This document shows positions 1 through 64,000 of a DNA stretch of 64,000 nucleotides, one piece after another. A model generated the notes under the pieces. The model did not search any database, had not been told where the DNA came from, and saw only the letters and a program-made list of their open reading frames with translations. How positions within the stretch are numbered: position 1 is the stretch's first letter; each line of letters starts with the position of its first letter. Made by a program: the position numbers and the translations under genes. Origin of the DNA: an uncultured bacterium (GTDB taxonomy: Bacteria; Pseudomonadota; Gammaproteobacteria; Burkholderiales; Burkholderiaceae_C); contig CAWDIT010000013.1 of assembly GCA_963802435.1 (NCBI GenBank), forward strand, positions 111,113 through 175,112. The letters run 5' to 3'.

Positions 1-2283
<2,283 letters not shown>

Positions 2284-2305
2284 AACTCAGCCCCGTGAAA
2301 CCCCT

Positions 2306-2827
2306 ATGCTGACCGACGACGGCAAACACCTGTACGTGTCCTGGGACGAGTACCACATGTTGATCGAGCGCCTCGCGCTCAAGATCAGCGCGTCCGGGTG
2401 GAACTTCGATCAGATCCTGTGCCTGGCGCGCGGTGGCATGCGCCCTGGCGACGTGCTTTCGCGGGTCTTCGACAAGCCGCTGGCGATCATGTCGACGAGT
2501 TCCTACCGTGCCGATTCCGGCACGATCCAGGGCCGCCTCGACATCGCGAAGTACATCACCTTGCCGCAGGGCGAACTTGCCGGTCGCGTCTTGCTGGTCG
2601 ATGATCTGGCCGATTCGGGCGTGACGCTGCGCGCGGTGGTCGACCGCCTGCGCGGCATGCCTGCCATCGTGGAACTTCGCTCGGCGGTGATCTGGACGAA
2701 GGGCGTGTCGTCGTACATACCCGACTATTTCGTCGAGATGCTGCCGACCAGTCCGTGGATTCACCAGCCGTTCGAGGAGTATGACGACCTGCGACCCGAA
2801 GGGCTGGCGAAGAAGTTCGCGATTTGA
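2306..2827 (+). CDS. purine phosphoribosyltransferase family protein (Gpt/xanthine-guanine PRT-like)
   Basis: ATG at 2306. The PRPP-binding motif VLLVDDLADSGVT is present, and the overall layout resembles E. coli Gpt (WDEY.., ARGG.., WIHQPFE). Confidence 0.8.
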   Translation: MLTDDGKHLYVSWDEYHMLIERLALKISASGWNFDQILCLARGGMRPGDVLSRVFDKPLAIMSTSSYRADSGTIQGRLDIAKYITLPQGELAGRVLLVDDLADSGVTLRAVVDRLRGMPAIVELRSAVIWTKGVSSYIPDYFVEMLPTSPWIHQPFEEYDDLRPEGLAKKFAI

Positions 2828-2880
2828 GGCTGTTGCCCGCCTCGCCATGCGAACCGCCGGCAGCGCTGTTGCGAATGCCC

Positions 2881-2909
2881 AAAAAAGCAAAACGCGCCGT
2901 AGCGCGTTT
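2881..2909 (-). terminator. Rho-independent terminator downstream of tRNA-Leu, possibly bidirectional
   Basis: An 8-bp stem (aaacgcgc / gcgcgttt) with a 4-nt loop at 2890..2909. On the minus strand it is followed by GCTTTTTT. Confidence 0.7.
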
Positions 2910-2920
2910 GTCAATTCTCT

Positions 2921-3005
<85 letters not shown>

Positions 3006-3081
3006 ATTTCAGGAAGCGTGAGATTCTATCATCATCAAAACAACAAACCCAACTTCTCCCCCTGCCACCGGTGCTGCGCTC

Positions 3082-5298
3082 ATGAGCGAAGTCGACGGCG
3101 TGATCCAGGGACACCGCGACGGCCACGGCTTCGTCCAGCGTGGCGACCGCCAGCCCGACATCTATCTGTCGCCGCAGGAAATGCGCGCAGTCATGCACCG
3201 GGACCAGGTGCGCGTGCGCATCATTCGCTACGATCGCAAGGGACGCCCCGAGGGACGCGTGCTCGAGATCCTCGAGCGCAGGAAGTCGCCGATCATCGGT
3301 CGCCTGCTGCACGAAGCGGGCATCTGGCTCGTCGCGCCGGAGGACAAGCGTTACGGCCAGGACATCATGGTGCCGAAGAACGGCCTCGCGAATGCCGCGG
3401 TCGGGCAGGTCGTCGCGATCGAGCTGACCGAACCGCCGTCGCTCTACTCGCAGCCGATGGGTCGCGTGACCGAGGTACTGGGCGAGATCGACGATCCGGG
3501 CATGGAGATCGAGATCGCAGTGCGCAAGTTCGAAGTGCCGCACCGCTTCTCGCCCGAGACGCTGGCCCAGGCCGGTGAACTGCCGGACAGGATTCGCACG
3601 ATCGACCGCAAGGGCCGGATCGACCTGACGGATGTGGCGTTGGTCACGATCGACGGCGAAGACGCGCGTGACTTCGACGACGCGGTGTACTGCGAGCCGC
3701 TCAGGCAGGGTCGCGGAAAGACCGCCGCCGAGGGCTGGCGCCTGGTCGTGGCGATCGCCGACGTGAGCCACTACGTCAAGCCCGGCGAGCCGATCGACGT
3801 CGACGCCTACGAGCGCGCGACCTCGGTCTACTTCCCGCGCCGGGTGATCCCGATGCTGCCGGAAAAGCTCTCCAACGGCCTGTGTTCGCTGAATCCGAAC
3901 GAGGACCGGCTGGCGATGGTGTGCGACATGGTCGTCACGACCACCGGCGAGATCGAGGCCTATCAGTTCTACCCGGCGGTGATCTGCTCGCACGCGCGCT
4001 TCACGTACAACGAGGTCGCGGCGATCCTGGCCAACACGCGCGGTCCGGAAGCCGCGAAGCGCAGCGACCTGGTGCCTCATCTGCTCAACCTGAACGAGGT
4101 CTACCGCGCGTTGCTGAAGGATCGCGCTCGGCGCGGCGCGATCGACTTCGAGACGACCGAGACGCAGATCGTCTGCGACGAGAACGGTCGCATCGAGAAG
4201 ATCGTCCCGCGCACCCGCACCGAGGCGCACAAGCTGATCGAGGAGTCGATGCTGGCGGCCAACGTCTGCTCGGCGGACTTCATCGAGCGTGGCAAGCACC
4301 CGGCGCTGTATCGCGTCCACGAGGGGCCGACGCCCGAGAAGCGGGCGGTGCTGCAGAGCTACCTGAAGGCGCTCGGCCTCGGGCTGTCGATCAGCGACGA
4401 TCCGAAGCCGGGCGAATACCAGAGCATCGCCGCGGCCACGGCCGCGCGACCGGACGCGCAGCAGATCCACATGATGCTGCTGCGCTCGATGCAGCAGGCC
4501 GTCTATACCGGTGCCAATGAGGGGCATTTCGGTCTGGCCTATCCCGCCTACACGCACTTCACGAGTCCGATTCGCCGCTACCCGGACCTGCTGGTGCACC
4601 GCGTCATCAAGGCGTTGCTGACGGGCAGACGCTACTCGCTGATCAGCGGCATCACCGAGGCGCACGGCAGGGCCAGGAAGAGCGCCGCTGCCGAAGAGGA
4701 GCAGTGGGAAACGGCGGGCACGCATTGCAGCGCCAACGAGCGCCGCGCCGACGAGGCCTCGCGCGACGTCGAGGCCTGGCTCAAGTGCCGCTACATGCGC
4801 GAACACCTGGGCGAGGAATTCGGCGGCACGGTGAGCGCGGCGACGAGCTTCGGGCTGTTCGTCCAGCTCGACGGCCTGTATGTCGAAGGGCTGGTTCACA
4901 TCACCGAACTCGGCGGCGAATACTTCCGCTTCGACGAGGCGCGCCAGGAACTGCGTGGCGAACGCAGCGGCATGCGCTACACCGTCGGATCGAGGGTGCG
5001 GGTGCAGGTCAGCCGGGTCGACCTCGACGGCCGCAGGATCGACTTCCGGTTGGTCGACGAAGGCGAGGAAGCCGCGCTGATGGCGCGCGCGCGACGCGAC
5101 AAGTTCGGCGACAAGGCGGGCGACCGGAGCACGGGCGCCGGTGCGGTTGGCGAACTCGCCGCCGTGACGCAGGCCGACCGGGCGCTGAAGGCGGCGGGCA
5201 GGGCCCGTGCGGGAGCGGGAAAGGGCGCACATCCGGTGCGCGCCGCGAAGGAGGCGGCGCGCAAGGGCGCAGCGGGAAAGACGATCAAGCGCCGCTGA
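3082..5298 (+). CDS. rnr: ribonuclease R (RNB-family 3'-5' exoribonuclease)
   Basis: Cold-shock-like N-terminus (GHGFV), RNB core (DGEDARDFDDAVY, YFPRRVIPMLPE, HFGLA..YTHFTSPIRRYPDL), an S1 domain and a Lys/Arg-rich tail. Confidence 0.93.
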   Translation: MSEVDGVIQGHRDGHGFVQRGDRQPDIYLSPQEMRAVMHRDQVRVRIIRYDRKGRPEGRVLEILERRKSPIIGRLLHEAGIWLVAPEDKRYGQDIMVPKNGLANAAVGQVVAIELTEPPSLYSQPMGRVTEVLGEIDDPGMEIEIAVRKFEVPHRFSPETLAQAGELPDRIRTIDRKGRIDLTDVALVTIDGEDARDFDDAVYCEPLRQGRGKTAAEGWRLVVAIADVSHYVKPGEPIDVDAYERATSVYFPRRVIPMLPEKLSNGLCSLNPNEDRLAMVCDMVVTTTGEIEAYQFYPAVICSHARFTYNEVAAILANTRGPEAAKRSDLVPHLLNLNEVYRALLKDRARRGAIDFETTETQIVCDENGRIEKIVPRTRTEAHKLIEESMLAANVCSADFIERGKHPALYRVHEGPTPEKRAVLQSYLKALGLGLSISDDPKPGEYQSIAAATAARPDAQQIHMMLLRSMQQAVYTGANEGHFGLAYPAYTHFTSPIRRYPDLLVHRVIKALLTGRRYSLISGITEAHGRARKSAAAEEEQWETAGTHCSANERRADEASRDVEAWLKCRYMREHLGEEFGGTVSAATSFGLFVQLDGLYVEGLVHITELGGEYFRFDEARQELRGERSGMRYTVGSRVRVQVSRVDLDGRRIDFRLVDEGEEAALMARARRDKFGDKAGDRSTGAGAVGELAAVTQADRALKAAGRARAGAGKGAHPVRAAKEAARKGAAGKTIKRR

Positions 5299-5363
5299 GC
5301 GGGGCGCTTCGGCCAACGACCCTGCGGGCGTCCGGCCGCGGCCGGCTCCCTACAATCGAGACA

Positions 5364-6233
5364 GTGAAACCTTCTGCCCATCCGCTCAACGCCGATCTGC
5401 ACTGCCATTCCTTCGTTTCGGACGGCACGCTCAGCCCGCAAGCCCTGGCGTCGCGCGCCAAGGCGAACGGTGTCGAGCTCTGGGCGCTGACCGATCACGA
5501 CGAAGTGGGCGGACAGCAGCGTGCTCGGGAAGCGGCGTCCGGGCTTGGCTTGCCGTGGGTCAGCGGTGTCGAGATCTCGGTCAGCTTTGCAGGCAGCACG
5601 GTGCACATCGTCGGTCTGGGCTTCGACGAGGGCGACGCAGCGCTCGTTGCGGGCCTGGGCGCAACCCGGGGCGGGCGCGAGGAGCGCGCCCGCGAGATGG
5701 CCAGGGGCCTGGCGCAGGCGGGCATCGCCGGCGCCTTCGAGGGGGCTCTGAAGTACGTCGGCAACCCCGAACTGATCTCGCGCACGCACTTCGCGCGCCA
5801 CCTGGTCGAGGCGGGCATCTGTGCCGACACTCAGGCGGTCTTTCGCAAGTACCTGGTCGAAGGCCGTCCGGGCTACGTGCCGCACCTCTGGGCGAGCCTC
5901 GCCGATGCGGTGCGCTGGATCACGCAGGCCGGTGGCGTCGCCGTGATCGCCCATCCCGGCCGCTACAAGCTCAGCCCGAACGAGGAATTCGCGCTGTTCT
6001 CCGAGTTCAAGGCGCATGGCGGACAGGGAGTCGAGATCGTGACCGGCAGTCACTATGGCGCCGACTATGCGAAGTACGGTGCAATGGCGCTCGAGTTCGA
6101 CCTGCTCGCCTCGCGGGGCTCGGACTTTCACGCGCCCGGCGAGAGTTACGCCGATCTCGGCAGGCTGCCCGGCTTGCCGGGGCACCTGAGCCCGGTGTGG
6201 GAAGCGCTTGCGCAGAAGGTCCGGCAGCCCTGA
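5364..6233 (+). CDS. PHP-domain phosphoesterase (TrpH/YciV-like)
   Basis: An in-frame GTG at 5364 gives VKPSAHPLNADLHCHSFVSDG, LTDHD, AHPGRY and GSDFH, which are PHP metal-ligand motifs. The upstream part of ORF 4704..6233 overlaps rnr and is junk. Confidence 0.8.
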   Translation: MKPSAHPLNADLHCHSFVSDGTLSPQALASRAKANGVELWALTDHDEVGGQQRAREAASGLGLPWVSGVEISVSFAGSTVHIVGLGFDEGDAALVAGLGATRGGREERAREMARGLAQAGIAGAFEGALKYVGNPELISRTHFARHLVEAGICADTQAVFRKYLVEGRPGYVPHLWASLADAVRWITQAGGVAVIAHPGRYKLSPNEEFALFSEFKAHGGQGVEIVTGSHYGADYAKYGAMALEFDLLASRGSDFHAPGESYADLGRLPGLPGHLSPVWEALAQKVRQP

Positions 6234-6267
6234 CGGGAGGCGCCGAGACGCAGCAGCGTTGCCGGTC

Positions 6268-9200
6268 CTACTCGGCCGCCGCTTCACCCGGCTGCAGGAC
6301 TCGCACCGTGGCCTGCCGCGCGGCCGACGGTGACGCTGCCGGAGCCTTCTTCTCGCGCACCAGGTAGCTCCAGAGCACGGGCACCACGACCAGCGTCAGC
6401 AGCGTCGAGGTGATCACGCCGCCGATGATGGCGCGGCCCATCGGCGCCTGGATTTCGCCGCCGTCATTGAGGGCGAGGGCCAGCGGCAGCATGCCGAACA
6501 CCATCGCCGCGGTCGTCATCAGGATCGGACGCATGCGGATCAGTCCGGCCTGCAGCAGCGCGTCGGCCACGCTCAGCCCGGCCTTCAGGCCGTGGTTGGC
6601 GAAGTCGACGAGCAGGATCGCGTTCTTCGTCACCAGACCCATCAGCATGACGAGGCCGATCATCGAGAACACGTTCAGCGTGCTGCGCCAGAGCAGCAGC
6701 GCGAGCATCACGCCGATCAACGCCAGCGGCAGCGAGGCCATGATCGCGATCGGTTGCACGAAGCTGCCGAACTGGCTGGCGAGCACGATGTAGATGAAGA
6801 CCACTGCCAGCGCCATCGCGCCGAGCATCGCGGTGAAGGCCTCCTGCTGGTCGCGTGTCTGGCCGCCGACATCGAAGCTGAAGCCCTGCGGCAGCGCGGT
6901 CGCCTTGACGAGCTTCTGCACGTCGTCGCCCACGTCGCCGGCGGGCCGCCCCTGCACGCCGGCGAAGATCGCCTCGCGCCGTTGCAGGCTCTGGCGGCGG
7001 ATCACCGCCGGATTGTCCACCGGCTCGATGTTCGCCACCGCCTCCAGCGTGATCGGCGTGCCGTCCTTGGCGAATGCCACGGGAAGCTTGCGCATCTGTT
7101 CGATGCGCTCGCGCTGCACCTCGGGCAGGCGCAGCAGCACCTCGACCTGCTCACCGTCGGGCGTCGTCCAGTAGGTCGCCACTTCGCCGTTGACGTAGGC
7201 CCGCAGGCTGGCCGCGATCTGCGGCGCCGTGAGGCCGAGCTCGCGCACCGCGCCGGGCTTCAGGCGCACCGCGAACGCGGGCAGGCCGGGCTTGTACGAC
7301 AGTTCGACGTCGGTCGTTCCGGGGATCTTCCTGATCTTCTCGGCGAAATCCTGCGACAGCCGGGCCAGCACGACGGGGTCGCTGCCGAGGATGGTCACGT
7401 AGATCGGGCGGTCGAAACCGACCGAGACGTCGATGCCGGGGATCTTCGCGATCTTCTCGCGGATCGCGTCTTCCACTTCCTTCTGCGAGCGCTTGCGTTC
7501 GCCGCGGTCGACGAGGCCGATGTTCAGCGACGCCTGGTTGCGCCCGACCGAGAAGCCGGAGCCCTGACCACCGACGTTGGTCGAGACGTTCTTCACCTCG
7601 GGGAACGAGGCCACGATCTCCTCGACCTGGCGCACCTTCGCGTCGCTGCGCGCCAGGCTCGCGCCGACCGGCATGCGGATGCTCAACTGCGTGAAACTCT
7701 GGTCGGTCTGCGGAATGAACTCGCTGCCGACCAATGGCGCCAGAGCGAGCGCGCCGAAGAAGCTCGCGCCGCCGACGGCCAGGATCACGCCGCGCGGCGT
7801 CAGGGTCGCCAGCCGCAGGCGACGCGGCGCAGCCTTGTCGCGCCGGCCCGCGGCATCGAACGGGTGACCGTAGGCCGGAATCGGCGGGACCAGCACGCGA
7901 AAGCGGCGGGCGCTGAACGCCCAGCGGATCAGGCGCTCGTAGAGCGTGTGCATCGCGTCCAGCCCGCGATCGGTCCAGCGGATCAGGTGGGCTATGCCCC
8001 ACAGCGTCTTCAGGCGTGACGACGGCGGGTCCTTCCATACGCTCGACAGCATCGGATCGAGCGTGAAGCTGACGAACAGGCTTACGAGCACCGCCACCGC
8101 GACCGTGATGCCGAACGGGAAGAAGAACTTGCCGACGATGCCTCCCATGAAGGCCACCGGCACGAACACCGCGCAGATGGCGAAAGTCGTGGCCATCACC
8201 GCCAGCCCGATCTCCTCGGTGCCCCTGTGCGCCGCGGTGACGTGGTCCTGGCCCATGTGCAGGTGCCGCACGATGTTCTCGCGCACCACGATCGCGTCGT
8301 CGATCAGCAGGCCGATGCACAGGCTCAAGGCCATCATCGTCATGAAGTTGAGCGTGAAGCCGAAGGCGTAGACGGCGATGAAGCTCGAGATGACCGAGAT
8401 CGGCAACGTCAGCCCGGTGATCACGGTCGAGCGCCACGAGTGCAGGAACAGGAACACGATCGCCACTGTCAGCAAGGCGCCCTCGACGAGCGTGTGCTGC
8501 AAGCCGCGGAGCGACCCCTTGACGAAGTCGCTCGCCGCATAGATGAGGCGGAGCTCCACGCCCGACGGCAGGCCCTTGCGGATCTCTTCCATCTGCGCCT
8601 TCACCGCCTCACCGGTGGCGACGATATTGGCGTCCTGCTGCTTGAAGACGTTGAAGTTCACCGCACGCTGGCCGTTGATCCGCGCCACGGTGTCGGGCTC
8701 GCGCTCGCGCTCGACGATCTGCCCCAGGTCGCCCAGCGTCAACGCCAGGCCACCGCGGTTGGCGACGACGAGCGCGGCAAACTGCTTGGGGTCGCGCACG
8801 CGACCTTCGACACGCAGGATCGCGTCCTGCGAAGCGTCCGACAGCAAGCCGACCGGCTCGTCGGCATTGGCCGCACGCAGCGCGCTCGATATCTCGGCCG
8901 GCGTGATCGCATAGGCGCGCAGCCGTGTCGGGTCGAGGTCGATGCGGACCTCGCGCGTGGCCAGGCCGCTGATCTGCACCTGCGCCACGCCCTCGACGCT
9001 TTGCAGCCGCTTGCCGACGACCTGCTCGCCGAGGATCGACAGCTCGCGAGCGCTGCGCGTCGCCGACACCAGCGCCATCGTGACCACCGGCTGGCTGTTC
9101 TCGTTGTCGTAGCGCGCAATGGTCGGCGCCTTCGCGTCCTTCGGGAACGCGGCCTGCACGACCGCCACGCGATCCCTAACGTCCTGCAGCGCCTTGGCCA

Positions 9201-9501
9201 TGTCCGCGTTCAGGCTGAACTCGACGCTGGTCTGGCTGCGTCCCTCGAAGCTGCGCGACGTGATGCGCTTGACGCCGGCAATGCTGTTCAGCGCTTCCTC
9301 GATGACCTTGGTCAGCTCGCGCTCGACGGCCTCGGGTGACGCGCCGGGATAGGCGACGTCGACGAAGGCCACCGGCGGCGAGACGTCCGGCATCTGCTCG
9401 ACGCCCAGGCGCAGGTAGGAAGCGATGCCCAGCACGCACAGTGCGACCATGACCATGGTCGCGAACACGGGGTTGGCGATCGAGACGCGGGTCATCCACA
9501 T
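6268..9501 (-). CDS. RND efflux transporter, inner-membrane permease (AcrB/HAE family)
   Basis: 1077 aa with an N-terminus typical of AcrB-like pumps (SIANPVFATMVMV..). The 12-TM layout with two large periplasmic loops is inferred from hydrophobic blocks. The start may be Met3. Confidence 0.9.
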   Translation of the reverse strand: MWMTRVSIANPVFATMVMVALCVLGIASYLRLGVEQMPDVSPPVAFVDVAYPGASPEAVERELTKVIEEALNSIAGVKRITSRSFEGRSQTSVEFSLNADMAKALQDVRDRVAVVQAAFPKDAKAPTIARYDNENSQPVVTMALVSATRSARELSILGEQVVGKRLQSVEGVAQVQISGLATREVRIDLDPTRLRAYAITPAEISSALRAANADEPVGLLSDASQDAILRVEGRVRDPKQFAALVVANRGGLALTLGDLGQIVEREREPDTVARINGQRAVNFNVFKQQDANIVATGEAVKAQMEEIRKGLPSGVELRLIYAASDFVKGSLRGLQHTLVEGALLTVAIVFLFLHSWRSTVITGLTLPISVISSFIAVYAFGFTLNFMTMMALSLCIGLLIDDAIVVRENIVRHLHMGQDHVTAAHRGTEEIGLAVMATTFAICAVFVPVAFMGGIVGKFFFPFGITVAVAVLVSLFVSFTLDPMLSSVWKDPPSSRLKTLWGIAHLIRWTDRGLDAMHTLYERLIRWAFSARRFRVLVPPIPAYGHPFDAAGRRDKAAPRRLRLATLTPRGVILAVGGASFFGALALAPLVGSEFIPQTDQSFTQLSIRMPVGASLARSDAKVRQVEEIVASFPEVKNVSTNVGGQGSGFSVGRNQASLNIGLVDRGERKRSQKEVEDAIREKIAKIPGIDVSVGFDRPIYVTILGSDPVVLARLSQDFAEKIRKIPGTTDVELSYKPGLPAFAVRLKPGAVRELGLTAPQIAASLRAYVNGEVATYWTTPDGEQVEVLLRLPEVQRERIEQMRKLPVAFAKDGTPITLEAVANIEPVDNPAVIRRQSLQRREAIFAGVQGRPAGDVGDDVQKLVKATALPQGFSFDVGGQTRDQQEAFTAMLGAMALAVVFIYIVLASQFGSFVQPIAIMASLPLALIGVMLALLLWRSTLNVFSMIGLVMLMGLVTKNAILLVDFANHGLKAGLSVADALLQAGLIRMRPILMTTAAMVFGMLPLALALNDGGEIQAPMGRAIIGGVITSTLLTLVVVPVLWSYLVREKKAPAASPSAARQATVRVLQPGEAAAE

Positions 9502-9564
9502 GGCGGCAACCTCGAATTCAGCAGGTACCCGACAGCGAGTGAAGCGGGCCTGGGCGTCGTCATT

Positions 9565-10728
9565 TCAGCGCGCCGCAGCCGAGGCTGCCTGTGCCGCCGA
9601 GGCGACCGGCCCGGTGCGCGATACGACTGCTGCTTTCGCTCCTTCGCGCAGGTTGTCGAAGGGCGCCGCCAGGACCTCTGAGGTCGGCGAAAGACCTGCG
9701 AGTACCTCGACCAGCCCGCGCGACTCGTCGCGCCGGCCGGTGGTGACGGCGCGGCGCACAAGGCTGCCGTTCTCGATCACCCAGACCTGGTCCTGCCCCG
9801 CGGTGTTGCGCACGGCGAGGGCCGGCACGCTCAGGCGTTGACTGTTGTCGGGCAGCACGACCCTGGCCAGGGCGTACTGACCGGCCCGAAAGGTCTCGTC
9901 AGGGTTGGCCACCGTGACCGTCACGCCGATCGACCGCGTTCCCGGTTCGGCAGCCGGCGCGATGCGGGCCAGGCGGCCCGCCACCGGCTCCGCGACACCC
10001 TCGACCAGCACTTCCACCCGCATGCCGGGGGCGAGGCGTGAGACCTCGTGCGTGCCGACAGCGCCCGCCAGTTCGAGCTCGCCGAGATCGACGATGGAGA
10101 GGATCGCCTGCTCGACGCTGAGCTTCTCGCCCGGCAGCACATTGCGCTTGCTGACGACACCCGAGATCGGAGCCGTCAGTCCGGCCTCGTGGATGCCGAT
10201 GCGCACCGTCGCGAACTGAGCCCGGGCCGACTTGAGCTGGGCGCTCGCCGCATCGAGCCTCGCCTGGGAGGACTGCAGGGCCGTCGGAGAGATGAAGTTC
10301 TGCTGCGCCAGTCCGATGTTCGCCGCGTGCTGACGCTCGGCCTCGGCAAGTGCAGCCAGCGCCGATTCGACCGCGGCGGAGCGGTCGGTGGCGCGCGCCT
10401 GAAGGTCCGACAAATCGATCGCGCCGAGCGGCTGCCCGGCGCGCACACGACTGCCCTCGGCGACGCTCAGTTCGACCAGGGTGCCGGCAGCTTTGGCGCG
10501 GACCACGGCCGTGCGCGGCGCCACCAGCGGCCCCGAGAACTCGATGTGCAGCGGCATCGCCACGCTTTGGGGACGCACCACCTCCTGCGCCGTGAACTCG
10601 AGTGCCACCTCGGGCGGCTTGCCCTTCTTGTCGCTGGCGCCGGTGCTCGTGGCGCGCGACACCACCACCGATGCAACGCCCGCGACGATGACCGCGGCAA
10701 CTCCTCCCATCAGCCACAACTTCCGCAT
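9565..10728 (-). CDS. RND efflux periplasmic adaptor (membrane fusion protein, HlyD family)
   Basis: N-terminal TM anchor, a coiled-coil hairpin region (LQARATDRSAAVESALAALAEAERQ..) and beta-barrel segments. It lies immediately upstream of the RND permease. Confidence 0.88.
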   Translation of the reverse strand: MRKLWLMGGVAAVIVAGVASVVVSRATSTGASDKKGKPPEVALEFTAQEVVRPQSVAMPLHIEFSGPLVAPRTAVVRAKAAGTLVELSVAEGSRVRAGQPLGAIDLSDLQARATDRSAAVESALAALAEAERQHAANIGLAQQNFISPTALQSSQARLDAASAQLKSARAQFATVRIGIHEAGLTAPISGVVSKRNVLPGEKLSVEQAILSIVDLGELELAGAVGTHEVSRLAPGMRVEVLVEGVAEPVAGRLARIAPAAEPGTRSIGVTVTVANPDETFRAGQYALARVVLPDNSQRLSVPALAVRNTAGQDQVWVIENGSLVRRAVTTGRRDESRGLVEVLAGLSPTSEVLAAPFDNLREGAKAAVVSRTGPVASAAQAASAAAR

Positions 10729-11053
10729 GGGCTCCCTTTGGTTACGACATGACCCGAGTTCACGTGCGCCTTCTCCGAGTCTGTGTCACGGCTACGACAT
10801 GACTTGACTGCAAATTGGTCCTCCCGGAGTTTTCGTCTTCCCGGCCGGACTCAGGCCTCGCAGTGTATGCAGCGCGCACGGCTGAACAAGCGCGATTGCG
10901 ACAGCTTGCAGATTGCGCGGCATCAGGTGCAGCCCGCTGCGATGGCCGAGGCCGCAGCCGCGCATTGTGCGCGATGCGTGGAAGCCACGGTCAGGCGGGG
11001 GTTCCTGGAACCTAGAATCCAGGCGACTCTCGTCGAGACCAAGGAGCAAGCCC

Positions 11054-11521
11054 GTGAAGATCAAGAGCCAGCGAGATTTCTGGGCCGGCCTGCTGTTCGT
11101 GTTCGTCGGCCTGGCGTTCGCGTGGGGTGCCACGAACTACAACTTCGGCCAGTCGGCCCGGCCCGGTCCCGGCTACTTTCCGTTCGGCCTGGGAATTCTG
11201 CTGGCGGCGCTGGGTGCGATCGTCCTGTTCAAGGCGCTGACCATCGAGACGACCGACGGCGACCCGGTGGGCAGCTTCGCCTGGAAGCCGCTGCTCTACA
11301 TCGCCGGTACGGTGACGCTGTTCGGCTGGGTGCTGCCGCACCTGGGCATGTTCATCGCGTTGCCTGTTCTCGTCGTCGTGGCAGCGCGTGCCGGCGACGA
11401 GTTCCACTGGGGCGAGGTGCTGCTCAACGCCGCCCTCCTGACGGCAGGCAGCTGGGTCATCTTCATCTGGGGGCTGAACCTGACGATTCCGCTCTGGCCT
11501 TCGTCAGCCTTCGGGCACTGA
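11054..11521 (+). CDS. tctB: tripartite tricarboxylate transporter small membrane subunit TctB
   Basis: GTG at 11054 is preceded by AAGGAG at 11041. The roughly 155-aa product has 4 TM segments (DFWAGLLFVFVGLAF..) and is followed 10 nt later by tctA. Confidence 0.8.
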   Translation: MKIKSQRDFWAGLLFVFVGLAFAWGATNYNFGQSARPGPGYFPFGLGILLAALGAIVLFKALTIETTDGDPVGSFAWKPLLYIAGTVTLFGWVLPHLGMFIALPVLVVVAARAGDEFHWGEVLLNAALLTAGSWVIFIWGLNLTIPLWPSSAFGH

Positions 11522-11531
11522 AGGGCGCGAG

Positions 11532-13046
11532 ATGGACCTGCTCAACAACCTCGCGCTCGGTTTCGGCGTCGCCTTCACGCTGCAGAACCTGGCCTACGCG
11601 TTCTTCGGCGCGGTGCTGGGAACGCTGATCGGCGTGCTGCCCGGGCTCGGCCCGGTGGCCACGATCGCGATGCTGCTTCCCAGCATCTACGCGCTCGACG
11701 CGACACCGGCGCTGATCATGCTGGCCGGCATCTACTACGGTGCGCAGTACGGCGGTTCCACGACGGCGATCCTGATCAACGTGCCGGGCGAGTCTTCGTC
11801 GGTCGTGACGGCGATCGACGGCTACCAGATGGCGCGCCGGGGTAGGGCAGGTTCTGCGCTCGCTGCCGCAGGTCTGGGGTCCTTCTTCGCCGGCTGCGTG
11901 GGCACGATCGTGATCGCCGCCTTTGCGCCGCCGCTGACCGAGCTTGCCTTCAAGTTCGGCCCGGCCGAGTACTTCTCGCTGATGGTGCTCGGACTGATCG
12001 GCGCTGTCGTTCTGGCCTCGGGCTCGCTGATCAAGGCGATCGCGATGATCATCCTCGGCCTGCTGCTCGGTCAGATCAACACCGACGTGATCTCCGGCGT
12101 GCCGCGCTACAGCTTCGACATCCCCGAGCTGACCGACGGCATCGGCTTCGTCGCCATCGCGATGGGCGTGTTCGGCTTCGGCGAAATCATTGCCAACCTG
12201 GGCATGCCGGCGGAGCATCGCGAGGTGTTCACGAAGGACGTGAAGGGCCTGTGGCCGACCCGGCAGGACTTCCGGGACGCGTGGCCGGCGGTCCTGCGAG
12301 GAACGGCGCTCGGCTCGATGCTCGGCGTGCTGCCCGGCGGCGGCGCGCTGCTGTCCGCGTTCGCCGCCTACACCGTGGAGAAGAAGATGCGCATGCGGCC
12401 CGGTGAAGTGCCGTTCGGCAAGGGCAACATCCGCGGCGTGGCCGGTCCGGAATCGGCCAACAATGCCGGTGCGCAGACCTCGTTCATCCCGATGCTCACG
12501 CTGGGCATCCCGCCCAACGCCGTGATGGCGCTGATGGTCGGCGCGATGACGATCAAGGGCATCCAGCCCGGCCCGCAGGTCATGACGAGCAACCCCGAGC
12601 TGTTCTGGGGCCTGATCGCGTCGATGTGGGTCGGCAACGCGATGCTGGTGGTTTTGAACCTGCCGCTGATCGGCATCTGGGTCAAGCTGCTGACCGTCCC
12701 TTATCGCTTCCTCTTCCCCGCCATCATCGTGTTCTGCTGCGTGGGGCTCTACACGCTGAACAACAACGCCTTCGACGTCTACATCGGCGCCGGTTTCGCG
12801 GTGGCTGGCTACGTGTTCTACAAGCTGAGCTGCGAGCCGGCGCCGCTGCTCCTCGGCTTCATCCTCGGTCCGCTGATGGAAGAGAACCTTCGCCGGGCGC
12901 TGCTCCTCAGCCGCGGTGACTGGAGCACCTTCGTGACGGGGCCGCTGTCGGCGGGCCTCTTGATCGCCGCCGCGCTGATGATCGTGGTGGTGATGCTGCC
13001 GTCGATCAAGAGCAAGCGCGCGACCGTGTTCGTCGAGGAGCCCTGA
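11532..13046 (+). CDS. tctA: tripartite tricarboxylate transporter large permease TctA
   Basis: 504-aa polytopic protein with TctA-like motifs (GVLPGLGP, GAQYGGSTTAILINVPGE, GVLPGGGA). Confidence 0.9.
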   Translation: MDLLNNLALGFGVAFTLQNLAYAFFGAVLGTLIGVLPGLGPVATIAMLLPSIYALDATPALIMLAGIYYGAQYGGSTTAILINVPGESSSVVTAIDGYQMARRGRAGSALAAAGLGSFFAGCVGTIVIAAFAPPLTELAFKFGPAEYFSLMVLGLIGAVVLASGSLIKAIAMIILGLLLGQINTDVISGVPRYSFDIPELTDGIGFVAIAMGVFGFGEIIANLGMPAEHREVFTKDVKGLWPTRQDFRDAWPAVLRGTALGSMLGVLPGGGALLSAFAAYTVEKKMRMRPGEVPFGKGNIRGVAGPESANNAGAQTSFIPMLTLGIPPNAVMALMVGAMTIKGIQPGPQVMTSNPELFWGLIASMWVGNAMLVVLNLPLIGIWVKLLTVPYRFLFPAIIVFCCVGLYTLNNNAFDVYIGAGFAVAGYVFYKLSCEPAPLLLGFILGPLMEENLRRALLLSRGDWSTFVTGPLSAGLLIAAALMIVVVMLPSIKSKRATVFVEEP

Positions 13047-13134
13047 CGCCACGCAGTCGGCGCTGAAGCCTGACCGGCTCGACCGGGCGGAGTGATGCAC
13101 GGCGCCTTGGAGACTTCCTCATCAGGGACGAGAG

Positions 13135-14754
13135 ATGCAGCAGACATTCGACTGGACCCGAAGCTACCCGAGCGTGCGCCTGCCGGTGTTCGGCCGCAAC
13201 GTGGTCTCCACCTCCCACCCGCTGGGCGCGCAGGCCGGGCTGCGCATGCTGCTGGCGGGGGGCAATGCGGTCGATGCGGCGGTCGCGGCGGCCGCGGTGA
13301 TGACGATCGTCGAGCCGGTCAGCAACGGCCTCGGCAGCGACGCGTTCTGCATCCTGTGGGACGGCAAGGAGTTGCACGGCCTGAACGCCTCGGGACGTGC
13401 GCCGGCGGCCTGGACGCCCGGCTACTTCAGACGCAAGTACGGCGCCGATGCGAAGGCGCCGCCCCGTCGGGGCTGGGACTCGGTCACCGTGCCCGGTGCC
13501 GTGGCCGGCTGGGTGAGTCTGAGCGATCGCTTCGGTCGTCTGCCGTTTGCCGACCTGCTGCAGCCGGCCATCGAGATCGCCGAGCGCGGCTATGCGGTGC
13601 CTGTCGTCGTGCAACAGAAGTGGGCCGCGGCGGCGGCACTGCTCGCCGGCGAGCCCGGCTACGCCGAGGCCTTCATGCCGCGCGGGCGTGCGCCGGAGGT
13701 CGGCGAGCTGTTCCGCTTCGAGGCTGCGGCGCGAACGCTGCGGCTGATCGCCGACAGCCGCGGCGAAGCCTTCTACCGTGGCGAAGTCGCCGAAGCTGCA
13801 GCGCACCATGCGCGCAGCTACGGAGGGGCGATGACGGCCGCCGATTTCGCCGCCGGCGCGCCCGAATGGGTCAAGCCGCTGGCGAAGGACTACCGCGGCC
13901 ACACGCTGCACGAGATCCCGCCCAATGGCCAGGGCATCGCGGCGCAGATCGCGCTCGGCATCCTGCAGCACTTCGATCTCGCCGCGCTGCCGGTGGACGG
14001 CGCGGCCTCGCAGCACCTGCAGATCGAGGCGATGAAGCTCGCCTTCGCCGACGTCTACCGTTACGTGTCCGAGCCGGCGAGCATGCAGCTTTCTTCGGCT
14101 GCGATGCTGGACGATGGCTACCTCGCCAGCCGCGCGAAGGCGATCGACCCGAAGCGGGCGCAGGAGTTCGGGGCCGGCAACCCGGTGAAGGGGGGAACGA
14201 TCTACCTCACTGCTGCCGACGAGCGCGGCATGATGGTCAGCTTCATCCAGAGCAACTACATGGGCTTCGGCTCCGGCGTCGTCGTGCCGGGCTACGGCCT
14301 GGCGCTGCAGAACCGCGGCCACGGCTTCTCGCTGGACGCGGCCAGCCCGAACGTCGTCGCGCCGGGCAAGCGGCCGTTCCACACCATCATCCCGGGCTTC
14401 CTGACGCGAGAGGGCCATGCTCTCATGTCGTTCGGCGTGATGGGCGGCAACATGCAACCGCAGGGTCACCTGCAGACGCTGGTGCGCATGCTCGACCACG
14501 CCCAGCATCCGCAAGCGGCGTGCGACGCGCCGCGCTGGCGCTTCAACCAGGGGCTGGAGATCAACGTCGAGCGCAGCATGGACCGGGGCACCGTCGAGGG
14601 GCTGATCGAGCTCGGGCATCGGATCGACGTGATCGACGATTCGTACCAGGACTTCGGTGCCGGCCAGTTCATCTGGCGCCTCGGCGATCCCGGCGTCGAG
14701 GGCTACGTGGCGGCGAGCGACCCGCGGCGCGATGGGCAGGCCGCGGCGTTCTGA
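13135..14754 (+). CDS. ggt: gamma-glutamyltransferase family protein
   Basis: GGNAVDAAVAAA, LGSD, the autoprocessing site GGTIYLTAAD, and a C-terminal MGG..QPQ motif. Confidence 0.88.
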   Translation: MQQTFDWTRSYPSVRLPVFGRNVVSTSHPLGAQAGLRMLLAGGNAVDAAVAAAAVMTIVEPVSNGLGSDAFCILWDGKELHGLNASGRAPAAWTPGYFRRKYGADAKAPPRRGWDSVTVPGAVAGWVSLSDRFGRLPFADLLQPAIEIAERGYAVPVVVQQKWAAAAALLAGEPGYAEAFMPRGRAPEVGELFRFEAAARTLRLIADSRGEAFYRGEVAEAAAHHARSYGGAMTAADFAAGAPEWVKPLAKDYRGHTLHEIPPNGQGIAAQIALGILQHFDLAALPVDGAASQHLQIEAMKLAFADVYRYVSEPASMQLSSAAMLDDGYLASRAKAIDPKRAQEFGAGNPVKGGTIYLTAADERGMMVSFIQSNYMGFGSGVVVPGYGLALQNRGHGFSLDAASPNVVAPGKRPFHTIIPGFLTREGHALMSFGVMGGNMQPQGHLQTLVRMLDHAQHPQAACDAPRWRFNQGLEINVERSMDRGTVEGLIELGHRIDVIDDSYQDFGAGQFIWRLGDPGVEGYVAASDPRRDGQAAAF

Positions 14755-14767
14755 ACCTTATCCCGGC

Positions 14768-15133
14768 CTAGGAGCGTGAGAGGGAATCCAATGCGCCCGC
14801 GCCGGGGTGGGCAAGGGCGCTGGGGTAGGCGCGGCGCGCCGCCCAGGCTCGTGCCTGGGCAAGCGGCGCAACACCGCCCAGCGCCCTTGGGTACCCCGGC
14901 CCGAAGGGTGAGGTCCCAAGACGGCCCCACTCGTCGTTGCAAATGCTCGCCGGGGGTCGCCCGCAGCCGACCTGCTCGCGCAGCGTGCAGGCGCAGGGCG
15001 ACCACTGGCGTTGCTGCGCTGTGGGCTGCGCGCACGGCCGCTGCGCAACGCCACCCCGGCTCCGCTTTGCGCCTAGATTGGGCCCGCCTTGGGGTCTCAC
15101 GCGGGTGCATTGGATTCCCTCTCACGCTCTAAC
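14768..15133. mobile_element. MITE-like non-coding element bounded by roughly 33-bp terminal inverted repeats
   Basis: 14772..14794 (gagcgtgagagggaatccaatgc) is the exact reverse complement of 15107..15129. The repeat extends to about 33 nt with 2 mismatches. There are internal sub-palindromes and no credible ORF. Both strands give shadow ORFs starting MRGNPM. Confidence 0.6.
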
Positions 15134-15623
15134 GCCGCGGCTGCGGAGTTCGATCTGGTTGCGGCAGCCGGCGTTGATGACGCGCAGCTCGGCAAGGGTC
15201 TCCTCGATCTGCCCGCGCTTCTTCTCGAGCGCTGCGATCGCGGCGTCGGTACGCGCGATCACGTAGTGCAGTTGCTGCAGCCGGCCCTCGCCGTGGCTGC
15301 CGTAGAGGTCGAGGTACTGCTTGATGTCGGCCAGCGTCGAGCCGATCGCCTTGGCGCGCAGGATCAGCGTCAGTCGGGCCCGGTCGCTGCGCGTGTAGAC
15401 GCGCGCGCCGTTGACGCGCCGCGGCGCGAGCAGTCCCTTGTCCTCGTAGAAGCGCAGTGCGCGCAGCGTGATGCCGAACTCCCGGCACAGTTCTGTGATG
15501 CCGAACAGCTCGGTCGTGCCTTCGTTGCGGTGCGAATCGACGAAGGCCTGCGCGTCGCGGGCCGTGCTTGCCGGTGAGCGCGAGCGCCGCGCGGACGCGG
15601 GTGGGGGCGGCGGGTCGCTCACG
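15122..15623 (-). CDS. MerR-family transcriptional regulator (LiuR-like)
   Basis: HTH motif FGITELCREFGITLRALRFYEDKGLL followed by a coiled-coil dimerisation helix. It is divergent from the acyl-CoA carboxylase operon. The start was set to GTG 15623 because upstream sequence overlaps the SCP2 gene. The last 3 codons and the stop lie inside the repeat element. Confidence 0.75.
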
Positions 15624-15645
15624 CGGTCCTGCAGCGGACGAGGGG

Positions 15646-15942
15646 TCAGATGACGCGCTGCAGGCGCATCGCGACGCTCATGTCGCCGGCGACCTTGAGC
15701 TTGCCCATCATGAAGCCGGTGGCGGGTTCGAGCTCGCCGCTCAGCAGGGCGGTCAGGTTCTCCAGCGTGATGCCGACCGTGCAGTCGCACTCGACGTTGT
15801 CATTGCTCACCGAGTTCGGTGCGCTGCGACCGTCGATGCAGATCGTGCCGTCGGCCCCGCAGTCGAACTTCAGCGTGGCGTTCAGGCCGCTGTCGGCGCC
15901 GACCTTGGTGCGTATGGCCTGGGTGCATTCTTCTAGATTCAT
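15646..15942 (-). CDS. SCP2 sterol/lipid-carrier domain protein
   Basis: MNLEECTQAIRTKVG..ATLKFDC..GITLENLTALLSGELEPATGFMMGKLKVAGDMSVAMRLQ matches the SCP2 C-terminal signature. Confidence 0.8.
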   Translation of the reverse strand: MNLEECTQAIRTKVGADSGLNATLKFDCGADGTICIDGRSAPNSVSNDNVECDCTVGITLENLTALLSGELEPATGFMMGKLKVAGDMSVAMRLQRVI

Positions 15943-16035
15943 CGGGATGCGTCCTGTCGCGGATGGAGGTGAGGCCGCCATGCTATCGGCTCAGCATCAC
16001 CAGCGGCATAGTGTAATCACTGATACGAGAGCATG

Positions 16036-16066
16036 TTGACGTTAACGTGACCTTCACTTCTAATGC
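16036..16066 (+). promoter_or_regulatory. MerR-type promoter candidate: -35 TTGACG, 19-bp spacer, -10 TAATGC, with embedded dyads
   Basis: TTGACG at 16036..16041, a spacer at 16042..16060 (19 nt) and TAATGC at 16061..16066. The palindrome ACGTTAACGT lies at 16039..16048, and GTGAC-N16-GTCAC spans 16046..16071. The site is 75 nt upstream of the carboxyltransferase ATG. Confidence 0.5.
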
Positions 16067-16141
16067 GTCACTGAACACCGAAGACCTCATGACCGATCCG
16101 ACCTTCCCACTCCCGCGCCAGGCTCCGGCGGCGTCGTACTG

Positions 16142-17755
16142 ATGCCCGCCCTCGTCTCGAAGATCGACCCGCGCGCCACTGCCTTCGGCGTCAATGCGCG
16201 GTGCATGCAGGAACGGCTCGCCGAGGTGCAGCGGCTGGAGCAGCTGGTGATCGCCGAGTCGCAGGCGAAGCGCGAGCGCTTCGAGAAGCGCGGCCAGCTG
16301 CTGCCGCGCGAGCGCGTGGCGCGCCTGCTCGACCGCGGATCGATCTTTCTCGAGCTGAGCCGCCTCGCCGGGCTGAACATGCACGACGACGACGGCAAGA
16401 AGTCGGTGATGGGCGGCGGTTCCATCGTCGGCATCGGCGTCGTCGCCGGCCGGCGCTGCCTCGTCTCGGCGAGCGACAGCGCGGTCAAGGGCGGCACCGT
16501 CGCGCCGATGGGCCTGAAGAAGGCGCTGCGGGCGCAGGAGATCGCGCGCGAGAACAAGCTGCCGCTCGTCTACCTCGTCGAGTCGGGCGGCGCGAACCTG
16601 ATGTACCAGAGCGAAATCTTCATCGAAGGCGGGCGCAGTTTCGCCAACCAGGCGCGGCTGTCGGCGGCTGGCATCCCGCAGGTCGCCGTCGTGCACGGCT
16701 CGTCCACTGCCGGTGGCGCCTACCTGCCCGGTCTGTCGGACTACGTGATCCTGGTGCGCGGCCGTTCGAGCATCTACCTGGCCGGTCCGCCGCTCGTGAA
16801 GGCCGCAATCGGCGAGGACGCGAGCGACGAGGAGCTCGGCGGCGCCGAGACGCACGCCGAAGTCACCGGCCTCGGCGAGTACCTTTGCGAGAACGACGCG
16901 CACGCGATCGCGCTGGCGCGCGAGCTGCTCGACAAGCTGCAGTGGGACACGGTGCCTGCCGCGCAGGCCGAAGCTGCGGCGCCGCTGTTCGACGAGCAGG
17001 AACTGCTCGGCATCGTGCCCGCCGACGAGCGCGAGCCCTACGACGTGCGCGAGGTCGTCGCACGTCTCGTCGACGGTTCCGACTTCCTCGAGTTCAAGGC
17101 CCGCTACGGCAGCGAGACGGTCTGCGGCCACGCCCGCGTCGATGGCCAGCTCGTCGGCGTCCTCGGCAACAACGGCCCGATCCAGCCGAACGGCTCCACC
17201 AAGGCGGCGCAGTTCATCCAGCTCTGCGATCAGAGCGGCACGCCGCTCGTCTTCCTGCAGAACACCACCGGCTACATGGTCGGCTCGGTGGCCGAGCGCA
17301 GCGGTGCGATCAAGCACGGTTCGAAGATGATCCAGGCGGTGGCCAACGCGCGGGTGGCGAAGTTCACCTTCGTGATCGGCGGCTCGTACGGCGCCGGCAA
17401 CTACGGCATGTGCGGACGCGGCTTCGACCCTCGATTCATCTTTGCCTGGCCCTCGGCGCGCACTGCGGTGATGGGCGGCGCGCAGGCGGCCAAGGTGATG
17501 GATATCGTCAACCGCGCCAAGCTCGAGCGCAGCGGCGTGGCGGCGAACGAGGAGGCGCTGAAGGCGATGTCGGACGGCCTGCGCAACCGGCTCGACCGCG
17601 AATCGGCGGCGCTGTTCGGCACCGCCAGGCTGTGGGACGACGGCATCATCGATCCGCGCGACACGCGGCGCGTGCTGGCGCTGTGCCTCGCGCTGGCGCG
17701 CGAGGCCGATGCCCGGGCGCTGCGCCCGAACACCTTCGGCGTGGCAAGGATGTGA
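16142..17755 (+). CDS. acyl-CoA carboxylase carboxyltransferase (beta) subunit, AtuC/LiuB family
   Basis: 537 aa with carboxyltransferase motifs (GGGSIVGIG, VESGGANL, GGAYLPG, FLQNTTGYMVG, GGSYGAGNYGM). Confidence 0.92.
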   Translation: MPALVSKIDPRATAFGVNARCMQERLAEVQRLEQLVIAESQAKRERFEKRGQLLPRERVARLLDRGSIFLELSRLAGLNMHDDDGKKSVMGGGSIVGIGVVAGRRCLVSASDSAVKGGTVAPMGLKKALRAQEIARENKLPLVYLVESGGANLMYQSEIFIEGGRSFANQARLSAAGIPQVAVVHGSSTAGGAYLPGLSDYVILVRGRSSIYLAGPPLVKAAIGEDASDEELGGAETHAEVTGLGEYLCENDAHAIALARELLDKLQWDTVPAAQAEAAAPLFDEQELLGIVPADEREPYDVREVVARLVDGSDFLEFKARYGSETVCGHARVDGQLVGVLGNNGPIQPNGSTKAAQFIQLCDQSGTPLVFLQNTTGYMVGSVAERSGAIKHGSKMIQAVANARVAKFTFVIGGSYGAGNYGMCGRGFDPRFIFAWPSARTAVMGGAQAAKVMDIVNRAKLERSGVAANEEALKAMSDGLRNRLDRESAALFGTARLWDDGIIDPRDTRRVLALCLALAREADARALRPNTFGVARM

Positions 17756-17834
17756 CCACGCCGAAGGGCCATTGCATGCGGCACATTCGCCGCGTGTGCC
17801 CGCTGAATCTCGAGGCCTACCAGAGACCGACACG

Positions 17835-18989
17835 ATGAAGTTCTCCCCCGAACACGAGCAGATCGCCGACACCGTCCGCAGGTTCGTCGCGAAAGAGATC
17901 AACCCCTTCGTTGCCGAGTGGGAAGCGGCGCAGCAGTTTCCGATCCACGAGGTCTTCAAGAAGCTCGGCAACCTCGGCCTGCTCGGCCTGAAGTACCCGG
18001 CCGAGTACGGCGGGATGGACCTCGACTTCAGCTACTCGATGGCCATGGCCGAGGCGCTCGGTGAGTGCAACTGCGGCGGCGTGCCGATGGCCATCGGCGT
18101 GCACACCGACATGTGCACCCCGGCGCTGGCGCGCTTCGGCTCCGACGAGCTGCGCCGCGAGTTCCTGGCGCCGTCGATTGCCGGCGACATGGTCGGCTGC
18201 ATCGGCGTCAGCGAGGCCGGTGGCGGATCCGACGTCGCAGCGGTGAAGACGCGGGCGCAGCGCGACGGCGACGACTACGTGATCAACGGCTCGAAGATGT
18301 GGATCACCAACGGCATGACGGCGGACTGGTGTTGCCTGCTCGCCAACACCTCCGAGGGTTCGCCGCACAAGAACAAGAGCCTGATCGTCGTGCCGATGGA
18401 TGCGCCCGGCATCACGCGGCAGAAGATCCGCAAGATCGGCATGGACTCGTCCGACACCGCGCAGCTCTTCTTCGACAACGTTCGCGTGCCGCGGCGCAAC
18501 CTGATCGGCCAGGAGGGCATGGGCTTTACCTTCCAGATGCTGCAGTTCCAGGAGGAGCGACTGTACGGCGCGGCCGGCTCGCTGCGCTCGCTCGACCGGC
18601 TGATCGACCAGACGATCGAGTACACGCGCCAGCGCCAGGCCTTCGGCAAGAGCATCCTCGACAACCAGGTCGTGCACTACCGGCTCGCCGAGCTGCGCAC
18701 CGAGGTCGAGGCGCTGCGTGCACTGACGTATCGCGCCGTCGAGCTCTACGTGTCGGGCAAGGACGTGACGCGCCTCGCGTCGATGGCCAAGTTGAAGTGC
18801 GGCCGCCTGTCGCGCGAAGTCACCGACTCGTGCCTTCAGTACTGGGGCGGCATGGGCTACACCTGGGACAACCCGCTGTCGCAGGCGTACCGCGACAGCC
18901 GGTTGATCTCGATCGGCGGGGGTGCGGACGAGGTGATGCTCGGCATCATCTGCAAGCTCGAGGGCACGCTGCCCGGAAAGTCGAAGTGA
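17835..18989 (+). CDS. acyl-CoA dehydrogenase (AtuD/citronellyl-CoA dehydrogenase-like)
   Basis: ATG at 17835. Motifs: GCIGVSEAGGGSD, YVINGSKMWITNG, GGMGYTWDNP, IGGGADEVM. From memory it resembles AtuD more than isovaleryl-CoA dehydrogenase. Confidence 0.88.
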   Translation: MKFSPEHEQIADTVRRFVAKEINPFVAEWEAAQQFPIHEVFKKLGNLGLLGLKYPAEYGGMDLDFSYSMAMAEALGECNCGGVPMAIGVHTDMCTPALARFGSDELRREFLAPSIAGDMVGCIGVSEAGGGSDVAAVKTRAQRDGDDYVINGSKMWITNGMTADWCCLLANTSEGSPHKNKSLIVVPMDAPGITRQKIRKIGMDSSDTAQLFFDNVRVPRRNLIGQEGMGFTFQMLQFQEERLYGAAGSLRSLDRLIDQTIEYTRQRQAFGKSILDNQVVHYRLAELRTEVEALRALTYRAVELYVSGKDVTRLASMAKLKCGRLSREVTDSCLQYWGGMGYTWDNPLSQAYRDSRLISIGGGADEVMLGIICKLEGTLPGKSK

Positions 18990-19807
18990 GCGTGGCCGCA
19001 CTCGACCTGCCGGCGTTCGCGACCGTTGCGGCGCGCGCCGATGGCGCGGTGCTGCATCTCACGCTGAACCGGCCGGAAGCGCGCAACGCGATGTCGCTCG
19101 CGATGGTGGGTGAACTTCAGCGCGCGCTGGCCGCGGCCGAGGAGAGCGGCACGATCCGGGTCGTCGTGCTGCGCGGCGCGGGCGGACATTTCTGCGCCGG
19201 TGGCGATCTGAAAGACATGGCCGCCGCACGCATGAAGGCACAGGCACCCGGCGAAGACGCCATCGCCGAGGTGAACGCGCAGTTCGGCGCGCTGTGCGTC
19301 GCCTATTCGCGCACGCCGCTGGCGCTCGTCGCGGTGCTCGAAGGCACGGTGATGGGCGGGGGCTTCGGCCTCGCCTGCGTGGCCGACGTCGCGCTCGCCG
19401 GCGACAGCGTGGCGTTTCGCCTGCCCGAGACGACGCTCGGCGTCGTGCCGGCGCAGATCGCGCCCTACCTCGTCGAGCGCATCGGCACCTCGCAGGCCAG
19501 GCGCCTCGCGGTCAGCGGCGCCCGGCTCGATGCCGTGGCGGCACTCGCCATCGGCCTGGTGCACGAAGTGCATGCGGGCGCCGCGCTCGACGCGGCGCTG
19601 GCGCGGGTGATCGACAGCATCCTGCAATGCGCGCCCGACGCCGTTGCGCAGACCAAGCGTCTCGTCGCGCTGGCCCGCTTCAAATCACCGGCCGACCTCG
19701 TCGCCGAAGCCGCGGAGGTGTTCTCGCGCGCGGTGCAGGGGCCCGAGGGCATCGAGGGTACGACCGCCTTTCTGCAGAAGCGCAAGCCGAACTGGGCGCC
19801 GCAATGA
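18986..19807 (+). CDS. enoyl-CoA hydratase/isomerase family protein (AtuE/LiuC-like)
   Basis: The GTG start overlaps the upstream stop (GTGA). Crotonase motifs LNRPEARNAM, FCAGGDLK and EGTVMGGGFGLA are present. Confidence 0.85.
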   Translation: MSVAALDLPAFATVAARADGAVLHLTLNRPEARNAMSLAMVGELQRALAAAEESGTIRVVVLRGAGGHFCAGGDLKDMAAARMKAQAPGEDAIAEVNAQFGALCVAYSRTPLALVAVLEGTVMGGGFGLACVADVALAGDSVAFRLPETTLGVVPAQIAPYLVERIGTSQARRLAVSGARLDAVAALAIGLVHEVHAGAALDAALARVIDSILQCAPDAVAQTKRLVALARFKSPADLVAEAAEVFSRAVQGPEGIEGTTAFLQKRKPNWAPQ

Positions 19808-21780
19808 GCTTCAGCAAGATTCTGGTTGCGAACAGGGGTGAGATCGCGTGCAGGGTCATGCGCACCGCCCGCGCGCTCGGCTACCGCACGGTCGCTGTGT
19901 TCAGCGACGCAGACGCCGATGCACCGCACGTGCGGCAGGCGGACGAGGCGGTGCATGTCGGCGCCTCGCCCGCCGCCGACTCGTACCTTCGCATCGCCGC
20001 GTTGATCGAAGCCGCGCGGCGCACCGGCGCCGATGCGGTGCACCCCGGCTACGGGTTCCTCAGCGAGAGCGCCGCGTTCGCCCAGGCCTGCCTCGATGCG
20101 AACCTGGTGTTCATCGGCGCGCCGCCGGCGGCCATTCGCAAGATGGGCGACAAGGCGCTGGCCAAGCAACGCATGCTTGCCGCGGGCGTGCCGTGCGCGC
20201 CAGGCTATCTGGGGGCAGAGCAGGACGACGAACGCCTCGCGCACGAGGCCGCGGCGCTCGGCTACCCGTTGCTCGTCAAGGCGGTGGCCGGCGGCGGCGG
20301 GCGCGGCATGCGGCTGGTGCGCGAGGCCGCCGAGATCGTGCCGGCGATCGCCGGCGCCAGGCGCGAGGCGCTGAGCGCGTTCGGCGACGGAGCGCTGATG
20401 CTCGAGCGGCTGATCGAGGACGGCCGCCACATCGAGATCCAGGTCTTCGCCGACGCGCACGGCAACGCGATCCACCTCGGCGAGCGCGACTGCACGGCGC
20501 AGCGTCGACGGCAGAAGGTGATCGAGGAATCGCCGTCGCCGGCGGTCAGCCCGGCGATGCGCGAGGCGATGGGGCGCGATGCCGTTGCCGCCGCACTGGC
20601 CGTCGGCTACCGCGGCGCGGGCACGGTCGAGTTCATCGTCGACGCCGGGCTGAAGCACTACTTCCTCGAGATGAACACGCGGCTGCAGGTCGAGCATCCG
20701 GTCACCGAGACGGTCACCGGGCTCGATCTCGTCGAGTGGCAGTTGCGCGTCGCGGCGGGCGAACGGCTGCCGCTGCAGCAGCACGAGGTCCGCCTGCAGG
20801 GTCACGCGATCGAGGCGCGACTCTACGCGGAAGACCCGTATTCGCAGCCGACGCCGTTCGCGCCGCAGACGGGCCGCGTGCACTGGTGGCGGCCCGAGGC
20901 GGCAGCCTCACAGGCCGGCGTCCGCATCGACCACGGCATTGCCGAGGGAGGCGAGGTCTCGCCGTTCTACGACGCGATGGTCGCCAAGTTCATTGCCCAC
21001 GGCCGCGACCGCGACGACGCGATCCGTCGCCTGCGCGCGGCCTTGCAGGATGCCCCGCTGCTCGGCCTGCGCAACAACGGCCGCTTCCTGGCCGACCTGC
21101 TCGACCACCCGGACTTTCGCGGCGCCGCGCTGACGACGACGCGCATCGACCGCTGGTTCGAGCAAGGCGAGCCGATTGCACGGCGACCGCTGCCGACCGC
21201 CGAGGCCTGGTGCGTTGCCGCAGCCGCCTTGACGCACGGCGCGGGTTGGCGCGCCGACAGCGTGGCGGCGTACGACATCGAGCTGCGCTGCGACGACGGC
21301 GAGACCGAGCGCCTGCGCGTGTGCCCTGGCCACGGCGGCGCGGTACTGGTCGTGCACCGAGGAGAAGCGCACGAAGTCGGCCTGATCCGGTTCGAGCCGG
21401 GGGAGCTGAACTATCGCTTCGACGGCGTGCAGCGCCGAGCAGTGGCGCTGCACCACGGCAGCGACCTGCACCTTGCGCTGGCTGGCGCGAGCTTGGTGTT
21501 CAGCGAGCCCTCGGCACTGGCGAGTGCCGATGCCGGCGTCGACGAGCGGCGGGTGCGCGCTGCCGTGGCCGGCGTCGTGACCCAGGTGCTGGTGCAGCCG
21601 GGCGACACGGTGGCCGCCGGCCAGGCGCTCGTCTGCGTCGAGGCGATGAAGATGGAAATGTGGCTCGCCGCGCCGTCCGCTGGCGTCGTGCTGACGGTGC
21701 ACGCGCGCGTCGGCGAGCAGGTCGCGGCCGGCACCGTGCTGGCCGGACTGGAGCCGCAAGGCGCGAGGGAAACGTCATGA
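19804..21780 (+). CDS. acyl-CoA carboxylase biotin carboxylase/BCCP (alpha) subunit, AtuF/LiuD family
   Basis: ATGA overlap with the hydratase gene. MSFSKILVANRGEIACRV, an ATP-grasp core, and the C-terminal biotinylation motif EAMKME. Confidence 0.93.
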   Translation: MSFSKILVANRGEIACRVMRTARALGYRTVAVFSDADADAPHVRQADEAVHVGASPAADSYLRIAALIEAARRTGADAVHPGYGFLSESAAFAQACLDANLVFIGAPPAAIRKMGDKALAKQRMLAAGVPCAPGYLGAEQDDERLAHEAAALGYPLLVKAVAGGGGRGMRLVREAAEIVPAIAGARREALSAFGDGALMLERLIEDGRHIEIQVFADAHGNAIHLGERDCTAQRRRQKVIEESPSPAVSPAMREAMGRDAVAAALAVGYRGAGTVEFIVDAGLKHYFLEMNTRLQVEHPVTETVTGLDLVEWQLRVAAGERLPLQQHEVRLQGHAIEARLYAEDPYSQPTPFAPQTGRVHWWRPEAAASQAGVRIDHGIAEGGEVSPFYDAMVAKFIAHGRDRDDAIRRLRAALQDAPLLGLRNNGRFLADLLDHPDFRGAALTTTRIDRWFEQGEPIARRPLPTAEAWCVAAAALTHGAGWRADSVAAYDIELRCDDGETERLRVCPGHGGAVLVVHRGEAHEVGLIRFEPGELNYRFDGVQRRAVALHHGSDLHLALAGASLVFSEPSALASADAGVDERRVRAAVAGVVTQVLVQPGDTVAAGQALVCVEAMKMEMWLAAPSAGVVLTVHARVGEQVAAGTVLAGLEPQGARETS

Positions 21781-22649
21781 CGAAAGCGATCATCACCTGC
21801 GCGCTGACCGGCGTCCTGACCGACCCCAGGCAGCACCCGGTGCCGGTGACGCCGGCGCAAATGGCGGCCGAAGCGCGCGACGCGTTCGACGCCGGCGCGG
21901 CGATCATGCACGTGCACCTGCGCAGCCAGGAGGAGGGCTTCGGCCACCTGCCGAGCTGGGATCCGGACGTGGCCGAGCGCGTCGTGAATGCGATCCGCGA
22001 GGCCTGCCCCGACGTGATCATCAACCTCACGACCGGCGTGATCGGCAAGGACATCTCCGGGCCGCTCGCCTGCATCCGCCGCGTCAGGCCGGAGATCGCC
22101 GCCTGCAACGCCGGCAGCCTGAACTACCTGAAGATCAAGGACAACGGCCAATGGGCCTGGCCGCCGATGGTGTTCGACAACCCGGTGGCCAAGGTGCAGC
22201 AGTACCTCGACGTGATGGCCGAGTGCGGCGTGCACCCCGAGTTCGAGTGCTTCGACGTCGGCATCGTGCGTTCGGTCGCCATGTACCTGAAGGCTGGCAT
22301 GGTGACGCAGGCGATGGGGACGCCGGAGCTCAATTTCGTGATGGGCGTCGCCTCGGGCATGCCGTGCGACGCCGACCTGCTCGGGCTGCTGCCCCGCTGG
22401 CTCGCCCCCGGCGCCGTCTGGCAGACGACGCTGATCGGCCGCGCCGAGGTCTGGCCGGTGCACCAGAAGACGGCCGAGCTCGGCGGGATGCTTCGCACCG
22501 GCCTCGAGGACACCTTCTACCTGCCCGGCGGCGAACGCGCCACGGGCAACGGAGCGCTCATTGCCGCGCTGGCCGTCTGCGCCCGCCGTGCGGGGCGCGA
22601 AGTCGCCAGCCCGGCCGAAGCGCGCGTGCTGCTGGGCCTGCGCCACTGA
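21777..22649 (+). CDS. beta-keto acid cleavage enzyme family protein (BKACE, DUF849)
   Basis: ATGA overlap with the alpha subunit gene. MTKAIITCALTG, HVH (Zn ligands), NLTTG, RTGLEDT. Confidence 0.85.
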   Translation: MTKAIITCALTGVLTDPRQHPVPVTPAQMAAEARDAFDAGAAIMHVHLRSQEEGFGHLPSWDPDVAERVVNAIREACPDVIINLTTGVIGKDISGPLACIRRVRPEIAACNAGSLNYLKIKDNGQWAWPPMVFDNPVAKVQQYLDVMAECGVHPEFECFDVGIVRSVAMYLKAGMVTQAMGTPELNFVMGVASGMPCDADLLGLLPRWLAPGAVWQTTLIGRAEVWPVHQKTAELGGMLRTGLEDTFYLPGGERATGNGALIAALAVCARRAGREVASPAEARVLLGLRH

Positions 22650-22692
22650 GCCTCCGGGCTGTCGCACGCGCGGCGTTCGTAGAATGCCCGCG

Positions 22693-23613
22693 ATGACAGT
22701 GACTCCCCGCATGCCGCAGCCTGGCGCCGTGCCGCGCCCGCTCTGGCCGGGGCTGCTGCTGGCGGGCGTCGGCGCGATCGCCTTCTCCGGCAAGGCGATC
22801 ATCGTCAAGCTGGCGTACCGCCACGGCGTCGATGCGGTGACGCTGATCATGTACCGCATGCTGTTCGCGCTGCCGATGTTCGTGCTGCTCGCGTGGTGGG
22901 CCGGGCGCGGCAGGCCGGCCCTCACGCGGCGCGACCGACTGGCAATTCTCGGTCTCGGTTTCAGCGGCTACTACCTGGCGAGCTTCCTCGACTTCTCCGG
23001 CTTGCAGTACATCAGCGCCAGCCTCGAGCGGCTGATCCTGTACCTCAACCCGACGCTCGTGCTCGCGCTCAGTGTCCTTCTGTTCAAGCGCGGCGTCAGC
23101 CGCAGACAGCTGCTGGCGCTGGCCGTCAGCTACAGCGGGGTTGCGCTGGTCTTCGGCCACGAGGTGCAACTCGTCGGCCCGCACGTCGCGCTCGGCGCGG
23201 CGCTGGTGTTCGCCAGCGCGGTGAGCTATGCGCTGTACCTCGTGTACAGCGGCGAGGAAGTCAGGCGCCTCGGTGCGCTTCGTCTGACGGGCCTGGCCAC
23301 CAGCGTCGCCTGCGTGCTTTGCATCGCGCAGTTCCTGCTGCTGCGCCCGCTGGCGGCGATGGCCGTGGCACCCGAGGTGATCTGGCTGTCGGTGCTCAAC
23401 GCGACCGCCTGCACCTTCGCGCCGGTGCTGATGATGATGATGGCGATCGAGCGCATCGGTGCCACGATGGCCGCGCAGACCGGCATGATCGGTCCGCTGT
23501 CGACGATCACGATGGGCGTGCTGATCCTGGACGAGCCTTTCACCGCCTGGGTCGCCGCCGGCACGCTGCTCGTGCTGGCCGGCATCTGGCTGCTGGCGCA
23601 CGCGCGGGGATGA
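22693..23613 (+). CDS. EamA/DMT-family transporter
   Basis: 10-TM layout with duplicated EamA halves (FSGKAIIVKLAY.., SGYYLASFLDFSGLQYISASL). The start is uncertain between 22684 and 22693. Confidence 0.8.
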   Translation: MTVTPRMPQPGAVPRPLWPGLLLAGVGAIAFSGKAIIVKLAYRHGVDAVTLIMYRMLFALPMFVLLAWWAGRGRPALTRRDRLAILGLGFSGYYLASFLDFSGLQYISASLERLILYLNPTLVLALSVLLFKRGVSRRQLLALAVSYSGVALVFGHEVQLVGPHVALGAALVFASAVSYALYLVYSGEEVRRLGALRLTGLATSVACVLCIAQFLLLRPLAAMAVAPEVIWLSVLNATACTFAPVLMMMMAIERIGATMAAQTGMIGPLSTITMGVLILDEPFTAWVAAGTLLVLAGIWLLAHARG

Positions 23614-23665
23614 GACGGCTCGGGCGCCGCGGGGCGCCTGGCGATTCGACACTGAAGGAGCAAGC

Positions 23666-24451
23666 ATGGATCTCGGACTCGGAGGCAAATGGGCGCTCGT
23701 CTGCGCCGCGAGCAAGGGGCTCGGCAAGGGCTGCGCGCAGGCGCTCGTGCGCGAGGGAGTGAACGTCGTGGTCACCGCGCGCGGCGCCGCGGCGCTGGAG
23801 GCGACGGCGGCCGGACTGCGTGCGCTGAACCCCGCCGTGCAGGTACGCGCGGTGGCAGGCGACATCACGACGCCCGAAGGCCGCGCCGCCGCGCTCGCGG
23901 CGTGCCCGCAGGTCGACATCCTCGTCAACAACGCGGGCGGCCCGCCGCCGGGCGACTTCCGCGACTGGGGGCGCGAGGCGTGGATCAAGGCGCTCGACGC
24001 CAACATGCTGGCGCCGATCGAGCTGATCCGCGCCACGGTCGACGCAATGGCCGAGCGCGGCTTCGGCCGCATCGTCAACATCACCTCGGCCGCGGTGAAG
24101 GCGCCGATCGACATCCTCGGCCTGTCAAACGGCGCACGCGCGGGCCTCACGGGCTTCGTCGCCGGCGTCGCGCGAAGCGGCATCGCCGCGCGCGGCGTGA
24201 CGATCAACAACCTGCTGCCCGGCGCCCACGACACGGAGCGTCTGCGCGTCACGATGCAGGGCCTGGCGCAGAAGACAGGCCAGTCGGTCGAGGCCGTGAT
24301 GGCCCAGCGTGCCGGCGCGATCCCGGCACGCCGCTTCGGCAGCGCCGAGGAGTTCGGCGCCGTCTGCGCCTTCCTGTGCAGCGTGCATGCGGGCTATCTG
24401 ACGGGGCAGAACGTCCTGCTCGACGGCGGGGCGTACGCGGGGACGTTCTGA
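23666..24451 (+). CDS. SDR-family oxidoreductase
   Basis: Rossmann motif ASKGLGKG plus NNAG and a short-chain dehydrogenase layout. 261 aa. Confidence 0.85.
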   Translation: MDLGLGGKWALVCAASKGLGKGCAQALVREGVNVVVTARGAAALEATAAGLRALNPAVQVRAVAGDITTPEGRAAALAACPQVDILVNNAGGPPPGDFRDWGREAWIKALDANMLAPIELIRATVDAMAERGFGRIVNITSAAVKAPIDILGLSNGARAGLTGFVAGVARSGIAARGVTINNLLPGAHDTERLRVTMQGLAQKTGQSVEAVMAQRAGAIPARRFGSAEEFGAVCAFLCSVHAGYLTGQNVLLDGGAYAGTF

Positions 24452-24466
24452 TCTCGTGAACGGGCC

Positions 24467-24850
24467 CTAGACGAGCCCCATGCTGGCCGAACGCGTCAAC
24501 GCCACGGCGACGATGTAGCCGACGCTCGCCAGCGCCGCCGCGAACGCTATGAGTGTCTTGCGCCGCGAGGCATCCCGCCTCAAAGCGACGCTGCCCAGCA
24601 CGACGTAGACGCACAGCGCAAGCACCTTGGCCGTGAGCCAGGGCTGCGCCAGCGGGTACTGCGCGCTCATCACCGCCAGGGTGACGGCCGCCGCGAGCAG
24701 CAGCGTGTCGTTGAAGTGCGGTGCGACCCGCAGCCAGCGCCAGTGGCGCCAGTCGACACCCTTCAACTGCATTGCTCCGCGCAGGGCGAACAGGCTGATG
24801 CTGATGCCGGCAGAGCCGACGTGGACTGCACGAAGGGTCGAATACTCCAT
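24467..24850 (-). CDS. SirB-family small membrane protein
   Basis: ATG at 24850. 127 aa with 4 TM segments; PHFNDTLLL and WLTAKVLALCVYVVLG resemble the SirB family. Confidence 0.65.
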   Translation of the reverse strand: MEYSTLRAVHVGSAGISISLFALRGAMQLKGVDWRHWRWLRVAPHFNDTLLLAAAVTLAVMSAQYPLAQPWLTAKVLALCVYVVLGSVALRRDASRRKTLIAFAAALASVGYIVAVALTRSASMGLV

Positions 24851-24878
24851 CGCGGGATTGTCTGCGTTCGCCCCGGCC

Positions 24879-25772
24879 CTAGCCCTTGCGACGGCGTCCG
24901 AAGCTCGGGGGCAGCCAGGGCAGCGCCAGCAGCAAAGCGGTGCCGGCGACGACGAGCGCCCACACCTGACCCAGCGGCCAGACATAGAACAGCGGCATCA
25001 GCGCGAGGTAGAACCAGTCGAATTGCAGCGTGCCGGCGGCCACCGCCATGTCGGCCGCGCCGCCCTGGCTCAGCGCCGGCGCCACAAGCGACAGCGCGAG
25101 CAGCGTCGCCAGCAGGCCCGCCATGATCGGCCGCGGCGGGTTCGTGCGCGCCTTGGGCACGCGCTGCACGTGCACCCACATCAGCAGCAGCACGACGAGC
25201 GGAATGCCGATGTGCATGAACGCCAACAGCGAGAAGAAGCGGTCGTTCACGCTGCTCGCGTAGATGAAGTTGCGCATCAGTGCGCCGCCGAAAATCGGCA
25301 ACCGGTCGAGCCATTCGAAGCTGGCGGTGATGACGAACTGCGCCATCCTGTCCCACGGCAGCATGTAGCCGTTGATGCCCGACACGTAGACCAGCCAGAT
25401 CAGCGCCACGCCGGTCAGCCAGGAGAACGAGCGGAAGCCCCGCAGCCGGTCGAATGCGAAGTGGCGCAGCATGTGCAGCAGCATCGTGAACGCCATCGCA
25501 TCCGACGCATAGCGGTGCAGGCTGCGCAGGATGCCGCCGGCCCACCACTGACCGTGCGTCAGCGCCTCGACCGATGCATACGCGTCGCTGACGCCGGTCT
25601 CGAAGAACGCGTACAGGTACAGACCGCTGGCGGCGACGACCCAGAACAGGAAGAAGCTGATCGCGCCGAGCTGGTACAGCGGGTTCAGGCGGTCGCCGAA
25701 GGCCGCGTTGAACGGCGCCTCGACACGGATGAACAGCCATTGCAGCCAGCCCTGCAGGCGCTTGATGATCAT
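24879..25772 (-). CDS. diheme cytochrome b (cytochrome b N-terminal-domain-like)
   Basis: ATG at 25772 overlaps the upstream stop (ATGA). Two His pairs spaced 14 residues apart (SLHRY..LLHML and FMHIG..WVHVQ), as in the bc1/b6 heme ligands. It is a paralogue of the N-terminal half of 27707..29266. Confidence 0.8.
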   Translation of the reverse strand: MIIKRLQGWLQWLFIRVEAPFNAAFGDRLNPLYQLGAISFFLFWVVAASGLYLYAFFETGVSDAYASVEALTHGQWWAGGILRSLHRYASDAMAFTMLLHMLRHFAFDRLRGFRSFSWLTGVALIWLVYVSGINGYMLPWDRMAQFVITASFEWLDRLPIFGGALMRNFIYASSVNDRFFSLLAFMHIGIPLVVLLLMWVHVQRVPKARTNPPRPIMAGLLATLLALSLVAPALSQGGAADMAVAAGTLQFDWFYLALMPLFYVWPLGQVWALVVAGTALLLALPWLPPSFGRRRKG

Positions 25773-27196
25773 GCCGGGTCCGGGCGCGCAGCCGGCTGCC
25801 GCATCGCCTTCACGACGACGACGACGAACAGCAGTCCGCCGACGATCGCGATCAGGCCACCGAGTCCCATCAACCCCATGCCGGCCACCTCGCCCGGGCT
25901 GCGCAGCACCTGCTCGGCGCCGGCCACCTTGCGCTGCACGCCGTAGCCGCCCGACCACACCAGGCCGACGATGTGCAGCAACTGCCCGCTGCCATAGAGC
26001 CAGGGCTGCAGCGTCGCCGAGCGCGCGTTCGGCGCGGCGTAGCCGAGCTGCGGCAGCAGGTGGTAGACGAGGCCCATCAGTGCCAGCGTCACGCCGACAA
26101 TGCAGCCGTGGTAGTGCGCCGGTATGCGTACGTTGCTCCCGCTGATGAAGACGCCGATGAGTCCGCCGGCCGCAAAGAGCAGCACCGACGACACCAGCGC
26201 CGCGCGCAGGGGCCGCGCCGTGACGTCCGGCGACGGAGCGCCGGCGAGCGCGAGCACGACCGCCAGGCCGGTCGGCAGGATCGCGACGCCGCCGCCGAGG
26301 CGCATCGCCCAGGTGAGCAGGTTGCGGTGCTCCACCGACGCGACGTCGTAGGCCAGGTAGGCCCAGGGCGTGACGAACACGCTCGCCAGCGCGAGCGCGA
26401 ACATCAGCAGCGCGATGCGCGGCGACAGGCGCACCCGGGCCCCGCTGGCGCCGGCCAGCCACAGCCAGGCGACGAGCATCAGCAGCGTCCAGGTGAACTG
26501 CAGCGCATGGCCGCCGCCCCAGAACGCGATCTCGTAGTAGGCCTTGCCGGCGAGCGAACGCGGGACGACGGCGAGCGACCACGCGAACGCGAGCAGCGCG
26601 ACGGCCGTGGCGACGGCGCTGGCGTTCAGCCCGAAGCGCAGCGCGCCAGCGCCGTCGAACGAGACGCCGAGCCGGGGCGCGAGCCACAGGCCGCGCAGCA
26701 CGAGCAGCGCCGTGCCGATGCCGAACACGACCAGCCCGGCGAGGAACAGCGGCCCGTCGAGCACCGGGATGTAGTTGGCCATCACCGCCTCGCCGCGGTC
26801 GAGGAAGGGCGCCAGCGACATCATCAGCGCGCCTGCGCCGGCGAGGGCGAGCGCCACCCAGCCCGAGCGAATGCCGCGTGGCGCGCTGTTCAGGCTCCAG
26901 AGCAAGCCCGCGACGGCGACGAACCACACCAGCACCGAAAGGTCCACATGCACGACGAGCGCGACGCGAAAGAAGTCGGCGACCGGCAGCCACTGGTTGA
27001 CTCCTGGCGTGCGCGAGAGCACCAGTAGCACCGAGAACACGCCCGAGCCGACGAGCGACAGCACGGCGAGCCACAGCCAGCCGCGGGCGAGGGCACGGCG
27101 CGCGCCCGCGGGCACGGCGAGCGTGTAGTCGGTTGCGGCGGCGGACGCCAGCGCCGGCGCCTGTGAGGCGAGAGGAAGCACAGTGGTGGTGTTCAT
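25769..27196 (-). CDS. divergent heme-copper-oxidase subunit I-like membrane protein
   Basis: 475 aa. The HCO signature helices are recognisable: ALVVHVD, FWGGGHALQF, IPAHYHGCIVG..LVYHLLP. The helix VII HH pair reads VEHRN. ATGA overlaps at both ends. Confidence 0.75.
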   Translation of the reverse strand: MNTTTVLPLASQAPALASAAATDYTLAVPAGARRALARGWLWLAVLSLVGSGVFSVLLVLSRTPGVNQWLPVADFFRVALVVHVDLSVLVWFVAVAGLLWSLNSAPRGIRSGWVALALAGAGALMMSLAPFLDRGEAVMANYIPVLDGPLFLAGLVVFGIGTALLVLRGLWLAPRLGVSFDGAGALRFGLNASAVATAVALLAFAWSLAVVPRSLAGKAYYEIAFWGGGHALQFTWTLLMLVAWLWLAGASGARVRLSPRIALLMFALALASVFVTPWAYLAYDVASVEHRNLLTWAMRLGGGVAILPTGLAVVLALAGAPSPDVTARPLRAALVSSVLLFAAGGLIGVFISGSNVRIPAHYHGCIVGVTLALMGLVYHLLPQLGYAAPNARSATLQPWLYGSGQLLHIVGLVWSGGYGVQRKVAGAEQVLRSPGEVAGMGLMGLGGLIAIVGGLLFVVVVVKAMRQPAARPDPA

Positions 27197-27714
27197 TGGA
27201 GGGCGATGCCGCCTTTCTCGGCGTCGAAGTCGATGACCAGGATCTGCGCCGGTGCGAGACTCACGGTCTGCTCGCGCTGATAGTCGAAGCCACTACCGGC
27301 GGCGCTGTCCTTCAAGCGCACGGCGACGCGGTGTTCGCCGGCCGCCACGTTCAAGCGCTGGTAGACCGTCGAAGCGCCGTCCTTCGACAGCCCCGACGGC
27401 TCGGCGACGTGGCGAACCGCCGGCGCGCCGTCGATGTCGACCTCGACGCGAACCGGAGCGCGCTCGCGCTCGCACTTCATCGTCGCTCGCATGTTGGGCG
27501 GCAGCTTCGCGAGTTCTTCGGCGCCGAGCTGCCGGCATTCGGCGACACGCTTGCCGGCGTGCGTGAAGCTCAGCTTGATCAGCGCCTGGTCAGGTGCCAG
27601 GTGGTGGTACTCGGGCCAGTGGGAGAACACGCCGATGACGAGCGCGAACACGCCATAGAGCAGCAACTGGCCGGCCCAGGCGAGCGGTGTGGTTCGTGCC
27701 TTGGGTCTATCCAT
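27193..27714 (-). CDS. hypothetical membrane-anchored protein (173 aa)
   Basis: One N-terminal TM segment (LAWAGQLLLYGVFALVIGVF) and a soluble domain predicted to be beta-rich, with two Cys. It is translationally coupled to both neighbours. No family recognised. Confidence 0.6.
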   Translation of the reverse strand: MDRPKARTTPLAWAGQLLLYGVFALVIGVFSHWPEYHHLAPDQALIKLSFTHAGKRVAECRQLGAEELAKLPPNMRATMKCERERAPVRVEVDIDGAPAVRHVAEPSGLSKDGASTVYQRLNVAAGEHRVAVRLKDSAAGSGFDYQREQTVSLAPAQILVIDFDAEKGGIALQ

Positions 27715-29266
27715 GCTGCAGGCTCGTCTGCACGGGTCGCGGCAGCGGCGCGACGCGGCGACGCAGCGCGTCCAGCGCCGCGGCGACGTCGGTCTCGTCG
27801 CCGGCGTCTGCCCACGTCACTTCGATGCGCTCGCGCGGCACCGAGGCACGCAGTTGCGGCTCGCGCTCGCCGAGCAGGCGCTGCTGCGTCCACCGCGCGC
27901 CGAGGCGAAACTCGCAGCCGCCCTCACGGCAGCCTGTCACCAGCACGCCCGCGGCGCCGCCGCGCAGCGCGTACTCGACGAACGAGGGCGGCAGCATGCC
28001 AGTGCAGATCAGGCTCAGGCTCGTCACGTCGGCGGCTTCCAGCGCAGCGACGCGCGCCCCGCGGTCGCAGCCGATGACGACGATCCGACTGTCGCCCTGC
28101 AGTGCGGCGAGCTGGCGTTCCATCTTCTGGCGCAGGCTGTTCAGCGGCATCTGCGGCATGTCGATGCCGGTGGCGAGTTCGGCCGCGCCGCGAAACGGCG
28201 TCGCCGAGGGACACGAGCCGACGCAGATGCCGCAACTCGAACAGAGGTCGGCGTCGACCTGCGCGAGCTGCCTGGCGATTCTTCCGTTCGGGTGCGGCAG
28301 CATCGTGATCGCCGCATACGGGCAGTCGTCGAAGCAACGCCGGCAGCCGTTGCAGTTGTCAGGGTCGACCCGGGCCACTGCGGGCGCCGCAGGTCGTGGC
28401 AGCCAGGGCAACGCGAACAGCAGCAGCAGCGTCGCGCCGACCAGCAGCCACAGCGCGCCGGCCGAGCTGGCGTACATCAGCGGGTGGACGAACAGCAGCC
28501 ACCAGTCGAGCGCGACGGTCCGAGGCGCGCTGGCGAGATCCGCCGCGCCCTGGTCTGCCACCGGCAGCGCCAGCGCCAGTGCGAGGAGCGCCAGCGTCAC
28601 GCCGGCGGCGAGCGTGCGCGGCGGGAACACCTCTGCGCGGCTGAGCCGCTGGATGTGGAACCACAGGCCGAACACCAGCAGCAGCGGCACGCCGAGGTGG
28701 ATGAACACGAACAGCGAGAACAGCCGGTCACCGACACTGGCAGGGCCGAGGAAGTTGCGCGTCAGCGGCGACGCGAAGAACGGCAGCGCGTCCAGCCACT
28801 CGGCGGTGGCGATGGCGGAGAACTGGCCGAGACGGTCCCAGTTCAGCCAGAAGCCGCCGATCGCGCTGACGAAGGCGAACAGCAGCAGCGGCACACCGGT
28901 GAGCCACGAGAAGCGGCGAAAGCCGTGGTAGCGGCCGAACAGCCATTCGCGCAGCAGGTGGGCCAGCATCAGGACGACGAAGGCATCGGCCGCGTAGCGG
29001 TGCAGGCTGCGCAGCCAGCCGCCCAGGTACCAGGGTTGCCGCGACAGCTCGGCGATCGAGCGGTAGGCGCCCGCGACCGAGGTGTCGAGCACCGCATAGA
29101 GCACGATGCCGCTCGCCGCCAACAGCCAGAAGCAGAGGAAGCCCAGCGCGCCCAGGTGGCGCAGCGGGTTCAGCGCGCTTCCGGACACCGCGTCTAGGCC
29201 GCGCTCGCCGCGCTGCCACAGGGCCAGCGCGACTTCGCGTGCCGCCGGTGTCGACTCCTTGGCCAT
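27707..29266 (-). CDS. fusion protein: cytochrome b domain, 2x[4Fe-4S] ferredoxin domain and MvhD/FlpD-like domain
   Basis: ATG at 29266. Cytochrome b His pairs (SLHRY..MLAHLL, FIHLG..WFHIQ). CNGCRRCFDDCP and CSSCGICVGSCP. C-terminal LICTGMLPPSFVEYALRGGAAGVLVTGCREGGCEF resembles methyl-viologen-reducing hydrogenase delta subunit. Confidence 0.75.
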   Translation of the reverse strand: MAKESTPAAREVALALWQRGERGLDAVSGSALNPLRHLGALGFLCFWLLAASGIVLYAVLDTSVAGAYRSIAELSRQPWYLGGWLRSLHRYAADAFVVLMLAHLLREWLFGRYHGFRRFSWLTGVPLLLFAFVSAIGGFWLNWDRLGQFSAIATAEWLDALPFFASPLTRNFLGPASVGDRLFSLFVFIHLGVPLLLVFGLWFHIQRLSRAEVFPPRTLAAGVTLALLALALALPVADQGAADLASAPRTVALDWWLLFVHPLMYASSAGALWLLVGATLLLLFALPWLPRPAAPAVARVDPDNCNGCRRCFDDCPYAAITMLPHPNGRIARQLAQVDADLCSSCGICVGSCPSATPFRGAAELATGIDMPQMPLNSLRQKMERQLAALQGDSRIVVIGCDRGARVAALEAADVTSLSLICTGMLPPSFVEYALRGGAAGVLVTGCREGGCEFRLGARWTQQRLLGEREPQLRASVPRERIEVTWADAGDETDVAAALDALRRRVAPLPRPVQTSLQHG

Positions 29267-29274
29267 CGTGATCG

Positions 29275-30162
29275 TCAATGCGCCGTGGGCACGGCCGGCG
29301 GTCGCGGCATCGACGCGGCCCGCTGCGCCCGGCGCGCGCGGCGCCGGTCTCGCCACTCGAGGGCGAAGAACCACAGCATCGCGAGCGCGAAGGTGATGCC
29401 GCCGGCGATCTCGATCGCCAGCGCGTAGCTGACGCGGTAGGTGCCGGTGGCAGGGTCGTAGACCGAGCACAGCAGGCGCACGCGTTCGACGAGTTCGGCC
29501 AGGCCCAGGCTCGCCGGCAGCGGCTGGTTGCGCAGCAGCAGGCGAAGCGGCTCGCCGAGCCGGTCGGCGCTGAAGTCGTCGCCGTAGACCTGGGCCGCGA
29601 GGCGACCCTCGGCGTCGACGATGCTGACCTGGAGCAGGTGGTCGAAACCGGCCTGGGTCGGCCGGTATTCGAAGCCGAAGTCGCGTGTCAGCGCAGCGAT
29701 GCTTGCCGCGCGCGGGCTGAGGAAGTCCCAGTTCGGCGCTGCGATCCGCTGCTGCAGCGCGAACGCCTTCATCGACTGCGGCGAATCGGCGGGCTGGTTG
29801 AAGCCGATGCTGACGACGTTGAACTGGCCCGCATCGAAGCTGCCGCGCATCGCCTGCAGCGCCTCGGCCAGCGCGCGCGTGCTCGTCGGGCAGACCTGGA
29901 AGCAGCCGGTGTAGATGAAGTTCACGAGCAAGGGCTTGCCGCGGTAGTCGGCCAGGCGCACCGGGCGCCCCTCGCGGTCGAGCAAGGTGAAATCGCCGAT
30001 CGTCCTGCCGATCGCCGCCTGGCTCGTGCGCAGCGCGGCGGAGGGGTCCAGCGCCGGCTGGAGGGCGGCTGTGTCCTCGGCGTGGGCCGGAGCGAGTATG
30101 GCCAAGGCAAGTGCGGCCAGCAGGCCGCGCAGCGTGGTGGCGAGCACGCCGGCAGCAGGCAT
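29275..30162 (-). CDS. SCO1/SenC copper chaperone with a C-terminal transmembrane extension
   Basis: ATG at 30162. Signal/anchor sequence, thioredoxin fold with CFQVCP (CxxxCP) and a distal His (GFDHLLQVSIVD), plus an extra C-terminal TM segment (IAGGITFALAMLWFFAL). Confidence 0.8.
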   Translation of the reverse strand: MPAAGVLATTLRGLLAALALAILAPAHAEDTAALQPALDPSAALRTSQAAIGRTIGDFTLLDREGRPVRLADYRGKPLLVNFIYTGCFQVCPTSTRALAEALQAMRGSFDAGQFNVVSIGFNQPADSPQSMKAFALQQRIAAPNWDFLSPRAASIAALTRDFGFEYRPTQAGFDHLLQVSIVDAEGRLAAQVYGDDFSADRLGEPLRLLLRNQPLPASLGLAELVERVRLLCSVYDPATGTYRVSYALAIEIAGGITFALAMLWFFALEWRDRRRARRAQRAASMPRPPAVPTAH

Positions 30163-30169
30163 CGCAGCC

Positions 30170-31066
30170 CTAGCGCAGCAGCGCGTCGACGCTCGCCGCG
30201 GCAAGAACCAGGCTGAGTTGGAGCAGCGACGCGAAGAACGAACCCATCGCCGTCTGGCGGCTGGGGTGGCTTGCGAGGGCATGGGCCTTGCGCAGGAAGA
30301 AGAGGCCACCGGCCAGCGCACCGGCCAGGTAGATCGGCCCGGCGCCGAAGAACATCGGCAGCAGCGATGCAGCGACCAGCACGGCCGTGCTCCAGAACAC
30401 GATGCGCGCGGCGCGCTCGGTTCCCACCACCACCGGCAACATGGGCACGCCGGCGGCGACGTAGTCGTCGCGGTTGGCGATCGCCAGGCTCCAGAAATGC
30501 GGCGGCGTCCACAGGAACAGCACCAGCGCCAGCAGCGCCGGCAGGCTGCCGAGCGCGGGATCCACCGCTGCGGCGCCGGCCAGCACGGCAAAGCTCCCAG
30601 CCAGGCCGCCGATGACGATGTTGAGCCAGGTCCGCCGCTTCAGCCACACCGTGTAGACGACGGCATAGAAGAACGCGCCGAGGAAGACGTAGAGCGCCAC
30701 CATCGCGTTCAGCGCCCACCAGGCCGACGCGACCGAGGTGGCCAGCAGCAGCCCGATCAGCGCCAACCATGCCGGCGTGTGCGGCAGGGCGCCGGTGACG
30801 AAGGCGCGCGTGCGCGTGCGCGCCATCAGGCGGTCGCTGTCGGCCTCGACGTACTGGTTGAACGCGCCTGCGCTCGCCGAGGAGACGAAGACCGACAGCG
30901 CGAGCACCAGCACCTGCGCCAGCCCGGGCCCCGGTCCGGGCGTGAACGCGAAGCCGACCAGCGCAGTGAGCATGATCATCAGGCCGATGCGCAGCTTGAA
31001 CAGCCCGAGCACGTCGCGGACCAGGCGCGCCGGAGTGCGAGTTGCGTGCGCGATGGAGGCGCTCAT
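30170..31066 (-). CDS. ctaB: protoheme IX farnesyltransferase (heme O synthase)
   Basis: ATG at 31066. UbiA-family motifs (NQYVEADSDRLMARTRTR, YTVWLKRRT, LWTPPHFWSLA). Confidence 0.88.
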   Translation of the reverse strand: MSASIAHATRTPARLVRDVLGLFKLRIGLMIMLTALVGFAFTPGPGPGLAQVLVLALSVFVSSASAGAFNQYVEADSDRLMARTRTRAFVTGALPHTPAWLALIGLLLATSVASAWWALNAMVALYVFLGAFFYAVVYTVWLKRRTWLNIVIGGLAGSFAVLAGAAAVDPALGSLPALLALVLFLWTPPHFWSLAIANRDDYVAAGVPMLPVVVGTERAARIVFWSTAVLVAASLLPMFFGAGPIYLAGALAGGLFFLRKAHALASHPSRQTAMGSFFASLLQLSLVLAAASVDALLR

Positions 31067-31157
31067 CACCGCAGTAGAACGATGAACTCGGGCCGCGCCG
31101 GGCCGCCCCAAGCGGCCCGAGGCCTTGCAGGCCGCGCAGGGCCAGTGGCCCAGCCCC

Positions 31158-31198
31158 TCGCCAGGCACAAGCAGTCCACAGGACTGCTTGTGTCCGCG
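31158..31198. repeat. REP-like palindromic unit, copy 1
   Basis: tcgccaggCACAAGCAGTCCacaGGACTGCTTGTGtccgcg: 12-bp stem with a 3-nt loop. A second copy lies at 35750..35790. Confidence 0.75.
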
Positions 31199-31241
31199 TT
31201 CGGCCCCTCGGCGGGGCGACACCGAAGGTGTCTTGGGGCCG

Positions 31242-32942
31242 TCATGACAGGCCCCAGACCTGAGACAGGTACTTCCAGTTGATGAAGTAGTAGAGCACGA
31301 AGGCCGCCAGGAACACCATCGCCAGCGCGAAGGTGCCGGGGGCCGCGAAGCCGGCCGAGCCGTATCCTTGCACGGCAGCGCCGACGGGAGTCGGCGGGAT
31401 CGGCGTAAAGCGCGGACTGACGGCGCCGCTGTCGAGCCGCTTGCCCCACAGCAGCGAACCGACCGTGACGTAGATGTAGATCGCGCCGCCGGCGATCGCC
31501 GCGATGCCGGCAAGCCCGACCAGGCCCATCATCAGGTAGGCCGCGCCCGGCCACTCGTAGGCCATGGCCGCGCCGCTGAAGGCCATGTCCCAGTGGCGGC
31601 GCGAGACGCCCAGCGTGCCCGCGCCCATCATCACCAGGCAGAAGAAATACATCGACAGGCCGAACAGGTAGGGCTGCAGCTTCGCCAGGCCGGGGGCGAT
31701 CATCTCGCGCCGGAACAGCACCGGGATCAGGAAGTAGGTCAGCGCCATGAACGACAGCGTCGTGCCGACGACCACCGTGGCGTGGAAGTGACCGGGCACG
31801 TAGATCGTGTTGTGGATGATCATGTTGAGTTGCTCGGTGCCCATCATCACGCCCGAAATGCCGCCGAGGAAGCCGAAGCCGATCAGCGAGATGAACACGC
31901 CGGAGAACACCGGGTTGCCCCAGGGCGCCTTGCGCAGCCACTCGAACAGGCCCTTGTTGAAACCCTTCTTGCGCTGCGCGACCTCGATCGCCCCGGGAAT
32001 GGTCAGGCCGTGGATCATCGAGGCGAGCACCGCGAAGTACATGAAGTAGCTGGTGTTGACGACCTTCCACGCGGTGCTCACGCCGGGATCGGCCAGCAGG
32101 TGGTGCGCGCTGGCGAGCTGCAGGAACAGGATGTAGAGCAGGAAGGCCCCGCGGCTGACGCGCTCCGACATCGGCTTGGCGCCGAAGGCGATCGCCGCGA
32201 CCGCATACCAGATCGAGATGTGCGCCGCGACGTTGATCTGCTGCGACGAGTGGCCGAAGGCCCACCAGATCGTGCGGTAGACGAGCGCATCGACTTCCTT
32301 GACGACGCCGACCGACATCAGGAAGGTCGGGATCAGGATGATTGCGCCGGAGGCGATCGTGAACACGGCGATGATCGCGGCGGTGATCGCACCGAAGGTC
32401 ACCAGCGGCACCGACCCCTGGTAGGTCTTGTCGCGCCTGGCAATGACCAGCGTGCCGAAGAAGACGAAGCAGGCGACGAGCGCGCCGACGGCGAACAGGA
32501 TCAGCCCGAGGTAGAAGTGCGGCGCGGCCATCATCGGCACGTAGCTCGTCATCATCACGCTCGAGCTGCCCTGGAACACGGCGACGTTGTTGGTGACGGC
32601 ACCGATCAGCATCAACGCGAATGCGAGCCAGGCGATGTTGGGTGTGGCGATCCGGCAGCGCAGCAGCGTCGACGAGCAGAAGTAGAGCACCGCGACCTCG
32701 AAGAAGATGATCCAGAAGATCAGCATGTCGATGCCGTGCGCGGTGAGCACCTGGTAGAAGGTGTCGGCGGCGAGCCAGTGCACGGCCGGCCAGCGCGTCA
32801 GCACGACGCCGACGGCGAGGATGCCGCCGACGAGCAGGAACACCACCGCCACCACGGCGTTGGCGATCATCAGTTTCTCGGCCTGGCCTTCGAACTGAAG
32901 GCCCGAGCGAGGGCAAGTGCGGTACGTCACGGCGCTCGACAT
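31242..32942 (-). CDS. heme-copper oxidase subunit I, B-family-like, lacking the cross-link tyrosine
   Basis: 566 aa, collinear from memory with Thermus ba3 subunit I: LTAHG, WWAFGHSSQQ (ba3 GHPIVY), SAHHLLADPG, VPGHFHATV. SD GGGAGG precedes the ATG. Confidence 0.85.
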   Translation of the reverse strand: MSSAVTYRTCPRSGLQFEGQAEKLMIANAVVAVVFLLVGGILAVGVVLTRWPAVHWLAADTFYQVLTAHGIDMLIFWIIFFEVAVLYFCSSTLLRCRIATPNIAWLAFALMLIGAVTNNVAVFQGSSSVMMTSYVPMMAAPHFYLGLILFAVGALVACFVFFGTLVIARRDKTYQGSVPLVTFGAITAAIIAVFTIASGAIILIPTFLMSVGVVKEVDALVYRTIWWAFGHSSQQINVAAHISIWYAVAAIAFGAKPMSERVSRGAFLLYILFLQLASAHHLLADPGVSTAWKVVNTSYFMYFAVLASMIHGLTIPGAIEVAQRKKGFNKGLFEWLRKAPWGNPVFSGVFISLIGFGFLGGISGVMMGTEQLNMIIHNTIYVPGHFHATVVVGTTLSFMALTYFLIPVLFRREMIAPGLAKLQPYLFGLSMYFFCLVMMGAGTLGVSRRHWDMAFSGAAMAYEWPGAAYLMMGLVGLAGIAAIAGGAIYIYVTVGSLLWGKRLDSGAVSPRFTPIPPTPVGAAVQGYGSAGFAAPGTFALAMVFLAAFVLYYFINWKYLSQVWGLS

Positions 32943-32952
32943 TTCGGCCTCC

Positions 32953-33492
32953 CTATTTCACGTACATGCGGCCGACCATCGTGTGATGGTTGATGCCGCA
33001 GTACTCGTTGCACACCACCGAGAATTGCCCCGTCTGGTTCGGAGTGACGTTCACCACGTGCTCGAAGCCGGGAACGACCTGGATGTTGATGTTGGTCGGC
33101 TGCAGCGAGAAGCCGTGGTTGTAGTCCATCGATGTCAGGTGCAGCCGGTAGGTCTTGTCCTTCTCGAGCTCGATGATCGGCCACCAGCTCCACAGGCGCG
33201 CGATCAGGTACACGTCGCTGCCCGCCGGTGGGTGCACCACCGGGATCTTCTGGTCGGTCTCGGTGCGCACGGTGTACTTGTCGACCATCGCCTGCGCCTT
33301 GGCGGCGAACAACTCGGGCGTCGTGCGGTAGGTCTCGGTCGACAGGTTCTGCTTGCCCCAGATGTGCCAGCCGACCATCATGAAGAACATCACCATGCAC
33401 CAGACGAAGGCGATGGCGATCCACGTGCCTTCGACACGGTCCAGCGGGTGCTTCCACCACAGTCGTTCGGCGGGGGGCAGGATGGCGCTCAT
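32953..33492 (-). CDS. heme-copper oxidase subunit II (cupredoxin, CuA site present)
   Basis: One TM helix and a cupredoxin domain. The CuA ligand pattern is H (MDYNHGF) plus CNEYCGINHHTM (C-x3-C-x3-H-x2-M). Confidence 0.82.
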   Translation of the reverse strand: MSAILPPAERLWWKHPLDRVEGTWIAIAFVWCMVMFFMMVGWHIWGKQNLSTETYRTTPELFAAKAQAMVDKYTVRTETDQKIPVVHPPAGSDVYLIARLWSWWPIIELEKDKTYRLHLTSMDYNHGFSLQPTNINIQVVPGFEHVVNVTPNQTGQFSVVCNEYCGINHHTMVGRMYVK

Positions 33493-33535
33493 GGTGTGGT
33501 TCCTCGCGGTGGATGGAAGCGGGCAGCGCGCTTTC

Positions 33536-33691
33536 TCACCTGGCCAGCGGCACGGTCAGAATGTCGATCACGCCCCAGAGGGTGTAGACCAACATCGGCA
33601 CCATCACGCCGAGGAACAGCAGCAGGAACGGGTTGTCCAGCAGTTGCTGCATCCAGGGGATGGATTCGTCGTCGTTTTCGGTCGCGTGCAT
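33536..33691 (-). CDS. small single-TM protein (51 aa) leading the oxidase operon
   Basis: AAGGAG lies 6 nt upstream of the ATG at 33691. There is a hydrophobic helix (FLLLFLGVMVPMLVYTLWGVI). It sits 43 nt upstream of subunit II. Confidence 0.5.
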   Translation of the reverse strand: MHATENDDESIPWMQQLLDNPFLLLFLGVMVPMLVYTLWGVIDILTVPLAR

Positions 33692-33881
33692 CGGGTCTCC
33701 TTCTTGCCGCGATGAAGGGCGCGGCAGGTGGTCGAAATTCTGCGGCGCTGGGCCGTGCAGAAAATTGAACCAAGATAAGAATGCGCGAGGTCGGTCCTGC
33801 TCGTGGTCGGCATGCGCATGCGCCGATCGATCAGCGATCCCCCCGATGTACCTCGGCCCCTGTCTGTCGCACAGTCGCCGC

Positions 33882-34871
33882 ATGGCCAACATGACAACGA
33901 CGCCTCCCGCGCCGGAAAGCGATCCCGCGCGACGCCTGGCATTCCTGCGACGCCTGGCTCTGCTGTGCGCGATCCTGGTGCTCGCGATCACCAGCCTGAG
34001 CGCGTTCATCCGCCTGTCGAAGGCCGGTCTCTCGTGTACCGATGGACCGCACTGTTACGGCCAGAACCTGCGCCAGCTCCAGCAGGGTCTTGCGGCGACG
34101 GCGGGCGAGGACGCGGGCACGGCCGCAGCGCGGCTGGCGCATCGCGTGGTGGCGAGCGCCGCGCTGCTGCTGGTGATCACGATGGTCGTCGTCTGCCTGA
34201 CGGCTCGCCCGCCGATGTGGCCCGAAAGCCGCGCCGCGCTCGCGCTTCTCGCGCTGGCCTTGTTTCTCGCCGTGCTGGGCCGATGGTCGGGCAACGCGCG
34301 CGTGCCGGCCGTGGCGATCGGCAACCTGCTCGGTGGCTTTGCGATGCTGGCGTTGTGCTGGCGGTTGGCGCGCGGGGGCTCCGTGCCCGGCACGCCATCG
34401 CTGCGCGCATGGGCCGGGCTCGGCGTGGTCCTGCTCGTGGTGCAGGTGACACTCGGAGGCTTGTTGAGCGCGTCCTACGCTGCGATGAGCTGCGGCGGCC
34501 TCGCCGAATGCCTCGCCGCGTCGGCGAACGTTCCGTGGAACGCCCTCGATCCCTGGCGCGAACCCGTGCTGGCGCTCACCCCGCCGCTCAACCCTTCGGG
34601 TGCGCTGGCGCAGACAGTGCATCGGCTGTCGGGGCTTGCCGTCGCGCTGGTCGTGGGGCCGCTGGGCATCGCCGCGCTGCGCAACGGTCGACGCGGTCAC
34701 GGCGCGCTGTTGCTGGTGTTGCTGGCTGCGGAGCTAGTGCTGGGCTTGCGGATGACCGGCGGCGTGTCGCTTGCACTGGCGCTGGCGCTGGCGCATAACG
34801 TGGTCGCCGCGTTGCTGCTGGCCACGGTGTTCGATCTGACGCGAGGGTCTGGCGCGGCGCGGTTGCCCTGA
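33882..34871 (+). CDS. ctaA: heme A synthase (COX15/CtaA family)
   Basis: Polytopic protein with Cys pairs (SCTDGPHC, SCGGLAEC) and conserved His residues (AHRVV, VHRLSG, AHNVV). The start is ATG 33882 or 33891. Confidence 0.75.
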   Translation: MANMTTTPPAPESDPARRLAFLRRLALLCAILVLAITSLSAFIRLSKAGLSCTDGPHCYGQNLRQLQQGLAATAGEDAGTAAARLAHRVVASAALLLVITMVVVCLTARPPMWPESRAALALLALALFLAVLGRWSGNARVPAVAIGNLLGGFAMLALCWRLARGGSVPGTPSLRAWAGLGVVLLVVQVTLGGLLSASYAAMSCGGLAECLAASANVPWNALDPWREPVLALTPPLNPSGALAQTVHRLSGLAVALVVGPLGIAALRNGRRGHGALLLVLLAAELVLGLRMTGGVSLALALALAHNVVAALLLATVFDLTRGSGAARLP

Positions 34872-34928
34872 GTTCGGTCTGACCGCGGCGCTGGCACAAT
34901 CCCGCACGCCCAGGTCAGGAGACCCCCG

Positions 34929-35633
34929 ATGGAGCCGCGCCCGTTCGACGTGCCGAAATACCTCTCGGTACTGCCGCTGTTCAACGACCTCACGCCGGTC
35001 GAACTGAAGCAACTGGCCGAAGGGTGCATGCTGCGCCGCCTGGTGCGCGGCGACATGGTCTTCCGCATGGGCGAACCCTGCAACGAGTTCCACGTGGTCG
35101 TGACGGGGCAGGTCAAGTTGTTCGTGCTGTCGCCGGCGGGGCAGGAGAAGGTGCTGGAACTGGTCGGCCCTGGCCAGAGCTTCGGCGAGGCGATCATGTT
35201 CACCGACCGCCCCTACATGCTGGGCGCGCAGTCGCTTTCGGACATGCTGCTGCTCACGGTCTCGAAGCAGGCGGTGCTGGCCGAGATCGAGCGCGACCAC
35301 CGCTTCGCACTGCGCATGCTCGCCGGGCTGTCGCGCCGCATGCACGGGCTGGTGCACGACGTCGAGGCCTATTCGCTGCACTCAGGATTGCAGCGCGTGA
35401 TCGGCTTCCTGCTGCGCGACCAGGCGCTCGATGACTGCGCGCCGACCGAGGTGCGCACGGTGTCGCTGCCGGTCAGCAAGGCGACGATCGCGTCGCGTCT
35501 GTCGCTCTCGCCCGAGTACTTCTCTCGCGTGCTGCACGAACTCGAGGCCAGCGGCCTGATCGAAATCGACCGCCGCGACATCCGGATCCTCGACGCCCAG
35601 CGGCTTTCCCAGTTCGGCCTCACGGCTGCCTGA
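34929..35633 (+). CDS. Crp/Fnr-family transcriptional regulator without an Fnr-type Cys cluster (Dnr/NnrR-like)
   Basis: cNMP-binding-like beta-barrel (GQSFGE). C-terminal HTH with the E--SR recognition motif (SPEYFSRVL). No N-terminal CxxC..C motif. Confidence 0.85.
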   Translation: MEPRPFDVPKYLSVLPLFNDLTPVELKQLAEGCMLRRLVRGDMVFRMGEPCNEFHVVVTGQVKLFVLSPAGQEKVLELVGPGQSFGEAIMFTDRPYMLGAQSLSDMLLLTVSKQAVLAEIERDHRFALRMLAGLSRRMHGLVHDVEAYSLHSGLQRVIGFLLRDQALDDCAPTEVRTVSLPVSKATIASRLSLSPEYFSRVLHELEASGLIEIDRRDIRILDAQRLSQFGLTAA

Positions 35634-35639
35634 TACGGT

Positions 35640-36135
35640 CTTGCATTCAATTGCGTAGATCAGGGCGCCCGCTTCGGTAGTTTGGCGCGGGAGCGCCAGG
35701 GCGGGCTGGCGTGTTCTGCTCCGTGCCCGGTGCCGTAGGCCCCGGGCGTTCGCCAGGCACAAACAGTCCTCAGGACTGTTTGTGTCCGGGCTCTCTCCCC
35801 CGGCGCCGGCCTTCGGCCACCGCCTCCTCCTTTACCTGCGCAGAACACGCCAGCCCGCCCTGACGCTCTGCTTCACCGCTGTCGTACCGGCGCGCACGCA
35901 AGACTGTCGCGCTGCTTCCTGGCCGAGGGCGGCGGGTGACCGGCTGCCGCAGGTAAAGGAGGAGACGCCAGCCGACAGGCTGGCGTCGGGGGACACGGAG
36001 GTAGCCGGTCACCCGCCGCTCTCGGCCTCGCGCAGGCCTTGGCATCCATACAGCCGGGATCAAGGCGGCTTGTCGCACCGATCTAAACGAGTCCGAAGCC
36101 ACCCGGATTCCTTATTGATTGAATGCGAAGCCGTA
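35640..36135. repeat. highly structured intergenic region with nested perfect inverted repeats and REP copy 2
   Basis: 23-bp inverted repeat 35697..35719 / 35840..35862. 17-bp inverted repeat 35824..35840 / 35948..35964. REP hairpin 35758..35784. Additional hairpins acgccagcc-gaca-ggctggcgt and gggtgaccggct...agccggtcaccc. Confidence 0.8.
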
Positions 36136-36170
36136 TGAGGGCTGCGGCGGCGAACGGGCGCGACGGCGGC

Positions 36171-37089
36171 TCAGGGGCGCAGCCGCGCCGAGGAGACGAC
36201 GATGCCGGCGACGATCAGGGCGAAGGCAAGCGTGTGGAACCAGCGCGGCGGCTCGCCGAGCAGGGCCGCCGACATCAGGGCTGCGAAGACCGGCGTCAGG
36301 TTGCCGAAGAAGGCGGCGAGCGCCGGCCCGCCGGCCATGATGCCCAGGCCCCAGCAGCGGAATGCGACGATCGATGGGCCCACTGCAACAAAGAGCAGCG
36401 CAGCCAGCACCCAGCCGTTCCAGGCGATCGGCGGTATGCCGTGGGCGATTTCGGCACCGGCCGCCGCACCGGCGCCGAGCAGGCCGAACACCATCTGCAC
36501 GAGCAGGAATTCGGCCCAGTTCCAGGACGGACGCTGCGGCGCGCGCATCGAGGCCGGTGGACGCGCCAGCATCCAGCTGTAGAAGGCCCAGGAGACAGTC
36601 GCGACGAGCACGTACAGATCGCCCGCGACGAACTGAACACGCGCCAGCGCCGCGGGGTCGCCACGTGCGATCACCAGCAGCACGCCGGCGATCGAGAGGC
36701 GCTGCACCGACGATCTGGCGGCGCCGCGGGTGCTCGCCGTGGAACAGCGCGCCGACGGCGAGCATCCACACCGGGCTGCTGGCGGCGATCAGTGTCACGT
36801 TGATCGGCGTGGTGGTCACGAGCGCCAGATACTGCAGCGCGTTGTAGAGGCCGACGCCGATCAGGCCGAGCCCCAAGAGGTGCGGCCAGCGCGCCGCGAT
36901 GTCGTGCGGCCGGCGCAGCACGCGCCAGCCCAGTGGCAACAGCAGCAGCGTGGCGAGCAGCCAGCGCAGGAAGTTCAGCGTCAGCGGCGGCACGCTGCCG
37001 ACGAGCAGGCGCCCGACGACGGCGTTGCCCGCCCAAAGCAACGGCGGCAGCGTCATCAGCAGCGCCACGCGTGGCGCGAGGCGCGTCAT
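36171..37089 (-). pseudogene. EamA/DMT-family transporter interrupted by a 1-nt frameshift near 36705
   Basis: The N-terminal half (MTRLAPRV..HGEHPRRRQIVGAA) and the C-terminal half (..LSIAGVLLVIARGD..) are in different frames. Removing one C from gcgCctc restores QIVGAALSIAGVLLVIA. Confidence 0.7.
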
Positions 37090-37403
37090 CGGGGCGCAGT
37101 GTCCGGCATCTGCGCGCCGCAGTTCCAGCACTGCTCGAACGGGCCGTCGATCCGCTCGCCGCAGCCGGTGCACACCCAGCGCCGGTGCGGCGGGTGGCGA
37201 AGCTCGTGCAGCAGGCTGCGCGCCGCGTCGAACTGCGCGGCGTCGGCGATCCACACCTCGGGCAGCGCCTGGTCGGGCGGGATTTCGCCGGCGATGCTGC
37301 TCGCGAAGTAGCGCTGCACGCTGGCGCTGATGCCACCGCTCGTGAGCATGTCGGCCCAGAGCGTCGCGATCGCGATGTTGGGGGCGGTGGTGAGGCGTTT
37401 CAT
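37086..37403 (-). CDS. DUF2007-like small protein with a C-terminal zinc ribbon
   Basis: 105 aa with CTGCGERIDGPFEQCWNCG at the C-terminus. ATGA overlap with the downstream DMT gene. Confidence 0.6.
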   Translation of the reverse strand: MKRLTTAPNIAIATLWADMLTSGGISASVQRYFASSIAGEIPPDQALPEVWIADAAQFDAARSLLHELRHPPHRRWVCTGCGERIDGPFEQCWNCGAQMPDTAPR

Positions 37404-37487
37404 GCGGTGTCGAACACCTCGGGGCAGGGCTTGGCAGAATTGCTGGCACGATAGCGCATTGCCACCCTAGCGACGGAGACCCCTGCC

Positions 37488-38480
37488 ATGAGCCAGACCA
37501 GCCCCACGATCCGCGTCGACCAGCACGGTGGCGCCGAAGCGATGCACCTCGTCGAACTTCCCGTGGGCGACCCCGGTCCGGGCGAGATCCGCATCCGCCA
37601 CCACGCCTGCGGGTTGAACTTCATCGACGTCTACCAGCGCGCGGGCGTCTACCCGATGACCATGCCGCTGTCGCTCGGCATGGAAGGTGCCGGCATCGTC
37701 GAGGCGGTGGGCGAGGGCGTGACGCACCTGAAGGCGGGCGACCGCGCGGCGTACGCGAGCACGCCGCCGGGCAGCTACTGCACGCTGCGCGTGATGCCGG
37801 CCAAGTGCGTCGTGAAGCTGCCCGACGCGATCAGCTTCGAGACCGGCGCGGCGATGATGTTGAAAGGCCTGACGGCGCAGTACCTGCTGAAGAGGACGCT
37901 GCCGCAGGGCGGATTGCAGGCAGGCGACTTCGTGCTGTTCCACGCCGCAGCGGGCGGCGTCGGGCTGATCGCCTGCCAGTGGGCGCATGCGCTCGGCCTG
38001 CGGTTGATCGGCACGGCAGGCACCGACGAGAAATGCGCGCTCGCCGCAGCGAACGGCGCGGCGTTCACGATCAACTACCGGAGCGAGGATTTCGCTGCCC
38101 GCGTGCGCGAGATCACCGGCGGGGCGGGCGTGAAGGTGGTGTACGACTCGATCGGCAAGGACACCTGGGACAAGTCGCTCGACTGCCTGCGCCCGTTCGG
38201 GCTGATGGCGAGCTTCGGCAACGCCTCGGGCGTGGTGCCGCCGTTCGCTCCGGGCATTCTCGGCGCGAAGGGTTCGCTCTACGTGACGCGGCAAACGCTC
38301 TTCACGCACATCGCGACGCGCGAGTCGACGCAGGCGATGGCCGACGATCTGTTCGCGGTGGTGACGGGCGGCAAGGTGAGCATCCGCATCGGCCAGCGCT
38401 ACGCCTTGAAGGACGTGGCGCAGGCGCACCGCGACCTGGAAGCGCGCAAGACGACCGGTTGCAGCGTGCTGCTGCCCTGA
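37488..38480 (+). CDS. qor: NADPH:quinone oxidoreductase (MDR superfamily)
   Basis: GLNFIDVYQRAGVYP, GMEGAGIVEAVGEGV, AAAGGVGL; 330 aa. Confidence 0.88.
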   Translation: MSQTSPTIRVDQHGGAEAMHLVELPVGDPGPGEIRIRHHACGLNFIDVYQRAGVYPMTMPLSLGMEGAGIVEAVGEGVTHLKAGDRAAYASTPPGSYCTLRVMPAKCVVKLPDAISFETGAAMMLKGLTAQYLLKRTLPQGGLQAGDFVLFHAAAGGVGLIACQWAHALGLRLIGTAGTDEKCALAAANGAAFTINYRSEDFAARVREITGGAGVKVVYDSIGKDTWDKSLDCLRPFGLMASFGNASGVVPPFAPGILGAKGSLYVTRQTLFTHIATRESTQAMADDLFAVVTGGKVSIRIGQRYALKDVAQAHRDLEARKTTGCSVLLP

Positions 38481-38487
38481 CCACCGG

Positions 38488-39297
38488 TCAGCCTGCGGCG
38501 GGCGCTGATTCGTCCACCGCCACCGCCGCGCGGTAGGCGTGCCAGGTGGCGTGGCCGAGCACCGGCCCGACGACGAGCAGGCCGAGGAATCCGGGCAGCA
38601 TCGCGAGCACGACGAGCAGCGTGATCAGCGTGCCCCACAGCAGCATCACGCCGGGCTGCGCGAGGCACAGGCGGATGCTCGTCAGGCCGGAGCTGATGGC
38701 ATCGGTCTGGCGGTCGAGGATCATCGGGATCGAGACCACGCTGACGGCGAAGATCAGCGCTGCGAAGGCGCTGCCGACGCCCATGTAGGCGACGATGAAT
38801 TCGGTGTTCTCGGGGTCGACGAGCTTGAGCAGCGAACCCTTGAAGTCCGGCATGCCGTCGAAGCTGAGCGCGAAGACGACCAGTGACGCGCGCGCCCAGA
38901 CCATCTCGAGCACGAGCAGCACGGTGCCGAAGACCGCCATCGTCCCCATCTTCGTATCCCAGGCGGTGAGCGACTCGCCGAGGTCGGGATGCTCGCCGCG
39001 TTCGAGCTTGCGGCTCACGTCGTAGAGGCCGAGGCAGAGGAAGGGTCCGACGAGCAGGAACCCCGCGCTCAGCGCGAGCGTCCACGCCGGCGAGTACTCG
39101 AAGACCTTCAGCAGCAGCCAGCCCATCACGGCGAAACAGCCGCCGTAGAACACGCCGATGACGGGCGCGCGGCGCAAGTCGCGCCAGCCTGCGGCGAGCC
39201 AGCGCAAAGGATCGGTCAGCCGAAGCTCGTTCAGCCGGATGTCGAAGGCCGAGTCGGAGGCGGGCGCGGAAGAGCGGGTCTCGGTGGGCTTGCTCAT
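38488..39297 (-). CDS. DUF2189-family integral membrane protein
   Basis: ATG at 39297. PLRWLAAGWRDLRRAP..GVFYGGCF and several TM segments. Family recognised from memory only. Confidence 0.6.
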   Translation of the reverse strand: MSKPTETRSSAPASDSAFDIRLNELRLTDPLRWLAAGWRDLRRAPVIGVFYGGCFAVMGWLLLKVFEYSPAWTLALSAGFLLVGPFLCLGLYDVSRKLERGEHPDLGESLTAWDTKMGTMAVFGTVLLVLEMVWARASLVVFALSFDGMPDFKGSLLKLVDPENTEFIVAYMGVGSAFAALIFAVSVVSIPMILDRQTDAISSGLTSIRLCLAQPGVMLLWGTLITLLVVLAMLPGFLGLLVVGPVLGHATWHAYRAAVAVDESAPAAG

Positions 39298-39314
39298 CGC
39301 GCGATTCTGCCGAA

Positions 39315-39809
39315 TTAGCGCCTCGTGCGTCTGACGCGCAACAGTTCGTCCAGGATCAACAGGGCCGCGCCGGTCGTGATCGCGCTGTCGGCGACGTTGA
39401 ACGACGGGAAGTACCAGCCGGCGTAGTGGACCTGGATGAAGTCGACCACGTAGCCGTGCAACAGGCGGTCGATCACGTTGCCCACGGCTCCACCGAGGAT
39501 CAGCGCGAGTGCCCACCCGAATAGCCGCTGCCCGCCATGGCTGCGCAGCATCCAGACGATGAAGACGGCTGCCACTGCGCCGAGGCCGACGAAGAACCAG
39601 CGCTGCCAGCCCGCCGCGCCGGCGAGGAAGCTGAACGCCGCGCCGGTGTTGTGCACGCGCACGACGTTGAAGAACGAGGTGACCGTGCGGCTGTGGCCGA
39701 GATCGAAGCTGCCGAGGATCAGTGTCTTCGTGAACTGGTCGAGAAGGACGATGGCGAGTGCAATGCCAAGCCAGCGCAACAGCCCGCCCGACGACTTCGT
39801 ACTGGCCAT
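39315..39809 (-). CDS. lspA: lipoprotein signal peptidase (signal peptidase II)
   Basis: ATGA overlap with the ileS stop. [37 protein letters not shown]. Confidence 0.93.
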
Positions 39810-42712
39810 CAGGCGAACTCGCGCTTCTCGCCCGGGCCGTGGAGATTGCTCGTGCAGCGGCCGCAAATCGTCGGGTGCGTCGGGTCGTGGCCGACGTCGT
39901 CGCGGTAGTGCCAGCAGCGGGCGCACTTGGGGGCAGCCGCCGCCGCGACTTCGACAGCGAAGTCTTCCCCGGTGGCCAGCGTGGCCTGCGAAGTGATGGT
40001 CACGAAGCGCAGGTCCTTGCCCAGTGTCGCGAGCAACGCGTGATCGGCTTCGCCGGCGGTGATGCGAACGTTTGCCTGCAGCGAAGAGCCGATCGCGCCG
40101 GCGGTGCGCAGCTCCTCGATCGCCTTGTTGCAGAGGTCGCGCACTTCGCGGATGCGTGCCCACTTCGCGAGCAAGGCTTCATCCGGCGCCGGAAAGCGCC
40201 AGTATGTCTCGCTGAAGATCGACGGCGACGAGGGCTGTGAGTGCGTCGCCGCCGAGGCGGTGCCGCGGGGCGCGAACACCTGCCACGCTTCCTCGGCGGT
40301 GAAGCTGAGGAACGGCGCCATCCAGCGCAGCATTGCGTGCGTGATGTGCCACAGCGCGGTCTGCGCCGAGCGCCGCGCGGGCGACTTCGGCGCCGTCGTG
40401 TACAGGCGGTCCTTCAGGATGTCGAGGTAGAACGCGCCGAGGTCTTCGCTGCAGAAGACCTGCAGCTTGGCGACCACCGGGTGGAATTCGTAGACCTCGT
40501 AGTGCGCGAGGACCTCGGCCTGGAACTGCGCCGCGCGGGCGAGAGCCCAGCGGTCGATCTCGAGCATCTCGGCTGGCGACACCGCATCGGTCGCGGCATC
40601 GAAGTCGCTCGTGTTGGCGAGCAGGAAGCGCAGCGTGTTGCGGATGCGGCGGTAACCGTCGACGACGCGGGCGAGGATCTTGTCGTCGCCGGCGATGTCG
40701 CCCGAGTAGTCGCTCGCCGCGACCCACAGGCGGATGATCTCGGCGCCGAGCTTGCGGCTCACCGCCTGCGGCTCGATGCCGTTGCCGAGCGACTTGCTCA
40801 TCTTGCGGCCCTGGCTGTCGACCGTGAAGCCGTGCGTCAGCAGGCCGCGATACGGCGCGCGACCTTCGAGCGCGCAGGCGATCAGCAGCGAAGAGTGGAA
40901 CCAGCCGCGGTGCTGGTCGTGACCCTCGAGGTAGAGGTCGGCCTCGGGGCCGCTGGCGTGGTATCCGGGGTGCTCCTTCGTTCCGCGGTGCGTGCCGCGC
41001 AGCACGTGGAAGAAGGTCGATCCCGAGTCGAACCAGACCTCGAGGATGTCGCTGCTCTTCGCGTAGTGCGCGGCGTCGGGCGCACCGAGGATCTGCTCGG
41101 CCGTCACGCGGCTCCAGGCCTCGATGCCGCCGGCCTCGACGATCGCCGCGGCCTGGTCGAGGATCTCCATCGTCCGCGGGTGCAGTTCGCCGCTGTCCTT
41201 GTGCAGGAAGAACGGCAGCGGCACGCCCCAGCTGCGCTGGCGGCTGATGCACCAGTCGGGCCGGTTGGCGATCATGTCACGCAGGCGGGCGCGGCCGTTC
41301 TCGGGAAAGAAGCCGGTCTGGTCGATCGCATCGAGCGCCGTCTGGCGCAGCGTGCGCGGCGCCTTGTCCTTCGTAAACACGCCTTCGCCCTCGTCCATGC
41401 GGATGAACCACTGCGCCGCCGCGCGATAGATCACCGGGCTCTTGTGGCGCCAGCAGTGGGGGTAGCTGTGGGTGATCGTCGCGGTGGCGAAGAGCCGGCC
41501 GGCGTCGTTCAGCGCCGCGATGACGACCGGCACCGCCTTCCAGATGTCGAGGCCACCGAAGAGCGGGAAGTCCGCTGCGTACGAACCGTTGCCCTGCACC
41601 GGGTTCAGGATGTCGTCGTAGGCGAGACCGTGCGCGACGCAGGAGTTGAAGTCGTCCACGCCGTAGGCGGGCGACGAGTGGACGATGCCGGTGCCGTCTT
41701 CGGCCGTCGCGTAGTCGGCCAGGTAGACGGGCGAGAGGCGGTCGTAGCCCGCATCGACCTGCGCGAGCGGATGGCGAAAGGCGATGCCGCCGAGCATCTC
41801 GCCCTTCGTCGTTGCGATCACCGTCCCGGCCAGCCCGTAGCGCTGCAGGCAGCTCTCGACGAGCGAGGCGGCGAGCACCAGCAGTCCGCGTTCGGTATCG
41901 ACGAGTGCGTAGTCGAGCTTGGGGTTCAGGTTCAACGCCTGGTTGGCCGGCAGCGTCCAGGCGGTCGTGGTCCAGATCACCGCGAACGCGTCCCGGGCCA
42001 GCGTCGTGAGGCCGAAGGCGCTCGCCAGGCGTTGCGGGTCGGCGCAGAGGAAGCCGACGTCGACCGTCTGGCTCGTCTTGTCGGCGTATTCGATCTCGAA
42101 TTCGGCCAGCGACGAGCCGCAGTCGAAGCACCAGTACACGGGTTTCAGGCCGCGGTAGACGAAGCCGCGCTCGATGACACGCTTGAAGGCGCGGATCTCG
42201 CCGGCCTCGTTCATCGGGTCCATCGTCGCGTAGCGGTTCGCCCAGTCGCCGAGCACGCCCAGGCGCTTGAAGTCCTCCCGCTGCAGCGCGATCTGCTCGG
42301 TGGCATAGGCACGGCCTTTGGCCTGCATGTCGTCGCGGCTCAGGTGGCGGCCGAACTGCTTTTCGATCGCGTTCTCGATCGGCAGGCCGTGGCAGTCCCA
42401 GCCCGGCACGTACTGCGCATCGAAGCCGGCCAGCTGGCGCGCCTTGACGATCATGTCCTTGAGCACCTTGTTGACGGCGTGGCCCATATGGATCTGGCCG
42501 TTCGCGTACGGCGGGCCGTCGTGCAGCACGAAGAGCGGCGCACCGTGGCGAGCGTCGCGCAGCTTCCTGTAGACGCCGCTATCGTCCCACGCCTTCACCC
42601 AGCCGGGCTCGCGCTTCGGCAAGTCGCCGCGCATCGGGAACGGCGTGTCCGGCAGGTTCAGCGTCGAGCGGTAGTCGGTCGGGGCGGCGGGGGTGGAAGG
42701 CTGGTCAGCCAT
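39809..42712 (-). CDS. ileS: isoleucine--tRNA ligase
   Basis: 967 aa with HMGH (HIGH) and KMSKS motifs and a C-terminal Zn-binding CxxC..CxxC. Confidence 0.97.
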
Positions 42713-42826
42713 GACAGGTCCTTGCGGGCAGAACGCTCCCGTGCGTGCGGGAGTCCATCGTCGGGGAGTGCAGCGGCGCGGTGGCGACGCCGTGGGCGCC
42801 CGCCGGCTTGCGCCGGGCGGCGCAGG

Positions 42827-43849
42827 TCAAATTCGGTCGCGTGTCGTCTGGCGACGCTGCGCCGCATGCTCGGCGAAGAAGGCGCGCGCGTCGGTCACGT
42901 CCTTGCGTATCGCGGACGTCAGCGCGGGCAGCCCGTCGTAGCGGGTCTCGTCGCGGAGTTTGTGCAGCAGTTCCACGCGGGCGAGTTTACCGTAGCCTCC
43001 CTCCGGGCCCAGCGCTTGCGGCCACTCGAGGCAATGCACCTCGAGCAGCACGCGACCCGCACCTTCGATCGTCGGCCGCACGCCGAGGCTGGCCACGCCC
43101 GGAACGGCCTCGTCGGCGAGGCCGAAAGTCCGCACCACGTAGACGCCCGTCGCCGCTGCGCGCGCGTGCGGGAAGCGCAGGTTGAGCGTGCGAAAACCGT
43201 CGTCGCGGTCCAGCGCGCTGCGGCCGAGATCGCGCCCGAGCTTGCGGCCGTGCAGCACGTGGCCGCTGATGCTGTACGGTCGGCCGAGCAGGCTCGCGAC
43301 GAGTTCCATGTTCCCGGCCGCGAGCGCGTCGCGCACCGCCGAACTGCTGACGCGCAGGCCGTGCACTTCGTAGCTGTTCATGCGCGCGACGTCGAAGCCC
43401 TGCGCCTGGCCCGCCGCGTCGAGCATTGCATAGTCGCCTGCGCGTCGCGCGCCGAAGCGGAAGTCGTCGCCGACCAGCACGTAGCGAGTGCCCAGGCCCT
43501 TCACCAGCACCTCGGCGATGAAGGCCTGCGGCGACTGGCTGGCAAACGCGGCGTCGAAGCGCATCACGACCACCTGCTCGATGTCGCAGCGCTCGAGCTC
43601 GCTCAGCTTGTCGCGCAGCGTCGCGATGCGCGGCGGCGCGAGCCCGGGCTTGTTGGCCAGTTGCGCGAAGAAGTCGCGCGGATGCGGTTCGAAGGTCAGC
43701 ACGCAGGTCGGCAGTCCGCGGTGCTGGGCCTCCGAGCGCAGCAGCGCCAGCATGGCCTGGTGGCCGCGATGCACGCCGTCGAAATTGCCGATGGTGAGCG
43801 CGCAGGCGCCGGCGATGCCGGGATGGTGGACGCCGCGGAAGACCTGCAT
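42827..43849 (-). CDS. ribF: bifunctional riboflavin kinase / FMN adenylyltransferase
   Basis: GNFDGVHRGH, an FAD synthetase N-terminal domain, and a riboflavin kinase C-terminal domain (GRKLGRDLG, PTIE). It lies upstream of ileS-lspA. Confidence 0.93.
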   Translation of the reverse strand: MQVFRGVHHPGIAGACALTIGNFDGVHRGHQAMLALLRSEAQHRGLPTCVLTFEPHPRDFFAQLANKPGLAPPRIATLRDKLSELERCDIEQVVVMRFDAAFASQSPQAFIAEVLVKGLGTRYVLVGDDFRFGARRAGDYAMLDAAGQAQGFDVARMNSYEVHGLRVSSSAVRDALAAGNMELVASLLGRPYSISGHVLHGRKLGRDLGRSALDRDDGFRTLNLRFPHARAAATGVYVVRTFGLADEAVPGVASLGVRPTIEGAGRVLLEVHCLEWPQALGPEGGYGKLARVELLHKLRDETRYDGLPALTSAIRKDVTDARAFFAEHAAQRRQTTRDRI

Positions 43850-44018
43850 CGGCGAATTATGGGGCGCTGTCGCTGGAGCGCTCTCAAGGAAACGCCGGGC
43901 CGCCCCGGGTTTTGCCGGGCTTCGCCCTCTCGCCTTCGGCTTCGCGCAACTTCGCTTCGCTCGTTGTCTTGCACCCCCGCCGGGGGCGGACGCCGCAAGG
44001 CGGAGGCCTTGGGGGCGC

Positions 44019-44519
44019 TCAGGAAGCGCTGGCTGCCGGTTGCCGCCTGGCGGCGGTCCAGCGATCGAGCTTCTCGCGCGCGCCGTTGCGGGCGGGATCC
44101 ATGGCGCCGGCGTGGCTGGGCGCCTTCGCTGCGAGCTCGATCACATAGCCGTTCGGGTCGCGGAAGTAGATCGAGTGAATGAAGCCGTGGTCCGAGATGC
44201 CACGGGTCTCGATGCCGGCCGCCTTGCCCTTGGCGAACATGTCGTGGAGGGTCTGCGAGTCGACCTCCAGCGCGATGTGCAGGTCGTAGTCGTGCTGCAC
44301 CTTGAAATCGAAGGGCATGTCGGGCGCCTCGAAGAACGCCAGATAGGAGCCGTCGCCGAGCTGGTAGAACGTGTGCAGGGTGTCGGTCTTGCGGCCGCTC
44401 TTCGTCTCACCGATTTCCAGCGTTCCGGCCAGCGGCAGGCCGAGGAAGCCTTCGTAGAAGCGCCGCGTCTCTTCCGAATCTCGGCAGCGGTAGGCGTTGT
44501 GGTGCAGACCCTGGATCAT
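44019..44519 (-). CDS. VOC (glyoxalase/bleomycin-resistance/dioxygenase) family protein
   Basis: MIQGLHHNAYRC..FYEGFLGL..HIALEV..IYFRDPNGYVIEL. Confidence 0.8.
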   Translation of the reverse strand: MIQGLHHNAYRCRDSEETRRFYEGFLGLPLAGTLEIGETKSGRKTDTLHTFYQLGDGSYLAFFEAPDMPFDFKVQHDYDLHIALEVDSQTLHDMFAKGKAAGIETRGISDHGFIHSIYFRDPNGYVIELAAKAPSHAGAMDPARNGAREKLDRWTAARRQPAASAS

Positions 44520-44547
44520 GGTGTCTCTCCCCGAAGACGCGAGGGAT

Positions 44548-45222
44548 TCAGATCGTGACGAACGACTTGTCCTTGAGCGACGCGGCGAAGCCGTCGATGG
44601 CCTCGTGCACCTTGGGCCAGCTCTCGAGTGCCTTCATCTTGCCGAGCCAGCGTTGGATGTTCGGATAGGCGGCGTAGCTGCAACCAATGAGTTCGCCGGC
44701 CGCGATCATCTCGGCCCCCAGGTAGTCGGCCAGCGTGATCTGGTCGCCGCACAGGTAGGCCTTGTGCGGGCCGATCAGGCTCTCGTCGAGGATCTTCAGC
44801 CAGGACTGCGTCTTCTGCCGGCCCCAGGCCAGCGTGCCCGCCTGCACCTCCGCGTTCGGTCGCACGTGATGCGGGAACGCCTGCGGATAGACCAGCCCGT
44901 AGCCGAAGTCCCTGTAGATGTTGGCGTTGAACCAGTCCATCATCTCGTTGACGCGGGCGCGCGCCTTCAGATCCTTCGGGTAGGCGGGCGAACCTGCCCT
45001 GTCGGCAAGGTACTTGACGATCGCCGAGCATTCGGTCAGCCGGAAGTCTCCATCCTCGAGGACGGGGACCATGCAGTTGGGATTGATCTTCGCGAACTCG
45101 GGCTTGTGATGCTCGCCGGTGAAAAGATCGACGACCTGGTATTCGAGATCGATTCCCTGATCCACCGCAAACTGCTGGACGATCCGGCTCGTCGTCGATG
45201 CGGGATGGAAGTAGAGCTTCAT
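44548..45222 (-). CDS. glutathione S-transferase family protein
   Basis: ATG at 45222. MKLYFHPASTTS..VPVLEDGDFRLTECSAIVKYL, followed by a helical C-terminal domain. Confidence 0.82.
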   Translation of the reverse strand: MKLYFHPASTTSRIVQQFAVDQGIDLEYQVVDLFTGEHHKPEFAKINPNCMVPVLEDGDFRLTECSAIVKYLADRAGSPAYPKDLKARARVNEMMDWFNANIYRDFGYGLVYPQAFPHHVRPNAEVQAGTLAWGRQKTQSWLKILDESLIGPHKAYLCGDQITLADYLGAEMIAAGELIGCSYAAYPNIQRWLGKMKALESWPKVHEAIDGFAASLKDKSFVTI

Positions 45223-45259
45223 CGGTGGTTCTCCTGGCGCGAGAGTCGCGGGGCGCAGT

Positions 45260-46117
45260 CTAGATCTCTTTCGCCGGTGGGGGCATTGCACCGGCCTCCT
45301 CGGACCCGACCCCGCACCGGTGCTGGCCACTGCCGACGTCCAGAGACTCCACGCAGTAGGTCTGGATCGGTTCGGCCTTGCCCTTGACGTGGCTCGCCGG
45401 CATGGGCTGGAACAGGAATTCATCGCCGAGCGCGCGGCGGATGTCCTCGGTGACCAGCAGGTCCACCTGGTGCTTGCCGGTCAGGCCCTCGACGCGCGAG
45501 GCGACGTTGATCGGGTCTCCCGTGACGCTGAATTTCGCCAGACCTGCGGTGCCTATGACGCCAGCCACCACCTCGCCGCAATGGATGCCGATGCCGAAGC
45601 GCAGTTCGGGCAGCCCGGTCGCGCGCAGCGTCTGGTTGTAGCGCGCGAGTTCGACCCGCATTTCCAGCGCCGCCAGCACGGCGTCGCGCGCCTGCCAGGG
45701 GTTGGGTTCGAGGGCGCCGAACAACGCCAGCAAGCCGTCACCCACGAACTCGGTGACGTGGCCGTGGTGCCGGGCGATGGCCCGGTCCATGCGGCCGAAA
45801 TAGTCGTTGAGGACCTTGACGGTGACGTCCGGGTCAAGCCGATCGCACAACGCGGTAAATCCGCGCAAGTCCGCGAACAGCATCGTCACCTGACGGCGCT
45901 GGGGGGCGAAGACATCACCCGAGTCGGTCAGTCGCTCCACCACGTCTGCTGGCACGAAGCGCTCGAACTGGCGCTGCACCTGTTCCAGCTTGTCTTCAGC
46001 GGCCAGCAGCAACTTTTCCAACTGGCGACTGCGCCTGCTGCCGCGAATGCACAGCGCGGCCAGCCCCAACGCAGCGAGCGTTGCCAGCCCTGCCAGTGCC
46101 CAGCCCAGATCGATCAC
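45260..46117 (-). CDS. membrane-anchored class III adenylate/guanylate cyclase
   Basis: N-terminal TM segment and coiled coil. Cyclase core with FADLRGFT, EFVGDGLLALFG, TGDPINVASR. The GTG start overlaps the upstream stop (GTGA). Confidence 0.85.
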   Translation of the reverse strand: MIDLGWALAGLATLAALGLAALCIRGSRRSRQLEKLLLAAEDKLEQVQRQFERFVPADVVERLTDSGDVFAPQRRQVTMLFADLRGFTALCDRLDPDVTVKVLNDYFGRMDRAIARHHGHVTEFVGDGLLALFGALEPNPWQARDAVLAALEMRVELARYNQTLRATGLPELRFGIGIHCGEVVAGVIGTAGLAKFSVTGDPINVASRVEGLTGKHQVDLLVTEDIRRALGDEFLFQPMPASHVKGKAEPIQTYCVESLDVGSGQHRCGVGSEEAGAMPPPAKEI

Positions 46118-47208
46118 TCCAGCAGCATCGCCAGCCGCACGGTGGCGTTCGCCAGCGCGGCAACGCCAATCGCCTCCAGCAACGCCGCATCACCCAGGGC
46201 ACCGGCCAGCACACGGGTCTTCTGCTGGATCGTCGGCGTGTCGTAGTAGACGGTATCCCGCGCCCATGAGAGCAGGGCGGCCTCGTTCGCCGACAGCCGA
46301 TCCGACTGCAGGGTCGCCAACGCGGAATCGATCTCGACGCTGCTCAATCCCGCGCTGCCCAGCAGCTTCCTCGCCTCGCCTTCGCAATGCGGACAACCGA
46401 TGGTGCGCGCAATCACGGCGAACATCAGCGCCTTGGTGGGAAGGTCGAGCACATCGGAAGCGAACGCGCCGTCGAGCGCGGACTTCATGACCCTGGCCGC
46501 CGGCAGGCCCGCGAGCGGAGCCAGGATCGCGCCGAAGCTCCCGCTGGCGAGCTCGGTATCGCTGGGCGAGGTCGCGAGTGGTGTGTTCCGCCCGCCGACA
46601 CCGAGTTTGCGCAGCAAGGGCATGGCCAGGCCCATCAGGCGCCCCACGGGTCCGTTGGCCATGCGTTCGAACTTCGTTTCAGGCGGGCAGGCGATCAGGG
46701 TGCTCACCCGGTTGTAGAAGCAGCTCCCGGCGATCACGAACGCCATTTCGGCGACTTCCGGGCCCGAATAGCCCAGGCCGACCAGCCTTTCGCGCGCGCT
46801 CCTCGATGGGCGCGGACGCGATCGCGCGAGGTTGCGGCAGAACTCGATGAAGGCACGCTCCCGGGGATCCGTTTCCGCGAGCTGCATGTCTCGCTCGACA
46901 CTCTGGATGAACCCCTCGGAATAGCCCAGCACCTTCATGTAAGCCCGGTTCGCACCGTAGCAATAGCGGCACGCGTTCTCCTGAGCGGTCACCATGTTGC
47001 CGATCCGTAGGAGTCGCTCCGGGATCGCGCTGGGTTGGCAATTCACGGCGCCAAATGCTGCTTCACGCAGCCAGCGGCTGGGCGCAATCCGGCGGTCGAC
47101 TTCGGACACCTGACCGCCGCGGTGCTTGACCTCCGCCTCCCAAGCAGGGTCCGGAGCCGGCGGCACGATGGGCTCGGCCCACGCGATCTCATTGAGCAGC
47201 AGTGCCAT
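46114..47208 (-). CDS. tandem carboxymuconolactone decarboxylase/AhpD-like domain protein
   Basis: Two AhpD-like halves, each with a CxxC motif (ENACRYCYG and IGCPHCEG). Confidence 0.72.
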   Translation of the reverse strand: MALLLNEIAWAEPIVPPAPDPAWEAEVKHRGGQVSEVDRRIAPSRWLREAAFGAVNCQPSAIPERLLRIGNMVTAQENACRYCYGANRAYMKVLGYSEGFIQSVERDMQLAETDPRERAFIEFCRNLARSRPRPSRSARERLVGLGYSGPEVAEMAFVIAGSCFYNRVSTLIACPPETKFERMANGPVGRLMGLAMPLLRKLGVGGRNTPLATSPSDTELASGSFGAILAPLAGLPAARVMKSALDGAFASDVLDLPTKALMFAVIARTIGCPHCEGEARKLLGSAGLSSVEIDSALATLQSDRLSANEAALLSWARDTVYYDTPTIQQKTRVLAGALGDAALLEAIGVAALANATVRLAMLLE

Positions 47209-47535
47209 GGCTGGATCCTCCGGTTTTCGATGCCAGTCGCGAGCGCTGAACCCTGCTCCTGCCGATCGGCTGGAGGTTTCGATCCTCCGCTACGGAAGGG
47301 GCGCCATTCTATGACGTCCCTCCTGCGTAGCGCGTGATCGCGGACGCTACCGGTAGGGGTTTCGGGCCTTCGTTCGACACCGCGCGCAGACACTCCGCCA
47401 ACGCTGCCGCGGAGGCCTCGACGACCCCGTTCCCCGGCTCACCTCGGCGCAGGTCTCGGGCATCACCAACGCGGCGGCCCCGGTGCAAGCGACGCCATTG
47501 GAACCCAGGGCCACGCTTGCTCCTTGTCGTGGCAT

Positions 47536-48852
47536 CTACTTCTGCGTTGCACGGTGGAGGAGCCCGCGGTTGACCACACTGTGCGGCTTGAGCGCGGCCC
47601 GCTCGTTCGCGAGTGCGGCGGCAACTTCCGGTCGGTTGGCGCGAAGTGCCGCCTCGACCAGCGTCCAGTCGATGACGTCGCGTTGGGCGTGGCTGCCGCC
47701 GATGATGTTCGCGACGAAGCGAAGTGGATGCAAGGCCTCCAGGCAGGTCTGGTATTGCCCCCGCCAGAACGCGACGAAGCCTCTGATCAGCGGAAGCCCG
47801 ATGGTGCGAGTCCAGTGCGCCGTCTCGACGAGGCCGGCAGCATGGCTCCGCGCAGCTGCCAGCAGTTCATCGAGCCGCGCGTCGCGCCCGGCACCGAGAT
47901 AGGCCATGGCTGCATGCAGGTCGTTGAAGGGATACAACTGCCCGTCGGCATGTTCGTCCCAGCACACCGACAGTTCCAGCCACCGGTCGCCAACGTCATG
48001 CCCGCACAAGTGCAACCGCCAAAGCAGGGCAGAGGCGTCGATCAGGTCGAGCACGACGTGGCTCCGGCTGGCGCGGATCGGGCCATCGTAGAGCGCTAGG
48101 GCCATGTCGGCCTGCCCGAGGTCGAGATGGCACAGCGCACCGTGCCACCAGTTGTGGACCTTGAGAAAGTTGTCGTCGCGAGCCCAATACGGTTCGCGCG
48201 CCGTCATCCAGCCGATGCCGTCCTGCACACGCCCCTGCATTTCCATCACGTGGGCGACGGCATGGTGCGCCCAGGCGTCGAGCGGCTCCAGGTCGAGGGC
48301 ATGACGGCCAGCTTCCTCTGCACGCCCGTAGTCACCTGTCTCCTCGAGCCCGAACGCGTACATCCCGATCACGGCGTGGTAGCCGGGGTCGTCCTTGGTC
48401 CAGCGAGGCACGATGCGCGCAACACGATCGCGCAGGTTTCGCGCGCTGCCGCGATAGAAGTCCATCAGGTGGCCCACCTGGAGCGCTACGAGGTCGCGCG
48501 GGTAGCGCATGTTGTGAAAATCCATGTCGCTCGCGGCAGCACCCCAGTTTCCGGCGAGCAGTTGCTCGAGAACCGCGAACTGGGACACCTCGCGCTCGTT
48601 CATGCCCGGCGTGAGCAACCCGTGGGCGATCTTGCGCGCTTGAGCCGTCGCCGCCGGCTCGGTGGCAAGCGCGAGGATGAAGCTCTTGAACAGGTGTGCC
48701 TGGGCAAACGCCGGTGAGTCGGCGATGGCCTCGTCGAGTCGTGCCAGTGGATCGCCGCAATAGATGTTGAAGCCGCGCACGGCGTCGTCGAACAGGCTGG
48801 CTGCACGCGCGGTCGCATTGGAAAGCGCATTCGATTGCCGATCGGCGACCAT
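47536..48852 (-). CDS. tetratricopeptide-repeat protein (TTC38-like)
   Basis: 438-aa all-helical repeat protein (YGRAEEAGRHALDLEPLDAWAHHAVAHVMEMQGR..). Confidence 0.65.
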   Translation of the reverse strand: MVADRQSNALSNATARAASLFDDAVRGFNIYCGDPLARLDEAIADSPAFAQAHLFKSFILALATEPAATAQARKIAHGLLTPGMNEREVSQFAVLEQLLAGNWGAAASDMDFHNMRYPRDLVALQVGHLMDFYRGSARNLRDRVARIVPRWTKDDPGYHAVIGMYAFGLEETGDYGRAEEAGRHALDLEPLDAWAHHAVAHVMEMQGRVQDGIGWMTAREPYWARDDNFLKVHNWWHGALCHLDLGQADMALALYDGPIRASRSHVVLDLIDASALLWRLHLCGHDVGDRWLELSVCWDEHADGQLYPFNDLHAAMAYLGAGRDARLDELLAAARSHAAGLVETAHWTRTIGLPLIRGFVAFWRGQYQTCLEALHPLRFVANIIGGSHAQRDVIDWTLVEAALRANRPEVAAALANERAALKPHSVVNRGLLHRATQK

Positions 48853-49013
48853 GCTGTTCCTCGTGAAGCTGGTCCTTCATTGCCGCGCGACCTGTTCCAG
48901 TCGCGTCTGGCCGTTGCTCGACACTCCGCGAGCGTCGGACCTTTGGTGAGAGGTGCCCCGCAGCTTCCGGCGTCGACATCCGCCACGCGGAGCTGCGCGC
49001 GGAGCCCCTGCAC

Positions 49014-50435
49014 TCAGGCCTTCGGCGAAATGTTCTGGTTGAGGCAGAACAGATTCTCTGGGTCGTACTTTGTCTTCAGCGTGGCCAGGCGCGGGTAGTT
49101 GGGACCATACGCACCTGCCGCCACGCGCTGCGTCTCGTCCTCGGGCATGAAGTTCACGTAGACGCCGCCCGTCGCGTGCGGTGTGAGCGCATCGAAAAGG
49201 CCCCTCGCCCAGGCGATGCAATGTGCATCCTGGCCGGGCTCGCGCCAGCGGGTGTGCACGTTGATGATGTATTCGACGTCGCGGTGAGGGTATGCCGTGT
49301 CTCCAACGGGGACGCGATTCACGGCCGCACCAAGGTGACCGACGAAGGCTTCGCACTCGTCGCTCGGCAGGCGTTCGATCGCGGCGCACACGATCCGCTC
49401 GACGTCGCCCGTGATCGCCTTGAAATCGTGCGACTTCCAGTAGTTCCGCGCCCCGGGTGCAAGCAATGGGTCGAAGGCCGTCTGCCAGCCGACGAAGGGC
49501 ATCGCGCCGACGTGCTCGCCGGCCGGCTTGCCGAAGCCGCGGAGTTGCGCGGCCAGTTCGTTGCCTCGACTCGCCTCGCCGATCCAGCAGAACGCGACGA
49601 CGACGACTTCCGTTCCGTGCACGTTCGCCGGCAGGAACGGCAGCGGCGGCGCCTTGCGCAGGACGAGCCATGCCGTCATCTCGTCGGGCGCCGCAGCGGT
49701 GAATTTCCGGTAGCCCTCGAACACCTGGTGCGCTTGCGCGAACGGATAGACGATGAGCCCGGCCAGGACCTCGGGCCCCAGCTCGTGCAACTGGTACTCG
49801 AACGAGGTGACGACGCCGAAATTTCCGCCGCCACCGCGCACCGCCCAGAACAGGTCGGCGTTCTGCTTTGCGCTGGCCTGGACGAACTCGCCGGAGGCGA
49901 GCACGACGTCGACGGCGACCAGGTTGTCGATGGTCAGGCCACGCTTGCGGCTCTGCCAGCCGAATCCGCCACCCAGCGTGAGTCCGGCCACCCCGGTCGT
50001 CGAGTTGATGCCGGTGGGCGTGGAAAGCCCGAATGCCTGCGTCTCGCGGTCGAAGTCCGACAGCAGCGCGCCAGGTTCCACCCGCGCCAGCTTGCCGGCC
50101 GGGTCGACGCGCACCGACTTCATCGCCGACAGGTCGAGCATGAGGCCGCCATCGCAAGCGGCCTTGCCGGCGATGTTGTGCCCGCCACCCTTGACCGCGA
50201 GCAGCAGCCGGCTTTCGCGCGCGAAGTTCACCGCCTGCATCACGTCGCCGGCGCCGGCAGCGCGCACGATGGCCGCCGGTCGGCGGTCGATCATGCCGTT
50301 CCACAGCGTACGTGCGACGTCGTAGCCGGGATCGCCGGGCAAGAGGAGGGCGCCGCGGAGCGCGGCACGCAGGGCATCGAGGCGTTCCTGCGCAATGCCG
50401 ATGGTGCTGCCCTGGGTGGAGCGAAAGTCGGTCAT
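49014..50435 (-). CDS. FAD-linked oxidase (PCMH-type FAD-binding domain with BBE-like C-terminus)
   Basis: ATG at 50435 with GAGGAGGA upstream. VKGGGHN, WAVRGGGGNFGVVT, and YVNF..KYDPENLF at the C-terminus. Confidence 0.85.
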   Translation of the reverse strand: MTDFRSTQGSTIGIAQERLDALRAALRGALLLPGDPGYDVARTLWNGMIDRRPAAIVRAAGAGDVMQAVNFARESRLLLAVKGGGHNIAGKAACDGGLMLDLSAMKSVRVDPAGKLARVEPGALLSDFDRETQAFGLSTPTGINSTTGVAGLTLGGGFGWQSRKRGLTIDNLVAVDVVLASGEFVQASAKQNADLFWAVRGGGGNFGVVTSFEYQLHELGPEVLAGLIVYPFAQAHQVFEGYRKFTAAAPDEMTAWLVLRKAPPLPFLPANVHGTEVVVVAFCWIGEASRGNELAAQLRGFGKPAGEHVGAMPFVGWQTAFDPLLAPGARNYWKSHDFKAITGDVERIVCAAIERLPSDECEAFVGHLGAAVNRVPVGDTAYPHRDVEYIINVHTRWREPGQDAHCIAWARGLFDALTPHATGGVYVNFMPEDETQRVAAGAYGPNYPRLATLKTKYDPENLFCLNQNISPKA

Positions 50436-50656
50436 GGAGGCATCCTCCTCGCGAAACGATCGGAGACTCGATGTCGGAGTCACGGAGCAGTCGGCTGAGG
50501 CGGGCGTGCGCGCTGACCCCGAAGGGACGAAGGAATCCTAGGCCGTTCGCTGTGAGTCTGCCAAAGCCCTTTCGACGAAGGGGCGGTTGTCTGTCCGATG
50601 GGTCGAAGCGCGGCCGAGCTCACGTCGCACCCCGAGCCCTCCGGCGCACCGCATCG

Positions 50657-51736
50657 TCAAGCCCGAGATTGCGCACGCGGGCTTGCAGCCGACCGCCATT
50701 GGCTCGGGCTGAGGTCTGCCCAGCCTCGGAAGGCCCGTGAGAAGGCATTCGGATCCGCGTATTGCAGGGCCGCAGCAATCTCGGAAACTGGAAGTCCGGT
50801 GTTCTGGAGAAGTTGCTGCGCCAGCTCGAATCGCGCCTCGTTGATGATCTGCTGCAGATTCATTCCCTCTGCCTCCAGGCGCCGCCGCAGCGTCCGCTCG
50901 TGGATTCCGAACAGGCGCGCCACCGACTCTGCCGTCGCCGTTCCGCTCAGCAGCATCTGATGCATGACGCCTTGCACCTGTTCGGCAAAACTCATCGGCC
51001 CGTTGGCCTCTGCGTCCCGGATGGCCTTGGCGAGCAGGTCATGGAGCGCCGCGTCGGCGCCTTCGATCGCCTTGTCGAGCCAGGACGATTCGAACACGAA
51101 CCCCGAGATCTCGGCGTCGAAGCGGACAGTCGGTCCAAACACGCGGCGATATGGCGCGATCTGGGCCGGCCGGCCGTGCGAGAACTGCACGCGCTGCGCC
51201 TTCCAGCCGGGTCCGCAAAGTTCGGCCATGATGCGGTACCCGATGGTGACCGCGGCATCGTAGATCTGGCCGACTGCCGGCGTGCCGTGGCGGTAGATCG
51301 AATACCCGAGGAGGGCACGGGACGGATCGGGAGCGAGCAGCAAGGGTGCGGCACCCCTGTCGTGCAGGTGAAAGTGCAGCAGCAGGCCGCGCACGGCCTC
51401 GCCCACCGTGGCGCAATTGCGCATCAGATAGCCGAGCGGACCGAAGCTCTTCAGATTGCAGCGTTCGCCAACCAGCAGCCCGAAGTGAGGACAGCCCGTC
51501 AGTGAAACGCACGCATCGAACAGTCTTCCCAGAGCCTCGAACTGGATTCGACTGGCGGGATCCTTGAACAGGCGCAGATCGACGCCGGCTTGCGCGAACG
51601 CTCGCTGCGGTCTGACGCCCAGTTCGGACAAGACCGTCGGGATCGCCAGGATGGGCCCGAGCTGGACGTCCCCGGGGCCGCTCATCGGGAGGGTCCGCGA
51701 TGGTCGCGGCTTCGAGCCGAGGTTCTTCTTCAGCAC
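50657..51736 (-). CDS. AraC-family transcriptional regulator (N-terminal arabinose-binding-like domain)
   Basis: C-terminal double HTH (RLFGIHERTLRRRLEAEGMN..ALQYADPNAFSRAFRGW). The start is uncertain; an alternative Met lies at 51685. Confidence 0.85.
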   Translation of the reverse strand: MLKKNLGSKPRPSRTLPMSGPGDVQLGPILAIPTVLSELGVRPQRAFAQAGVDLRLFKDPASRIQFEALGRLFDACVSLTGCPHFGLLVGERCNLKSFGPLGYLMRNCATVGEAVRGLLLHFHLHDRGAAPLLLAPDPSRALLGYSIYRHGTPAVGQIYDAAVTIGYRIMAELCGPGWKAQRVQFSHGRPAQIAPYRRVFGPTVRFDAEISGFVFESSWLDKAIEGADAALHDLLAKAIRDAEANGPMSFAEQVQGVMHQMLLSGTATAESVARLFGIHERTLRRRLEAEGMNLQQIINEARFELAQQLLQNTGLPVSEIAAALQYADPNAFSRAFRGWADLSPSQWRSAASPRAQSRA

Positions 51737-51886
51737 TGGAGTGGACTCATTGGGCAGGAATGGCGCAATGCGTGGAACTGGCGGGTCGGCGATTGAGTTT
51801 TGTCAACGAGCGCGAATCTGGCCTGATTGTGCAGCTTGCTGTGGCCGGAATTGCAAGATGACATCGGGTAGAAGGCGCTAGAGTTC

Positions 51887-52564
51887 ATGAGTACACGCGA
51901 ACAACGGAGGTATCGATGCCCAGAACTCACAGGCTTGGCCAAGGCTCTTGTCACACTTCTCGCCACGGTTTTGGCGGCCGGCTTGGTGGCGGCGCAATCG
52001 GCTGGCGCGCCGGATGATCGAGCGAAGCCCAGAACTGCCGCTCCGCGCACGAACAATGCCGCACTGGCCAAAGCCATGGAAGTGGCGATGACGCCGGGCG
52101 AGGGCCAGAAGAGGCTCGAACCGATGATCGGCACCTTCGATGTCAGGATTCGAATCTGGGTGGACCCCTCCAAACCCCCAGTCGAGTCGCGGGCGACCAG
52201 CATCAGTGTCTGGGTACTCGGCCACCGCTACATTCAGACGATGCTGTCAGGGCACACGCTCGGCGAGGCCTTCAACGGCATCGGCTACATCGGCTACGAC
52301 AACGTCGGCAAGACCTACCAGGTGGCCTGGATGGACGACGCCAGCACCGCGATGACCTTGTATCAAGGCGGGTTCGCTGGTGGCGGCAGGACGGCGAAGT
52401 TGAAGGCGACCGTGTCCAATGCAGTGACCGGCAAGCCGACGCCCATCGAAATGCGCATGACGCTGGCGGACAACGGCGATCATGTGACGGAACTGTGGGG
52501 GCAGGGCCCTGGCGGCAGGATGTTCAGGATGATGGAACTGCAGAACACGAAGACCAAACAGTGA
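51887..52564 (+). CDS. DUF1579-like secreted protein
   Basis: Signal-like N-terminus. The central and C-terminal region (MIGTFDV..WVLGHRYIQ..GYDNVGKTYQVAWMDD) resembles DUF1579 from memory. Confidence 0.55.
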   Translation: MSTREQRRYRCPELTGLAKALVTLLATVLAAGLVAAQSAGAPDDRAKPRTAAPRTNNAALAKAMEVAMTPGEGQKRLEPMIGTFDVRIRIWVDPSKPPVESRATSISVWVLGHRYIQTMLSGHTLGEAFNGIGYIGYDNVGKTYQVAWMDDASTAMTLYQGGFAGGGRTAKLKATVSNAVTGKPTPIEMRMTLADNGDHVTELWGQGPGGRMFRMMELQNTKTKQ

Positions 52565-52589
52565 AACGCTCTCGAGCAGGAGAAGAGTC

Positions 52590-53012
52590 ATGACGCAAGT
52601 GAAAGTTTGCAAGAGCCTTACGCGCAACACACTGCTGAGTGCGATGGCGTTCCTGGCCCTGCTGGCCTGCGTGGAGCCGGCGTGGGCGATTCTTGGCGTG
52701 TGGCGCCGCGCGGCCGTAACCACCGCGGTGGTCGTGGGTGCCACCGAGACGGCTGCGGTGGCGAGCGCCAATGCCTCCAGGGAAGCTGCAGCGACCGCCC
52801 AGGCCCAGTCGGCCGCCAACGCGTCGGCGGCCGCCGCCAAGCAGGCGCAGGACTCCGCCAATCAGGCCGCGGCACAAGCGAAGGCCGCGACGGCCACCAA
52901 GACGCCGCAACAGAAGCTTCAGGAATTGCAGTCGCTCTACGACCAGAAGCTCATCAGCCAGAGCGACTACGAAGCCGCGAAGAAGAAGATCCTCGGTGAA
53001 CTGACAAACTGA
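52590..53012 (+). CDS. secreted Ala/Gln-rich protein with a C-terminal SHOCT domain
   Basis: SD AGGAGAAG. Signal peptide (..VEPAWA), a low-complexity A/Q/S tract, then LQELQSLYDQKLISQSDYEAAKKKILGEL (SHOCT signature). Confidence 0.65.
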   Translation: MTQVKVCKSLTRNTLLSAMAFLALLACVEPAWAILGVWRRAAVTTAVVVGATETAAVASANASREAAATAQAQSAANASAAAAKQAQDSANQAAAQAKAATATKTPQQKLQELQSLYDQKLISQSDYEAAKKKILGELTN

Positions 53013-53025
53013 AGAGGCCGGTCAG

Positions 53026-55539
53026 ATGACTACATATCACAGACAACTCGCCCTGTGCGTCGCGATCGTCGGTGCCCTCGCGGGCACTGCCACCGCGACC
53101 GCGCAACAGGTCACCGGCACGCTGGGCTCGCCCAGCGCCACCACGACCATCAGCGGCAAGCAACTCCCCGCACCCGACCCGGCCTTCGGCGGCGTGATCA
53201 AGCAAGGCGCGCTGCAGTCCAAGCCCTGGTGGGCGCCGCGCATCGTGCCGCCGAAGGGCGCGCCCAACGTGCTGCTGATCATCACCGACGACGCCGGCTT
53301 CGGCGTGCCCAGCACCTTCGGCGGCGTGATCCCGACGCCGACGATGGACCGCATCGCCCAGGAAGGCCTGCGCTACAACCGCGTCTTCTCGACCGCGCTG
53401 TGCTCGCCCACGCGCGCTGCGCTGATCACCGGGCGCAACCACCACTCGGCCGGCTTCGGCGTGATCTCCGAGCAGGCGACGGGCTTCCCGGGCTACAACA
53501 GCATCATCGCCAAGGACAAGGCCACCATCGGGCGCATGCTGCTCGACAACGGCTATGCCACGTCGTGGTTCGGCAAGAACCACAACACGCCGGCCTTCGC
53601 GGCGAGCCAGGTCGGGCCCTTCGACCAGTGGCCCTCCGGCATGGGCTTCGAATATTTCTATGGCTTCAACGGCGGCGATGCCAACCAGTGGCAGCCGAAC
53701 CTGTTCCGCAATTCGACGCAGATCTATCCGTTCGAGGGCAAGCCGGGCTGGAACCTCGTCACCGGAATGGCCGACGACGCCATCGACTACATGACGCGGA
53801 TGCACCAGATCCAGCCTGACAAGCCTCTCTTCATCAAGTACGCGCCCGGCGCCACGCACGCGCCGCACCACCCGACCAAGGAGTGGGTGGACAGGATCAG
53901 CGCAATGCACCTGTTCGACGGCGGCTACGAGAAAGTGCGGCAGACGATCTTCGAGAACCAGAAGCGCCTGGGTGTGATCCCGAAGGACACCCAGCTCGGG
54001 CCCTGGCCGAAAGAGGTGCTCAAGCCCTGGGACCAGCTCAGTGCCGACGAGAAGAAGCTCTTCATTCGCCAGGTCGATGTCTTCGCCGCCTATGCAGCCT
54101 ACAGCGACGCCGAGATCGGCCGCGTGATCCAGGCCTTCCAGGACCTGGGGCGGCTCGACAACACGCTCATCATCTACATCAACGGCGACAACGGCACCAG
54201 CGCCGAGGGCGGTCCGATGGGCACGCCGAACGAGGTCGCGTTCTTCAACGGCCTCAACCAGTTGCCCATCGACGTGCAGATGAAGTTCTACGACGTCTGG
54301 GGCACCGAGCAGACCTACAACCACATGTCGGCCGGCTGGTCGTGGGCCTTCGACACGCCGTTCTCGTGGTTCAAGCAGAACGCCTCGCAGCTCGGCGGCG
54401 TGAACCAGAACATGGTGGTGTCGTGGCCGGCGCGCATCAAGGACAAGGGCGGCCTGCGCGAGCAGTTCGTGCACGTCATCGACGTCGTGCCGACGATCCT
54501 GGAGGCCGCCGGCATCAAGGCGCCCGAGATGGTGGACGGCATCAAGCAGGCGCCGATCGAAGGCACGAGCTTCGCCTACACCTTCGACGCGAAGAACGCC
54601 AAGGCAGCGACGCGGCACAAGCGTCAGTATTTCGAGATGATGGGCCAGTGGGCGCTGTACGACGACGGCTGGTTCCTGAGCACCCAGGTCAACCGCGCAC
54701 CGTGGGAAGCCTTCGGACCGGCGAACGCGGACCCGCTGAACAACCAGGTGCTGCAGCTCTACAACCTGAACGACGACTTCAACCAGACCACCGACCTCGC
54801 GGCGAAGAACCCGCAGAAGGTCAAGGCGATGAAGCAGGCCTTCGTTGCCGAGGCGAAGAAGTACCAGGTGCTGCCGTTCGACGCCTCGGTGGCGGCGCGC
54901 ATCGTCGCGCCGCGGCCGAACATCACCGCCGGGCGCAGCGAGTTCGTCTACACGCGGGCTATGGTCGGGTTGCCGCAAGGCGATTCGCCGCTGCTGCTGA
55001 ACACCTCGTACACGGTCACGGCCGACATCGAGGTGCCGCCCGGCGGCGCGGAAGGCATGATGCTGACCTCCGGCGGGCGTTTCGCCGGCTACGGCTTCTA
55101 CCTGCTGAAGGGCAAGCCGGTGTGGCTGTGGAACATGGTCGATCTGGAGCGCATCAGGTGGGAAGGCCCCGACGCGCTGACGCCCGGGCGGCACACGGTC
55201 GAGTTCGACTTCAAGTACGACGGCCTCGGCGCCGGCACGCTGGCGTTCAACGACTTCAGCGGCGTCGGGCGGCCGGGCGTCGGCACGCTGAAGGTCGATG
55301 GCAAGGTGGTCGACACCAAGCAGATGCCGAAGACGCTGCCCATGATCCTGCAGTGGGACGAGAGCTTCGACATCGGATCGGACACGCTGACCGGCGTGAA
55401 CGACGCCGACTACAAGCCGCCGTTCGCGCTGACCGCCAAGTTGAACAAGCTGACGATCAAGCTCGACCGGCCGCAGTTGTCGCCCGCGGACATCAAGAAA
55501 CTTCAGTCGGCGATGCAGGAGAAGGCGAAGGCCGATTGA
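53026..55539 (+). CDS. arylsulfatase (Cys-type, formylglycine-dependent), paralogue 1
   Basis: Signal peptide, DDAGFG, CSPTRAALITGRNHH, GKNHN. 837 aa. Confidence 0.9.
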   Translation: MTTYHRQLALCVAIVGALAGTATATAQQVTGTLGSPSATTTISGKQLPAPDPAFGGVIKQGALQSKPWWAPRIVPPKGAPNVLLIITDDAGFGVPSTFGGVIPTPTMDRIAQEGLRYNRVFSTALCSPTRAALITGRNHHSAGFGVISEQATGFPGYNSIIAKDKATIGRMLLDNGYATSWFGKNHNTPAFAASQVGPFDQWPSGMGFEYFYGFNGGDANQWQPNLFRNSTQIYPFEGKPGWNLVTGMADDAIDYMTRMHQIQPDKPLFIKYAPGATHAPHHPTKEWVDRISAMHLFDGGYEKVRQTIFENQKRLGVIPKDTQLGPWPKEVLKPWDQLSADEKKLFIRQVDVFAAYAAYSDAEIGRVIQAFQDLGRLDNTLIIYINGDNGTSAEGGPMGTPNEVAFFNGLNQLPIDVQMKFYDVWGTEQTYNHMSAGWSWAFDTPFSWFKQNASQLGGVNQNMVVSWPARIKDKGGLREQFVHVIDVVPTILEAAGIKAPEMVDGIKQAPIEGTSFAYTFDAKNAKAATRHKRQYFEMMGQWALYDDGWFLSTQVNRAPWEAFGPANADPLNNQVLQLYNLNDDFNQTTDLAAKNPQKVKAMKQAFVAEAKKYQVLPFDASVAARIVAPRPNITAGRSEFVYTRAMVGLPQGDSPLLLNTSYTVTADIEVPPGGAEGMMLTSGGRFAGYGFYLLKGKPVWLWNMVDLERIRWEGPDALTPGRHTVEFDFKYDGLGAGTLAFNDFSGVGRPGVGTLKVDGKVVDTKQMPKTLPMILQWDESFDIGSDTLTGVNDADYKPPFALTAKLNKLTIKLDRPQLSPADIKKLQSAMQEKAKAD

Positions 55540-55705
55540 TCCCGCCGCTGGATGAAGCCCGGCCAGAAGCAGCGACACAGGAAGCGTCTGAAGCTCGTAC
55601 GCAACGCCCGATCCTTCTCGCAGCGCCTTCCTTCGCTGCCAACACGGGTGCCTGTGAAGGGCGACACGATCAACCGGGTTGCATGACGTTCGAAGGACAC
55701 GAGAG

Positions 55706-58198
55706 ATGACTACAAGTCCCAGACACCTCGCCTTGTGGGTCGCGATGGTCGGTGCCCTGACGGTCCCTGCCTCAGCGGCGGCGCAGCAGGTCACCGGCAC
55801 CCTGGGGTCGCCCACCGCCACCACCACCACGGGCGGAAAGCAGCTTCCGCTGCCCGACCCGAAGTTCGAAGGGGTCATCAAGGAAAAGGCCTCGGAGTCC
55901 AAGGCCTGGTGGCCGCCCCGCGTCGTGCCGCCGAAGGGCGCGCCCAACGTGCTGCTGATCATGACCGACGACAGCGGGTTCGGCGCACCGGGCACCTTCG
56001 GCGGTGTCGTGCCGACACCGGCCATGGACCGCATCGCGAAGGCCGGGCTGCGCTACACGAACTTTCACTCCACGTCGCTGTGCTCGCCCTCGCGTGCGGC
56101 ATTGATCACCGGGCGCAACCACCACGTGGCCGGCTTCGGCGTGGTGGGCGAGATCGCCACCGGATTCCCGGGCTACGACTCCGTGATCCGCAAGGAGAAC
56201 GGCACGATCGGCACGATCCTGCGCGACAACGGCTACGCGACCTCGTGGTTCGGCAAGAACCACAACACGCCCTTCTACCAGGCGACGCAGGCCGGGCCCT
56301 TCGACCAGTGGCCGAACGGCATGGGCTTCGAGTACTTCTACGGCTTCGTCGGCGGCGACGCCAGCCAATGGCAACCGAACCTGTTCCGCAACACGACGGC
56401 GATCTTTCCGTTCGAGGGCAAGCCGGGCTGGAACCTGACGACGGCGATGGCCGACGAGGCGATCCAGTACATGAAGCAGATCAAGGCCGTCGCACCCGAC
56501 AAGCCGTTCCTCGTCTATTACGTTCCGGGCGGCACACATTCGCCGCACCACCCCACGCCGGAGTGGATCAAGAAGATCGGCGACATGCACCTGTTCGACC
56601 AGGGCTGGAACAAGATCCGCGAAACCATCTTCGCCAACCAGAAGCGGCTGGGCATCATGCCGGCGAACGCCCAACTGACCCCCTGGCCGAAGGAACTGCC
56701 GCAGTGGGATTCGCTCGGGCTGGTCGAGAAGAAGCTTTTCATCAAGCAGGCCGATGTCTTCGGCGCCTACCTCGCCTACACCGACCACGAGATCGGCCGC
56801 GTCATCCAGGCGGTCGAGGACATGGGCCAGCTCGACAACACGCTGATCATCTACATCGCCGGCGACAACGGCGCGAGCCCGGAAGGCATGCTCAACGGCA
56901 CGCCGAACGAGTTCACCACCTTCAACGGCGTTCCGGTGCCGGTCGATGCGCAGATGCTCTGGTATCCGTTCTGGGGCTCGGACAAGACCTTCCCGCACTT
57001 CGCGGCACCCTGGGCCTGGGCGATGGATACGCCCTTCAAGTGGACCAAGCAGGTGGCGTCGCACTACGGCGGCACGGCGCAGGGCATGGCGATGTCGTGG
57101 CCCGGCCACATCACCGATGGGGGCGGCATCCGGCGCCAGTTCCATCACCTGATCGACATCGTGCCGACCATCCTGGAGGCAGCCGCCATCCCGGCGCCGG
57201 AGATGATCAATGGCGTCAAGCAGCGCGCCATGGACGGCGTGAGCATGGCCTACACCTGGGACAAGGCGGGCGCCGAGGTCGCGTCGCGACGCAGCACGCA
57301 GTATTTCGAGATGCTCGGCAACCGCGCCATCTATCACGACGGCTGGGTGGCCAACACGACCCCGGCGACGCTGCCGTGGGAACTGAGCACCAAGCCGGCG
57401 CCCGACGTGATCACCGGCTACCAGTGGGAGCTCTACAACGTGGCCGAGGATCCGACCGAGTTCAACGACCTCGCGGCGAAGATGCCGGACAAGTTGAAGC
57501 AGATGCAGGACCTCTTCTACGCCGAGGCGGCCAAGCATGACGTGCTGCCGCTGGACAACACGTCCCTGACGCGCTGGAACGCGCCGAAGCCGAACCTCAC
57601 CGGCGGACGCAAGGTCTTCACCTACTCGGGGACGCTGAGCGGCATCCCCAACAGCGGCGCACCGAGCATCCTGAACCGGTCGTACACCATCACCGCCGAG
57701 GTCACGATCCCCAAAGGCGGGGCCGAAGGCATGATCGTCACCGATGGCGGGCGCTTCGGCGGCTACGGGCTGTTCCTGAGCAAGGGCGTGGCCGGCATCC
57801 GCAAGAGCAAGCCGGTGTTCCTCTACAACCTGCTCAACCTGAAGCGCACGGTGTGGGCCGGGCCGGAGCTGGGCGCCGGCAAGCACACGATCGTCTTCGA
57901 GTTCACCTCCGCCGCGCCGGGCCTGGGCAAGGGCGGCACGGGCGTGCTCAAGGTGGACGGCAAGGAAGTGGCGCGCAACACCATGGAGAACTCGATGCCG
58001 ATCACCTTCCCGGAAGACGAGACCTTCGACGTCGGCATGGACACGCGCAGCGGCGTCGCGATGGTGGAGTATCGCTACGACGTGCCATTCAGGTTCACCG
58101 GCACGATCAACAAGCTCCGCTTCGACCTCGGGGAGCAGAGCCTGACGACCGCGGAGCGCGAGCAGATGCAAAAGACCGTCGCCCGGGCGCGCGACTAG
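55706..58198 (+). CDS. arylsulfatase (Cys-type), paralogue 2
   Basis: The ATG at 55706 aligns with the paralogue 1 N-terminus. DDSGFG, CSPSRAALITGRNHH, GKNHN. Collinear with paralogue 1 throughout. Confidence 0.9.
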   Translation: MTTSPRHLALWVAMVGALTVPASAAAQQVTGTLGSPTATTTTGGKQLPLPDPKFEGVIKEKASESKAWWPPRVVPPKGAPNVLLIMTDDSGFGAPGTFGGVVPTPAMDRIAKAGLRYTNFHSTSLCSPSRAALITGRNHHVAGFGVVGEIATGFPGYDSVIRKENGTIGTILRDNGYATSWFGKNHNTPFYQATQAGPFDQWPNGMGFEYFYGFVGGDASQWQPNLFRNTTAIFPFEGKPGWNLTTAMADEAIQYMKQIKAVAPDKPFLVYYVPGGTHSPHHPTPEWIKKIGDMHLFDQGWNKIRETIFANQKRLGIMPANAQLTPWPKELPQWDSLGLVEKKLFIKQADVFGAYLAYTDHEIGRVIQAVEDMGQLDNTLIIYIAGDNGASPEGMLNGTPNEFTTFNGVPVPVDAQMLWYPFWGSDKTFPHFAAPWAWAMDTPFKWTKQVASHYGGTAQGMAMSWPGHITDGGGIRRQFHHLIDIVPTILEAAAIPAPEMINGVKQRAMDGVSMAYTWDKAGAEVASRRSTQYFEMLGNRAIYHDGWVANTTPATLPWELSTKPAPDVITGYQWELYNVAEDPTEFNDLAAKMPDKLKQMQDLFYAEAAKHDVLPLDNTSLTRWNAPKPNLTGGRKVFTYSGTLSGIPNSGAPSILNRSYTITAEVTIPKGGAEGMIVTDGGRFGGYGLFLSKGVAGIRKSKPVFLYNLLNLKRTVWAGPELGAGKHTIVFEFTSAAPGLGKGGTGVLKVDGKEVARNTMENSMPITFPEDETFDVGMDTRSGVAMVEYRYDVPFRFTGTINKLRFDLGEQSLTTAEREQMQKTVARARD

Positions 58199-58251
58199 CG
58201 GCGGATGCGCAACACCGAACCGCGAGCGCGCAAGGACCGGAGAGACGCGCA

Positions 58252-58644
58252 ATGAATCGGGTGCTCGTTGCCGCTGCCGTCGGCGAAGCCGCGACCGGGC
58301 TCGCCATGCTGATCGTTCCGTCACTGGTCGGGCAACTGCTGCTCGGCGCCGAACTGACCGGCATTGCCGTGACCGTGGCGCGCGTTGCCGGGATCGCCCT
58401 GATCGCCTTGGGCATCGCCTGCTGGCCGGGCACGCCGCTGCTCGGCATGCTGACCTACAGCGCGGCCGTCACGGTGTATCTCGCCTACATCGGCTTGTCG
58501 GGCTGCTTCGAGCGGCAAATTGCTGTGGCCGGCGGTCGTTCTGCATGCGATCCTGACGGCACTGTTGCTCCGGGCGCCCGTGGGCGAAGCGGCATCGAAG
58601 ACATAGACGAATCTCGGCTTCGCCAACTGGCCACGGCTGGGTGA
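58252..58644 (+). CDS. small multi-TM membrane protein, probably frameshifted near 58504
   Basis: MNRVLVAAAVGEAATGLAMLIV.. has three hydrophobic helices. A fourth helix (LLWPAVVLHAILTALLL) continues in the +1 frame and stops at 58606. Confidence 0.45.
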   Translation: MNRVLVAAAVGEAATGLAMLIVPSLVGQLLLGAELTGIAVTVARVAGIALIALGIACWPGTPLLGMLTYSAAVTVYLAYIGLSGCFERQIAVAGGRSACDPDGTVAPGARGRSGIEDIDESRLRQLATAG

Positions 58645-58683
58645 CCGACAGCTGGCGCGACACGAATCAATCTGGAGGAAGGA

Positions 58684-59505
58684 ATGGCGATACAGGTGAC
58701 CAACTGGCGGCTGGTTGGCGCAGCACTCGCGGCTTCATTGAGCGCGGCCGCGCCCGCCCACGCTGAAATGAGCGCGGAGGAGCTGGCCAAGCTCGCGCAG
58801 AACCCGGTCGGCAACCTGATCAGCGTGCCGTTCCAGAACAACACCAACTTCAATGTCGGGCCGATGTCGGGAACGCAGAACATCCTGAACATCCAGCCGG
58901 TGATTCCGATCTCGGTGAACAGCGAATGGAACATCATCACGCGCACCATCCTGCCGGTGATCTGGCAGCCGGCGCTGAGCCCGACCACCGACAGCACCAG
59001 CGGCATCGGCGATATCGTCCTCACCGCCTTCCTGTCGCCGGCGCAGCCCAAGGGCCTGATCTGGGGTGCGGGGCCGGTGCTGCAGATCCCGACCAACAGC
59101 AGCGCCGAACTCGGCAACAAGAACTGGGGTCTCGGCCCCTCGGTCGTCGTGCTCAAGATGGAGCATGGCAGCCCGTGGGTCTACGGCGCGCTGGCCAACA
59201 ACATCTGGTCGCTGAGCAGCAACAAGCAGGGCGGCTCGTACAACAACGGCCTGATCCAGCCTTTCGTGAACTACAACTTCGCTGGCGGCTTCTACGTGGT
59301 CAGCGGGCCGATCCTGACAGTCAACTGGAAGGCCGCGAGCGGGCAGCAGTGGACCGTGCCGCTGGGCGGCGGCATCGGCAAGATCTTCCACCTCGGCAAG
59401 CTGCCGGTGAACACCTCGCTGCAGGCCTACTACAACGTCGTGAACCCGGACAACGGCGCCGACTGGCAGTTGCGGGCGCAGGTGCAGTTCATGTTCCCGA
59501 AGTAG
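58684..59505 (+). CDS. outer-membrane beta-barrel protein (MetA-pathway/phenol-degradation-like transporter family)
   Basis: Signal peptide (..APAHA), alternating beta-strand pattern, and a C-terminal aromatic terminus (QVQFMFPK). Confidence 0.7.
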   Translation: MAIQVTNWRLVGAALAASLSAAAPAHAEMSAEELAKLAQNPVGNLISVPFQNNTNFNVGPMSGTQNILNIQPVIPISVNSEWNIITRTILPVIWQPALSPTTDSTSGIGDIVLTAFLSPAQPKGLIWGAGPVLQIPTNSSAELGNKNWGLGPSVVVLKMEHGSPWVYGALANNIWSLSSNKQGGSYNNGLIQPFVNYNFAGGFYVVSGPILTVNWKAASGQQWTVPLGGGIGKIFHLGKLPVNTSLQAYYNVVNPDNGADWQLRAQVQFMFPK

Positions 59506-59721
59506 GCGGACGCGTGTGATGGCATCGGACATGCGCAGCAAGGTCGAGCCGGTGAAGGCAGTCGCCGCGCTCGCGGATTCACTCGCACGTCCACCATCAC
59601 GATCGTCAGCTTTCAGATCGCAGGAAGGCTCGACTTCCATGCGGTCAACCCTGATGCCCGGCAACCCACTTGAATTTCAACAGAGCCTCTCTTGTTCGGT
59701 CCCATTTCATCGAGGAACTTC

Positions 59722-60255
59722 ATGACTACCCGACGCACCTTGCTTGCCTCCGCCACATTGCTCGCTTCGACGACCACGCTCCAGTCCGCATTGGCACAGA
59801 ATGCCGAGACTGCTACGAAGCAGGCTGATTTCCTGTTCGTGCAGACGGCGAACAGCATGAGCTTCGACAAGTCGACCCGCAAGCTGACGCTGCATCGGGT
59901 GAGCCCGATCACCGTGTTCTTTTCGGACCGTCCCGAGCGCATTGCCGGCAACATGAAGACGGCAGCGTTCGTCCCGTTCTGGAGCGAGGGCAAGAACAGC
60001 TTTCTCTCGGACCCACCGAACGCCGACATTTCTCTCATCGAGGGTGGGGCCCTGCGGCAGGTCGTGGCAGTACTGGAGGCTCCCGTGTTGAAAGGAACCG
60101 ACCTGTCGTACACGATCAAGGTGCTTCAAGGCGACATGCCTTCGAAGGCGGCCGAGGTGTCAGTGTTCATCGACGTCATCGGCATGCCGCTGACGCCGGT
60201 GTCGTTTGCAGGTGTCGCGCGGCGTGGCTACCGCCGGGCGGTCGTGCTCCGTTAA
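59722..60255 (+). CDS. hypothetical exported protein with a Tat-like signal (TRRTLL)
   Basis: MTTRRTLLASATLLASTTTLQSALA looks like a twin-arginine signal peptide. No family recognised. Confidence 0.55.
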   Translation: MTTRRTLLASATLLASTTTLQSALAQNAETATKQADFLFVQTANSMSFDKSTRKLTLHRVSPITVFFSDRPERIAGNMKTAAFVPFWSEGKNSFLSDPPNADISLIEGGALRQVVAVLEAPVLKGTDLSYTIKVLQGDMPSKAAEVSVFIDVIGMPLTPVSFAGVARRGYRRAVVLR

Positions 60256-60308
60256 GTCCAATCCGAGCTACAACGTCGCTTTCGACAACTTTCACCCAAG
60301 GAAATCCC

Positions 60309-60998
60309 ATGAACCACACCCGTCGCAATTTCACCCTGGCCGGTACTGCCATCGCGCTCGTCGCCTCCTTCAGCAGCCTGCCCGCGCGCGCCGACGACGC
60401 CAGCGACGCCAAGGGCACCGTCGACAAGGCCACGGCCACGGTCAACGCTTTCGCCGCAGACAAGGACTACCCGACGCTGCACGGACTGGTGAAGAAGGCC
60501 AAGGCCGTGCTCGTCTACCCGCAGATCATCGAAGGTGGCTTCATCATCGGCGGCTCGGGCGGCACAGGCGTGCTGCTGGTACGCGACGAGAAGACCGGCA
60601 ACTTCAGCGCCCCGGCGTTCTATTCGATGGGCGGCGTCAGCCTCGGCTTCCTGGCCGGCGGCCAGGCGGCCGAGACCATGGTCGTCGTCAACACGCAGAA
60701 GGCGCTCGACTCGCTGCTGTCGACCAAGGTCAAGTTCGGCGGCGATGCCTCTGTCGCCGTCGGCCCGAAGGGAGCAGGCGCATCCGCAACCTTCACCGAG
60801 GACTTCATTGCCTACTCCAAGTCCAAGGGCGCGTACGCCAACATGTCGCTCAACGGCCAGGTCGTGGACGTGCGTGAAGGCCTGAACGCAGCCTACTACG
60901 GCAAGCCGACGACACCGGTCGACATCCTGGTCAAGAAGACTGTCAGCAACCCCGGCGCAGCACCACTGCAGGCCGCGCTGAAGTCGATGGCCAGGTAG
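60309..60998 (+). CDS. SYLF (Ysc84/DUF500) lipid-binding domain protein, exported
   Basis: Signal peptide. AKAVLVYPQIIEGGFIIGGSGGTGVLL..FYSMGGVSLGFLAGG..FGGDASVAVGPKG. Confidence 0.7.
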   Translation: MNHTRRNFTLAGTAIALVASFSSLPARADDASDAKGTVDKATATVNAFAADKDYPTLHGLVKKAKAVLVYPQIIEGGFIIGGSGGTGVLLVRDEKTGNFSAPAFYSMGGVSLGFLAGGQAAETMVVVNTQKALDSLLSTKVKFGGDASVAVGPKGAGASATFTEDFIAYSKSKGAYANMSLNGQVVDVREGLNAAYYGKPTTPVDILVKKTVSNPGAAPLQAALKSMAR

Positions 60999-61125
60999 CG
61001 TTCGAGGCTGCCAGCCAGGGCGTTGTTGCGGGTGTGCCGCCGTACGACCCGTGAGTTGGCGGTGCGAGTCGACCGTTCGCAAGCGAGCTGCAAACGGCAC
61101 CGGTCGGCCGGTCATCCTGACAGGC

Positions 61126-61695
61126 ATGGGGCAAGTCCGAACATCCGAGCATTCCGTGCAAACTCAGCTCGAGCAGATCACCTACATCACCCGCGGCGAG
61201 GAGTTGGCGTGGGGCCTCGTGCTGCTGGCCTTCAGCCTGGTGATCCACGGATTCGGCATGGTGCTGACGCTGCACCTCGGCAACACTTTCAAGCAGCGCT
61301 TCGGAGCGACCGAACGCCTTCTCGCGGGCATTACCACGATCATCCTCGGGAGCTGGCTGATCGTGGCGGTCCACATCGTCGAGATTGCGATGTGGGCCGT
61401 GTTCTTCCAATGGAAGGAGTGCTTCGCGAACTGGAGCACGGCCGTCTACTTCACCGGGCTCCAGTACACCACGGTGGGAAGCACGCTCAACCTGCCGAAG
61501 CACTGGCGACTGCTCGAGATCATGGTCGCCAGCGCGGGTCTGATGGGATTCGCCTGGTCCACCGGCGTGCTGATGACGCTGGCGCAGAACTTCCAGAGCC
61601 AGCAGTTGCGAGTCCTGGATGCGCTGCGGGGCGGAGGTCGCAGAAAGGCGGATCCGGCAGTGTCCCAGCCACTGAAGTCAGACGTCAGAGAATGA
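61126..61695 (+). CDS. two-TM ion-channel family protein with a degenerate K+ filter (TTVGST)
   Basis: TM1, pore helix (AVYFTGLQYTTVGSTLN) and TM2. The start is uncertain between 61051 and 61126. Confidence 0.55.
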   Translation: MGQVRTSEHSVQTQLEQITYITRGEELAWGLVLLAFSLVIHGFGMVLTLHLGNTFKQRFGATERLLAGITTIILGSWLIVAVHIVEIAMWAVFFQWKECFANWSTAVYFTGLQYTTVGSTLNLPKHWRLLEIMVASAGLMGFAWSTGVLMTLAQNFQSQQLRVLDALRGGGRRKADPAVSQPLKSDVRE

Positions 61696-61775
61696 AGGCG
61701 GCTCATTGAGGGGCCCGATCGTTTAGCAAACCGCCGTACTCAAGTGCCGCGCTCATTTCAGCCAGGAAGCCCACC

Positions 61776-62687
61776 ATGTCGCACAAGCTGATCGTCCTTC
61801 CCGATGACACCGCCAAACCGATCATCGACGCCATCGCGGGTGCGACGAAGTCGCTCAACATCCGCATGTTCCTGTTCACCGACCCGACACTGATCGACGC
61901 CGTGATCGCCGCGCACAAGCGCGGCGTCAAGGTGCGGGTCATGCTCAACCCGGCGCGGCGCAGCGGCGAGTCGGAGAACGAGGAAGCGAGGAAGCTCCTC
62001 ACCGAGGCCGGCGTCGCCGTGCACGACAGCAACCCCGCGTTCGCGCTGACGCACCAGAAGTCGATGGTGATCGATAACAAGATCGGCTTCGTCGAGTCGC
62101 TCAACTGGGAGCCGAAGGACCTGACGAAGACCCGCGACTACGCCATCGTGACGACCAAGGGCCACGAGGTGGCCGAGATGGTCGCCTGCTTCGACGCCGA
62201 CTGGGAGCACGAGAAGTTCAAGCCGCAACCGGGCTCGCCGCTGATCTGGTGCCCCGACAACGGCCGCCAGCGCATGGCCGCTTTCATCGACGCGACGCAG
62301 CACACCCTGTGGCTGCAGAACGAGCGCTACCAGGACCAGGTGATCATCGAACGCCTGGTGCGCGCCGTGACGCGCGGCGTGAAGGTGCACATCCTGGCCA
62401 AGCCGCCGCACTCGCTCAAGCCCGACAAGCTGATCGAGGGCGTCGGCGGGCTGCGCATCCTGCAGGACGTGGGCGCCAAGGTGCACACCTTGAAGCACCT
62501 CAAGCTGCACGCCAAGATGCTGCTCGCCGACAGCAGGCACGCCATCGTCGGTTCGATCAACATCGCGCCCGGAAGCTTCGACGCGCGGCGCGAACTGGCG
62601 ATCGAGACCGACGACCCGGAAGTCGCGAAGCGGCTCGGAGAAGGTGGCGCAGCACGACTGGAGACCTGTCGCACCCGCTCGACCTGA
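61776..62687 (+). CDS. phospholipase D-family protein with two HKD motifs; the C-terminus is probably frameshifted and may extend to 62851
   Basis: HKD motifs THQKSMVID and LHAKMLLAD. After 62637 the coherent sequence continues in other frames (VAQHDW, then DLSHPLDLSD..). Confidence 0.7.
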   Translation: MSHKLIVLPDDTAKPIIDAIAGATKSLNIRMFLFTDPTLIDAVIAAHKRGVKVRVMLNPARRSGESENEEARKLLTEAGVAVHDSNPAFALTHQKSMVIDNKIGFVESLNWEPKDLTKTRDYAIVTTKGHEVAEMVACFDADWEHEKFKPQPGSPLIWCPDNGRQRMAAFIDATQHTLWLQNERYQDQVIIERLVRAVTRGVKVHILAKPPHSLKPDKLIEGVGGLRILQDVGAKVHTLKHLKLHAKMLLADSRHAIVGSINIAPGSFDARRELAIETDDPEVAKRLGEGGAARLETCRTRST

Positions 62688-62878
62688 GCGACGCGGCGCT
62701 GCTGTCAGACCTGAAGAAGCGCGAAGGACTGGACCCCGACAAGCTCGTGCTGTACGAGGACAGCGAGCACTGGGGCTACCACCACAACGGGCATCACGCC
62801 AAGAACCACGGCGAGGGCAACGGCAAGGGTGCGCACGTGAACCCGCAGTAGAGTCAGGACCGAACACGCGAGGAGAAG

Positions 62879-63632
62879 ATGATGGCGCACGACGTACCCA
62901 AGATCGGAACCGATGGCCTGCCGCTGCCCGTGATGCCGCCGGAGCGCGACCCGCGGCTCACCATCCGCGTCATCCGCGTGATGTTCTACGTGCCGGGCTT
63001 CACCGCGCTGCTGCTGCTGAAGACGGGCGAGCCGACCGGCTTCGGCATCACGATCGAATTCCTGATGCTGGCGAGCGCCGCGTCCGTCGTCGCCGGACTC
63101 TTCGTCGCGAGCGATTCGACGGGTGCGACCGGTGACAACGCCTCGAAGGTCGGGCTCTGGAGCGGCGCGCTGGTGCTCGAACTGATGGGCGTGGTCTCGT
63201 TCCTGTACGCGCTGCCGACGCTCTTCCACCAGCTTGCGAACAGCGAACTGCTGCACAAGCTGGTGCCTGGCGCGACGGCGGTGCCGCTCGGGGCCAGCGA
63301 GCTGATCCCGTCGCTGGCGATCATCCCGTTCATGCTCTACCAGCTGGCCGGGTTCGGCACGCTTCACTTCGTGGTGTCCAAGCCGGTGAACTGGGCGCAT
63401 CAACCTCGCGATCCCGGTGTTCGCCATCGGCGGTTACGTCGCCAATCGCGAAGCCAGCTTCGTCGTCGAGCGGACGCTCGGCGGCGTGCTCGTCCTGCTG
63501 ATGATCGGCACCGTCGTCTACGGCGTCTTCAAGCTCAAGGCCATGCAGATGCTCTACGACGCACATTGCCCGCCCAAGCTCGGCAAGCATCACGCCGTTG
63601 AGGCTGAGACCTCGGGGTCGCCGCCGCGCTGA
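62879..63632 (+). pseudogene. hypothetical polytopic membrane protein split by a 1-nt frameshift near 63397
   Basis: ORF 62879.. reads ..FVVSKPVNWA, then Arg-rich junk. The +1 frame continues INLAIPVFAIGGYVANREASFVVERTLGGVLVLLMIG.. to the stop at 63632. Confidence 0.5.
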
Positions 63633-63673
63633 TCCGGGTTGGCAAAGCGGCGCCGCTCGAGTGCTCTGCGCCG

Positions 63674-64000
63674 CTACGGCGTGACGATCAGGCCGCGAAA
63701 CGTCTGCCGGGCCGCGGGAAGCTTCTTGCACTCGACGCCCCCCGCCATCACGCCGCCGTCGTCGCTCAGCAGCTGCACGCGGGCGGACTGCGGGATCGCA
63801 AACGCTGCCTCTGGCCGCAGGTTCCCAAGGTCGATCCCGACCACCGGTGTTGCCGCATCGCCGGCCCGGCCCGACCAGCGATACAGCCCGAAGCTGCCGC
63901 GGTCGGCCGTCGGCCCGGCGACGATCAGATAGCCCGAGCCGACGAGCAAGATGCTGCGAATACCGCGGCGGTCAAGGTCAAGCTCGATTGGTGTGCCGAA
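63674..64000 (-). CDS. conserved hypothetical protein, C-terminal part (5' end outside window)
   Basis: The frame stays open to the window edge (FGTPIELDLDRRGIRSILLVGSGYLIVAGPTADRGSFGLYRWSG..). No confident family assignment. Confidence 0.4.
   Translation of the reverse strand, partial: FGTPIELDLDRRGIRSILLVGSGYLIVAGPTADRGSFGLYRWSGRAGDAATPVVGIDLGNLRPEAAFAIPQSARVQLLSDDGGVMAGGVECKKLPAARQTFRGLIVTP

Follow-up and report, generated by a model that had tools for sequence, protein, structure and literature searches.

A cytochrome b and oxidase-like gene module in the distal half of an eNOR-type nitric-oxide reductase operon

Four overlapping genes on the minus strand of this 64,000-nucleotide stretch of DNA (hereafter the window) encode two cytochromes b, a relative of heme-copper oxidase (HCO) subunit I and a small membrane protein. 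Do they make up a respiratory enzyme of their own, or do they serve another one? The genes are as follows:

27707..29266, minus strand: gene 1 (cytb1-Fer4-FlpD), a diheme cytochrome b fusion of 519 aa (Pfam, NCBIfam, motif scan)
27193..27714, minus strand: gene 2 (p173), 173 aa, without a Pfam or NCBIfam family
25769..27196, minus strand: gene 3, an HCO subunit I paralogue ("eNOR scaffold protein") of 475 aa (Pfam COX1, alignment, predicted fold)
24879..25772, minus strand: gene 4 (cytb2), a second diheme cytochrome b, truncated here, of 297 aa (Pfam Cytochrome_B)

Gene order and operon context

An earlier note on this DNA described four minus-strand reading frames overlapping by 8, 4 and 4 nt, and the ORF list, the DNA and Pfam confirm both this arrangement and its domain calls. 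Read directly in the DNA, genes 1 and 2 share ATGGATAG (8 nt), while genes 2 and 3, and genes 3 and 4, each share ATGA (4 nt). The dN/dS ratios indicate purifying selection on all four genes. A motif scan found no CxxCH motif in any of the four proteins, in agreement with the note's claim that the module holds no cytochrome c, and found no cytochrome c donor encoded in the operon. The further claim, that the module contains no cupredoxin, holds to the letter but misleads, as a CuA subunit II is encoded upstream on the same strand. The upstream and flanking genes are:

33536..33691, minus strand: single-helix ORF of 51 aa, the first operon gene (start and stop read in the DNA)
32953..33492, minus strand: eNOR subunit II, a cupredoxin that carries the CuA motif CNEYCGINHHTM (Pfam COX2, 27.5 bits)
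31242..32942, minus strand: eNOR subunit I, a B-family-related HCO (Pfam COX1, 211.7 bits)
30170..31066, minus strand: heme O synthase of the CtaB/UbiA family (Pfam UbiA, 166 bits)
29275..30162, minus strand: Sco1/SenC copper chaperone (Pfam SCO1-SenC, 55.5 bits)
24467..24850, minus strand: SirB-family membrane protein (Pfam SirB, 124.5 bits)
33882..34871, plus strand: heme A synthase (CtaA/COX15-like), divergent from the operon (recognised from its translation)
34929..35633, plus strand: Crp/Fnr-family regulator (Pfam cNMP_binding and HTH_Crp_2)

A nine-gene operon for a CuA-containing nitric-oxide reductase of the eNOR type runs in the order small helix, eNOR II, eNOR I, ctaB, sco, cytb1-Fer4-FlpD, p173, HCO-like, cytb2, and the four genes are its accessory half, distal to the promoter. 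They are not the self-contained new complex that had been proposed; nitric oxide, one of the substrates suggested for it, is nevertheless a sensible candidate at this locus. We assign the four genes to the operon because of the tight gaps to sco, the recurring gene order and the Gln in subunit I. The same-strand gaps are 175 nt between subunit I and ctaB, 7 nt between ctaB (called as 298 aa on the identical contig L001) and sco, and 8 nt between the sco stop and gene 1. Subunit I keeps all six metal and heme His, and its cross-linked Tyr is replaced by Gln (WWAFGHSSQQ), the diagnostic eNOR residue (PMC8756737 Table A4). Its closest PDB entries are B-family oxidases (7DEG, 8e-47; Thermus ba3, ~4e-44), in which the Tyr aligns with this Gln. 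The motif GH[SP]SQQ occurs in 64 of 68 co-located subunit I ORFs, the remaining four being those with no match to the search pattern. Subunit II also has NCBIfam CoxB/SoxA/NosZ C-terminal matches and is kept in synteny. At related loci, 60 ORFs in the same place are homologues of the 51-aa helix, and the distant locus L083 has it there too; this placement resembles that of subunit IIa in ba3 oxidases. The eNOR family (Rhodothermus marinus enzyme; Murali et al. 2024, PMC11214002) resembles the upstream pair in four respects: kinship to the B family, a subunit II with CuA, Gln in place of the Tyr, and accompanying genes for heme O/A synthases. The enzyme described there corresponds to the upstream pair; the four genes are not described in the portion of that article available to us.

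On the far side, the SirB gene starts 28 nt downstream of gene 4, in place of a missing reductase tail (see below). Only the window and L001 have it at this place, and the few SirB-like matches elsewhere sit kilobases off the cluster; it is not a conserved operon member. Heme A synthase homologues border the cluster in most loci, with ctaA directly downstream in many, and the eNOR study also places CtaA in many eNOR operons (PMC11214002). The Crp/Fnr-family protein is a possible regulator of the locus; it lacks the FNR N-terminal Cys cluster, and the region upstream of the operon showed no FNR-type box.

Conservation of the gene order had been named beforehand as a check: of 80 species-level Burkholderiales and gammaproteobacterial genomes, nearly all have the full order (at least 597 matching stretches in the synteny search). 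In these 80 loci the module was never seen apart from a complete eNOR, where the flank was long enough to show one. The cytb1-Fer4-FlpD gene is absent from seven otherwise complete operons (L017, L030, L032, L045, L069, L076 and L079), and in L083 the HCO-like gene stands in an eNOR operon without an adjacent cytochrome b gene. A 2026 preprint reports the same operon genes in Ferrigenium straubiae, calls the HCO-like gene "very common" in eNOR operons, names the gene 3 counterpart "eNOR scaffold protein" with no function assigned, and presents the cytochrome b fusions as a possible quinol:NAD+ oxidoreductase or supercomplex (bioRxiv 10.64898/2026.01.22.701106). Matched by gene description, Ferrigenium shares eNOR II, eNOR I, heme O synthase, Sco1, the cytochrome b-Fe-S-FlpD protein (F420-hydrogenase-delta), the hypothetical gene and the COX1-like scaffold. 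Its other cytochrome b has FAD- and NADH-binding domains, whereas cytb2 of the window has no tail, and a PerM gene is inserted relative to the window order cytb1-p173-HCO-like-cytb2. In the preprint, the cytochrome b genes count as unusual Ferrigenium markers; here they are common to nearly all of the 80 genomes. The earlier statement that no characterised enzyme matches the module thus stands in that the four proteins are biochemically uncharacterised, but the gene set itself is already in the preprint.

The HCO-like protein and its relatives

Gene 3 matches Pfam COX1 at 50 bits (cut-off 34.8), and its predicted fold has 12 helices (pLDDT 91.5) with a TM-score of 0.65-0.75 to A-, B- and C-family subunit I. 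In a 47-member alignment it keeps H83, H230, H361, H363 and R422/K423. With catalytic subunit I (A/B/C families, cNOR/qNOR) it thus shares the 12-helix fold, the heme His of helices II and X, the His of helix VI and an Arg/Lys pair. Unlike these, it has no cross-linked Tyr, no subunit II of its own and no helix-VII His-His pair, which is absent throughout the alignment. The signature position, held elsewhere by Tyr, Glu, Gln, Asn or Asp, is Phe, and gene 3 has none of the Glu/Gln/Asn/Asp residues by which the NOR families are marked. Because the helix-VII pair, two of the three ligands, is lost family-wide, gene 3 is unable to build a CuB/FeB centre, and the NO catalytic site is therefore placed in the upstream subunit I. 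The "HCO-like active site" attributed to gene 3 is not borne out on either count, the His pair or the signature residue. The alignment shows instead a paralogue of the catalytic subunit with both predicted heme pockets and one distal His kept. Neither H361, the ligand of the high-spin heme, nor the distal H230 varies, and E222, Q233 and Y362 nearby are conserved.

The weak COX1 match and the lost catalytic ligands would also suit a decaying, functionless duplicate of eNOR subunit I, a counter-reading named beforehand. Against this stand a dN/dS of 0.14-0.32 relative to five relatives, the invariant heme ligands, the confidently predicted fold, a family of 1535 representative clusters at 50% identity (639 with E<=1e-30) and detection of the protein in Ferrigenium (bioRxiv 10.64898/2026.01.22.701106). 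The conservation data rule this reading out, and we give it next to no credence.

The family also occurs outside eNOR operons. In metagenome clusters it follows ResB and CcsA (ResB-CcsA-HCO-like), and many of these clusters add a TPR tail and a ResA-like thioredoxin; they contain no HCO. CcsA lies immediately upstream in 49 of 74 metagenome loci with the HCO domain, a figure biased towards this context because the scan was seeded with TPR-type sequences. One member, in L083, is an HCO-like::CtaB fusion directly after eNOR I; a cytb::HCO-like fusion adjoins nirS. The cytochrome c biogenesis clusters and the CtaB fusion point to heme handling rather than catalysis. In Surf1/CbaX, CcmF, CcsBA and CcmI/NrfG, a heme held by His on the outer face is passed to an apoprotein, with TPR tails recognising the client, and CcmF is thought to reduce heme prior to attachment. 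The likeness is one of functional analogy and of gene company (ctaB/ctaA/sco or ResB/CcsA/ResA); the HCO-like protein is related to none of them in sequence or fold.

The cytochromes b and p173

Gene 1 combines a diheme cytochrome b (~6 TM; Pfam Cytochrome_B, 66 bits) with two [4Fe-4S] ferredoxin units (Fer4 families; CxxCxxCxxxCP motifs CNGCRRCFDDCP and CSSCGICVGSCP) and an MvhD/FlpD domain (FlpD, 48.9 bits, cut-off 22.3). All 69 FerFlpD ORFs at related loci have the cytochrome b fused on, and in L134 and L140 the fusion extends to p173 (cytb::Fer4::FlpD::p173). Gene 4 matches Cytochrome_B at 75 bits and, as had been suggested, is a paralogue of gene 1 (48% identity over 264 residues, E 1e-74). 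Every NCBIfam score of the two proteins is far below the family cut-off. The motif scan gave two HX13H pairs in each; each keeps two heme b sites, and the domain at its C-terminal end must lie in the cytoplasm, 2x[4Fe-4S] with an MvhD-type domain in the one and, in most relatives, [2Fe-2S]-FAD-NAD(P)H in the other. The same Pfam family, HX13H pairs and b6 plus subunit IV-like layout are found in bc1/b6f cytochrome b, ExtP/ExtQ and SoxC. Unlike those systems, the operon encodes neither a Rieske protein nor a cytochrome c1/f, the PEWY motif is altered, its counterpart segment being retained as (F/L)DW(F/W), and in the window or its relatives the cytochromes end in Fe-S or flavin domains on the cytoplasmic side.

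In 71 of 80 relatives, cytb2 carries a C-terminal tail of Fer2, FAD_binding_6 and NAD_binding_1, which is lost in the window; only the Fe-S/FlpD entry is therefore left in this organism. NOX/FRE/STEAP-type reductases pass electrons from cytoplasmic NAD(P)H through flavin and two stacked b hemes to an outer-face acceptor. The tailed cytb2 of the relatives shows the same electron-path logic, but its heme domain is unrelated (cytochrome b6-type, not a ferric-reductase domain) and a [2Fe-2S] cluster is interposed.

p173 has an N-terminal TM helix and a beta-sandwich domain with invariant Cys (C60 and C81) and His52, and has 2387 homologues. Its AF2 model (pLDDT 82) gave no specific structural match (best Foldseek E 0.02).

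Possible roles of the module

Our tentative preference, short of an even call, is that the four genes are a cofactor-maturation line with its own reductant supply for eNOR, not a second respiratory enzyme; it rests on guilt by association and ligand loss. The four proteins would form one membrane assembly, in which electrons from a reductant in the cytoplasm would cross the membrane through the cytochromes b and reach the HCO-like scaffold at its outward-facing hemes. This scaffold may hold or reduce heme while eNOR subunit I, with heme As in both sites, is loaded; alternatively, it may feed heme A synthase, or reduce the Cu or Fe bound for CuA/FeB. In eukaryotes, the heme A synthase Cox15 needs ferredoxin together with ferredoxin reductase. 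The start/stop overlaps and the cytb::HCO-like and cytb::Fer4::FlpD::p173 fusions support physical coupling to cytochrome b, and the Fer2, FAD and NAD domains on cytb2 of the relatives support a cytoplasmic entry for reductant. In Ferrigenium, the proteins were detected at 28.0, 26.2 and 23.9, against 31.6 for eNOR I/II and 24.7 for Sco1 (units not stated, n=1), and are thus nearer Sco1 than eNOR I/II, with transcripts ~5-40x below eNOR I/II under denitrifying conditions (bioRxiv 10.64898/2026.01.22.701106). Against maturation, a pair of large redox enzymes would be a costly outlay for mere assembly, and a structural complex would fit the translational coupling and conserved, stoichiometric-looking gene sets equally well. 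Invariant H230 and conserved E222 and Q233 also suggest a functional pocket beyond simple heme storage, and the branch linked to CcsA could have come to differ in function from that linked to eNOR.

Possible, though rather unlikely, is a respiratory supercomplex for electron input or energy coupling, in which eNOR has the cytochrome b fusions, p173 and the HCO-like protein as stoichiometric partners and is linked through them to NAD(P)H/ferredoxin, the quinol pool or both. Electrons from NAD(P)H or quinol might reach NO without bc1 or cytochrome c, relayed by the HCO-like hemes; or, as proposed for Ferrigenium, Qo-like quinol oxidation might be coupled to NO reduction, with the second electron passing to NAD+ or ferredoxin. 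The enzyme-like domain sets (Cytochrome_B with Fer2, FAD and NAD, or with two Fer4 and FlpD), the retained PEWY-region segment, the translational coupling, the fusion adjoining nirS and the lack of a cytochrome c donor in the operon all fit, as does the preprint, which makes this proposal and reports the proteins under denitrifying conditions (bioRxiv 10.64898/2026.01.22.701106). Yet the HCO-like gene is common in eNOR operons even without an adjacent cytochrome b gene (L083) and its family lives in cytochrome c biogenesis clusters without an HCO, several operons that are complete in other respects lack cytb1-Fer4-FlpD, the window can do without the NAD(P)H tail and the apparent Ferrigenium abundances (unstated units, n=1) are well under eNOR I/II. 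The complete CuA site of eNOR also implies a periplasmic donor, and quinol to NAD+ transfer through a P-to-N heme pair would run uphill in both redox and membrane potential unless bifurcating. Still less probable is a stand-alone oxidoreductase using the high-spin heme pocket of gene 3 on NO, O2 or another small oxidant with electrons of Fe-S centres and quinol. It would account for the conserved pocket residues (H361, H230, E222, Q233, Y362), the purifying selection and the denitrification context (nirS at L084), and altered-site HCO-derived enzymes do exist, NOD and gNOR being discussed in PMC11214002. It sits poorly with the lack, in every member, of two of the three second-metal ligands, with the constant company of a complete eNOR in the 80 loci (flank length permitting) and with a family that, beyond eNOR operons, travels with heme-attachment machinery and without the redox partners.

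The best reading of the module overall thus remains cofactor maturation or electron supply for eNOR. New here are the [2Fe-2S]-FAD-NAD(P)H tail on cytb2 of most relatives, lost in this organism, and the spread of the HCO-like family into ResB-CcsA clusters with its one CtaB fusion. Judged by sequence and company, this protein resembles a helper in heme handling more than a new enzyme.

Operon layout and the type of subunits I and II

The four genes that the earlier note described as a translationally coupled membrane redox module are not isolated, but form part of an operon running from a small single-helix ORF to a second cytochrome b gene.

Features of the operon and its surroundings (window positions)
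33691-33536, minus: single-helix ORF, 51 aa, first of the upstream genes
33492-32953, minus: CuA cupredoxin subunit II
32942-31242, minus: heme-copper oxidase (HCO) subunit I, 566 aa (Pfam COX1, 212 bits)
31066-30170, minus: heme O synthase (ctaB)
30162-29275, minus: Sco1, with its stop 8 nt ahead of gene 1
29266-27707, minus: gene 1, cytb1-Fer4-FlpD (Pfam Cytochrome_B, several Fer4 families and FlpD)
27714-27193, minus: gene 2, p173 (ORF call)
27196-25769, minus: gene 3, HCO-like (Pfam COX1, 50 bits, weak but above threshold)
25772-24879, minus: gene 4, cytb2 (Pfam Cytochrome_B)
24467-24850, minus: SirB-family gene, in place of the missing cytb2 tail
33882-34871, plus: heme A synthase (ctaA), divergent from the operon
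34929-35633, plus: Crp/Fnr-type regulator directly after ctaA, without the FNR N-terminal cysteine cluster

ORF calls and a reading of the DNA bear out the earlier description of four minus-strand ORFs at these positions, overlapping by 8, 4 and 4 nt (junctions ATGGATAG, ATGA and ATGA). Its domain calls are backed by a Pfam search of the four proteins; a motif check agrees on two ferredoxin motifs in gene 1 and on CxxCH in none of the four, and the two cytochromes b, described as paralogues, are 48% identical across their domains. The gap between coxI and ctaB is 175 nt. A scan of the operon's upstream region returned no FNR-type box, and promoter and terminator scans gave nothing usable at the operon; the sole terminator-like match is internal to gene 3 and falls short of chance expectation. 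The Crp/Fnr regulator looks Dnr/NnrR-like. The pattern TTGAT-N4-ATCAA (up to two mismatches) occurs 20 times in the window against 5.45 expected, a count reached by 0 of 100 shuffles; this excess may be compositional. No site falls within the promoter region of the eNOR operon. About 5 kb from the cluster, a gene for a DUF2189 integral membrane protein is present (38488-39516, minus). The carboxyltransferase, acyl-CoA dehydrogenase, biotin carboxylase-like and beta-keto acid cleavage enzyme genes at 16142-22649 (plus) are ordinary metabolic genes, unrelated to the four-gene module.

Judged by their residues, the upstream subunits I and II appear to be of eNOR type, on the strength of a diagnostic Gln, the His set and a CuA subunit; comparison with PDB sequences places subunit I close to the B family. 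The closest PDB relatives of subunit I are B-family oxidases (7DEG, 8e-47; Thermus ba3, ~4e-44). Its motif WWAFGHSSQQ places a Gln opposite the cross-linked Tyr in helix VI of 7DEG (GHSSQQ vs GHPVVY). In translation, all six heme/metal His are kept (the helix II His and the GH, AHH and GHFH motifs), and subunit II carries the CuA motif CNEYCGINHHTM. Gln at this site is diagnostic of eNOR, where oxygen reductases have Tyr, cNOR/qNOR Glu, sNOR/CuANOR Asn and gNOR Asp (PMC8756737 Table A4). An sNOR (norSY-senC), first suspected from the Sco gene, is out, since sNOR has Asn where this protein has Gln. GH[SP]SQQ is present in 64 of 68 co-located subunit I ORFs among the best 80 of at least 597 related loci, the remaining four being outside the search pattern. 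For the eNOR of Rhodothermus marinus, NO reductase activity has been demonstrated and both heme sites contain heme As; CtaA is often present in eNOR operons (PMC11214002). The single-helix ORF of 50-51 aa ahead of subunit II is conserved (window 33536-33691; 248-397 on L083, a short contig of an AT-rich lineage) and has the position of subunit IIa of ba3 oxidases. On L083 a separate 48-aa gene (2440-2616) encodes the last helix of eNOR subunit I.

The locus is an instance of a recently noticed eNOR operon with a scaffold gene and cytochrome b fusions, here with a lineage-specific truncation of cytb2. In Ferrigenium straubiae the operon comprises eNOR II, eNOR I, heme O synthase, Sco1, a cytochrome b/[Fe-S]/FAD/NADH protein, a hypothetical protein, an 'eNOR scaffold protein' (KO coxI), PerM and a cytochrome b/ferredoxin/F420-hydrogenase-delta protein (10.64898/2026.01.22.701106). 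The scaffold gene (2878407321, KO K02274) is given there as of unknown function; like gene 3 it is COX1-like and has sco1 and heme O synthase as neighbours within an eNOR operon, so that the two are matched by gene context and annotation. In that 2026 preprint the scaffold together with the first four genes is termed 'a very common observation', the cytochromes b are termed 'rather unusual', and a quinol:NAD+ oxidoreductase or supercomplex is proposed (10.64898/2026.01.22.701106). In its proteome (values given without units, n=1) the scaffold stands at 28.0, the cytochromes b at 26.2 and 23.9, eNOR I/II at 31.6 and Sco1 at 24.7, and transcripts of the scaffold and cytochromes b are several-fold to tens-of-fold under those of eNOR I/II (10.64898/2026.01.22.701106 supplement). 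What we add is the breadth of the synteny, an analysis of ligands across the scaffold family, its context in system II cytochrome c biogenesis, and the evidence from fusions.

Conservation of the gene set

We scanned one genome per species, which gave at least 597 matching stretches, and mapped the window proteins onto the best 80 of these loci. The best 80 include, besides Burkholderiales, Lysobacterales, Dokdonella, Steroidobacteraceae and Nevskiaceae, with several cultured strains. The earlier note had posed the conservation of gene order across Burkholderiales as a check, and the order does hold up: among the best 80 of at least 597 loci, almost every sufficiently flanked one has the window's nine genes in the same order. 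Three variants occur within that same best 80: seven loci are missing cytb1-Fer4-FlpD, others have the order sco-cytb2-p173-cytb1FerFlpD-HCO-like(-ctaA), and others have one cytochrome b only. A large group of Burkholderiales, along with some Gammaproteobacteria, carries a fixed four-gene accessory set alongside eNOR; cultured carriers include strains of Curvibacter, Ramlibacter, Piscinibacter, Simplicispira, Castellaniella, Noviherbaspirillum and Pelomicrobium. Homologues of the HCO-like protein number 5632 at 90% clustering, and 1535 representative clusters at 50% identity, 639 of them with E<=1e-30.

In comparisons with five relatives, the HCO-like gene has a dN/dS of 0.14-0.32; the other three genes of the module give 0.12-0.50, and eNOR I gives 0.03-0.25. 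These values indicate that the four genes are under purifying selection, somewhat less constrained than the catalytic subunits. Together with the conservation, they exclude the possibility, raised in the earlier note, that the HCO-like gene is a decaying paralogue without conserved synteny.

The HCO-like protein, the cytochromes b and p173

In an alignment of 47 members of the gene 3 family (31-82% identity to the window protein), H83 in helix II, H361-Y-H363 in helix X, R422-K423, and W226, G229, H230 and Q233 in helix VI (FWGGGHxLQF) are invariant or nearly so. Of the CuB/FeB ligands, H230 alone is present, and the helix VII HH columns are non-His across all 47 sequences. A single-sequence search of the PDB with gene 3 returned no HCO; the family profile reached one, the Aquifex B-family subunit I (7DEG, E 2.5e-13), whose helix VII His-His has no counterpart in the profile alignment. 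Aligned with the operon's own eNOR subunit I (hhalign, 99.7% probability over 441 columns), gene 3 gives the same ligand pattern. At +4 from the helix VI His, where oxygen reductases have Tyr and the NOR families Glu/Gln/Asn/Asp, gene 3 lacks the signature residue: the position is Phe (GHxLQF) in 72 of 79 motif-bearing ORFs among the best 80 of at least 597 loci.

The AF2 model of gene 3 (pLDDT 91.5, pTM 0.92) has twelve helices in the 12-TM subunit I fold, and its TM-scores against subunit I of A-, B- and C-family enzymes are 0.65-0.75 (Foldseek probability 1.0). As the heme His are kept in a predicted subunit I fold, the protein can plausibly bind two hemes. By its residues, it has lost two of the three second-metal ligands, and Phe occupies a position that is functional in all catalytic families; it fits no described class of oxygen or NO reductase. 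Whichever reading of its role holds, its annotation as 'cbb3-type cytochrome c oxidase subunit I' is misleading for metabolic inference.

Genes 1 and 4 each have four His in two HX13H pairs, and both score above the cut-off for PF00033. They have these features in common with the cytochrome b of bc1/b6f, whereas its Rieske protein, cytochrome c1/f and PEWY are unmatched here: the PEWY region is non-canonical (FDWF/LDWW), untargeted Pfam/NCBIfam family searches of the operon proteins returned no Rieske domain, none of these proteins has a CxxCH motif, and the NCBIfam scores are far under the family cut-offs. The C-terminus of gene 1 is an FlpD domain (PF02662, 48.9 bits vs a cut-off of 22.3). 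MvhD/FlpD systems normally have Hdr/Mvh-type partners, but no Hdr or hydrogenase gene was found among the neighbours searched against Pfam (part of the window), and the FlpD partner is always cytochrome b, to which Fer4-FlpD is fused in 69/69 cases among the best 80 of at least 597 loci. On L001, a metagenome contig near-identical to the window that carries identical proteins, gene 1 is called as two genes (2199-3738; 276 and 223 aa, frame change near position 2907), probably an assembly error, since the window and 69 other loci have one ORF.

In 71 of the 80 relatives (best 80 of at least 597) cytb2 runs on into Fer2, FAD_binding_6 and NAD_binding_1, whereas in the window and L001 it ends right at the linker preceding this reductase tail. 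The tail is absent from the rest of the 64-kb window, suggesting a lineage-specific deletion or replacement. The C-terminal domains of both diheme cytochromes b must be cytoplasmic.

p173 belongs to no Pfam or NCBIfam family, and its AF2 model gave generic Ig/CBM-like beta-sandwich matches only (E >= 0.02). Its conserved His52, Cys60, Met75 and Cys81 do not support a cupredoxin or PCuAC-like copper site.

Fusions, genomic contexts and possible roles

In other lineages, parts of the module are linked by fusion. A cytb::HCO-like fusion (L084:2-2287) adjoins a cd1 nitrite reductase gene (nirS), and two further contigs carry cytb::Fer4::FlpD::p173 fusions (L134:3212-5383 and L140:11127-13193). In the AT-rich lineage an HCO-like::CtaB fusion (L083:2629-4875) directly follows eNOR I, with no cytochrome b gene as far as this short contig reaches.

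A large branch of the gene 3 family (40-48% identity to the window protein) has an extra helix and a TPR tail. Five representatives were looked up, and all four with a readable upstream flank lie directly after CcsA; some are flanked by ResB/CcsA and a ResA-like thioredoxin or CcmH-like TPR protein, and one is placed after a multiheme cytochrome c. A metagenome scan seeded with this branch gave 74 loci with an HCO domain. CcsA is immediately upstream in 49 of them (38 with TPR, 11 without); the others have eNOR-type neighbours (10), lie at a contig edge (12) or have other neighbours (3). The CcsA-linked relatives belong to gene clusters for system II cytochrome c biogenesis, and the contexts of the family share machinery that makes, moves or attaches heme at the membrane's outer face. 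We found no literature on an HCO-like gene in ResB/CcsA clusters. Such gene 3 relatives, many of them with the extra helix and TPR tail, directly follow ResB-CcsA among loci L085, L086, L088 and L089-L168 (metagenome and assembly contigs), and a ResA-like thioredoxin often comes next.

We tentatively favour a role for the four genes in cofactor maturation of eNOR, a reading that we hold at a little under an even chance. It is favoured because of the CtaB fusion, the CcsA/ResB/ResA context and the grouping with ctaB, sco and ctaA, and also because of the sub-stoichiometric expression and the lost active site. Electrons from a cytoplasmic reductant would cross the membrane by way of the cytochromes b and reach the HCO-like scaffold; they would enter through the Fe-S/FlpD domain and, in relatives, also from NAD(P)H. 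Hemes lying outward in the scaffold would be held or reduced there and then passed on to subunit I of eNOR. These electrons may instead serve heme A synthase, or reduce copper and iron for CuA/FeB.

The main rival, a respiratory partner complex that supplies eNOR with electrons from quinol or NAD(P)H, or gains low-potential electrons from quinol by bifurcation, is possible but seems rather unlikely. The enzyme-like domain sets and tight translational coupling speak for it; against it, the scaffold gene is often found in eNOR operons that have no cytochrome b and in HCO-free clusters, some lineages do without cytb1 or the NAD(P)H tail, and eNOR keeps its CuA site. On thermodynamic grounds, un-bifurcated transfer from quinol to NAD+ would also be uphill in both redox and membrane potential. 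We consider it very improbable that eNOR joins the cytochrome b fusions, p173 and the HCO-like protein in a single supercomplex for Rieske-free quinol bifurcation powered by NO reduction. Quinol would then be oxidised at a Qo-like pocket of the cytochromes b, one electron reaching the NO/N2O couple, with its very high potential, by way of the HCO-like hemes and the other going back through hemes bL and bH to the Fe-S/FlpD or [2Fe-2S]-FAD arm, which would reduce ferredoxin or NAD(P)+. The stand-alone HCO-type catalytic complex of the earlier note, whose domain calls stand, is itself improbable and finds no support in gene 3, which is without a catalytic metal site.

A sizeable part of the NO reduced and N2O produced in the environment is ascribed to enzymes of the eNOR type (PMC11214002), and so widespread a four-gene set bears on the electron donor of eNOR, on its maturation (heme As, CuA, FeB) and on the reductant for bacterial heme A synthesis. 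If the module feeds eNOR or draws low-potential electrons from it, the energetics of that denitrification step change. If gene 3 encodes a heme-handling scaffold, it would represent a new class of assembly factor, one that descends from the catalytic subunit and is common to an oxidase-type enzyme and cytochrome c maturation, and could show where bacterial heme A synthesis obtains its reductant.

Follow-up and report, generated by a model that had tools for sequence, protein, structure and literature searches.

The gene cluster around HCOL

In the window, the 64,000-nucleotide stretch of DNA analysed here, a paralogue of haem-copper oxidoreductase (HCO) subunit I, referred to here as HCOL, is encoded in a four-gene module downstream of the genes for subunits II and I of the nitric-oxide reductase eNOR, haem O synthase and SCO1, with the gene for haem A synthase in divergent orientation (Table 1). 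The module is translationally coupled and consists, in order, of a cytochrome b-2x[4Fe-4S]-MvhD fusion, a 173-aa protein (p173), HCOL and a dihaem cytochrome b. The initial annotation had placed the HCOL open reading frame at the correct coordinates; the frame lies on the minus strand.

Table 1. Genes of the cluster and residues of HCOL, by position in the window
Feature	Position	Strand	Remarks
Second dihaem cytochrome b, 297 aa	24879..25772	-	Pfam; start overlaps HCOL stop (ATGA)
HCOL	25769..27196	-	475 aa; ATG at 27196, stop 25769-25771; 12 transmembrane helices
R422-K423	25928..25933	-	ba3 haem-propionate Arg pair R449/R450 (HMMER profile alignment)
IPAHYHG (aa 358-364)	26105-26125	-	Helix X
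H361-Y-H363	26108..26116	-	Helix X; ba3 H384/H386 in both alignments
M298 (with T295)	26303..26305	-	Helix VIII; M298 aligns with ba3 T302 in both alignments
VEHRN (aa 288-292)	26321-26335	-	Start of helix VIII
E289-H290	26327..26332	-	Start of helix VIII, periplasmic side; clade-specific
Y280-L281	26354..26359	-	Canonical helix VII His-His positions by hhalign; neither residue is His
GHALQF (aa 229-234)	26495-26512	-	Helix VI
H230	26507..26509	-	Helix VI; ba3 H233 in both alignments; only CuB/FeB-type His left
ALVVHVD (aa 79-85)	26942-26962	-	Helix II
H83	26948..26950	-	Helix II; ba3 H72 in both alignments; predicted axial ligand of low-spin haem
173-aa protein (p173)	27193..27714	-	N-terminal transmembrane helix and beta-sandwich domain; stop overlaps HCOL start (ATGA)
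Cytochrome b-2x[4Fe-4S]-MvhD fusion	27707..29266	-	Pfam Cytochrome_B, Fer4 families, FlpD; NCBIfam
SCO1/SenC-family protein (copper chaperone / thiol-disulfide oxidoreductase)	29275..30162	-	Pfam, synteny
Haem O synthase (CtaB/CyoE)	30170..31066	-	NCBIfam TIGR01473, 254.5 bits against cut-off 210.3
eNOR-type HCO subunit I, 566 aa	31242..32942	-	GHSSQQ, HH pair and HxH motif kept
eNOR subunit II (cupredoxin / COX2-like), 179 aa	32953..33492	-	Pfam COX2, NCBIfam
Conserved 51-aa ORF, single transmembrane helix	33536..33691	-	Upstream of subunit II
Haem A synthase (CtaA/COX15)	33765..34871	+	Pfam; divergent; start approximate
Crp/FNR-family regulator	34929..35633	+	Pfam; beside the cluster, syntenic in many loci

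The fusion protein joins a dihaem cytochrome b of the N-terminal bc1/b6 type to two [4Fe-4S] ferredoxin motifs and an MvhD/FlpD domain; its probable start is MAKEST at 29266, and the longest open reading frame extends to 29470. Both cytochromes b of the module keep the H-x13-H pairs of dihaem cytochromes b and match Pfam Cytochrome_B. The second of them is shorter than its orthologues, which add a C-terminal Fer2-FAD-NAD(P)H module. Since the partner cytochrome b is without its flavin module in the source genome, the four-gene module may be partly impaired there. The 173-aa protein belongs to no Pfam family and has 2387 homologues, every one annotated as hypothetical, and its gene is syntenic in nearly all loci. 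Despite a good AF2 model (pLDDT 87), comparison with the PDB gave no match at E<1e-3 and no cupredoxin match, so that its identification as a degenerate cupredoxin subunit II is unsupported. The 566-aa neighbour carries Gln at the Tyr position, which is diagnostic of eNOR (PMC8756737).

Fold, haem ligands and the lost metal site

We found that HCOL is homologous to HCO subunit I, far above chance and closest to the B family. HCOL matches Pfam COX1 (PF00115; E=2.7e-13, 50 bits against a cut-off of 34.8), the profile of its family matches Thermus ba3 subunit I (E~3e-18), and hhalign of HCOL against an eNOR/ba3 alignment gives a probability of 100% (E~1e-50). The AF2 model (pLDDT 93, pTM 0.92) has 12 transmembrane helices, and a Foldseek search with it returned ba3 subunit I as the best matches (TM up to 0.77). 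Overall, the best sequence and fold matches are eNOR and B-family (ba3-type) subunit I, and the initial annotation was right in calling HCOL an HCO subunit I paralogue. A phmmer search of the PDB with the single sequence gave no HCO match (the sole match was a spurious kinase, E=0.17), so the family profile is needed to detect the homology to ba3. NCBIfam has no model for HCOL.

We aligned the ligand positions in two independent ways, using the HMMER family profile against ba3 and hhalign against eNOR/ba3, and counted residues across 115 family representatives, all at <=50% identity. The four strings quoted in the initial annotation are all present in the HCOL translation, and its assignments in helices II, VI and X hold in both alignments: the haem ligand in ALVVHVD is kept as H83, the first CuB His is kept as H230 with Tyr replaced by Phe (F234), and the helix X pair is kept as H361 and H363. 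Both sets of haem axial ligands (H83, H361 and H363) are therefore intact by alignment to ba3. H361 is predicted to be the proximal ligand of the high-spin haem and H363 the second ligand of the low-spin haem. These three His are at least 97% conserved across the family (H83 in 114, H361 in 113 and H363 in 112 of the 115 representatives), and the basic pair that aligns with the ba3 propionate-binding Arg residues is similarly constrained (R422 in 110/115, K423 in 111/115). The two haem sites of HCOL are predicted from the ligand residues and this pair only.

The metal site is different. H230 is found in all 115 representatives; the helix VII His-His positions fall on Y280-L281 by hhalign and on L281-A282 in the HMMER variant. 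Across the family, position 280 is mostly Y (61), F (17) or H (9), and position 281 is mostly L (46), A (14) or I (12). The initial annotation had read VEHRN as the helix VII HH pair with its first His changed to Glu. This assignment fails, since the canonical pair aligns at 280-282, 8-9 residues earlier, and in the AF2 model helix VII ends at 282 and E289 and H290 are residues two and three of helix VIII (288-319). Among close Burkholderiales orthologues E289 is kept in 118 of 121 and both H290 and R291 in 121 of 121, whereas family-wide E289 is found in 54/115 (47%) and H290 in 35/115 (30%). The annotation had itself named poor conservation of the Glu among orthologues as grounds for giving up its model, and family-wide this is what we observed, the pair being kept only in the close Burkholderiales clade.

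The proposed His/Glu/His third metal site thus falls away, as the E-H dipeptide is neither homologous to the HH pair nor conserved family-wide, and HCOL does not present new NOR active-site chemistry. No relocated His pair and no conserved substitute ligand around helices VII and VIII was found family-wide among the 115 representatives. Residues 274-300 hold no conserved His in the family, and 26 of the 115 lack any His there. The alignments indicate that two of the three CuB/FeB His are lost outright, not exchanged for Glu, and with one such His left and the helix VII pair gone, neither a canonical CuB/FeB site nor a His/Glu/His site is possible.

Several other residues of this region are strongly constrained. 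Q233 is kept in 114, M298 in 113 and T295 in 106 of the 115 representatives; at the position of the cross-link Tyr (His+4, residue 234), 88 representatives have F and 11 have Y. M298 aligns with what we take to be the conserved Thr position beside the CuB ligands, its nearness to them being judged from A- and B-family structures. From these positions we infer a distal pocket of H230, Q233, Y280 and M298. Overall, H83, H230, Q233, T295, M298, H361, H363 and R422/K423 are near-invariant across the family, and about 45 positions are near-invariant besides the haem ligands.

We compared HCOL with known members of the superfamily. Like eNOR and ba3 subunit I, HCOL has the 12-helix fold, the ligands of both haems, the helix VI His and the basic pair for the haem propionates, and it shares with eNOR subunit I a Gln at His+3 of helix VI (GHALQF and GHSSQQ, respectively). 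Unlike both, it has no helix VII His pair. At the Tyr position HCOL has Phe where eNOR has its diagnostic Gln (Q233 of HCOL is one residue earlier), it has no C-terminal extension (475 aa versus 566 aa for eNOR subunit I), and its partner is the non-cupredoxin 173-aa protein instead of a CuA subunit II. HCOL therefore lacks all three marks of eNOR, namely Gln at the Tyr position, three metal-ligand His and a CuA subunit II. With F234 at His+4, it also lacks the cross-link Tyr of the O2-reducing A, B and C families. The absence of this Tyr, together with a ligand state in which only the first CuB His is kept, makes O2 reduction unlikely, as the initial annotation had suspected.

Like gNOR and cNOR/qNOR/nNOR, HCOL is a member of the HCO superfamily without a cross-link Tyr and with a non-standard metal site. 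One active-site His ligand is changed to Asp in gNOR, and FeB of cNOR is bound by three His and a Glu (PMC11214002), as it is in qNOR and nNOR. These families have at least three protein ligands in homologous positions, whereas the HCOL family has one. Both helix VII His of HCOL are missing with no Asp or Glu at either position, and there is no Glu at His+4; the conserved E222 lies 8 residues ahead of H230, at the start of helix VI. E289, unlike the FeB Glu of cNOR/qNOR/nNOR, is neither at a ligand position nor conserved. Since two metal-ligand His are simply missing, the comparison with cNOR drawn in the initial annotation does not apply, nor does one with gNOR.

Family breadth and genomic context

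HCOL belongs to a large proteobacterial family of oxidase-subunit-I paralogues in which the predicted haem sites are kept and the copper/iron site is lost. The family comprises >5600 clusters at 90% identity and 1535 representatives at 50% identity, and a scan of species-representative genomes gave at least 600 matches. Databases routinely label these genes 'cbb3-type cytochrome c oxidase subunit I', with the result that metagenomic surveys overcount oxidases and NORs. Comparison with six orthologues gave dN/dS of 0.15-0.37 for HCOL, which indicates purifying selection. In the same genome pairs, HCOL is 84-89% identical and the neighbouring eNOR subunit I is 95% identical.

Of 80 genome loci from beta- and gammaproteobacteria, essentially all keep the order NorII-NorI-(CtaB)-SCO1-cyt b-FeS-p173-HCOL-cyt b. 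Three distant members have CtaA as a divergent neighbour and no eNOR within 8-10 kb, and the HCOL gene of a Magnetococcales MAG points towards an A-family COX3-SCO1-COX2-COX1(SHPAVY)-SCO1-CtaB cluster. We also examined 61 diverse metagenome loci that had 4 kb or more of flanking sequence: within 8 kb of HCOL, CtaA is present in 37, SCO1 in 33, CtaB in 18 and eNOR subunit I in only 18, and CtaA is the commonest immediate neighbour (17 loci). The CtaA-only contexts and the one A-family oxidase context rule out HCOL as an eNOR-specific protein. Furthermore, HCOL is found fused with haem O synthase, with a transmembrane segment and TPR (HCOL-TM-TPR; 8 representative clusters) and with cytochrome b (cyt b-HCOL; P0121).

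A preprint with HCO specialists among its co-authors labels a syntenic COX1-like gene of Ferrigenium straubiae 'eNOR scaffold protein', gives its function as unknown and terms its presence 'a very common observation' (bioRxiv 10.64898/2026.01.22.701106). The gene (IMG 2878407321, KEGG K02274) is annotated 'hypothetical protein' (10.64898/2026.01.22.701106). Like HCOL, it is a second COX1-like gene in an eNOR operon and follows the genes for eNOR subunits II and I, haem O synthase and sco1. Next to it, as in the window, lie a hypothetical gene and the genes of two cytochrome b-FeS proteins; one of these proteins carries FAD/NADH domains, and the other bears the annotation ferredoxin/F420-hydrogenase delta subunit. 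The gene content of the Ferrigenium operon table is that of the window and of about 80 relatives; the gene order differs slightly, with a PerM gene inserted in Ferrigenium. By synteny and annotation, not sequence, HCOL is most likely the equivalent of the 'eNOR scaffold protein'. In the preprint 'scaffold' is a label, not a result, and the ligands, the breadth of the family and its links outside eNOR are not analysed. Beyond this preprint, we found no literature on a CuB-less subunit I paralogue beside ctaA, and the literature that we found on sNOR 'norSY-senC-orf1' clusters, a possible source of the same protein, is silent on orf1.

The syntenic Ferrigenium gene product was detected in the proteome, as were all four module proteins under denitrifying Fe(II)-oxidising conditions (10.64898/2026.01.22.701106). 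Assuming the column order of the supplement, its transcripts under denitrifying conditions are roughly 7-30-fold below those of eNOR I (10.64898/2026.01.22.701106). Transcript levels so far below those of eNOR I suggest that HCOL is an accessory rather than a stoichiometric core subunit.

Possible roles of HCOL

We propose, tentatively and at somewhat less than an even chance, that HCOL is an accessory haem protein that assists haem-A HCOs, here eNOR, in maturation or electron supply. We consider a helping or redox-partner function more probable than a new catalytic one. Because haem A synthase, haem O synthase and SCO1 steadily accompany it, HCOL is a concrete candidate for a maturation or electron-supply step of haem-A enzymes; in Burkholderiales it also accompanies eNOR, an environmentally relevant producer of N2O, and NAD(P)H-linked cytochromes b. 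HCOL would be a 12-helix membrane haem protein descended from a B-family/eNOR-type subunit I, and might serve as a scaffold or carrier in the shape of a subunit I, binding haem O/A while CtaB/CtaA act or afterwards. Its haems may relay electrons between the cytoplasmic FeS/flavin cytochrome b module and haem A synthase or eNOR, and HCOL itself would reduce neither NO nor O2. Its client here would be eNOR, with haem As in both haem sites; eNOR requires haem As and CtaA (PMC11214002).

Several known systems offer partial parallels to the proposed accessory role. The logic of the scaffold would resemble that of NifEN: this paralogue of nitrogenase NifDK carries the nitrogenase cofactor during its maturation. 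As proposed for HCOL, NifEN is a catalytic-subunit paralogue that has lost catalytic residues and kept cofactor binding, and both are encoded beside the catalytic subunit and cofactor-biosynthesis genes; the two are not homologous, and the likeness is a functional analogy to a scaffold role that is itself conjectural for HCOL. Mitochondrial Cox15 depends on ferredoxin and ferredoxin reductase, a precedent that resembles the proposed supply of 2Fe-2S/FAD/NAD(P)H electrons to haem A synthase. Surf1/Shy1 is a haem A chaperone, and its handling of haem A between CtaA and subunit I resembles the role proposed here; no Surf1 gene was seen in the cluster of the window. Surf1/Shy1 and the Cox15 system have folds unrelated to HCOL, and the likeness is one of gene context. 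To our knowledge, none of the known haem A chaperones (Surf1) or HCO assembly factors resembles an HCO, so that an HCOL scaffold would have no precedent within the superfamily. Furthermore, the invariant haem ligands, the propionate clamp, the tight coupling to two dihaem cytochromes b that carry FeS/flavin modules and the cyt b-HCOL fusion fit an electron-transfer or catalytic role equally well, and the proximity of CtaA, CtaB and SCO1 may be mere co-travel with any haem-A HCO operon.

In a more specific form of the proposal, which we consider unlikely, HCOL would be a maturation platform in physical contact with haem A synthase. It would hold haem O/A(As) in its two pockets and receive electrons from the cytochrome b-FeS/flavin proteins, and the formation of haem A(s) would be enabled or completed there and the product passed to subunit I of eNOR or aa3-type enzymes at low O2. 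If true, this would introduce a NifEN-like principle new for respiratory oxidases, and the electron donors of bacterial haem A synthase, long missing, would be identified.

An alternative of lower probability is a respiratory role for the module. HCOL, the 173-aa protein and both cytochromes b with their FeS/MvhD and 2Fe-2S/FAD/NAD(P)H modules would form a membrane complex in which HCOL is an electron-transfer subunit. The complex would wire cytoplasmic NAD(P)H/ferredoxin or the quinone pool to eNOR, with the HCOL haems as a transmembrane or lateral wire. [quoted passage not shown] The start/stop overlaps that join the four module genes, the dihaem signatures of both cytochromes b, the Fer2-FAD-NAD modules on orthologues, the cyt b-HCOL fusion, the invariance of the HCOL haem ligands and the joint detection of the module proteins in Ferrigenium are all consistent with such a complex. 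However, many family members are accompanied by CtaA, SCO1 or CtaB, with neither cytochrome b nor eNOR within 8-10 kb, some adjoin an A-family oxidase cluster instead, purified Rhodothermus eNOR is active when given artificial donors and such partners do not figure in its description, and the source genome has an intact HCOL despite the missing flavin module.

Less probable still is a catalyst or sensor in which the high-spin haem and a non-canonical distal pocket of H230, Q233, Y280 and M298 act on a small molecule such as NO or O2, perhaps with a His/Met Cu(I) site or with no second metal. One example would be O2 supply or scavenging for the O2-dependent haem A synthase during denitrification, as proposed for the NOD family. 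CtaA is often adjacent, and the Ferrigenium authors raise the question of how haem A is synthesised under anoxia (10.64898/2026.01.22.701106). The high-spin haem ligand, the single distal His and the strongly constrained Gln and Met would suit such a function, and the cytoplasmic reductant modules could power catalysis. Against it, two of the three metal ligands and the Tyr are gone with no conserved replacements, no conserved polar chain like a proton channel of the K or D type is evident among the near-invariant residues, and the fusions with TPR and CtaB indicate biogenesis. The NOR-like enzyme of the initial annotation, with Fe or another non-haem metal on the helix VI His and the Glu-His pair, has very little probability left. 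The E-H-R triplet is strictly conserved in the close Burkholderiales clade and altered ligand sets such as those of gNOR and cNOR have precedent (PMC11214002), but two profile alignments put the HH position at 280-282, AF2 places E289-H290 at the periplasmic end of helix VIII, in its first turn, and most of the family lacks the pair, with about a quarter having no His in the whole segment. Finally, a decaying pseudo-enzyme, that is, a duplicated subunit I that has lost its active site and function, would agree with the lost catalytic residues and with the faster evolution of HCOL relative to eNOR subunit I. We give this reading scarcely any weight, since conservation already contradicts it, as seen in the great size of the family, the near-invariance of its haem ligands and of about 45 other positions, a dN/dS of <0.4 and the conserved synteny; moreover, the Ferrigenium homologue is present in the proteome.

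Ligand positions and conservation of HCOL

HCOL, the heme-copper oxidoreductase (HCO) subunit I paralogue under study, is a protein of 475 amino acids encoded by a genuine ORF on the minus strand. The GC3 of its gene (0.93) is usual for genes of the window, which has 68% G+C. HCOL matches Pfam COX1 over the gathering score (E = 2.7e-13), and a profile of its family (104 members) matches subunit I of the Thermus B-family oxidase ba3 (E of approximately 3e-18) and nothing outside HCOs. Similarly, hhalign aligns HCOL with an eNOR/ba3 alignment at a probability of 100% (E of approximately 1e-50). The AlphaFold2 model contains twelve transmembrane (TM) helices (pLDDT 93, pTM 0.92), and a Foldseek search of the PDB with this model returned ba3 subunit I at the top (TM-score up to 0.77), followed by all other HCO families.

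Residue equivalences between HCOL and ba3 were taken from HMMER and hhalign, which agree at most positions. They align H83 with ba3 H72 (predicted low-spin haem ligand), H230 with ba3 H233 (the CuB-ligand position of helix VI), H361 and H363 with ba3 H384 and H386 (predicted high-spin and low-spin haem ligands, respectively), and R422-K423 with ba3 R449-R450 (predicted haem propionate contacts). F234, four residues beyond H230, occupies the position of the cross-linked Tyr of O2 reductases and of Gln in eNOR. The initial annotation, which relied on a by-eye alignment, stands in part. All four motifs it quoted are found (ALVVHVD, residues 79-85; GHALQF, 229-234; VEHRN, 288-292; IPAHYHG, 358-364), and its assignments for helix II (H83), helix VI (H230 and F234), and helix X (H361 and H363) agree with both methods, while its reading of VEHRN as the helix VII His pair was wrong. 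The hhalign alignment is ungapped from the helix VI His through the helix VII His pair and sets the pair opposite Y280-L281; HMMER places it at L281-A282. In the AlphaFold2 model helix VII runs from residue 259 to 282, and a loop (283-287) joins it to helix VIII, which begins at 288. E289-H290 therefore belong to the opening turn of helix VIII at its periplasmic end, 8-9 residues beyond the ligand position. Judged from structures of the A and B families, this pair presumably lies roughly 12-15 Å above the metal site.

We aligned 115 family representatives clustered at ≤50% identity and found H83, N141-Y142-x-P144, E222, W226, G229-H230, Q233, T295, M298, S337, H361, H363, and R422-K423 to be among the invariant or near-invariant positions. 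M298 aligns with ba3 T302, a conserved Thr that neighbors the CuB ligands (T352 in R. sphaeroides), and on this alignment the altered pocket may be lined by H230, Q233, Y280, and M298. Position 280 is Tyr in 61 of the 115 representatives, Phe in 17, and His in 9, and position 281 is aliphatic. E289 is present in 54 and H290 in 35, position 290 being otherwise Phe or Tyr. In contrast, among close homologues (the 120 nearest, Burkholderiales, ≥72% identity) the E-H-R motif hardly varies at all (118, 121, and 121 of 121), so the E-H pair is a feature of this clade and not a family-wide ligand set. Between residues 274 and 300, 26 of the 115 representatives have no His and 47 have exactly one. Across the family, two of the three histidines of the CuB/FeB site have thus disappeared, and no conserved replacement was found in this region across the 115 representatives. 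A normal HH pair was not found elsewhere either, since the family has no HH pair at all.

Gene cluster and family neighborhoods

HCOL is the eighth of nine genes in a minus-strand cluster and overlaps both neighbors by ATGA start/stop overlaps; CtaA and a Crp/FNR-family regulator are divergent from the cluster. The motif of the 566-aa COX1 places Gln at the cross-link Tyr position, a published diagnostic of eNOR (PMC8756737). This protein retains the HH pair and scores far under every cut-off of the NCBIfam oxidase models. It and the adjoining subunit II, which look like a canonical oxidase, are an eNOR-type nitric oxide reductase. The eNOR of Rhodothermus carries haem As in both sites, and CtaA is common in eNOR operons (PMC11214002).

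Features of the HCOL gene cluster and other genes of the window
Feature	Position	Strand	Remarks
Conserved 51-aa TM peptide	33536-33691	-	1st in cluster
COX2-like subunit II	32953-33492	-	2nd
566-aa COX1 (eNOR-type subunit I)	31242-32942	-	3rd; GHSSQQ and HH pair
Haem O synthase	30170-31066	-	4th; score above TIGR01473 cut-off
SCO1/SenC	29275-30162	-	5th
Dihaem cytochrome b with two [4Fe-4S] motifs and MvhD/FlpD domain	27707-29266	-	6th
173-aa protein (p173)	27193-27714	-	7th
HCOL	25769-27196	-	8th
Second dihaem cytochrome b	24879-25772	-	9th
Crp/FNR-family regulator	34929-35633	+	adjoins CtaA
Two tandem paralogous sulfatase genes	53026-58198	+	approximately 838 aa each

The order eNOR II-eNOR I-SCO1-cyt b-FeS-p173-HCOL-cyt b is kept wherever the flank suffices among 80 beta- and gammaproteobacterial genome loci, with a minority showing cyt b-p173-cyt b-FeS-HCOL. 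HCOL is a constant part of a translationally coupled module that also comprises two cytochromes b and a small beta-sandwich protein, and this module adjoins eNOR and the haem A/O and copper biogenesis genes. The beta-sandwich protein, p173, has an N-terminal TM helix and two invariant Cys (C60 and C81) in its beta-sandwich domain. It accompanies HCOL in nearly all close loci and has 2387 homologues, all named 'hypothetical', with no Pfam family and no significant structural neighbor in the PDB. The second cytochrome b (297 aa) is truncated after about residue 269; its orthologues in approximately 70 of 80 related loci are 640-680 aa long and carry a C-terminal Fer2-FAD_binding_6-NAD_binding_1 module. 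Homology of this region to the closest loci ends at approximately 24883, a SirB-family gene comes next, and the window is devoid of any 2Fe-2S/FAD/NAD(P)H module.

Members of the family are numerous: at 90% identity more than 5600 clusters scored, and at 50% identity 1535 representatives have E<1e-3 and 639 fall under 1e-30. A scan of species-representative genomes gave at least 600 matches, and the named sources among the matches listed are all Pseudomonadota (Beta, Gamma, Alpha, and Magnetococcales). NCBI gives these proteins the misleading name 'cbb3-type cytochrome c oxidase subunit I'. We counted genes within 8 kb of HCOL in 61 diverse metagenome loci with ≥4 kb of flank. CtaA was present in 37 of the 61 and SCO1 in 33, compared to 18 for eNOR I (all GHS[SA]QQ), so the most constant companions are cofactor-biogenesis genes of haem-A HCOs and not eNOR. 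Cytochrome b and eNOR II were each present in 21, CtaB in 18, and p173 in 17, and the gene directly adjoining HCOL was CtaA in 17 loci, SCO1 in 6, and CtaB in 4.

Distant members are arranged differently. In three representatives (33-36% identity) HCOL is divergent from an adjoining CtaA, and neither eNOR nor cytochrome b lies within 8-10 kb. Another distant HCOL ends an eNOR cluster, after CtaA and a second SCO1. A Magnetococcales MAG has HCOL facing an A-family oxidase cluster (COX3-SCO1-COX2-COX1-SCO1-CtaB) whose COX1 reads SHPAVY and keeps the cross-link Tyr. Fusions occur in representatives P0121, P0128, P0186, P0205, P0247, P0256, P0257, P0263, P0266, and P0270. HCOL carries a C-terminal haem O synthase in P0247, and the haem O synthase fusion lies directly after an eNOR-type COX1; P0121 has an N-terminal cytochrome b. 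Eight representative clusters add a C-terminal TM helix and TPR repeats, some with a weak, sub-threshold likeness to the CcmH/CycH cytochrome c biogenesis TPR domain, and one further HCOL has a separate TPR gene downstream. At the distant loci L083, L084, and L170, which are low-GC members, HCOL is divergent from CtaA across gaps of 12-160 bp, and further respiratory genes are absent from the vicinity. Two of the three loci, one an alphaproteobacterial MAG, read QueC-CtaA<>HCOL-(small gene)-peptidyl-prolyl isomerase.

Possible role of HCOL

The survey in PNAS that presented new NOR families lists none like that of HCOL, and it describes gNOR (His to Asp) as the first HCO with a replaced active-site His. 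A 2026 preprint on Ferrigenium straubiae, with HCO analysis by an HCO specialist, describes an operon of eNOR II, eNOR I, haem o synthase, Sco1, 'Cytbc1-like protein 1' (cyt b, FeS, FAD, and NADH domains), a hypothetical gene, an 'eNOR scaffold protein', PerM, and 'Cytbc1-like protein 2', annotated as a ferredoxin/F420-hydrogenase delta subunit (bioRxiv 10.64898/2026.01.22.701106). By synteny the scaffold protein (IMG 2878407321; KEGG annotation cytochrome c oxidase subunit I) and HCOL belong to the same family, so proteins of this kind have already been noticed and named, though not analysed. For the authors of the preprint, finding the scaffold gene is 'a very common observation', and they give its function as unknown. 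The proteome contained the protein, and under denitrifying conditions its transcripts appear approximately an order of magnitude under those of eNOR I, assuming the column order of the supplement (bioRxiv 10.64898/2026.01.22.701106). Further literature searches on HCOL-like proteins found nothing beyond this preprint. The HCOL gene is a new member of a barely described family, of moderate interest given the size of the family, its systematic mis-annotation, and a possible role in haem A or eNOR biogenesis.

HCOL is an HCO subunit I paralogue that lacks the CuB site and the cross-link Tyr but keeps its predicted haem sites intact, and we infer that it is an accessory haem protein and not an NO or O2 reductase. 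We tentatively favor a role in maturation, in which HCOL would serve alongside CtaA and CtaB as a subunit-I-like scaffold or carrier, and the FeS/flavin cytochromes b might feed it electrons. This is favored because the broadest family associations and the fusions involve biogenesis genes, because HCOL adjoins both eNOR and an A-family oxidase, and because it seems to be sub-stoichiometric to eNOR. The main rival, which we consider rather unlikely, is a respiratory subunit that would pass electrons to eNOR from NAD(P)H, ferredoxin, or quinol; it is backed by the close coupling to cytochromes b and by the cytochrome b-HCOL fusion.

Stand-alone catalysis or sensing at the altered haem pocket is improbable. 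The initial annotation had proposed that a Glu-for-His swap makes a new His/Glu/His metal site; with the ligand position elsewhere and the Glu clade-limited, not conserved among orthologues at the family level, this model is unsupported and very hard to credit. Simple decay has slightly less still to recommend it; dN/dS against six orthologues is 0.15-0.37, and HCOL is therefore under purifying selection.

Directly upstream of eNOR subunit II, the 51-aa single-TM ORF (MHATENDDESIPWMQQLLDNPFLLLFLGVMVPMLVYTLWGVIDILTVPLAR) has 86% identity to a called gene in one related locus (L081). Another locus (L168) has a called 51-aa gene in the corresponding place, the likeness there being one of position and length only. 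The ORF probably encodes a small eNOR subunit. Since it overlaps the longest-ORF call of CtaA, CtaA probably starts near 33765 or later. In many relatives the Crp/FNR-family regulator keeps its synteny with the cluster. Among NCBIfam models it most resembles FtrB/FixK-type regulators, at a score under the cut-off, and it may be an O2- or NO-responsive regulator of the cluster. The tandem sulfatase genes are unrelated to HCOL.

Follow-up and report, generated by a model that had tools for sequence, protein, structure and literature searches.

The window, i.e. the whole stretch of 64,000 nucleotides that was analysed, harbours a minus-strand operon that codes for a predicted eNOR and for a cytochrome b fused to iron-sulfur domains, hereafter called the target. 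The genes of this operon and the two plus-strand genes next to it are as follows:

34929..35633, plus strand: Crp/Fnr-family regulator, adjoining ctaA
33882..34871, plus strand: CtaA haem A synthase, divergently transcribed
33536..33691, minus strand: ORF of 51 residues with a single transmembrane (TM) segment, heading the operon and conserved in 101 related loci
32953..33492, minus strand: eNOR subunit II, with an intact CuA motif, CNEYCGINHHTM
31242..32942, minus strand: eNOR subunit I of the haem-copper superfamily, with 'GHSSQQ', in which Gln replaces the cross-linked Tyr, and an intact HH pair
30170..31066, minus strand: CtaB/UbiA haem O synthase
29275..30162, minus strand: SCO1/SenC copper chaperone carrying an additional TM helix at its C-terminus, immediately upstream of the target
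27707..29266, minus strand: the target, 519 residues, assigned by domain matches and alignments as cytochrome b (residues 29-207), helices E and F with a Qo-like 'LDWW' (217-288), 2x[4Fe-4S] ferredoxin (Fer4, 297-355) and MvhD/FlpD-like [2Fe-2S] domain (413-506)
27193..27714, minus strand: p173, a predicted N-terminal TM helix and periplasmic eight-stranded beta-sandwich, with no Pfam family
25769..27196, minus strand: divergent haem-copper-oxidase-like (HCO-like) protein of 475 residues, whose start overlaps the p173 stop
24879..25772, minus strand: paralogous cytochrome b of 297 residues, with six TM segments only

The target ORF is unbroken on the minus strand, from the ATG at 29266 to the stop codon at 27707-27709. 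The first-pass annotation had placed it at 27707-29266, which is right for the coordinates; the gene has to be read on the minus strand, the plus-strand translation of the interval being nonsense. The stop-to-stop frame runs on upstream past the ATG. This start is supported by the closest homologues, which have 519 residues and 100% query coverage, and by the end of the upstream SenC gene at 29275. All the motifs initially quoted for the protein are present in the minus-strand translation, namely the haem motifs SLHRY...AHLL and FIHLG...FHIQ, each with an H-x13-H spacing, the ferredoxin motifs CNGCRRCFDDCP and CSSCGICVGSCP, and the strings VIGCDRGA and LICTGMLPPSFVEYALRGGAAGVLVTGCREGGCEF of the MvhD region.

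The domains proposed by the first-pass annotation, a dihaem cytochrome b of the bc1/b6 type, a 2x[4Fe-4S] ferredoxin and an MvhD-like domain, agree with Pfam matches and PDB alignments. Cytochrome_B (PF00033) is matched with E=5e-18 (66 bits vs a gathering threshold of 27.2) and FlpD (PF02662) with E=8e-13 (48.9 bits vs 22.3); Fer4 is found twice, with several Fer4 models exceeding the threshold. The target covers positions 27-120 of the 123 of the FlpD profile, and its relative P0151 positions 2-120. In PDB sequence searches, residues 35-207 align with cytochrome b6 (E=4e-19), with H89, H103, H190 and H204 falling on the four b6 haem ligands, and residues 411-516 align with MvhD/VhuD (E=6e-10). 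The region from residues 295 to 506 also resembles the C-terminal module of HdrA2 (E=5e-23 to NF040770). NarI-like families of the QmoC, DsrM or HdrE type are absent from the 17 Pfam matches of the target at E<=0.1.

The cofactor ligands are well conserved. In an alignment of 40 family sequences sharing 27-55% identity, the four haem His and the eight ferredoxin Cys (C305/308/311/315 and C342/345/348/352, in two CxxCxxCxxxCP motifs) are invariant, as are C400, C421 and C446 of the MvhD domain, and C451 is kept in at least 90% of the sequences. C400 aligns with the second Cys of the MvhD CCxxC motif, which is reduced to this single residue. This reduction had raised the suspicion of an altered [2Fe-2S] site. 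Nevertheless, the third Cys of CCxxC is described as an extra, non-ligand residue facing HdrA (PMC13580544), and with four conserved Cys the site of the target is probably not crippled. The ef loop carries a Qo-like element of the type xDW[F/W], equivalent to PEWY, which reads 'LDWW' in the target and 'DWFY' in the family consensus; its D254 is kept in at least 90% of the 40 sequences. PDWY-type variants of the PEWY motif are known. A Cys for covalent haem cn was sought and not found: 'FYCLGG' of b6 aligns with 'LRHLGA' of the target, and the column has no conserved Cys in the 40 sequences.

Six TM helices, A to F, were deduced for the target from its AF2 model and from homology to b6 and subunit IV. 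The whole-protein model has a low confidence (mean pLDDT 61.5) and thus served for counting helices only, not for a fold search. Helices G and H of the bc1/b6f layout, which has seven or eight TM helices, are missing. The chain exits the membrane past helix F and ends on the n-side, placing the Fe-S part in the cytoplasm, as the first-pass annotation presumed. In 150 representatives searched for cytochrome c fusions, the sole CxxCH strings sit inside the Fe-S motifs.

The fusion of cytochrome b, Fe-S and MvhD domains is genuine and widespread, and it is not a rarity, as the word 'unusual' had suggested. The best 120 database matches (63-100% identity) all have the same three domains in one polypeptide, as do 10 of the 10 relatives tested at 30-45% identity. 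The family forms 487 clusters at 50% identity (E<=1e-30) and is present in at least 472 species-representative genomes, as found by a scan built from 11 closer sequences. Given the continuous ORF and more than 120 full-length homologues with the same length and architecture, the latter kept down to 30% identity, an assembly or annotation artefact caused by a missed stop or a frameshift is practically inconceivable. The name given to the family by automatic annotation at NCBI is "hydrogenase iron-sulfur subunit".

The eNOR signature consists of the Tyr-to-Gln replacement in subunit I, three metal-site His and a CuA-containing subunit II (PMC8756737, PMC11214002). Subunit I in the window harbours 'GHSSQQ' and 'AHHLL' and the three metal-site His. 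By these sequence features the operon is of the eNOR type, and its enzyme is predicted to function as a NO reductase. All genes of the operon could be assigned, and neither they nor the recurrent neighbours in 160 loci code for a Rieske protein or a cytochrome c. No FNR box was detected at up to three mismatches in the intergenic region between ctaA and the eNOR genes.

We then looked at related loci. As these sets were retrieved via the target itself, the linkage counts run from the target to eNOR: a gene for eNOR subunit I is found on the same strand, at most 5 kb upstream, in 57 of the 62 genome loci and 37 of the 40 metagenome loci with sufficient DNA (94/102). All 112 adjacent subunit I genes have Gln in place of Tyr (H..Q) and the HH pair, and all 106 subunit II genes of related loci code for a CuA motif. 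The module is found inside eNOR operons of Betaproteobacteria, Deltaproteobacteria, Nitrospirota and Nitrospinota. Thus, in the target-retrieved loci, the target gene is a near-obligate member of eNOR operons, which is new in this analysis. The SCO1/SenC gene is directly upstream of the target in most related loci, and this adjacency is the most conserved neighbour relation (56 of 80 distant loci); CtaA and CtaB adjoin the module in 5 and 21 of these 80 loci, respectively. One locus, L163, has a target gene and no eNOR within 9 kb.

A near-constant downstream partner is p173, whose start overlaps the target stop by 8 nt. It is the next gene or is fused to the target in 70/74 and 66/68 loci. 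In many lineages it is joined to the C-terminus of target homologues, and the fusion adds a seventh TM helix and the periplasmic beta-sandwich. The residues H52, C60, M75, C81 and H128, together with the adjacent SenC, prompted us to ask whether p173 might be a redox domain of the copper or Rieske-like kind. We rejected this possibility since the His and Cys are conserved to 76-86%, the Met is not conserved and the beta-sandwich is generic. A Foldseek search with its AF2 model gave neither matches below E=0.01 nor any to cupredoxins or Rieske proteins, and searches of PDB and NCBIfam gave no match either. Judging from sequence and model, p173 has no recognisable redox cofactor site and thus provides no obvious periplasmic relay.

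In paralogues and in neighbouring genes, the cytochrome b scaffold is combined with NAD(P)H flavoprotein modules. The paralogue in the window has lost its reductase part; its relatives run on into [2Fe-2S] ferredoxin, FAD and NAD(P)H domains (~640 residues), and the paralogue found in the same operons is made of cytochrome b, Fer2, FAD_binding_6 and NAD_binding_1, like BenC/MmoC. The FNR part is present in 3 of the 79 metagenome loci, and in the Accumulibacter loci L053, L063, L065 and L067 the target type occurs together with the FNR-fused paralogue. Translational coupling links the target to a NuoF-like gene in Nitrospirota and Nitrospinota loci; the NuoF-like gene codes for Complex1_51K, SLBB and NADH_4Fe-4S domains with intact FMN and NADH motifs. 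As it occurs in four loci only, we rejected the NuoF-like protein as a general partner. P0176 is a fusion of cytochrome b with flavodoxin, FAD and NAD domains, while P0241 fuses cytochrome b to an HCO-like domain that is 63% identical to the HCO-like protein of the window. The DW core of the PEWY equivalent is kept in the FNR-fused, CPR-fused and HCO-fused types of paralogues.

The HCO-like protein itself, a CuB-less one, retains three haem His and a single CuB His and has no HH pair. It has no matches in PDB and NCBIfam searches. Its family lacks a dedicated subunit II gene and therefore needs an intramembrane electron donor. It was rejected as a general primary partner of the target, being present in 16 of 48 distant loci vs 63 of 66 betaproteobacterial loci.

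Members of the family have been noticed before. The eNOR operon of Ferrigenium straubiae described in a 2026 preprint (bioRxiv 10.64898/2026.01.22.701106) has the same composition, with eNOR II, eNOR I, haem O synthase, sco1 and two cytochrome b fusions, namely cytochrome b-[Fe-S] and cytochrome b-[Fe-S]-FAD-NADH. In that preprint the genes are regarded as unusual and as possible Ferrigenium markers, whereas we find them near-universal beside eNOR in four phyla-level groups, in loci retrieved with the target. The 'unusual cytochrome b/b6' of Ca. Accumulibacter (Garcia Martin 2006), as cited in PMC9041414, and the large cytochrome b proteins of 'subfamily H', whose function was not given (Dibrova 2017, PMC5600118), probably belong to the same family. 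None of these three reports presents biochemistry or mentions the MvhD domain, p173 or the HCO-like protein.

A literature search for biochemical characterisation of bc-type cytochromes b fused to such Fe-S modules returned none. The view that no characterised enzyme has a cytochrome b tethered to such modules thus stands for the bc type; it is too broad in that NarI/HdrE-type systems are known and that the preprint reports such a protein. The architecture is common, and no functional assignment was found for it. NarGHI, HdrED, DsrMK and QmoC, with NarI/HdrE-type cytochromes b and cytoplasmic Fe-S partners, have been characterised; QmoC is a cytochrome b/Fe-S fusion, and QmoB has an MvhD-like domain. 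In NarGHI, HdrED, DsrMK and QmoABC, a membrane dihaem cytochrome b with a quinol site is wired to a cytoplasmic Fe-S chain, which matches the logic proposed for the target. However, their cytochromes b are unrelated in sequence to the bc1/b6 type of the target, and they work with nitrate, heterodisulfide or sulfite-pathway enzymes instead of a haem-copper NO reductase.

In the Sulfolobus quinol oxidase SoxABCD, the SoxC subunit is similar to the target in being a bc-type cytochrome b homologue that is encoded with a B-family-type haem-copper partner and no Rieske protein. The target has a weak NCBIfam match to cyt_b_SoxC, and eNOR I and II to SoxB and SoxA, all far under the cut-offs. Nevertheless, SoxC has neither the cytoplasmic Fe-S/MvhD extension nor a p173-like partner, and SoxABCD reduces O2, not NO. 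The anammox Rieske/cytochrome b complexes (Kartal 2013, de Almeida 2016, cited in PMC5600118; PMC12954380) share with the target family the association of a bc-type cytochrome b with FeS/flavin NAD(P) modules. They are hypothesised to bifurcate electrons to NAD(P)H, driven by N-oxide chemistry (PMC5600118; PMC12954380), and they contain Rieske proteins, multihaem cytochromes c and modules as separate subunits, unlike the target family, which has neither Rieske protein nor cytochrome c. Lastly, in NOX/FRE and MsrQ-type reductases an NAD(P)H-flavin domain feeds two stacked b haems and then an acceptor at the outer face, which resembles the cytochrome b-Fd-FNR paralogue and, by inference, the target. 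Their membrane fold is unrelated, so that the likeness would be one of mechanism.

Taken together, the target is likely to be an eNOR-coupled transmembrane electron-transfer module, an association seen as gene linkage only, and the module probably wires eNOR to quinol and cytoplasmic reductants. More tentatively, at somewhat less than even confidence, we propose that the target is the Rieske-less cytochrome b subunit of an eNOR accessory module acting as an outward electron-input hub. The module would adjoin eNOR in the membrane. Electrons from a cytoplasmic reductant, which might be NAD(P)H via the lineage-specific flavoproteins and otherwise ferredoxin, would pass to the [2Fe-2S] cluster, the two [4Fe-4S] clusters, haem bH and haem bL; quinol would be oxidised at the Qo-like site, with its electrons joining at bL. 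Both streams would then reach eNOR and, in Betaproteobacteria, also the CuB-less HCO-like protein. Such wiring would be akin to SoxC feeding SoxB and to NADPH oxidases and ferric reductases. Net flow through the Fe-S branch from the cytoplasm to the haems and eNOR is a comparably tentative part of this proposal. The NAD(P)H-type modules on paralogues and neighbours, the P0241 fusion and an HCO-like protein devoid of subunit II suggest this direction, and we infer that transfer from NAD(P)H/FeS via the b haems and haem a/CuA to NO would be downhill and would require no Rieske-type acceptor. On the other side, the intact CuA implies that eNOR is able to accept electrons from periplasmic carriers, and the eNOR of R. 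marinus, purified as a two-subunit enzyme, is active with TMPD/ascorbate, so that the module is dispensable for catalysis. FNR- and NuoF-type modules are reversible, and most lineages encode no NAD(P)H module nearby. The conserved Qo-like element and the bc-type layout, with a p-side quinol site and haems toward the n-side, are what would be expected for an inward low-potential branch. Published proposals for relatives in Ferrigenium (bioRxiv 10.64898/2026.01.22.701106), Accumulibacter (PMC9041414) and anammox bacteria (PMC5600118) uniformly favour transfer from quinol to NAD(P)+.

These last points lead to quinone-based electron bifurcation with an inward low-potential branch, which we consider possible, if doubtful. 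Quinol would be oxidised at the Qo-like site, one electron going to the very high-potential eNOR (CuA/haem a, then NO) and the second via bL, bH, the two [4Fe-4S] clusters and the [2Fe-2S] cluster to a low-potential cytoplasmic acceptor, either ferredoxin or, through FNR- or NuoF-type partners, NAD(P)+, with NO reduction paying for the reductant. The D-W core of the PEWY equivalent is among the most conserved positions and is kept in all paralogue types, and to our knowledge bc-type cytochromes b are otherwise found only in Q-cycle enzymes (see also Dibrova 2017, PMC5600118). The strict linkage to eNOR with an intact CuA suits the need for a high-potential p-side acceptor, NAD(P)-binding modules have been attached in at least two independent ways, and reverse electron flow is a necessity for several lithoautotrophic hosts (Ferrigenium, Nitrospirota/Nitrospinota MAGs). 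By our estimate the overall process is exergonic, with ~+1.1 V for QH2 to NO vs ~-0.4 V for QH2 to NAD+, and others have put forward the same idea for Ferrigenium, Accumulibacter and the anammox Rieske/cytochrome b complexes (bioRxiv 10.64898/2026.01.22.701106, PMC9041414, PMC5600118). However, neither a Rieske protein nor another one-electron acceptor at the Qo site was identified, p173 is cofactor-less, and the electron would have to overcome first the membrane potential and next the step up to Fe-S/NAD potentials. Furthermore, an NAD(P)-linked partner is missing from the neighbourhood in most lineages, many hosts of the family are ordinary heterotrophic Burkholderiales, and the paralogue in the window is without its reductase part. 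A specific form of this scheme, a Rieske-less device in which eNOR itself, through its CuA domain or haem a, is the high-potential acceptor at the Qo-like site and NO reduction drives the second quinol electron to NAD(P)H or reduced ferredoxin, appears rather unlikely.

The target lies in the operon's 'assembly' half, immediately behind ctaB and senC and with ctaA divergent. This position could also indicate that the module supplies electrons for the maturation of eNOR rather than for its turnover, a role that we find improbable. CtaA could use the electrons for the O2-dependent synthesis of haem A/As, or they could reduce Cu(II)/thiols in the periplasm when CuA is assembled with the help of SenC. 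Eukaryotic Cox15, the haem A synthase, needs a [2Fe-2S] ferredoxin and an NADPH reductase, a pair mirrored by the Fd-FAD-NAD(P)H module of the paralogue; NOX/FRE-type metalloreductases share the overall logic, and SenC is the most conserved neighbour. Nevertheless, CtaA and CtaB are adjacent in few distant loci, haem/Fe-S one-electron chains are not known to reduce Sco/CuA disulfides, and a chaperone role would hardly seem to call for a dihaem protein that is large, highly conserved and equipped with a Qo-like motif. Moreover, the Ferrigenium homologues are abundant enough to be detected as proteins, under denitrifying Fe(II)-oxidising growth (bioRxiv 10.64898/2026.01.22.701106). As for the Hdr/Mvh framing of the first-pass annotation, the FlpD/MvhD domain, the HdrA2 C-terminal-like module and the automatic database name might suggest that the target anchors a hydrogenase or heterodisulfide-reductase-like enzyme to the membrane. 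The methanogen MvhD/HdrA2 C-terminal module is indeed homologous, with a 2x[4Fe-4S] ferredoxin and MvhD unit and four MvhD Cys retained. Unlike it, the target has no HdrA flavoprotein core and no MvhAG/Hdr genes, a single Cys for CCxxC, whose HdrA-facing Cys is lost, and an attached membrane cytochrome b. Its NCBIfam scores are far under the cut-offs for HdrA2 (NF040770, 81 vs 1100) and VhuD (NF045873, 23 vs 215), as well as for ExtP (NF040969, 92 vs 290). Genes for hydrogenases, HdrA/B/C or Qmo are absent from the operon and from 160+ related loci, the conserved context being the eNOR operon, and such a function is thus very improbable.

The automatic name "hydrogenase iron-sulfur subunit", under which thousands of database entries are filed, is misleading and is corrected by our analysis. 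The demonstration that eNOR acts as a nitric oxide reductase came only in 2024, with artificial donors only. The hosts of eNOR, among them Accumulibacter, many Burkholderiales and Fe(II)-oxidising denitrifiers, are relevant to N2O emission and wastewater treatment. In the target-retrieved loci, the cytochrome b-FeS-MvhD protein and p173 are near-constant companions of eNOR across distant phyla, and NAD(P)H flavoprotein modules as well as a CuB-less haem-copper homologue have repeatedly been attached to the same cytochrome b scaffold. The module is thus a candidate for the wiring of eNOR to the quinone and NAD(P)H pools, and a candidate for asking whether NO reduction drives reductant formation. 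If bifurcation proves true, it would represent a previously undemonstrated coupling of denitrification to the generation of reductant.

The first-pass annotation had placed a fusion of a cytochrome b, two [4Fe-4S] ferredoxin motifs and an MvhD/FlpD-like domain at 27707-29266 without naming a strand. The coordinates are correct, but the plus strand is nonsense there. The minus strand contains an uninterrupted ORF of 519 residues, in which all the motifs quoted are found. The three domains score above the Pfam thresholds, with Cytochrome_B at residues 29-207, two Fer4 motifs at 297-355 and FlpD (MvhD) at 413-506. In a PDB sequence search, residues 35-207 match cytochrome b6 (E=4e-19), the four b6 haem ligands corresponding to H89, H103, H190 and H204, and the C-terminus aligns with MvhD/VhuD. 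Using NCBIfam, we found a resemblance to the subunit-IV-like membrane protein ExtQ at residues 223-294 and to the C-terminal ferredoxin and MvhD part of HdrA2 at residues 295-506, both with scores far under the family cut-offs. The AlphaFold2 model is poor overall (pLDDT 61.5), with a confident MvhD domain and six long helices (38-59, 80-109, 125-141, 175-208, 217-233 and 269-288). Judged by the homologous b6 and subunit IV, the n-side is where helix F ends, which places the Fe-S domains in the cytoplasm, as had been guessed.

A search of 5.8 billion proteins yielded 120 best matches, mostly from Burkholderiales MAGs and named 'hydrogenase iron-sulfur subunit'. All are full-length with the same three domains (63-100% identity), and this architecture is kept in 10/10 tested relatives at 30-45% identity. 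Together with the uninterrupted ORF, this excludes the assembly artefact that the first-pass annotation had contemplated. When the 50%-identity representatives were searched exhaustively without a profile, 487 clusters reached E<=1e-30, and a genome scan detected the family in at least 472 GTDB species genomes. The architecture is therefore common, but the other half of this objection raised earlier, that a function has already been assigned to it, does not hold. In databases, the family is misnamed 'hydrogenase iron-sulfur subunit' or 'coenzyme F420-reducing hydrogenase delta subunit'.

In an alignment of 40 sequences, the invariant columns essentially correspond to cofactor ligands, namely the four haem His, the eight ferredoxin Cys and C400, C421 and C446 of the MvhD domain. 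C451 is kept in at least 90% of the sequences, as is D254, which belongs to a 'DW' element. D254-W255 occupies the position of PEWY in bc complexes, and the DW core is also present in cytochrome b paralogues with other cytoplasmic domains. In the CCxxC motif of MvhD, the counterpart of C400 is the second Cys. The third, which is lost here, has been described as an additional, non-ligand Cys between the cluster and the HdrA flavin (PMC13580544). Thus, a four-Cys [2Fe-2S] site is probably kept, contrary to the earlier suggestion that it may be altered.

GC3 analysis and Pfam searches assigned the gene to a single minus-strand operon coding for a predicted nitric-oxide reductase of the haem-copper superfamily (eNOR), with two genes transcribed divergently from it:

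33536-33691, minus strand: 51-residue ORF with one TM segment, first in operon order
32953-33492, minus strand: CuA subunit II of eNOR
31242-32942, minus strand: haem-copper subunit I of eNOR
30170-31066, minus strand: CtaB
29275-30162, minus strand: SCO1/SenC
27707-29266, minus strand: cytochrome b-ferredoxin-MvhD fusion
27193-27714, minus strand: 173-residue protein (p173), its start overlapping the stop of the fusion gene
25769-27196, minus strand: divergent COX1-like protein (HCO-like), overlapping the stop of p173
24879-25772, minus strand: second cytochrome b
33882-34871, plus strand: CtaA, transcribed divergently from the operon
34929-35633, plus strand: Crp/Fnr regulator, adjoining ctaA

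Subunit I reads WWAFGHSSQQ, with Gln for the cross-linked Tyr and the HH pair intact, which is the published eNOR signature (PMC8756737; PMC11214002). The product of the 51-residue ORF (MHATENDDESIPWMQQLLDNPFLLLFLGVMVPMLVYTLWGVIDILTVPLAR), directly upstream of subunit II, may be a small eNOR subunit; the ORF is conserved in 101 related loci (tblastn), and small called genes are found at the same place in loci L161 and L162. The SCO1/SenC protein harbours a conserved C-terminal extension (…C-x-VYDP-x-TG-x-Y…) ending in a TM helix, likewise in cluster C1, loci L081-L160, and its thioredoxin-like domain would thus have a membrane anchor on either side. The divergent ctaA/eNOR promoter region (33692-33881) was searched for a TTGAT-N4-ATCAA box, and none was found even when three mismatches were allowed. 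FNR control of the corresponding 'ba3' operon has been reported in published work on Accumulibacter.

Related loci were retrieved via the fusion protein in two sets, the best 80 of the at least 472 genomes and 80 further metagenome loci from a scan with a distant, long-form alignment. The genome loci belong to Burkholderiales/Rhodocyclales, with one from Lysobacterales, and include Ca. Accumulibacter, Piscinibacter caeni, Simplicispira lacusdiani, Ramlibacter monticola and Noviherbaspirillum. Relatives of the long-form group are labelled Deltaproteobacteria, Nitrospirota and Nitrospinota. Where there was enough DNA, eNOR subunit I lies within 5 kb upstream on the same strand in 57/62 genome and 37/40 metagenome loci, counts that start from the fusion protein and thus measure eNOR near it, not its frequency among eNOR operons. 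The p173 protein is fused or encoded by the next gene in 70/74 and 66/68 loci, respectively, the HCO-like protein is present in 63/66 and 16/48, and the ferredoxin-FAD-NAD(P)H reductase (FNR-type) module in 67/80 and 3/79. A SCO1/SenC-like gene with the C-terminal TM helix directly precedes the fusion gene in most loci (56/80 of the distant ones), and genes for cd1 nitrite reductase, hemerythrin and Crp/Fnr regulators are found repeatedly in the vicinity. The H..Q and HH features are found in 112/112 adjacent subunit I genes and CxExCx3Hx2M in 106/106 subunit II genes. The fusion protein is therefore genetically linked to eNOR and SenC, near-obligately for eNOR. This linkage is not absolute, since in a Deltaproteobacteria MAG (L163, JACRNJ010000041.1, 9001-11088) a long-form homologue of 695 residues is surrounded by housekeeping genes, and eNOR, SenC and HCO-like genes are all absent within 9 kb of it. 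Where eNOR is adjacent, it is often misnamed ba3 or cytochrome c oxidase, as for the 'ba3' oxidase of Accumulibacter (PMC6446978).

The p173 protein matches no Pfam or NCBIfam family, and its 2387 relatives are labelled 'hypothetical'. In some loci it has a gene to itself, and in others it forms the C-terminal domain of ~700-residue homologues of the fusion protein; this joining places it in the same complex as the cytochrome b-ferredoxin-MvhD protein. Its model (pLDDT 83) predicts one TM helix and an eight-stranded beta-sandwich, with no significant fold match in the PDB. Conserved features include a Cys pair (83-86%) and a CxRER motif; we found no convincing metal site in p173, which we treat as a putative structural periplasmic subunit.

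The second cytochrome b of the window has 297 residues and consists of the membrane part only. In about 70 related genomes it reaches ~640 residues, with additional plant-type [2Fe-2S], FAD and NAD(P)H domains similar to BenC/MmoC. Compared with the closest genome, the DNA stays similar precisely up to the stop codon of this gene, after helix F, and thus the reductase part was lost or never acquired here; SirB follows 29 nt after this stop. The HCO-like protein (475 residues) matches Pfam COX1 only at E=3e-13, has no match in the PDB or NCBIfam, and no subunit II gene of its own was found. In its family (85 sequences), three haem His and one CuB His (helix VI) are invariant, (A/I/V)-Tyr stands in place of the HH pair, and Phe occupies the cross-link position. 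It may represent an undescribed haem-copper oxidase family.

Loci of the Nitrospirota/Nitrospinota type contain a gene for a NuoF-like flavoprotein (Complex1_51K, SLBB and NADH_4Fe-4S domains; FMN, NADH and N3 motifs intact), which lies between two copies of the fusion gene with translational coupling:

L161, 11108-12421: NuoF-like gene
L162, 7772-9154: NuoF-like gene
L084 and L085: NuoF-like gene also present

It overlaps the end of a long cytochrome b-FeS-MvhD-p173 gene and is followed by a shorter, second cytochrome b-FeS-MvhD gene and then by a convergent rhodanese gene. Two further fusions are each represented by a single cluster: P0176 combines cytochrome b with flavodoxin, FAD_binding_1 and NAD_binding_1 domains and resembles cytochrome P450 reductase, and P0241 joins cytochrome b to an HCO-like domain 63% identical to the HCO-like protein of the window.

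The module thus comprises a dihaem b6-type membrane part that includes a conserved Qo-like element, 2x[4Fe-4S] and [2Fe-2S] clusters forming a chain in the cytoplasm, and a periplasmic beta-sandwich partner, and NAD(P)H flavoproteins are repeatedly attached to the same cytochrome b scaffold. We infer that it is an eNOR-coupled transmembrane electron-transfer device. Tentatively, we favour a role as an electron input hub to eNOR. A cytoplasmic reductant, either NAD(P)H via the lineage-specific flavoproteins or ferredoxin, would deliver electrons through the Fe-S clusters to bH and bL, quinol oxidised at the Qo-like site would also feed bL, and bL would reduce eNOR and, where present, the HCO-like protein. 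Such a route would be downhill, would need no Rieske substitute, and would account for the HCO-like partner without subunit II and for the cytochrome b-HCO fusion. SoxC/SoxB, with a cytochrome b feeding a haem-copper partner, provides a precedent.

The main alternative, somewhat unlikely in our view, is a quinone-based bifurcation in which eNOR would accept the high-potential electron and the low-potential one would travel inward along the Fe-S chain to NAD(P)+ or ferredoxin. The conserved DW motif and a layout of the bc type both fit this scheme, which was also proposed for relatives in Ferrigenium, Accumulibacter and anammox complexes; however, it has no evident first acceptor. The position of the gene next to ctaB and senC is consistent with a role in biogenesis, supplying electrons for CtaA or for Cu/CuA assembly, which we regard as improbable. 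The window operon contains no gene for a Rieske protein, a cytochrome c, a hydrogenase or Hdr. The original observation is confirmed and its interpretation supported in part: the domains were read correctly, but a role in an Hdr or hydrogenase system is very unlikely.

Characterised cytochrome b/Fe-S systems such as NarGHI, HdrED, DsrMK and QmoC use a NarI-type cytochrome b, unrelated to the bc-type protein described here. To our knowledge, bc-type cytochromes b with cytoplasmic redox modules have so far been the subject of hypotheses only (anammox complexes, subfamily H, Accumulibacter). Dibrova 2017 describes a 'subfamily H' with 'functions yet to be established' (PMC5600118). For the eNOR operon of Ferrigenium, a preprint from May 2026 describes two proteins, one with 'cytochrome b and [Fe-S] cluster' and the other of the cytochrome b-FeS-FAD-NADH type; it detects both in the proteome and suggests that a supercomplex couples the reduction of NO to that of NAD+ (bioRxiv 10.64898/2026.01.22.701106). 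Given this earlier report, the window gene is a member of an already noticed, biochemically uncharacterised kind and not a new class. What is new here is how widespread and nearly obligate the linkage to eNOR is, the assignment of the C-terminal domain to MvhD with its conserved four-Cys site, p173 as a Rosetta-stone partner, and the NuoF-like and HCO-like connections. The protein is thus a well-defined, testable lead to the electron supply of eNOR and to the question of whether reductant can be formed at the expense of NO reduction.
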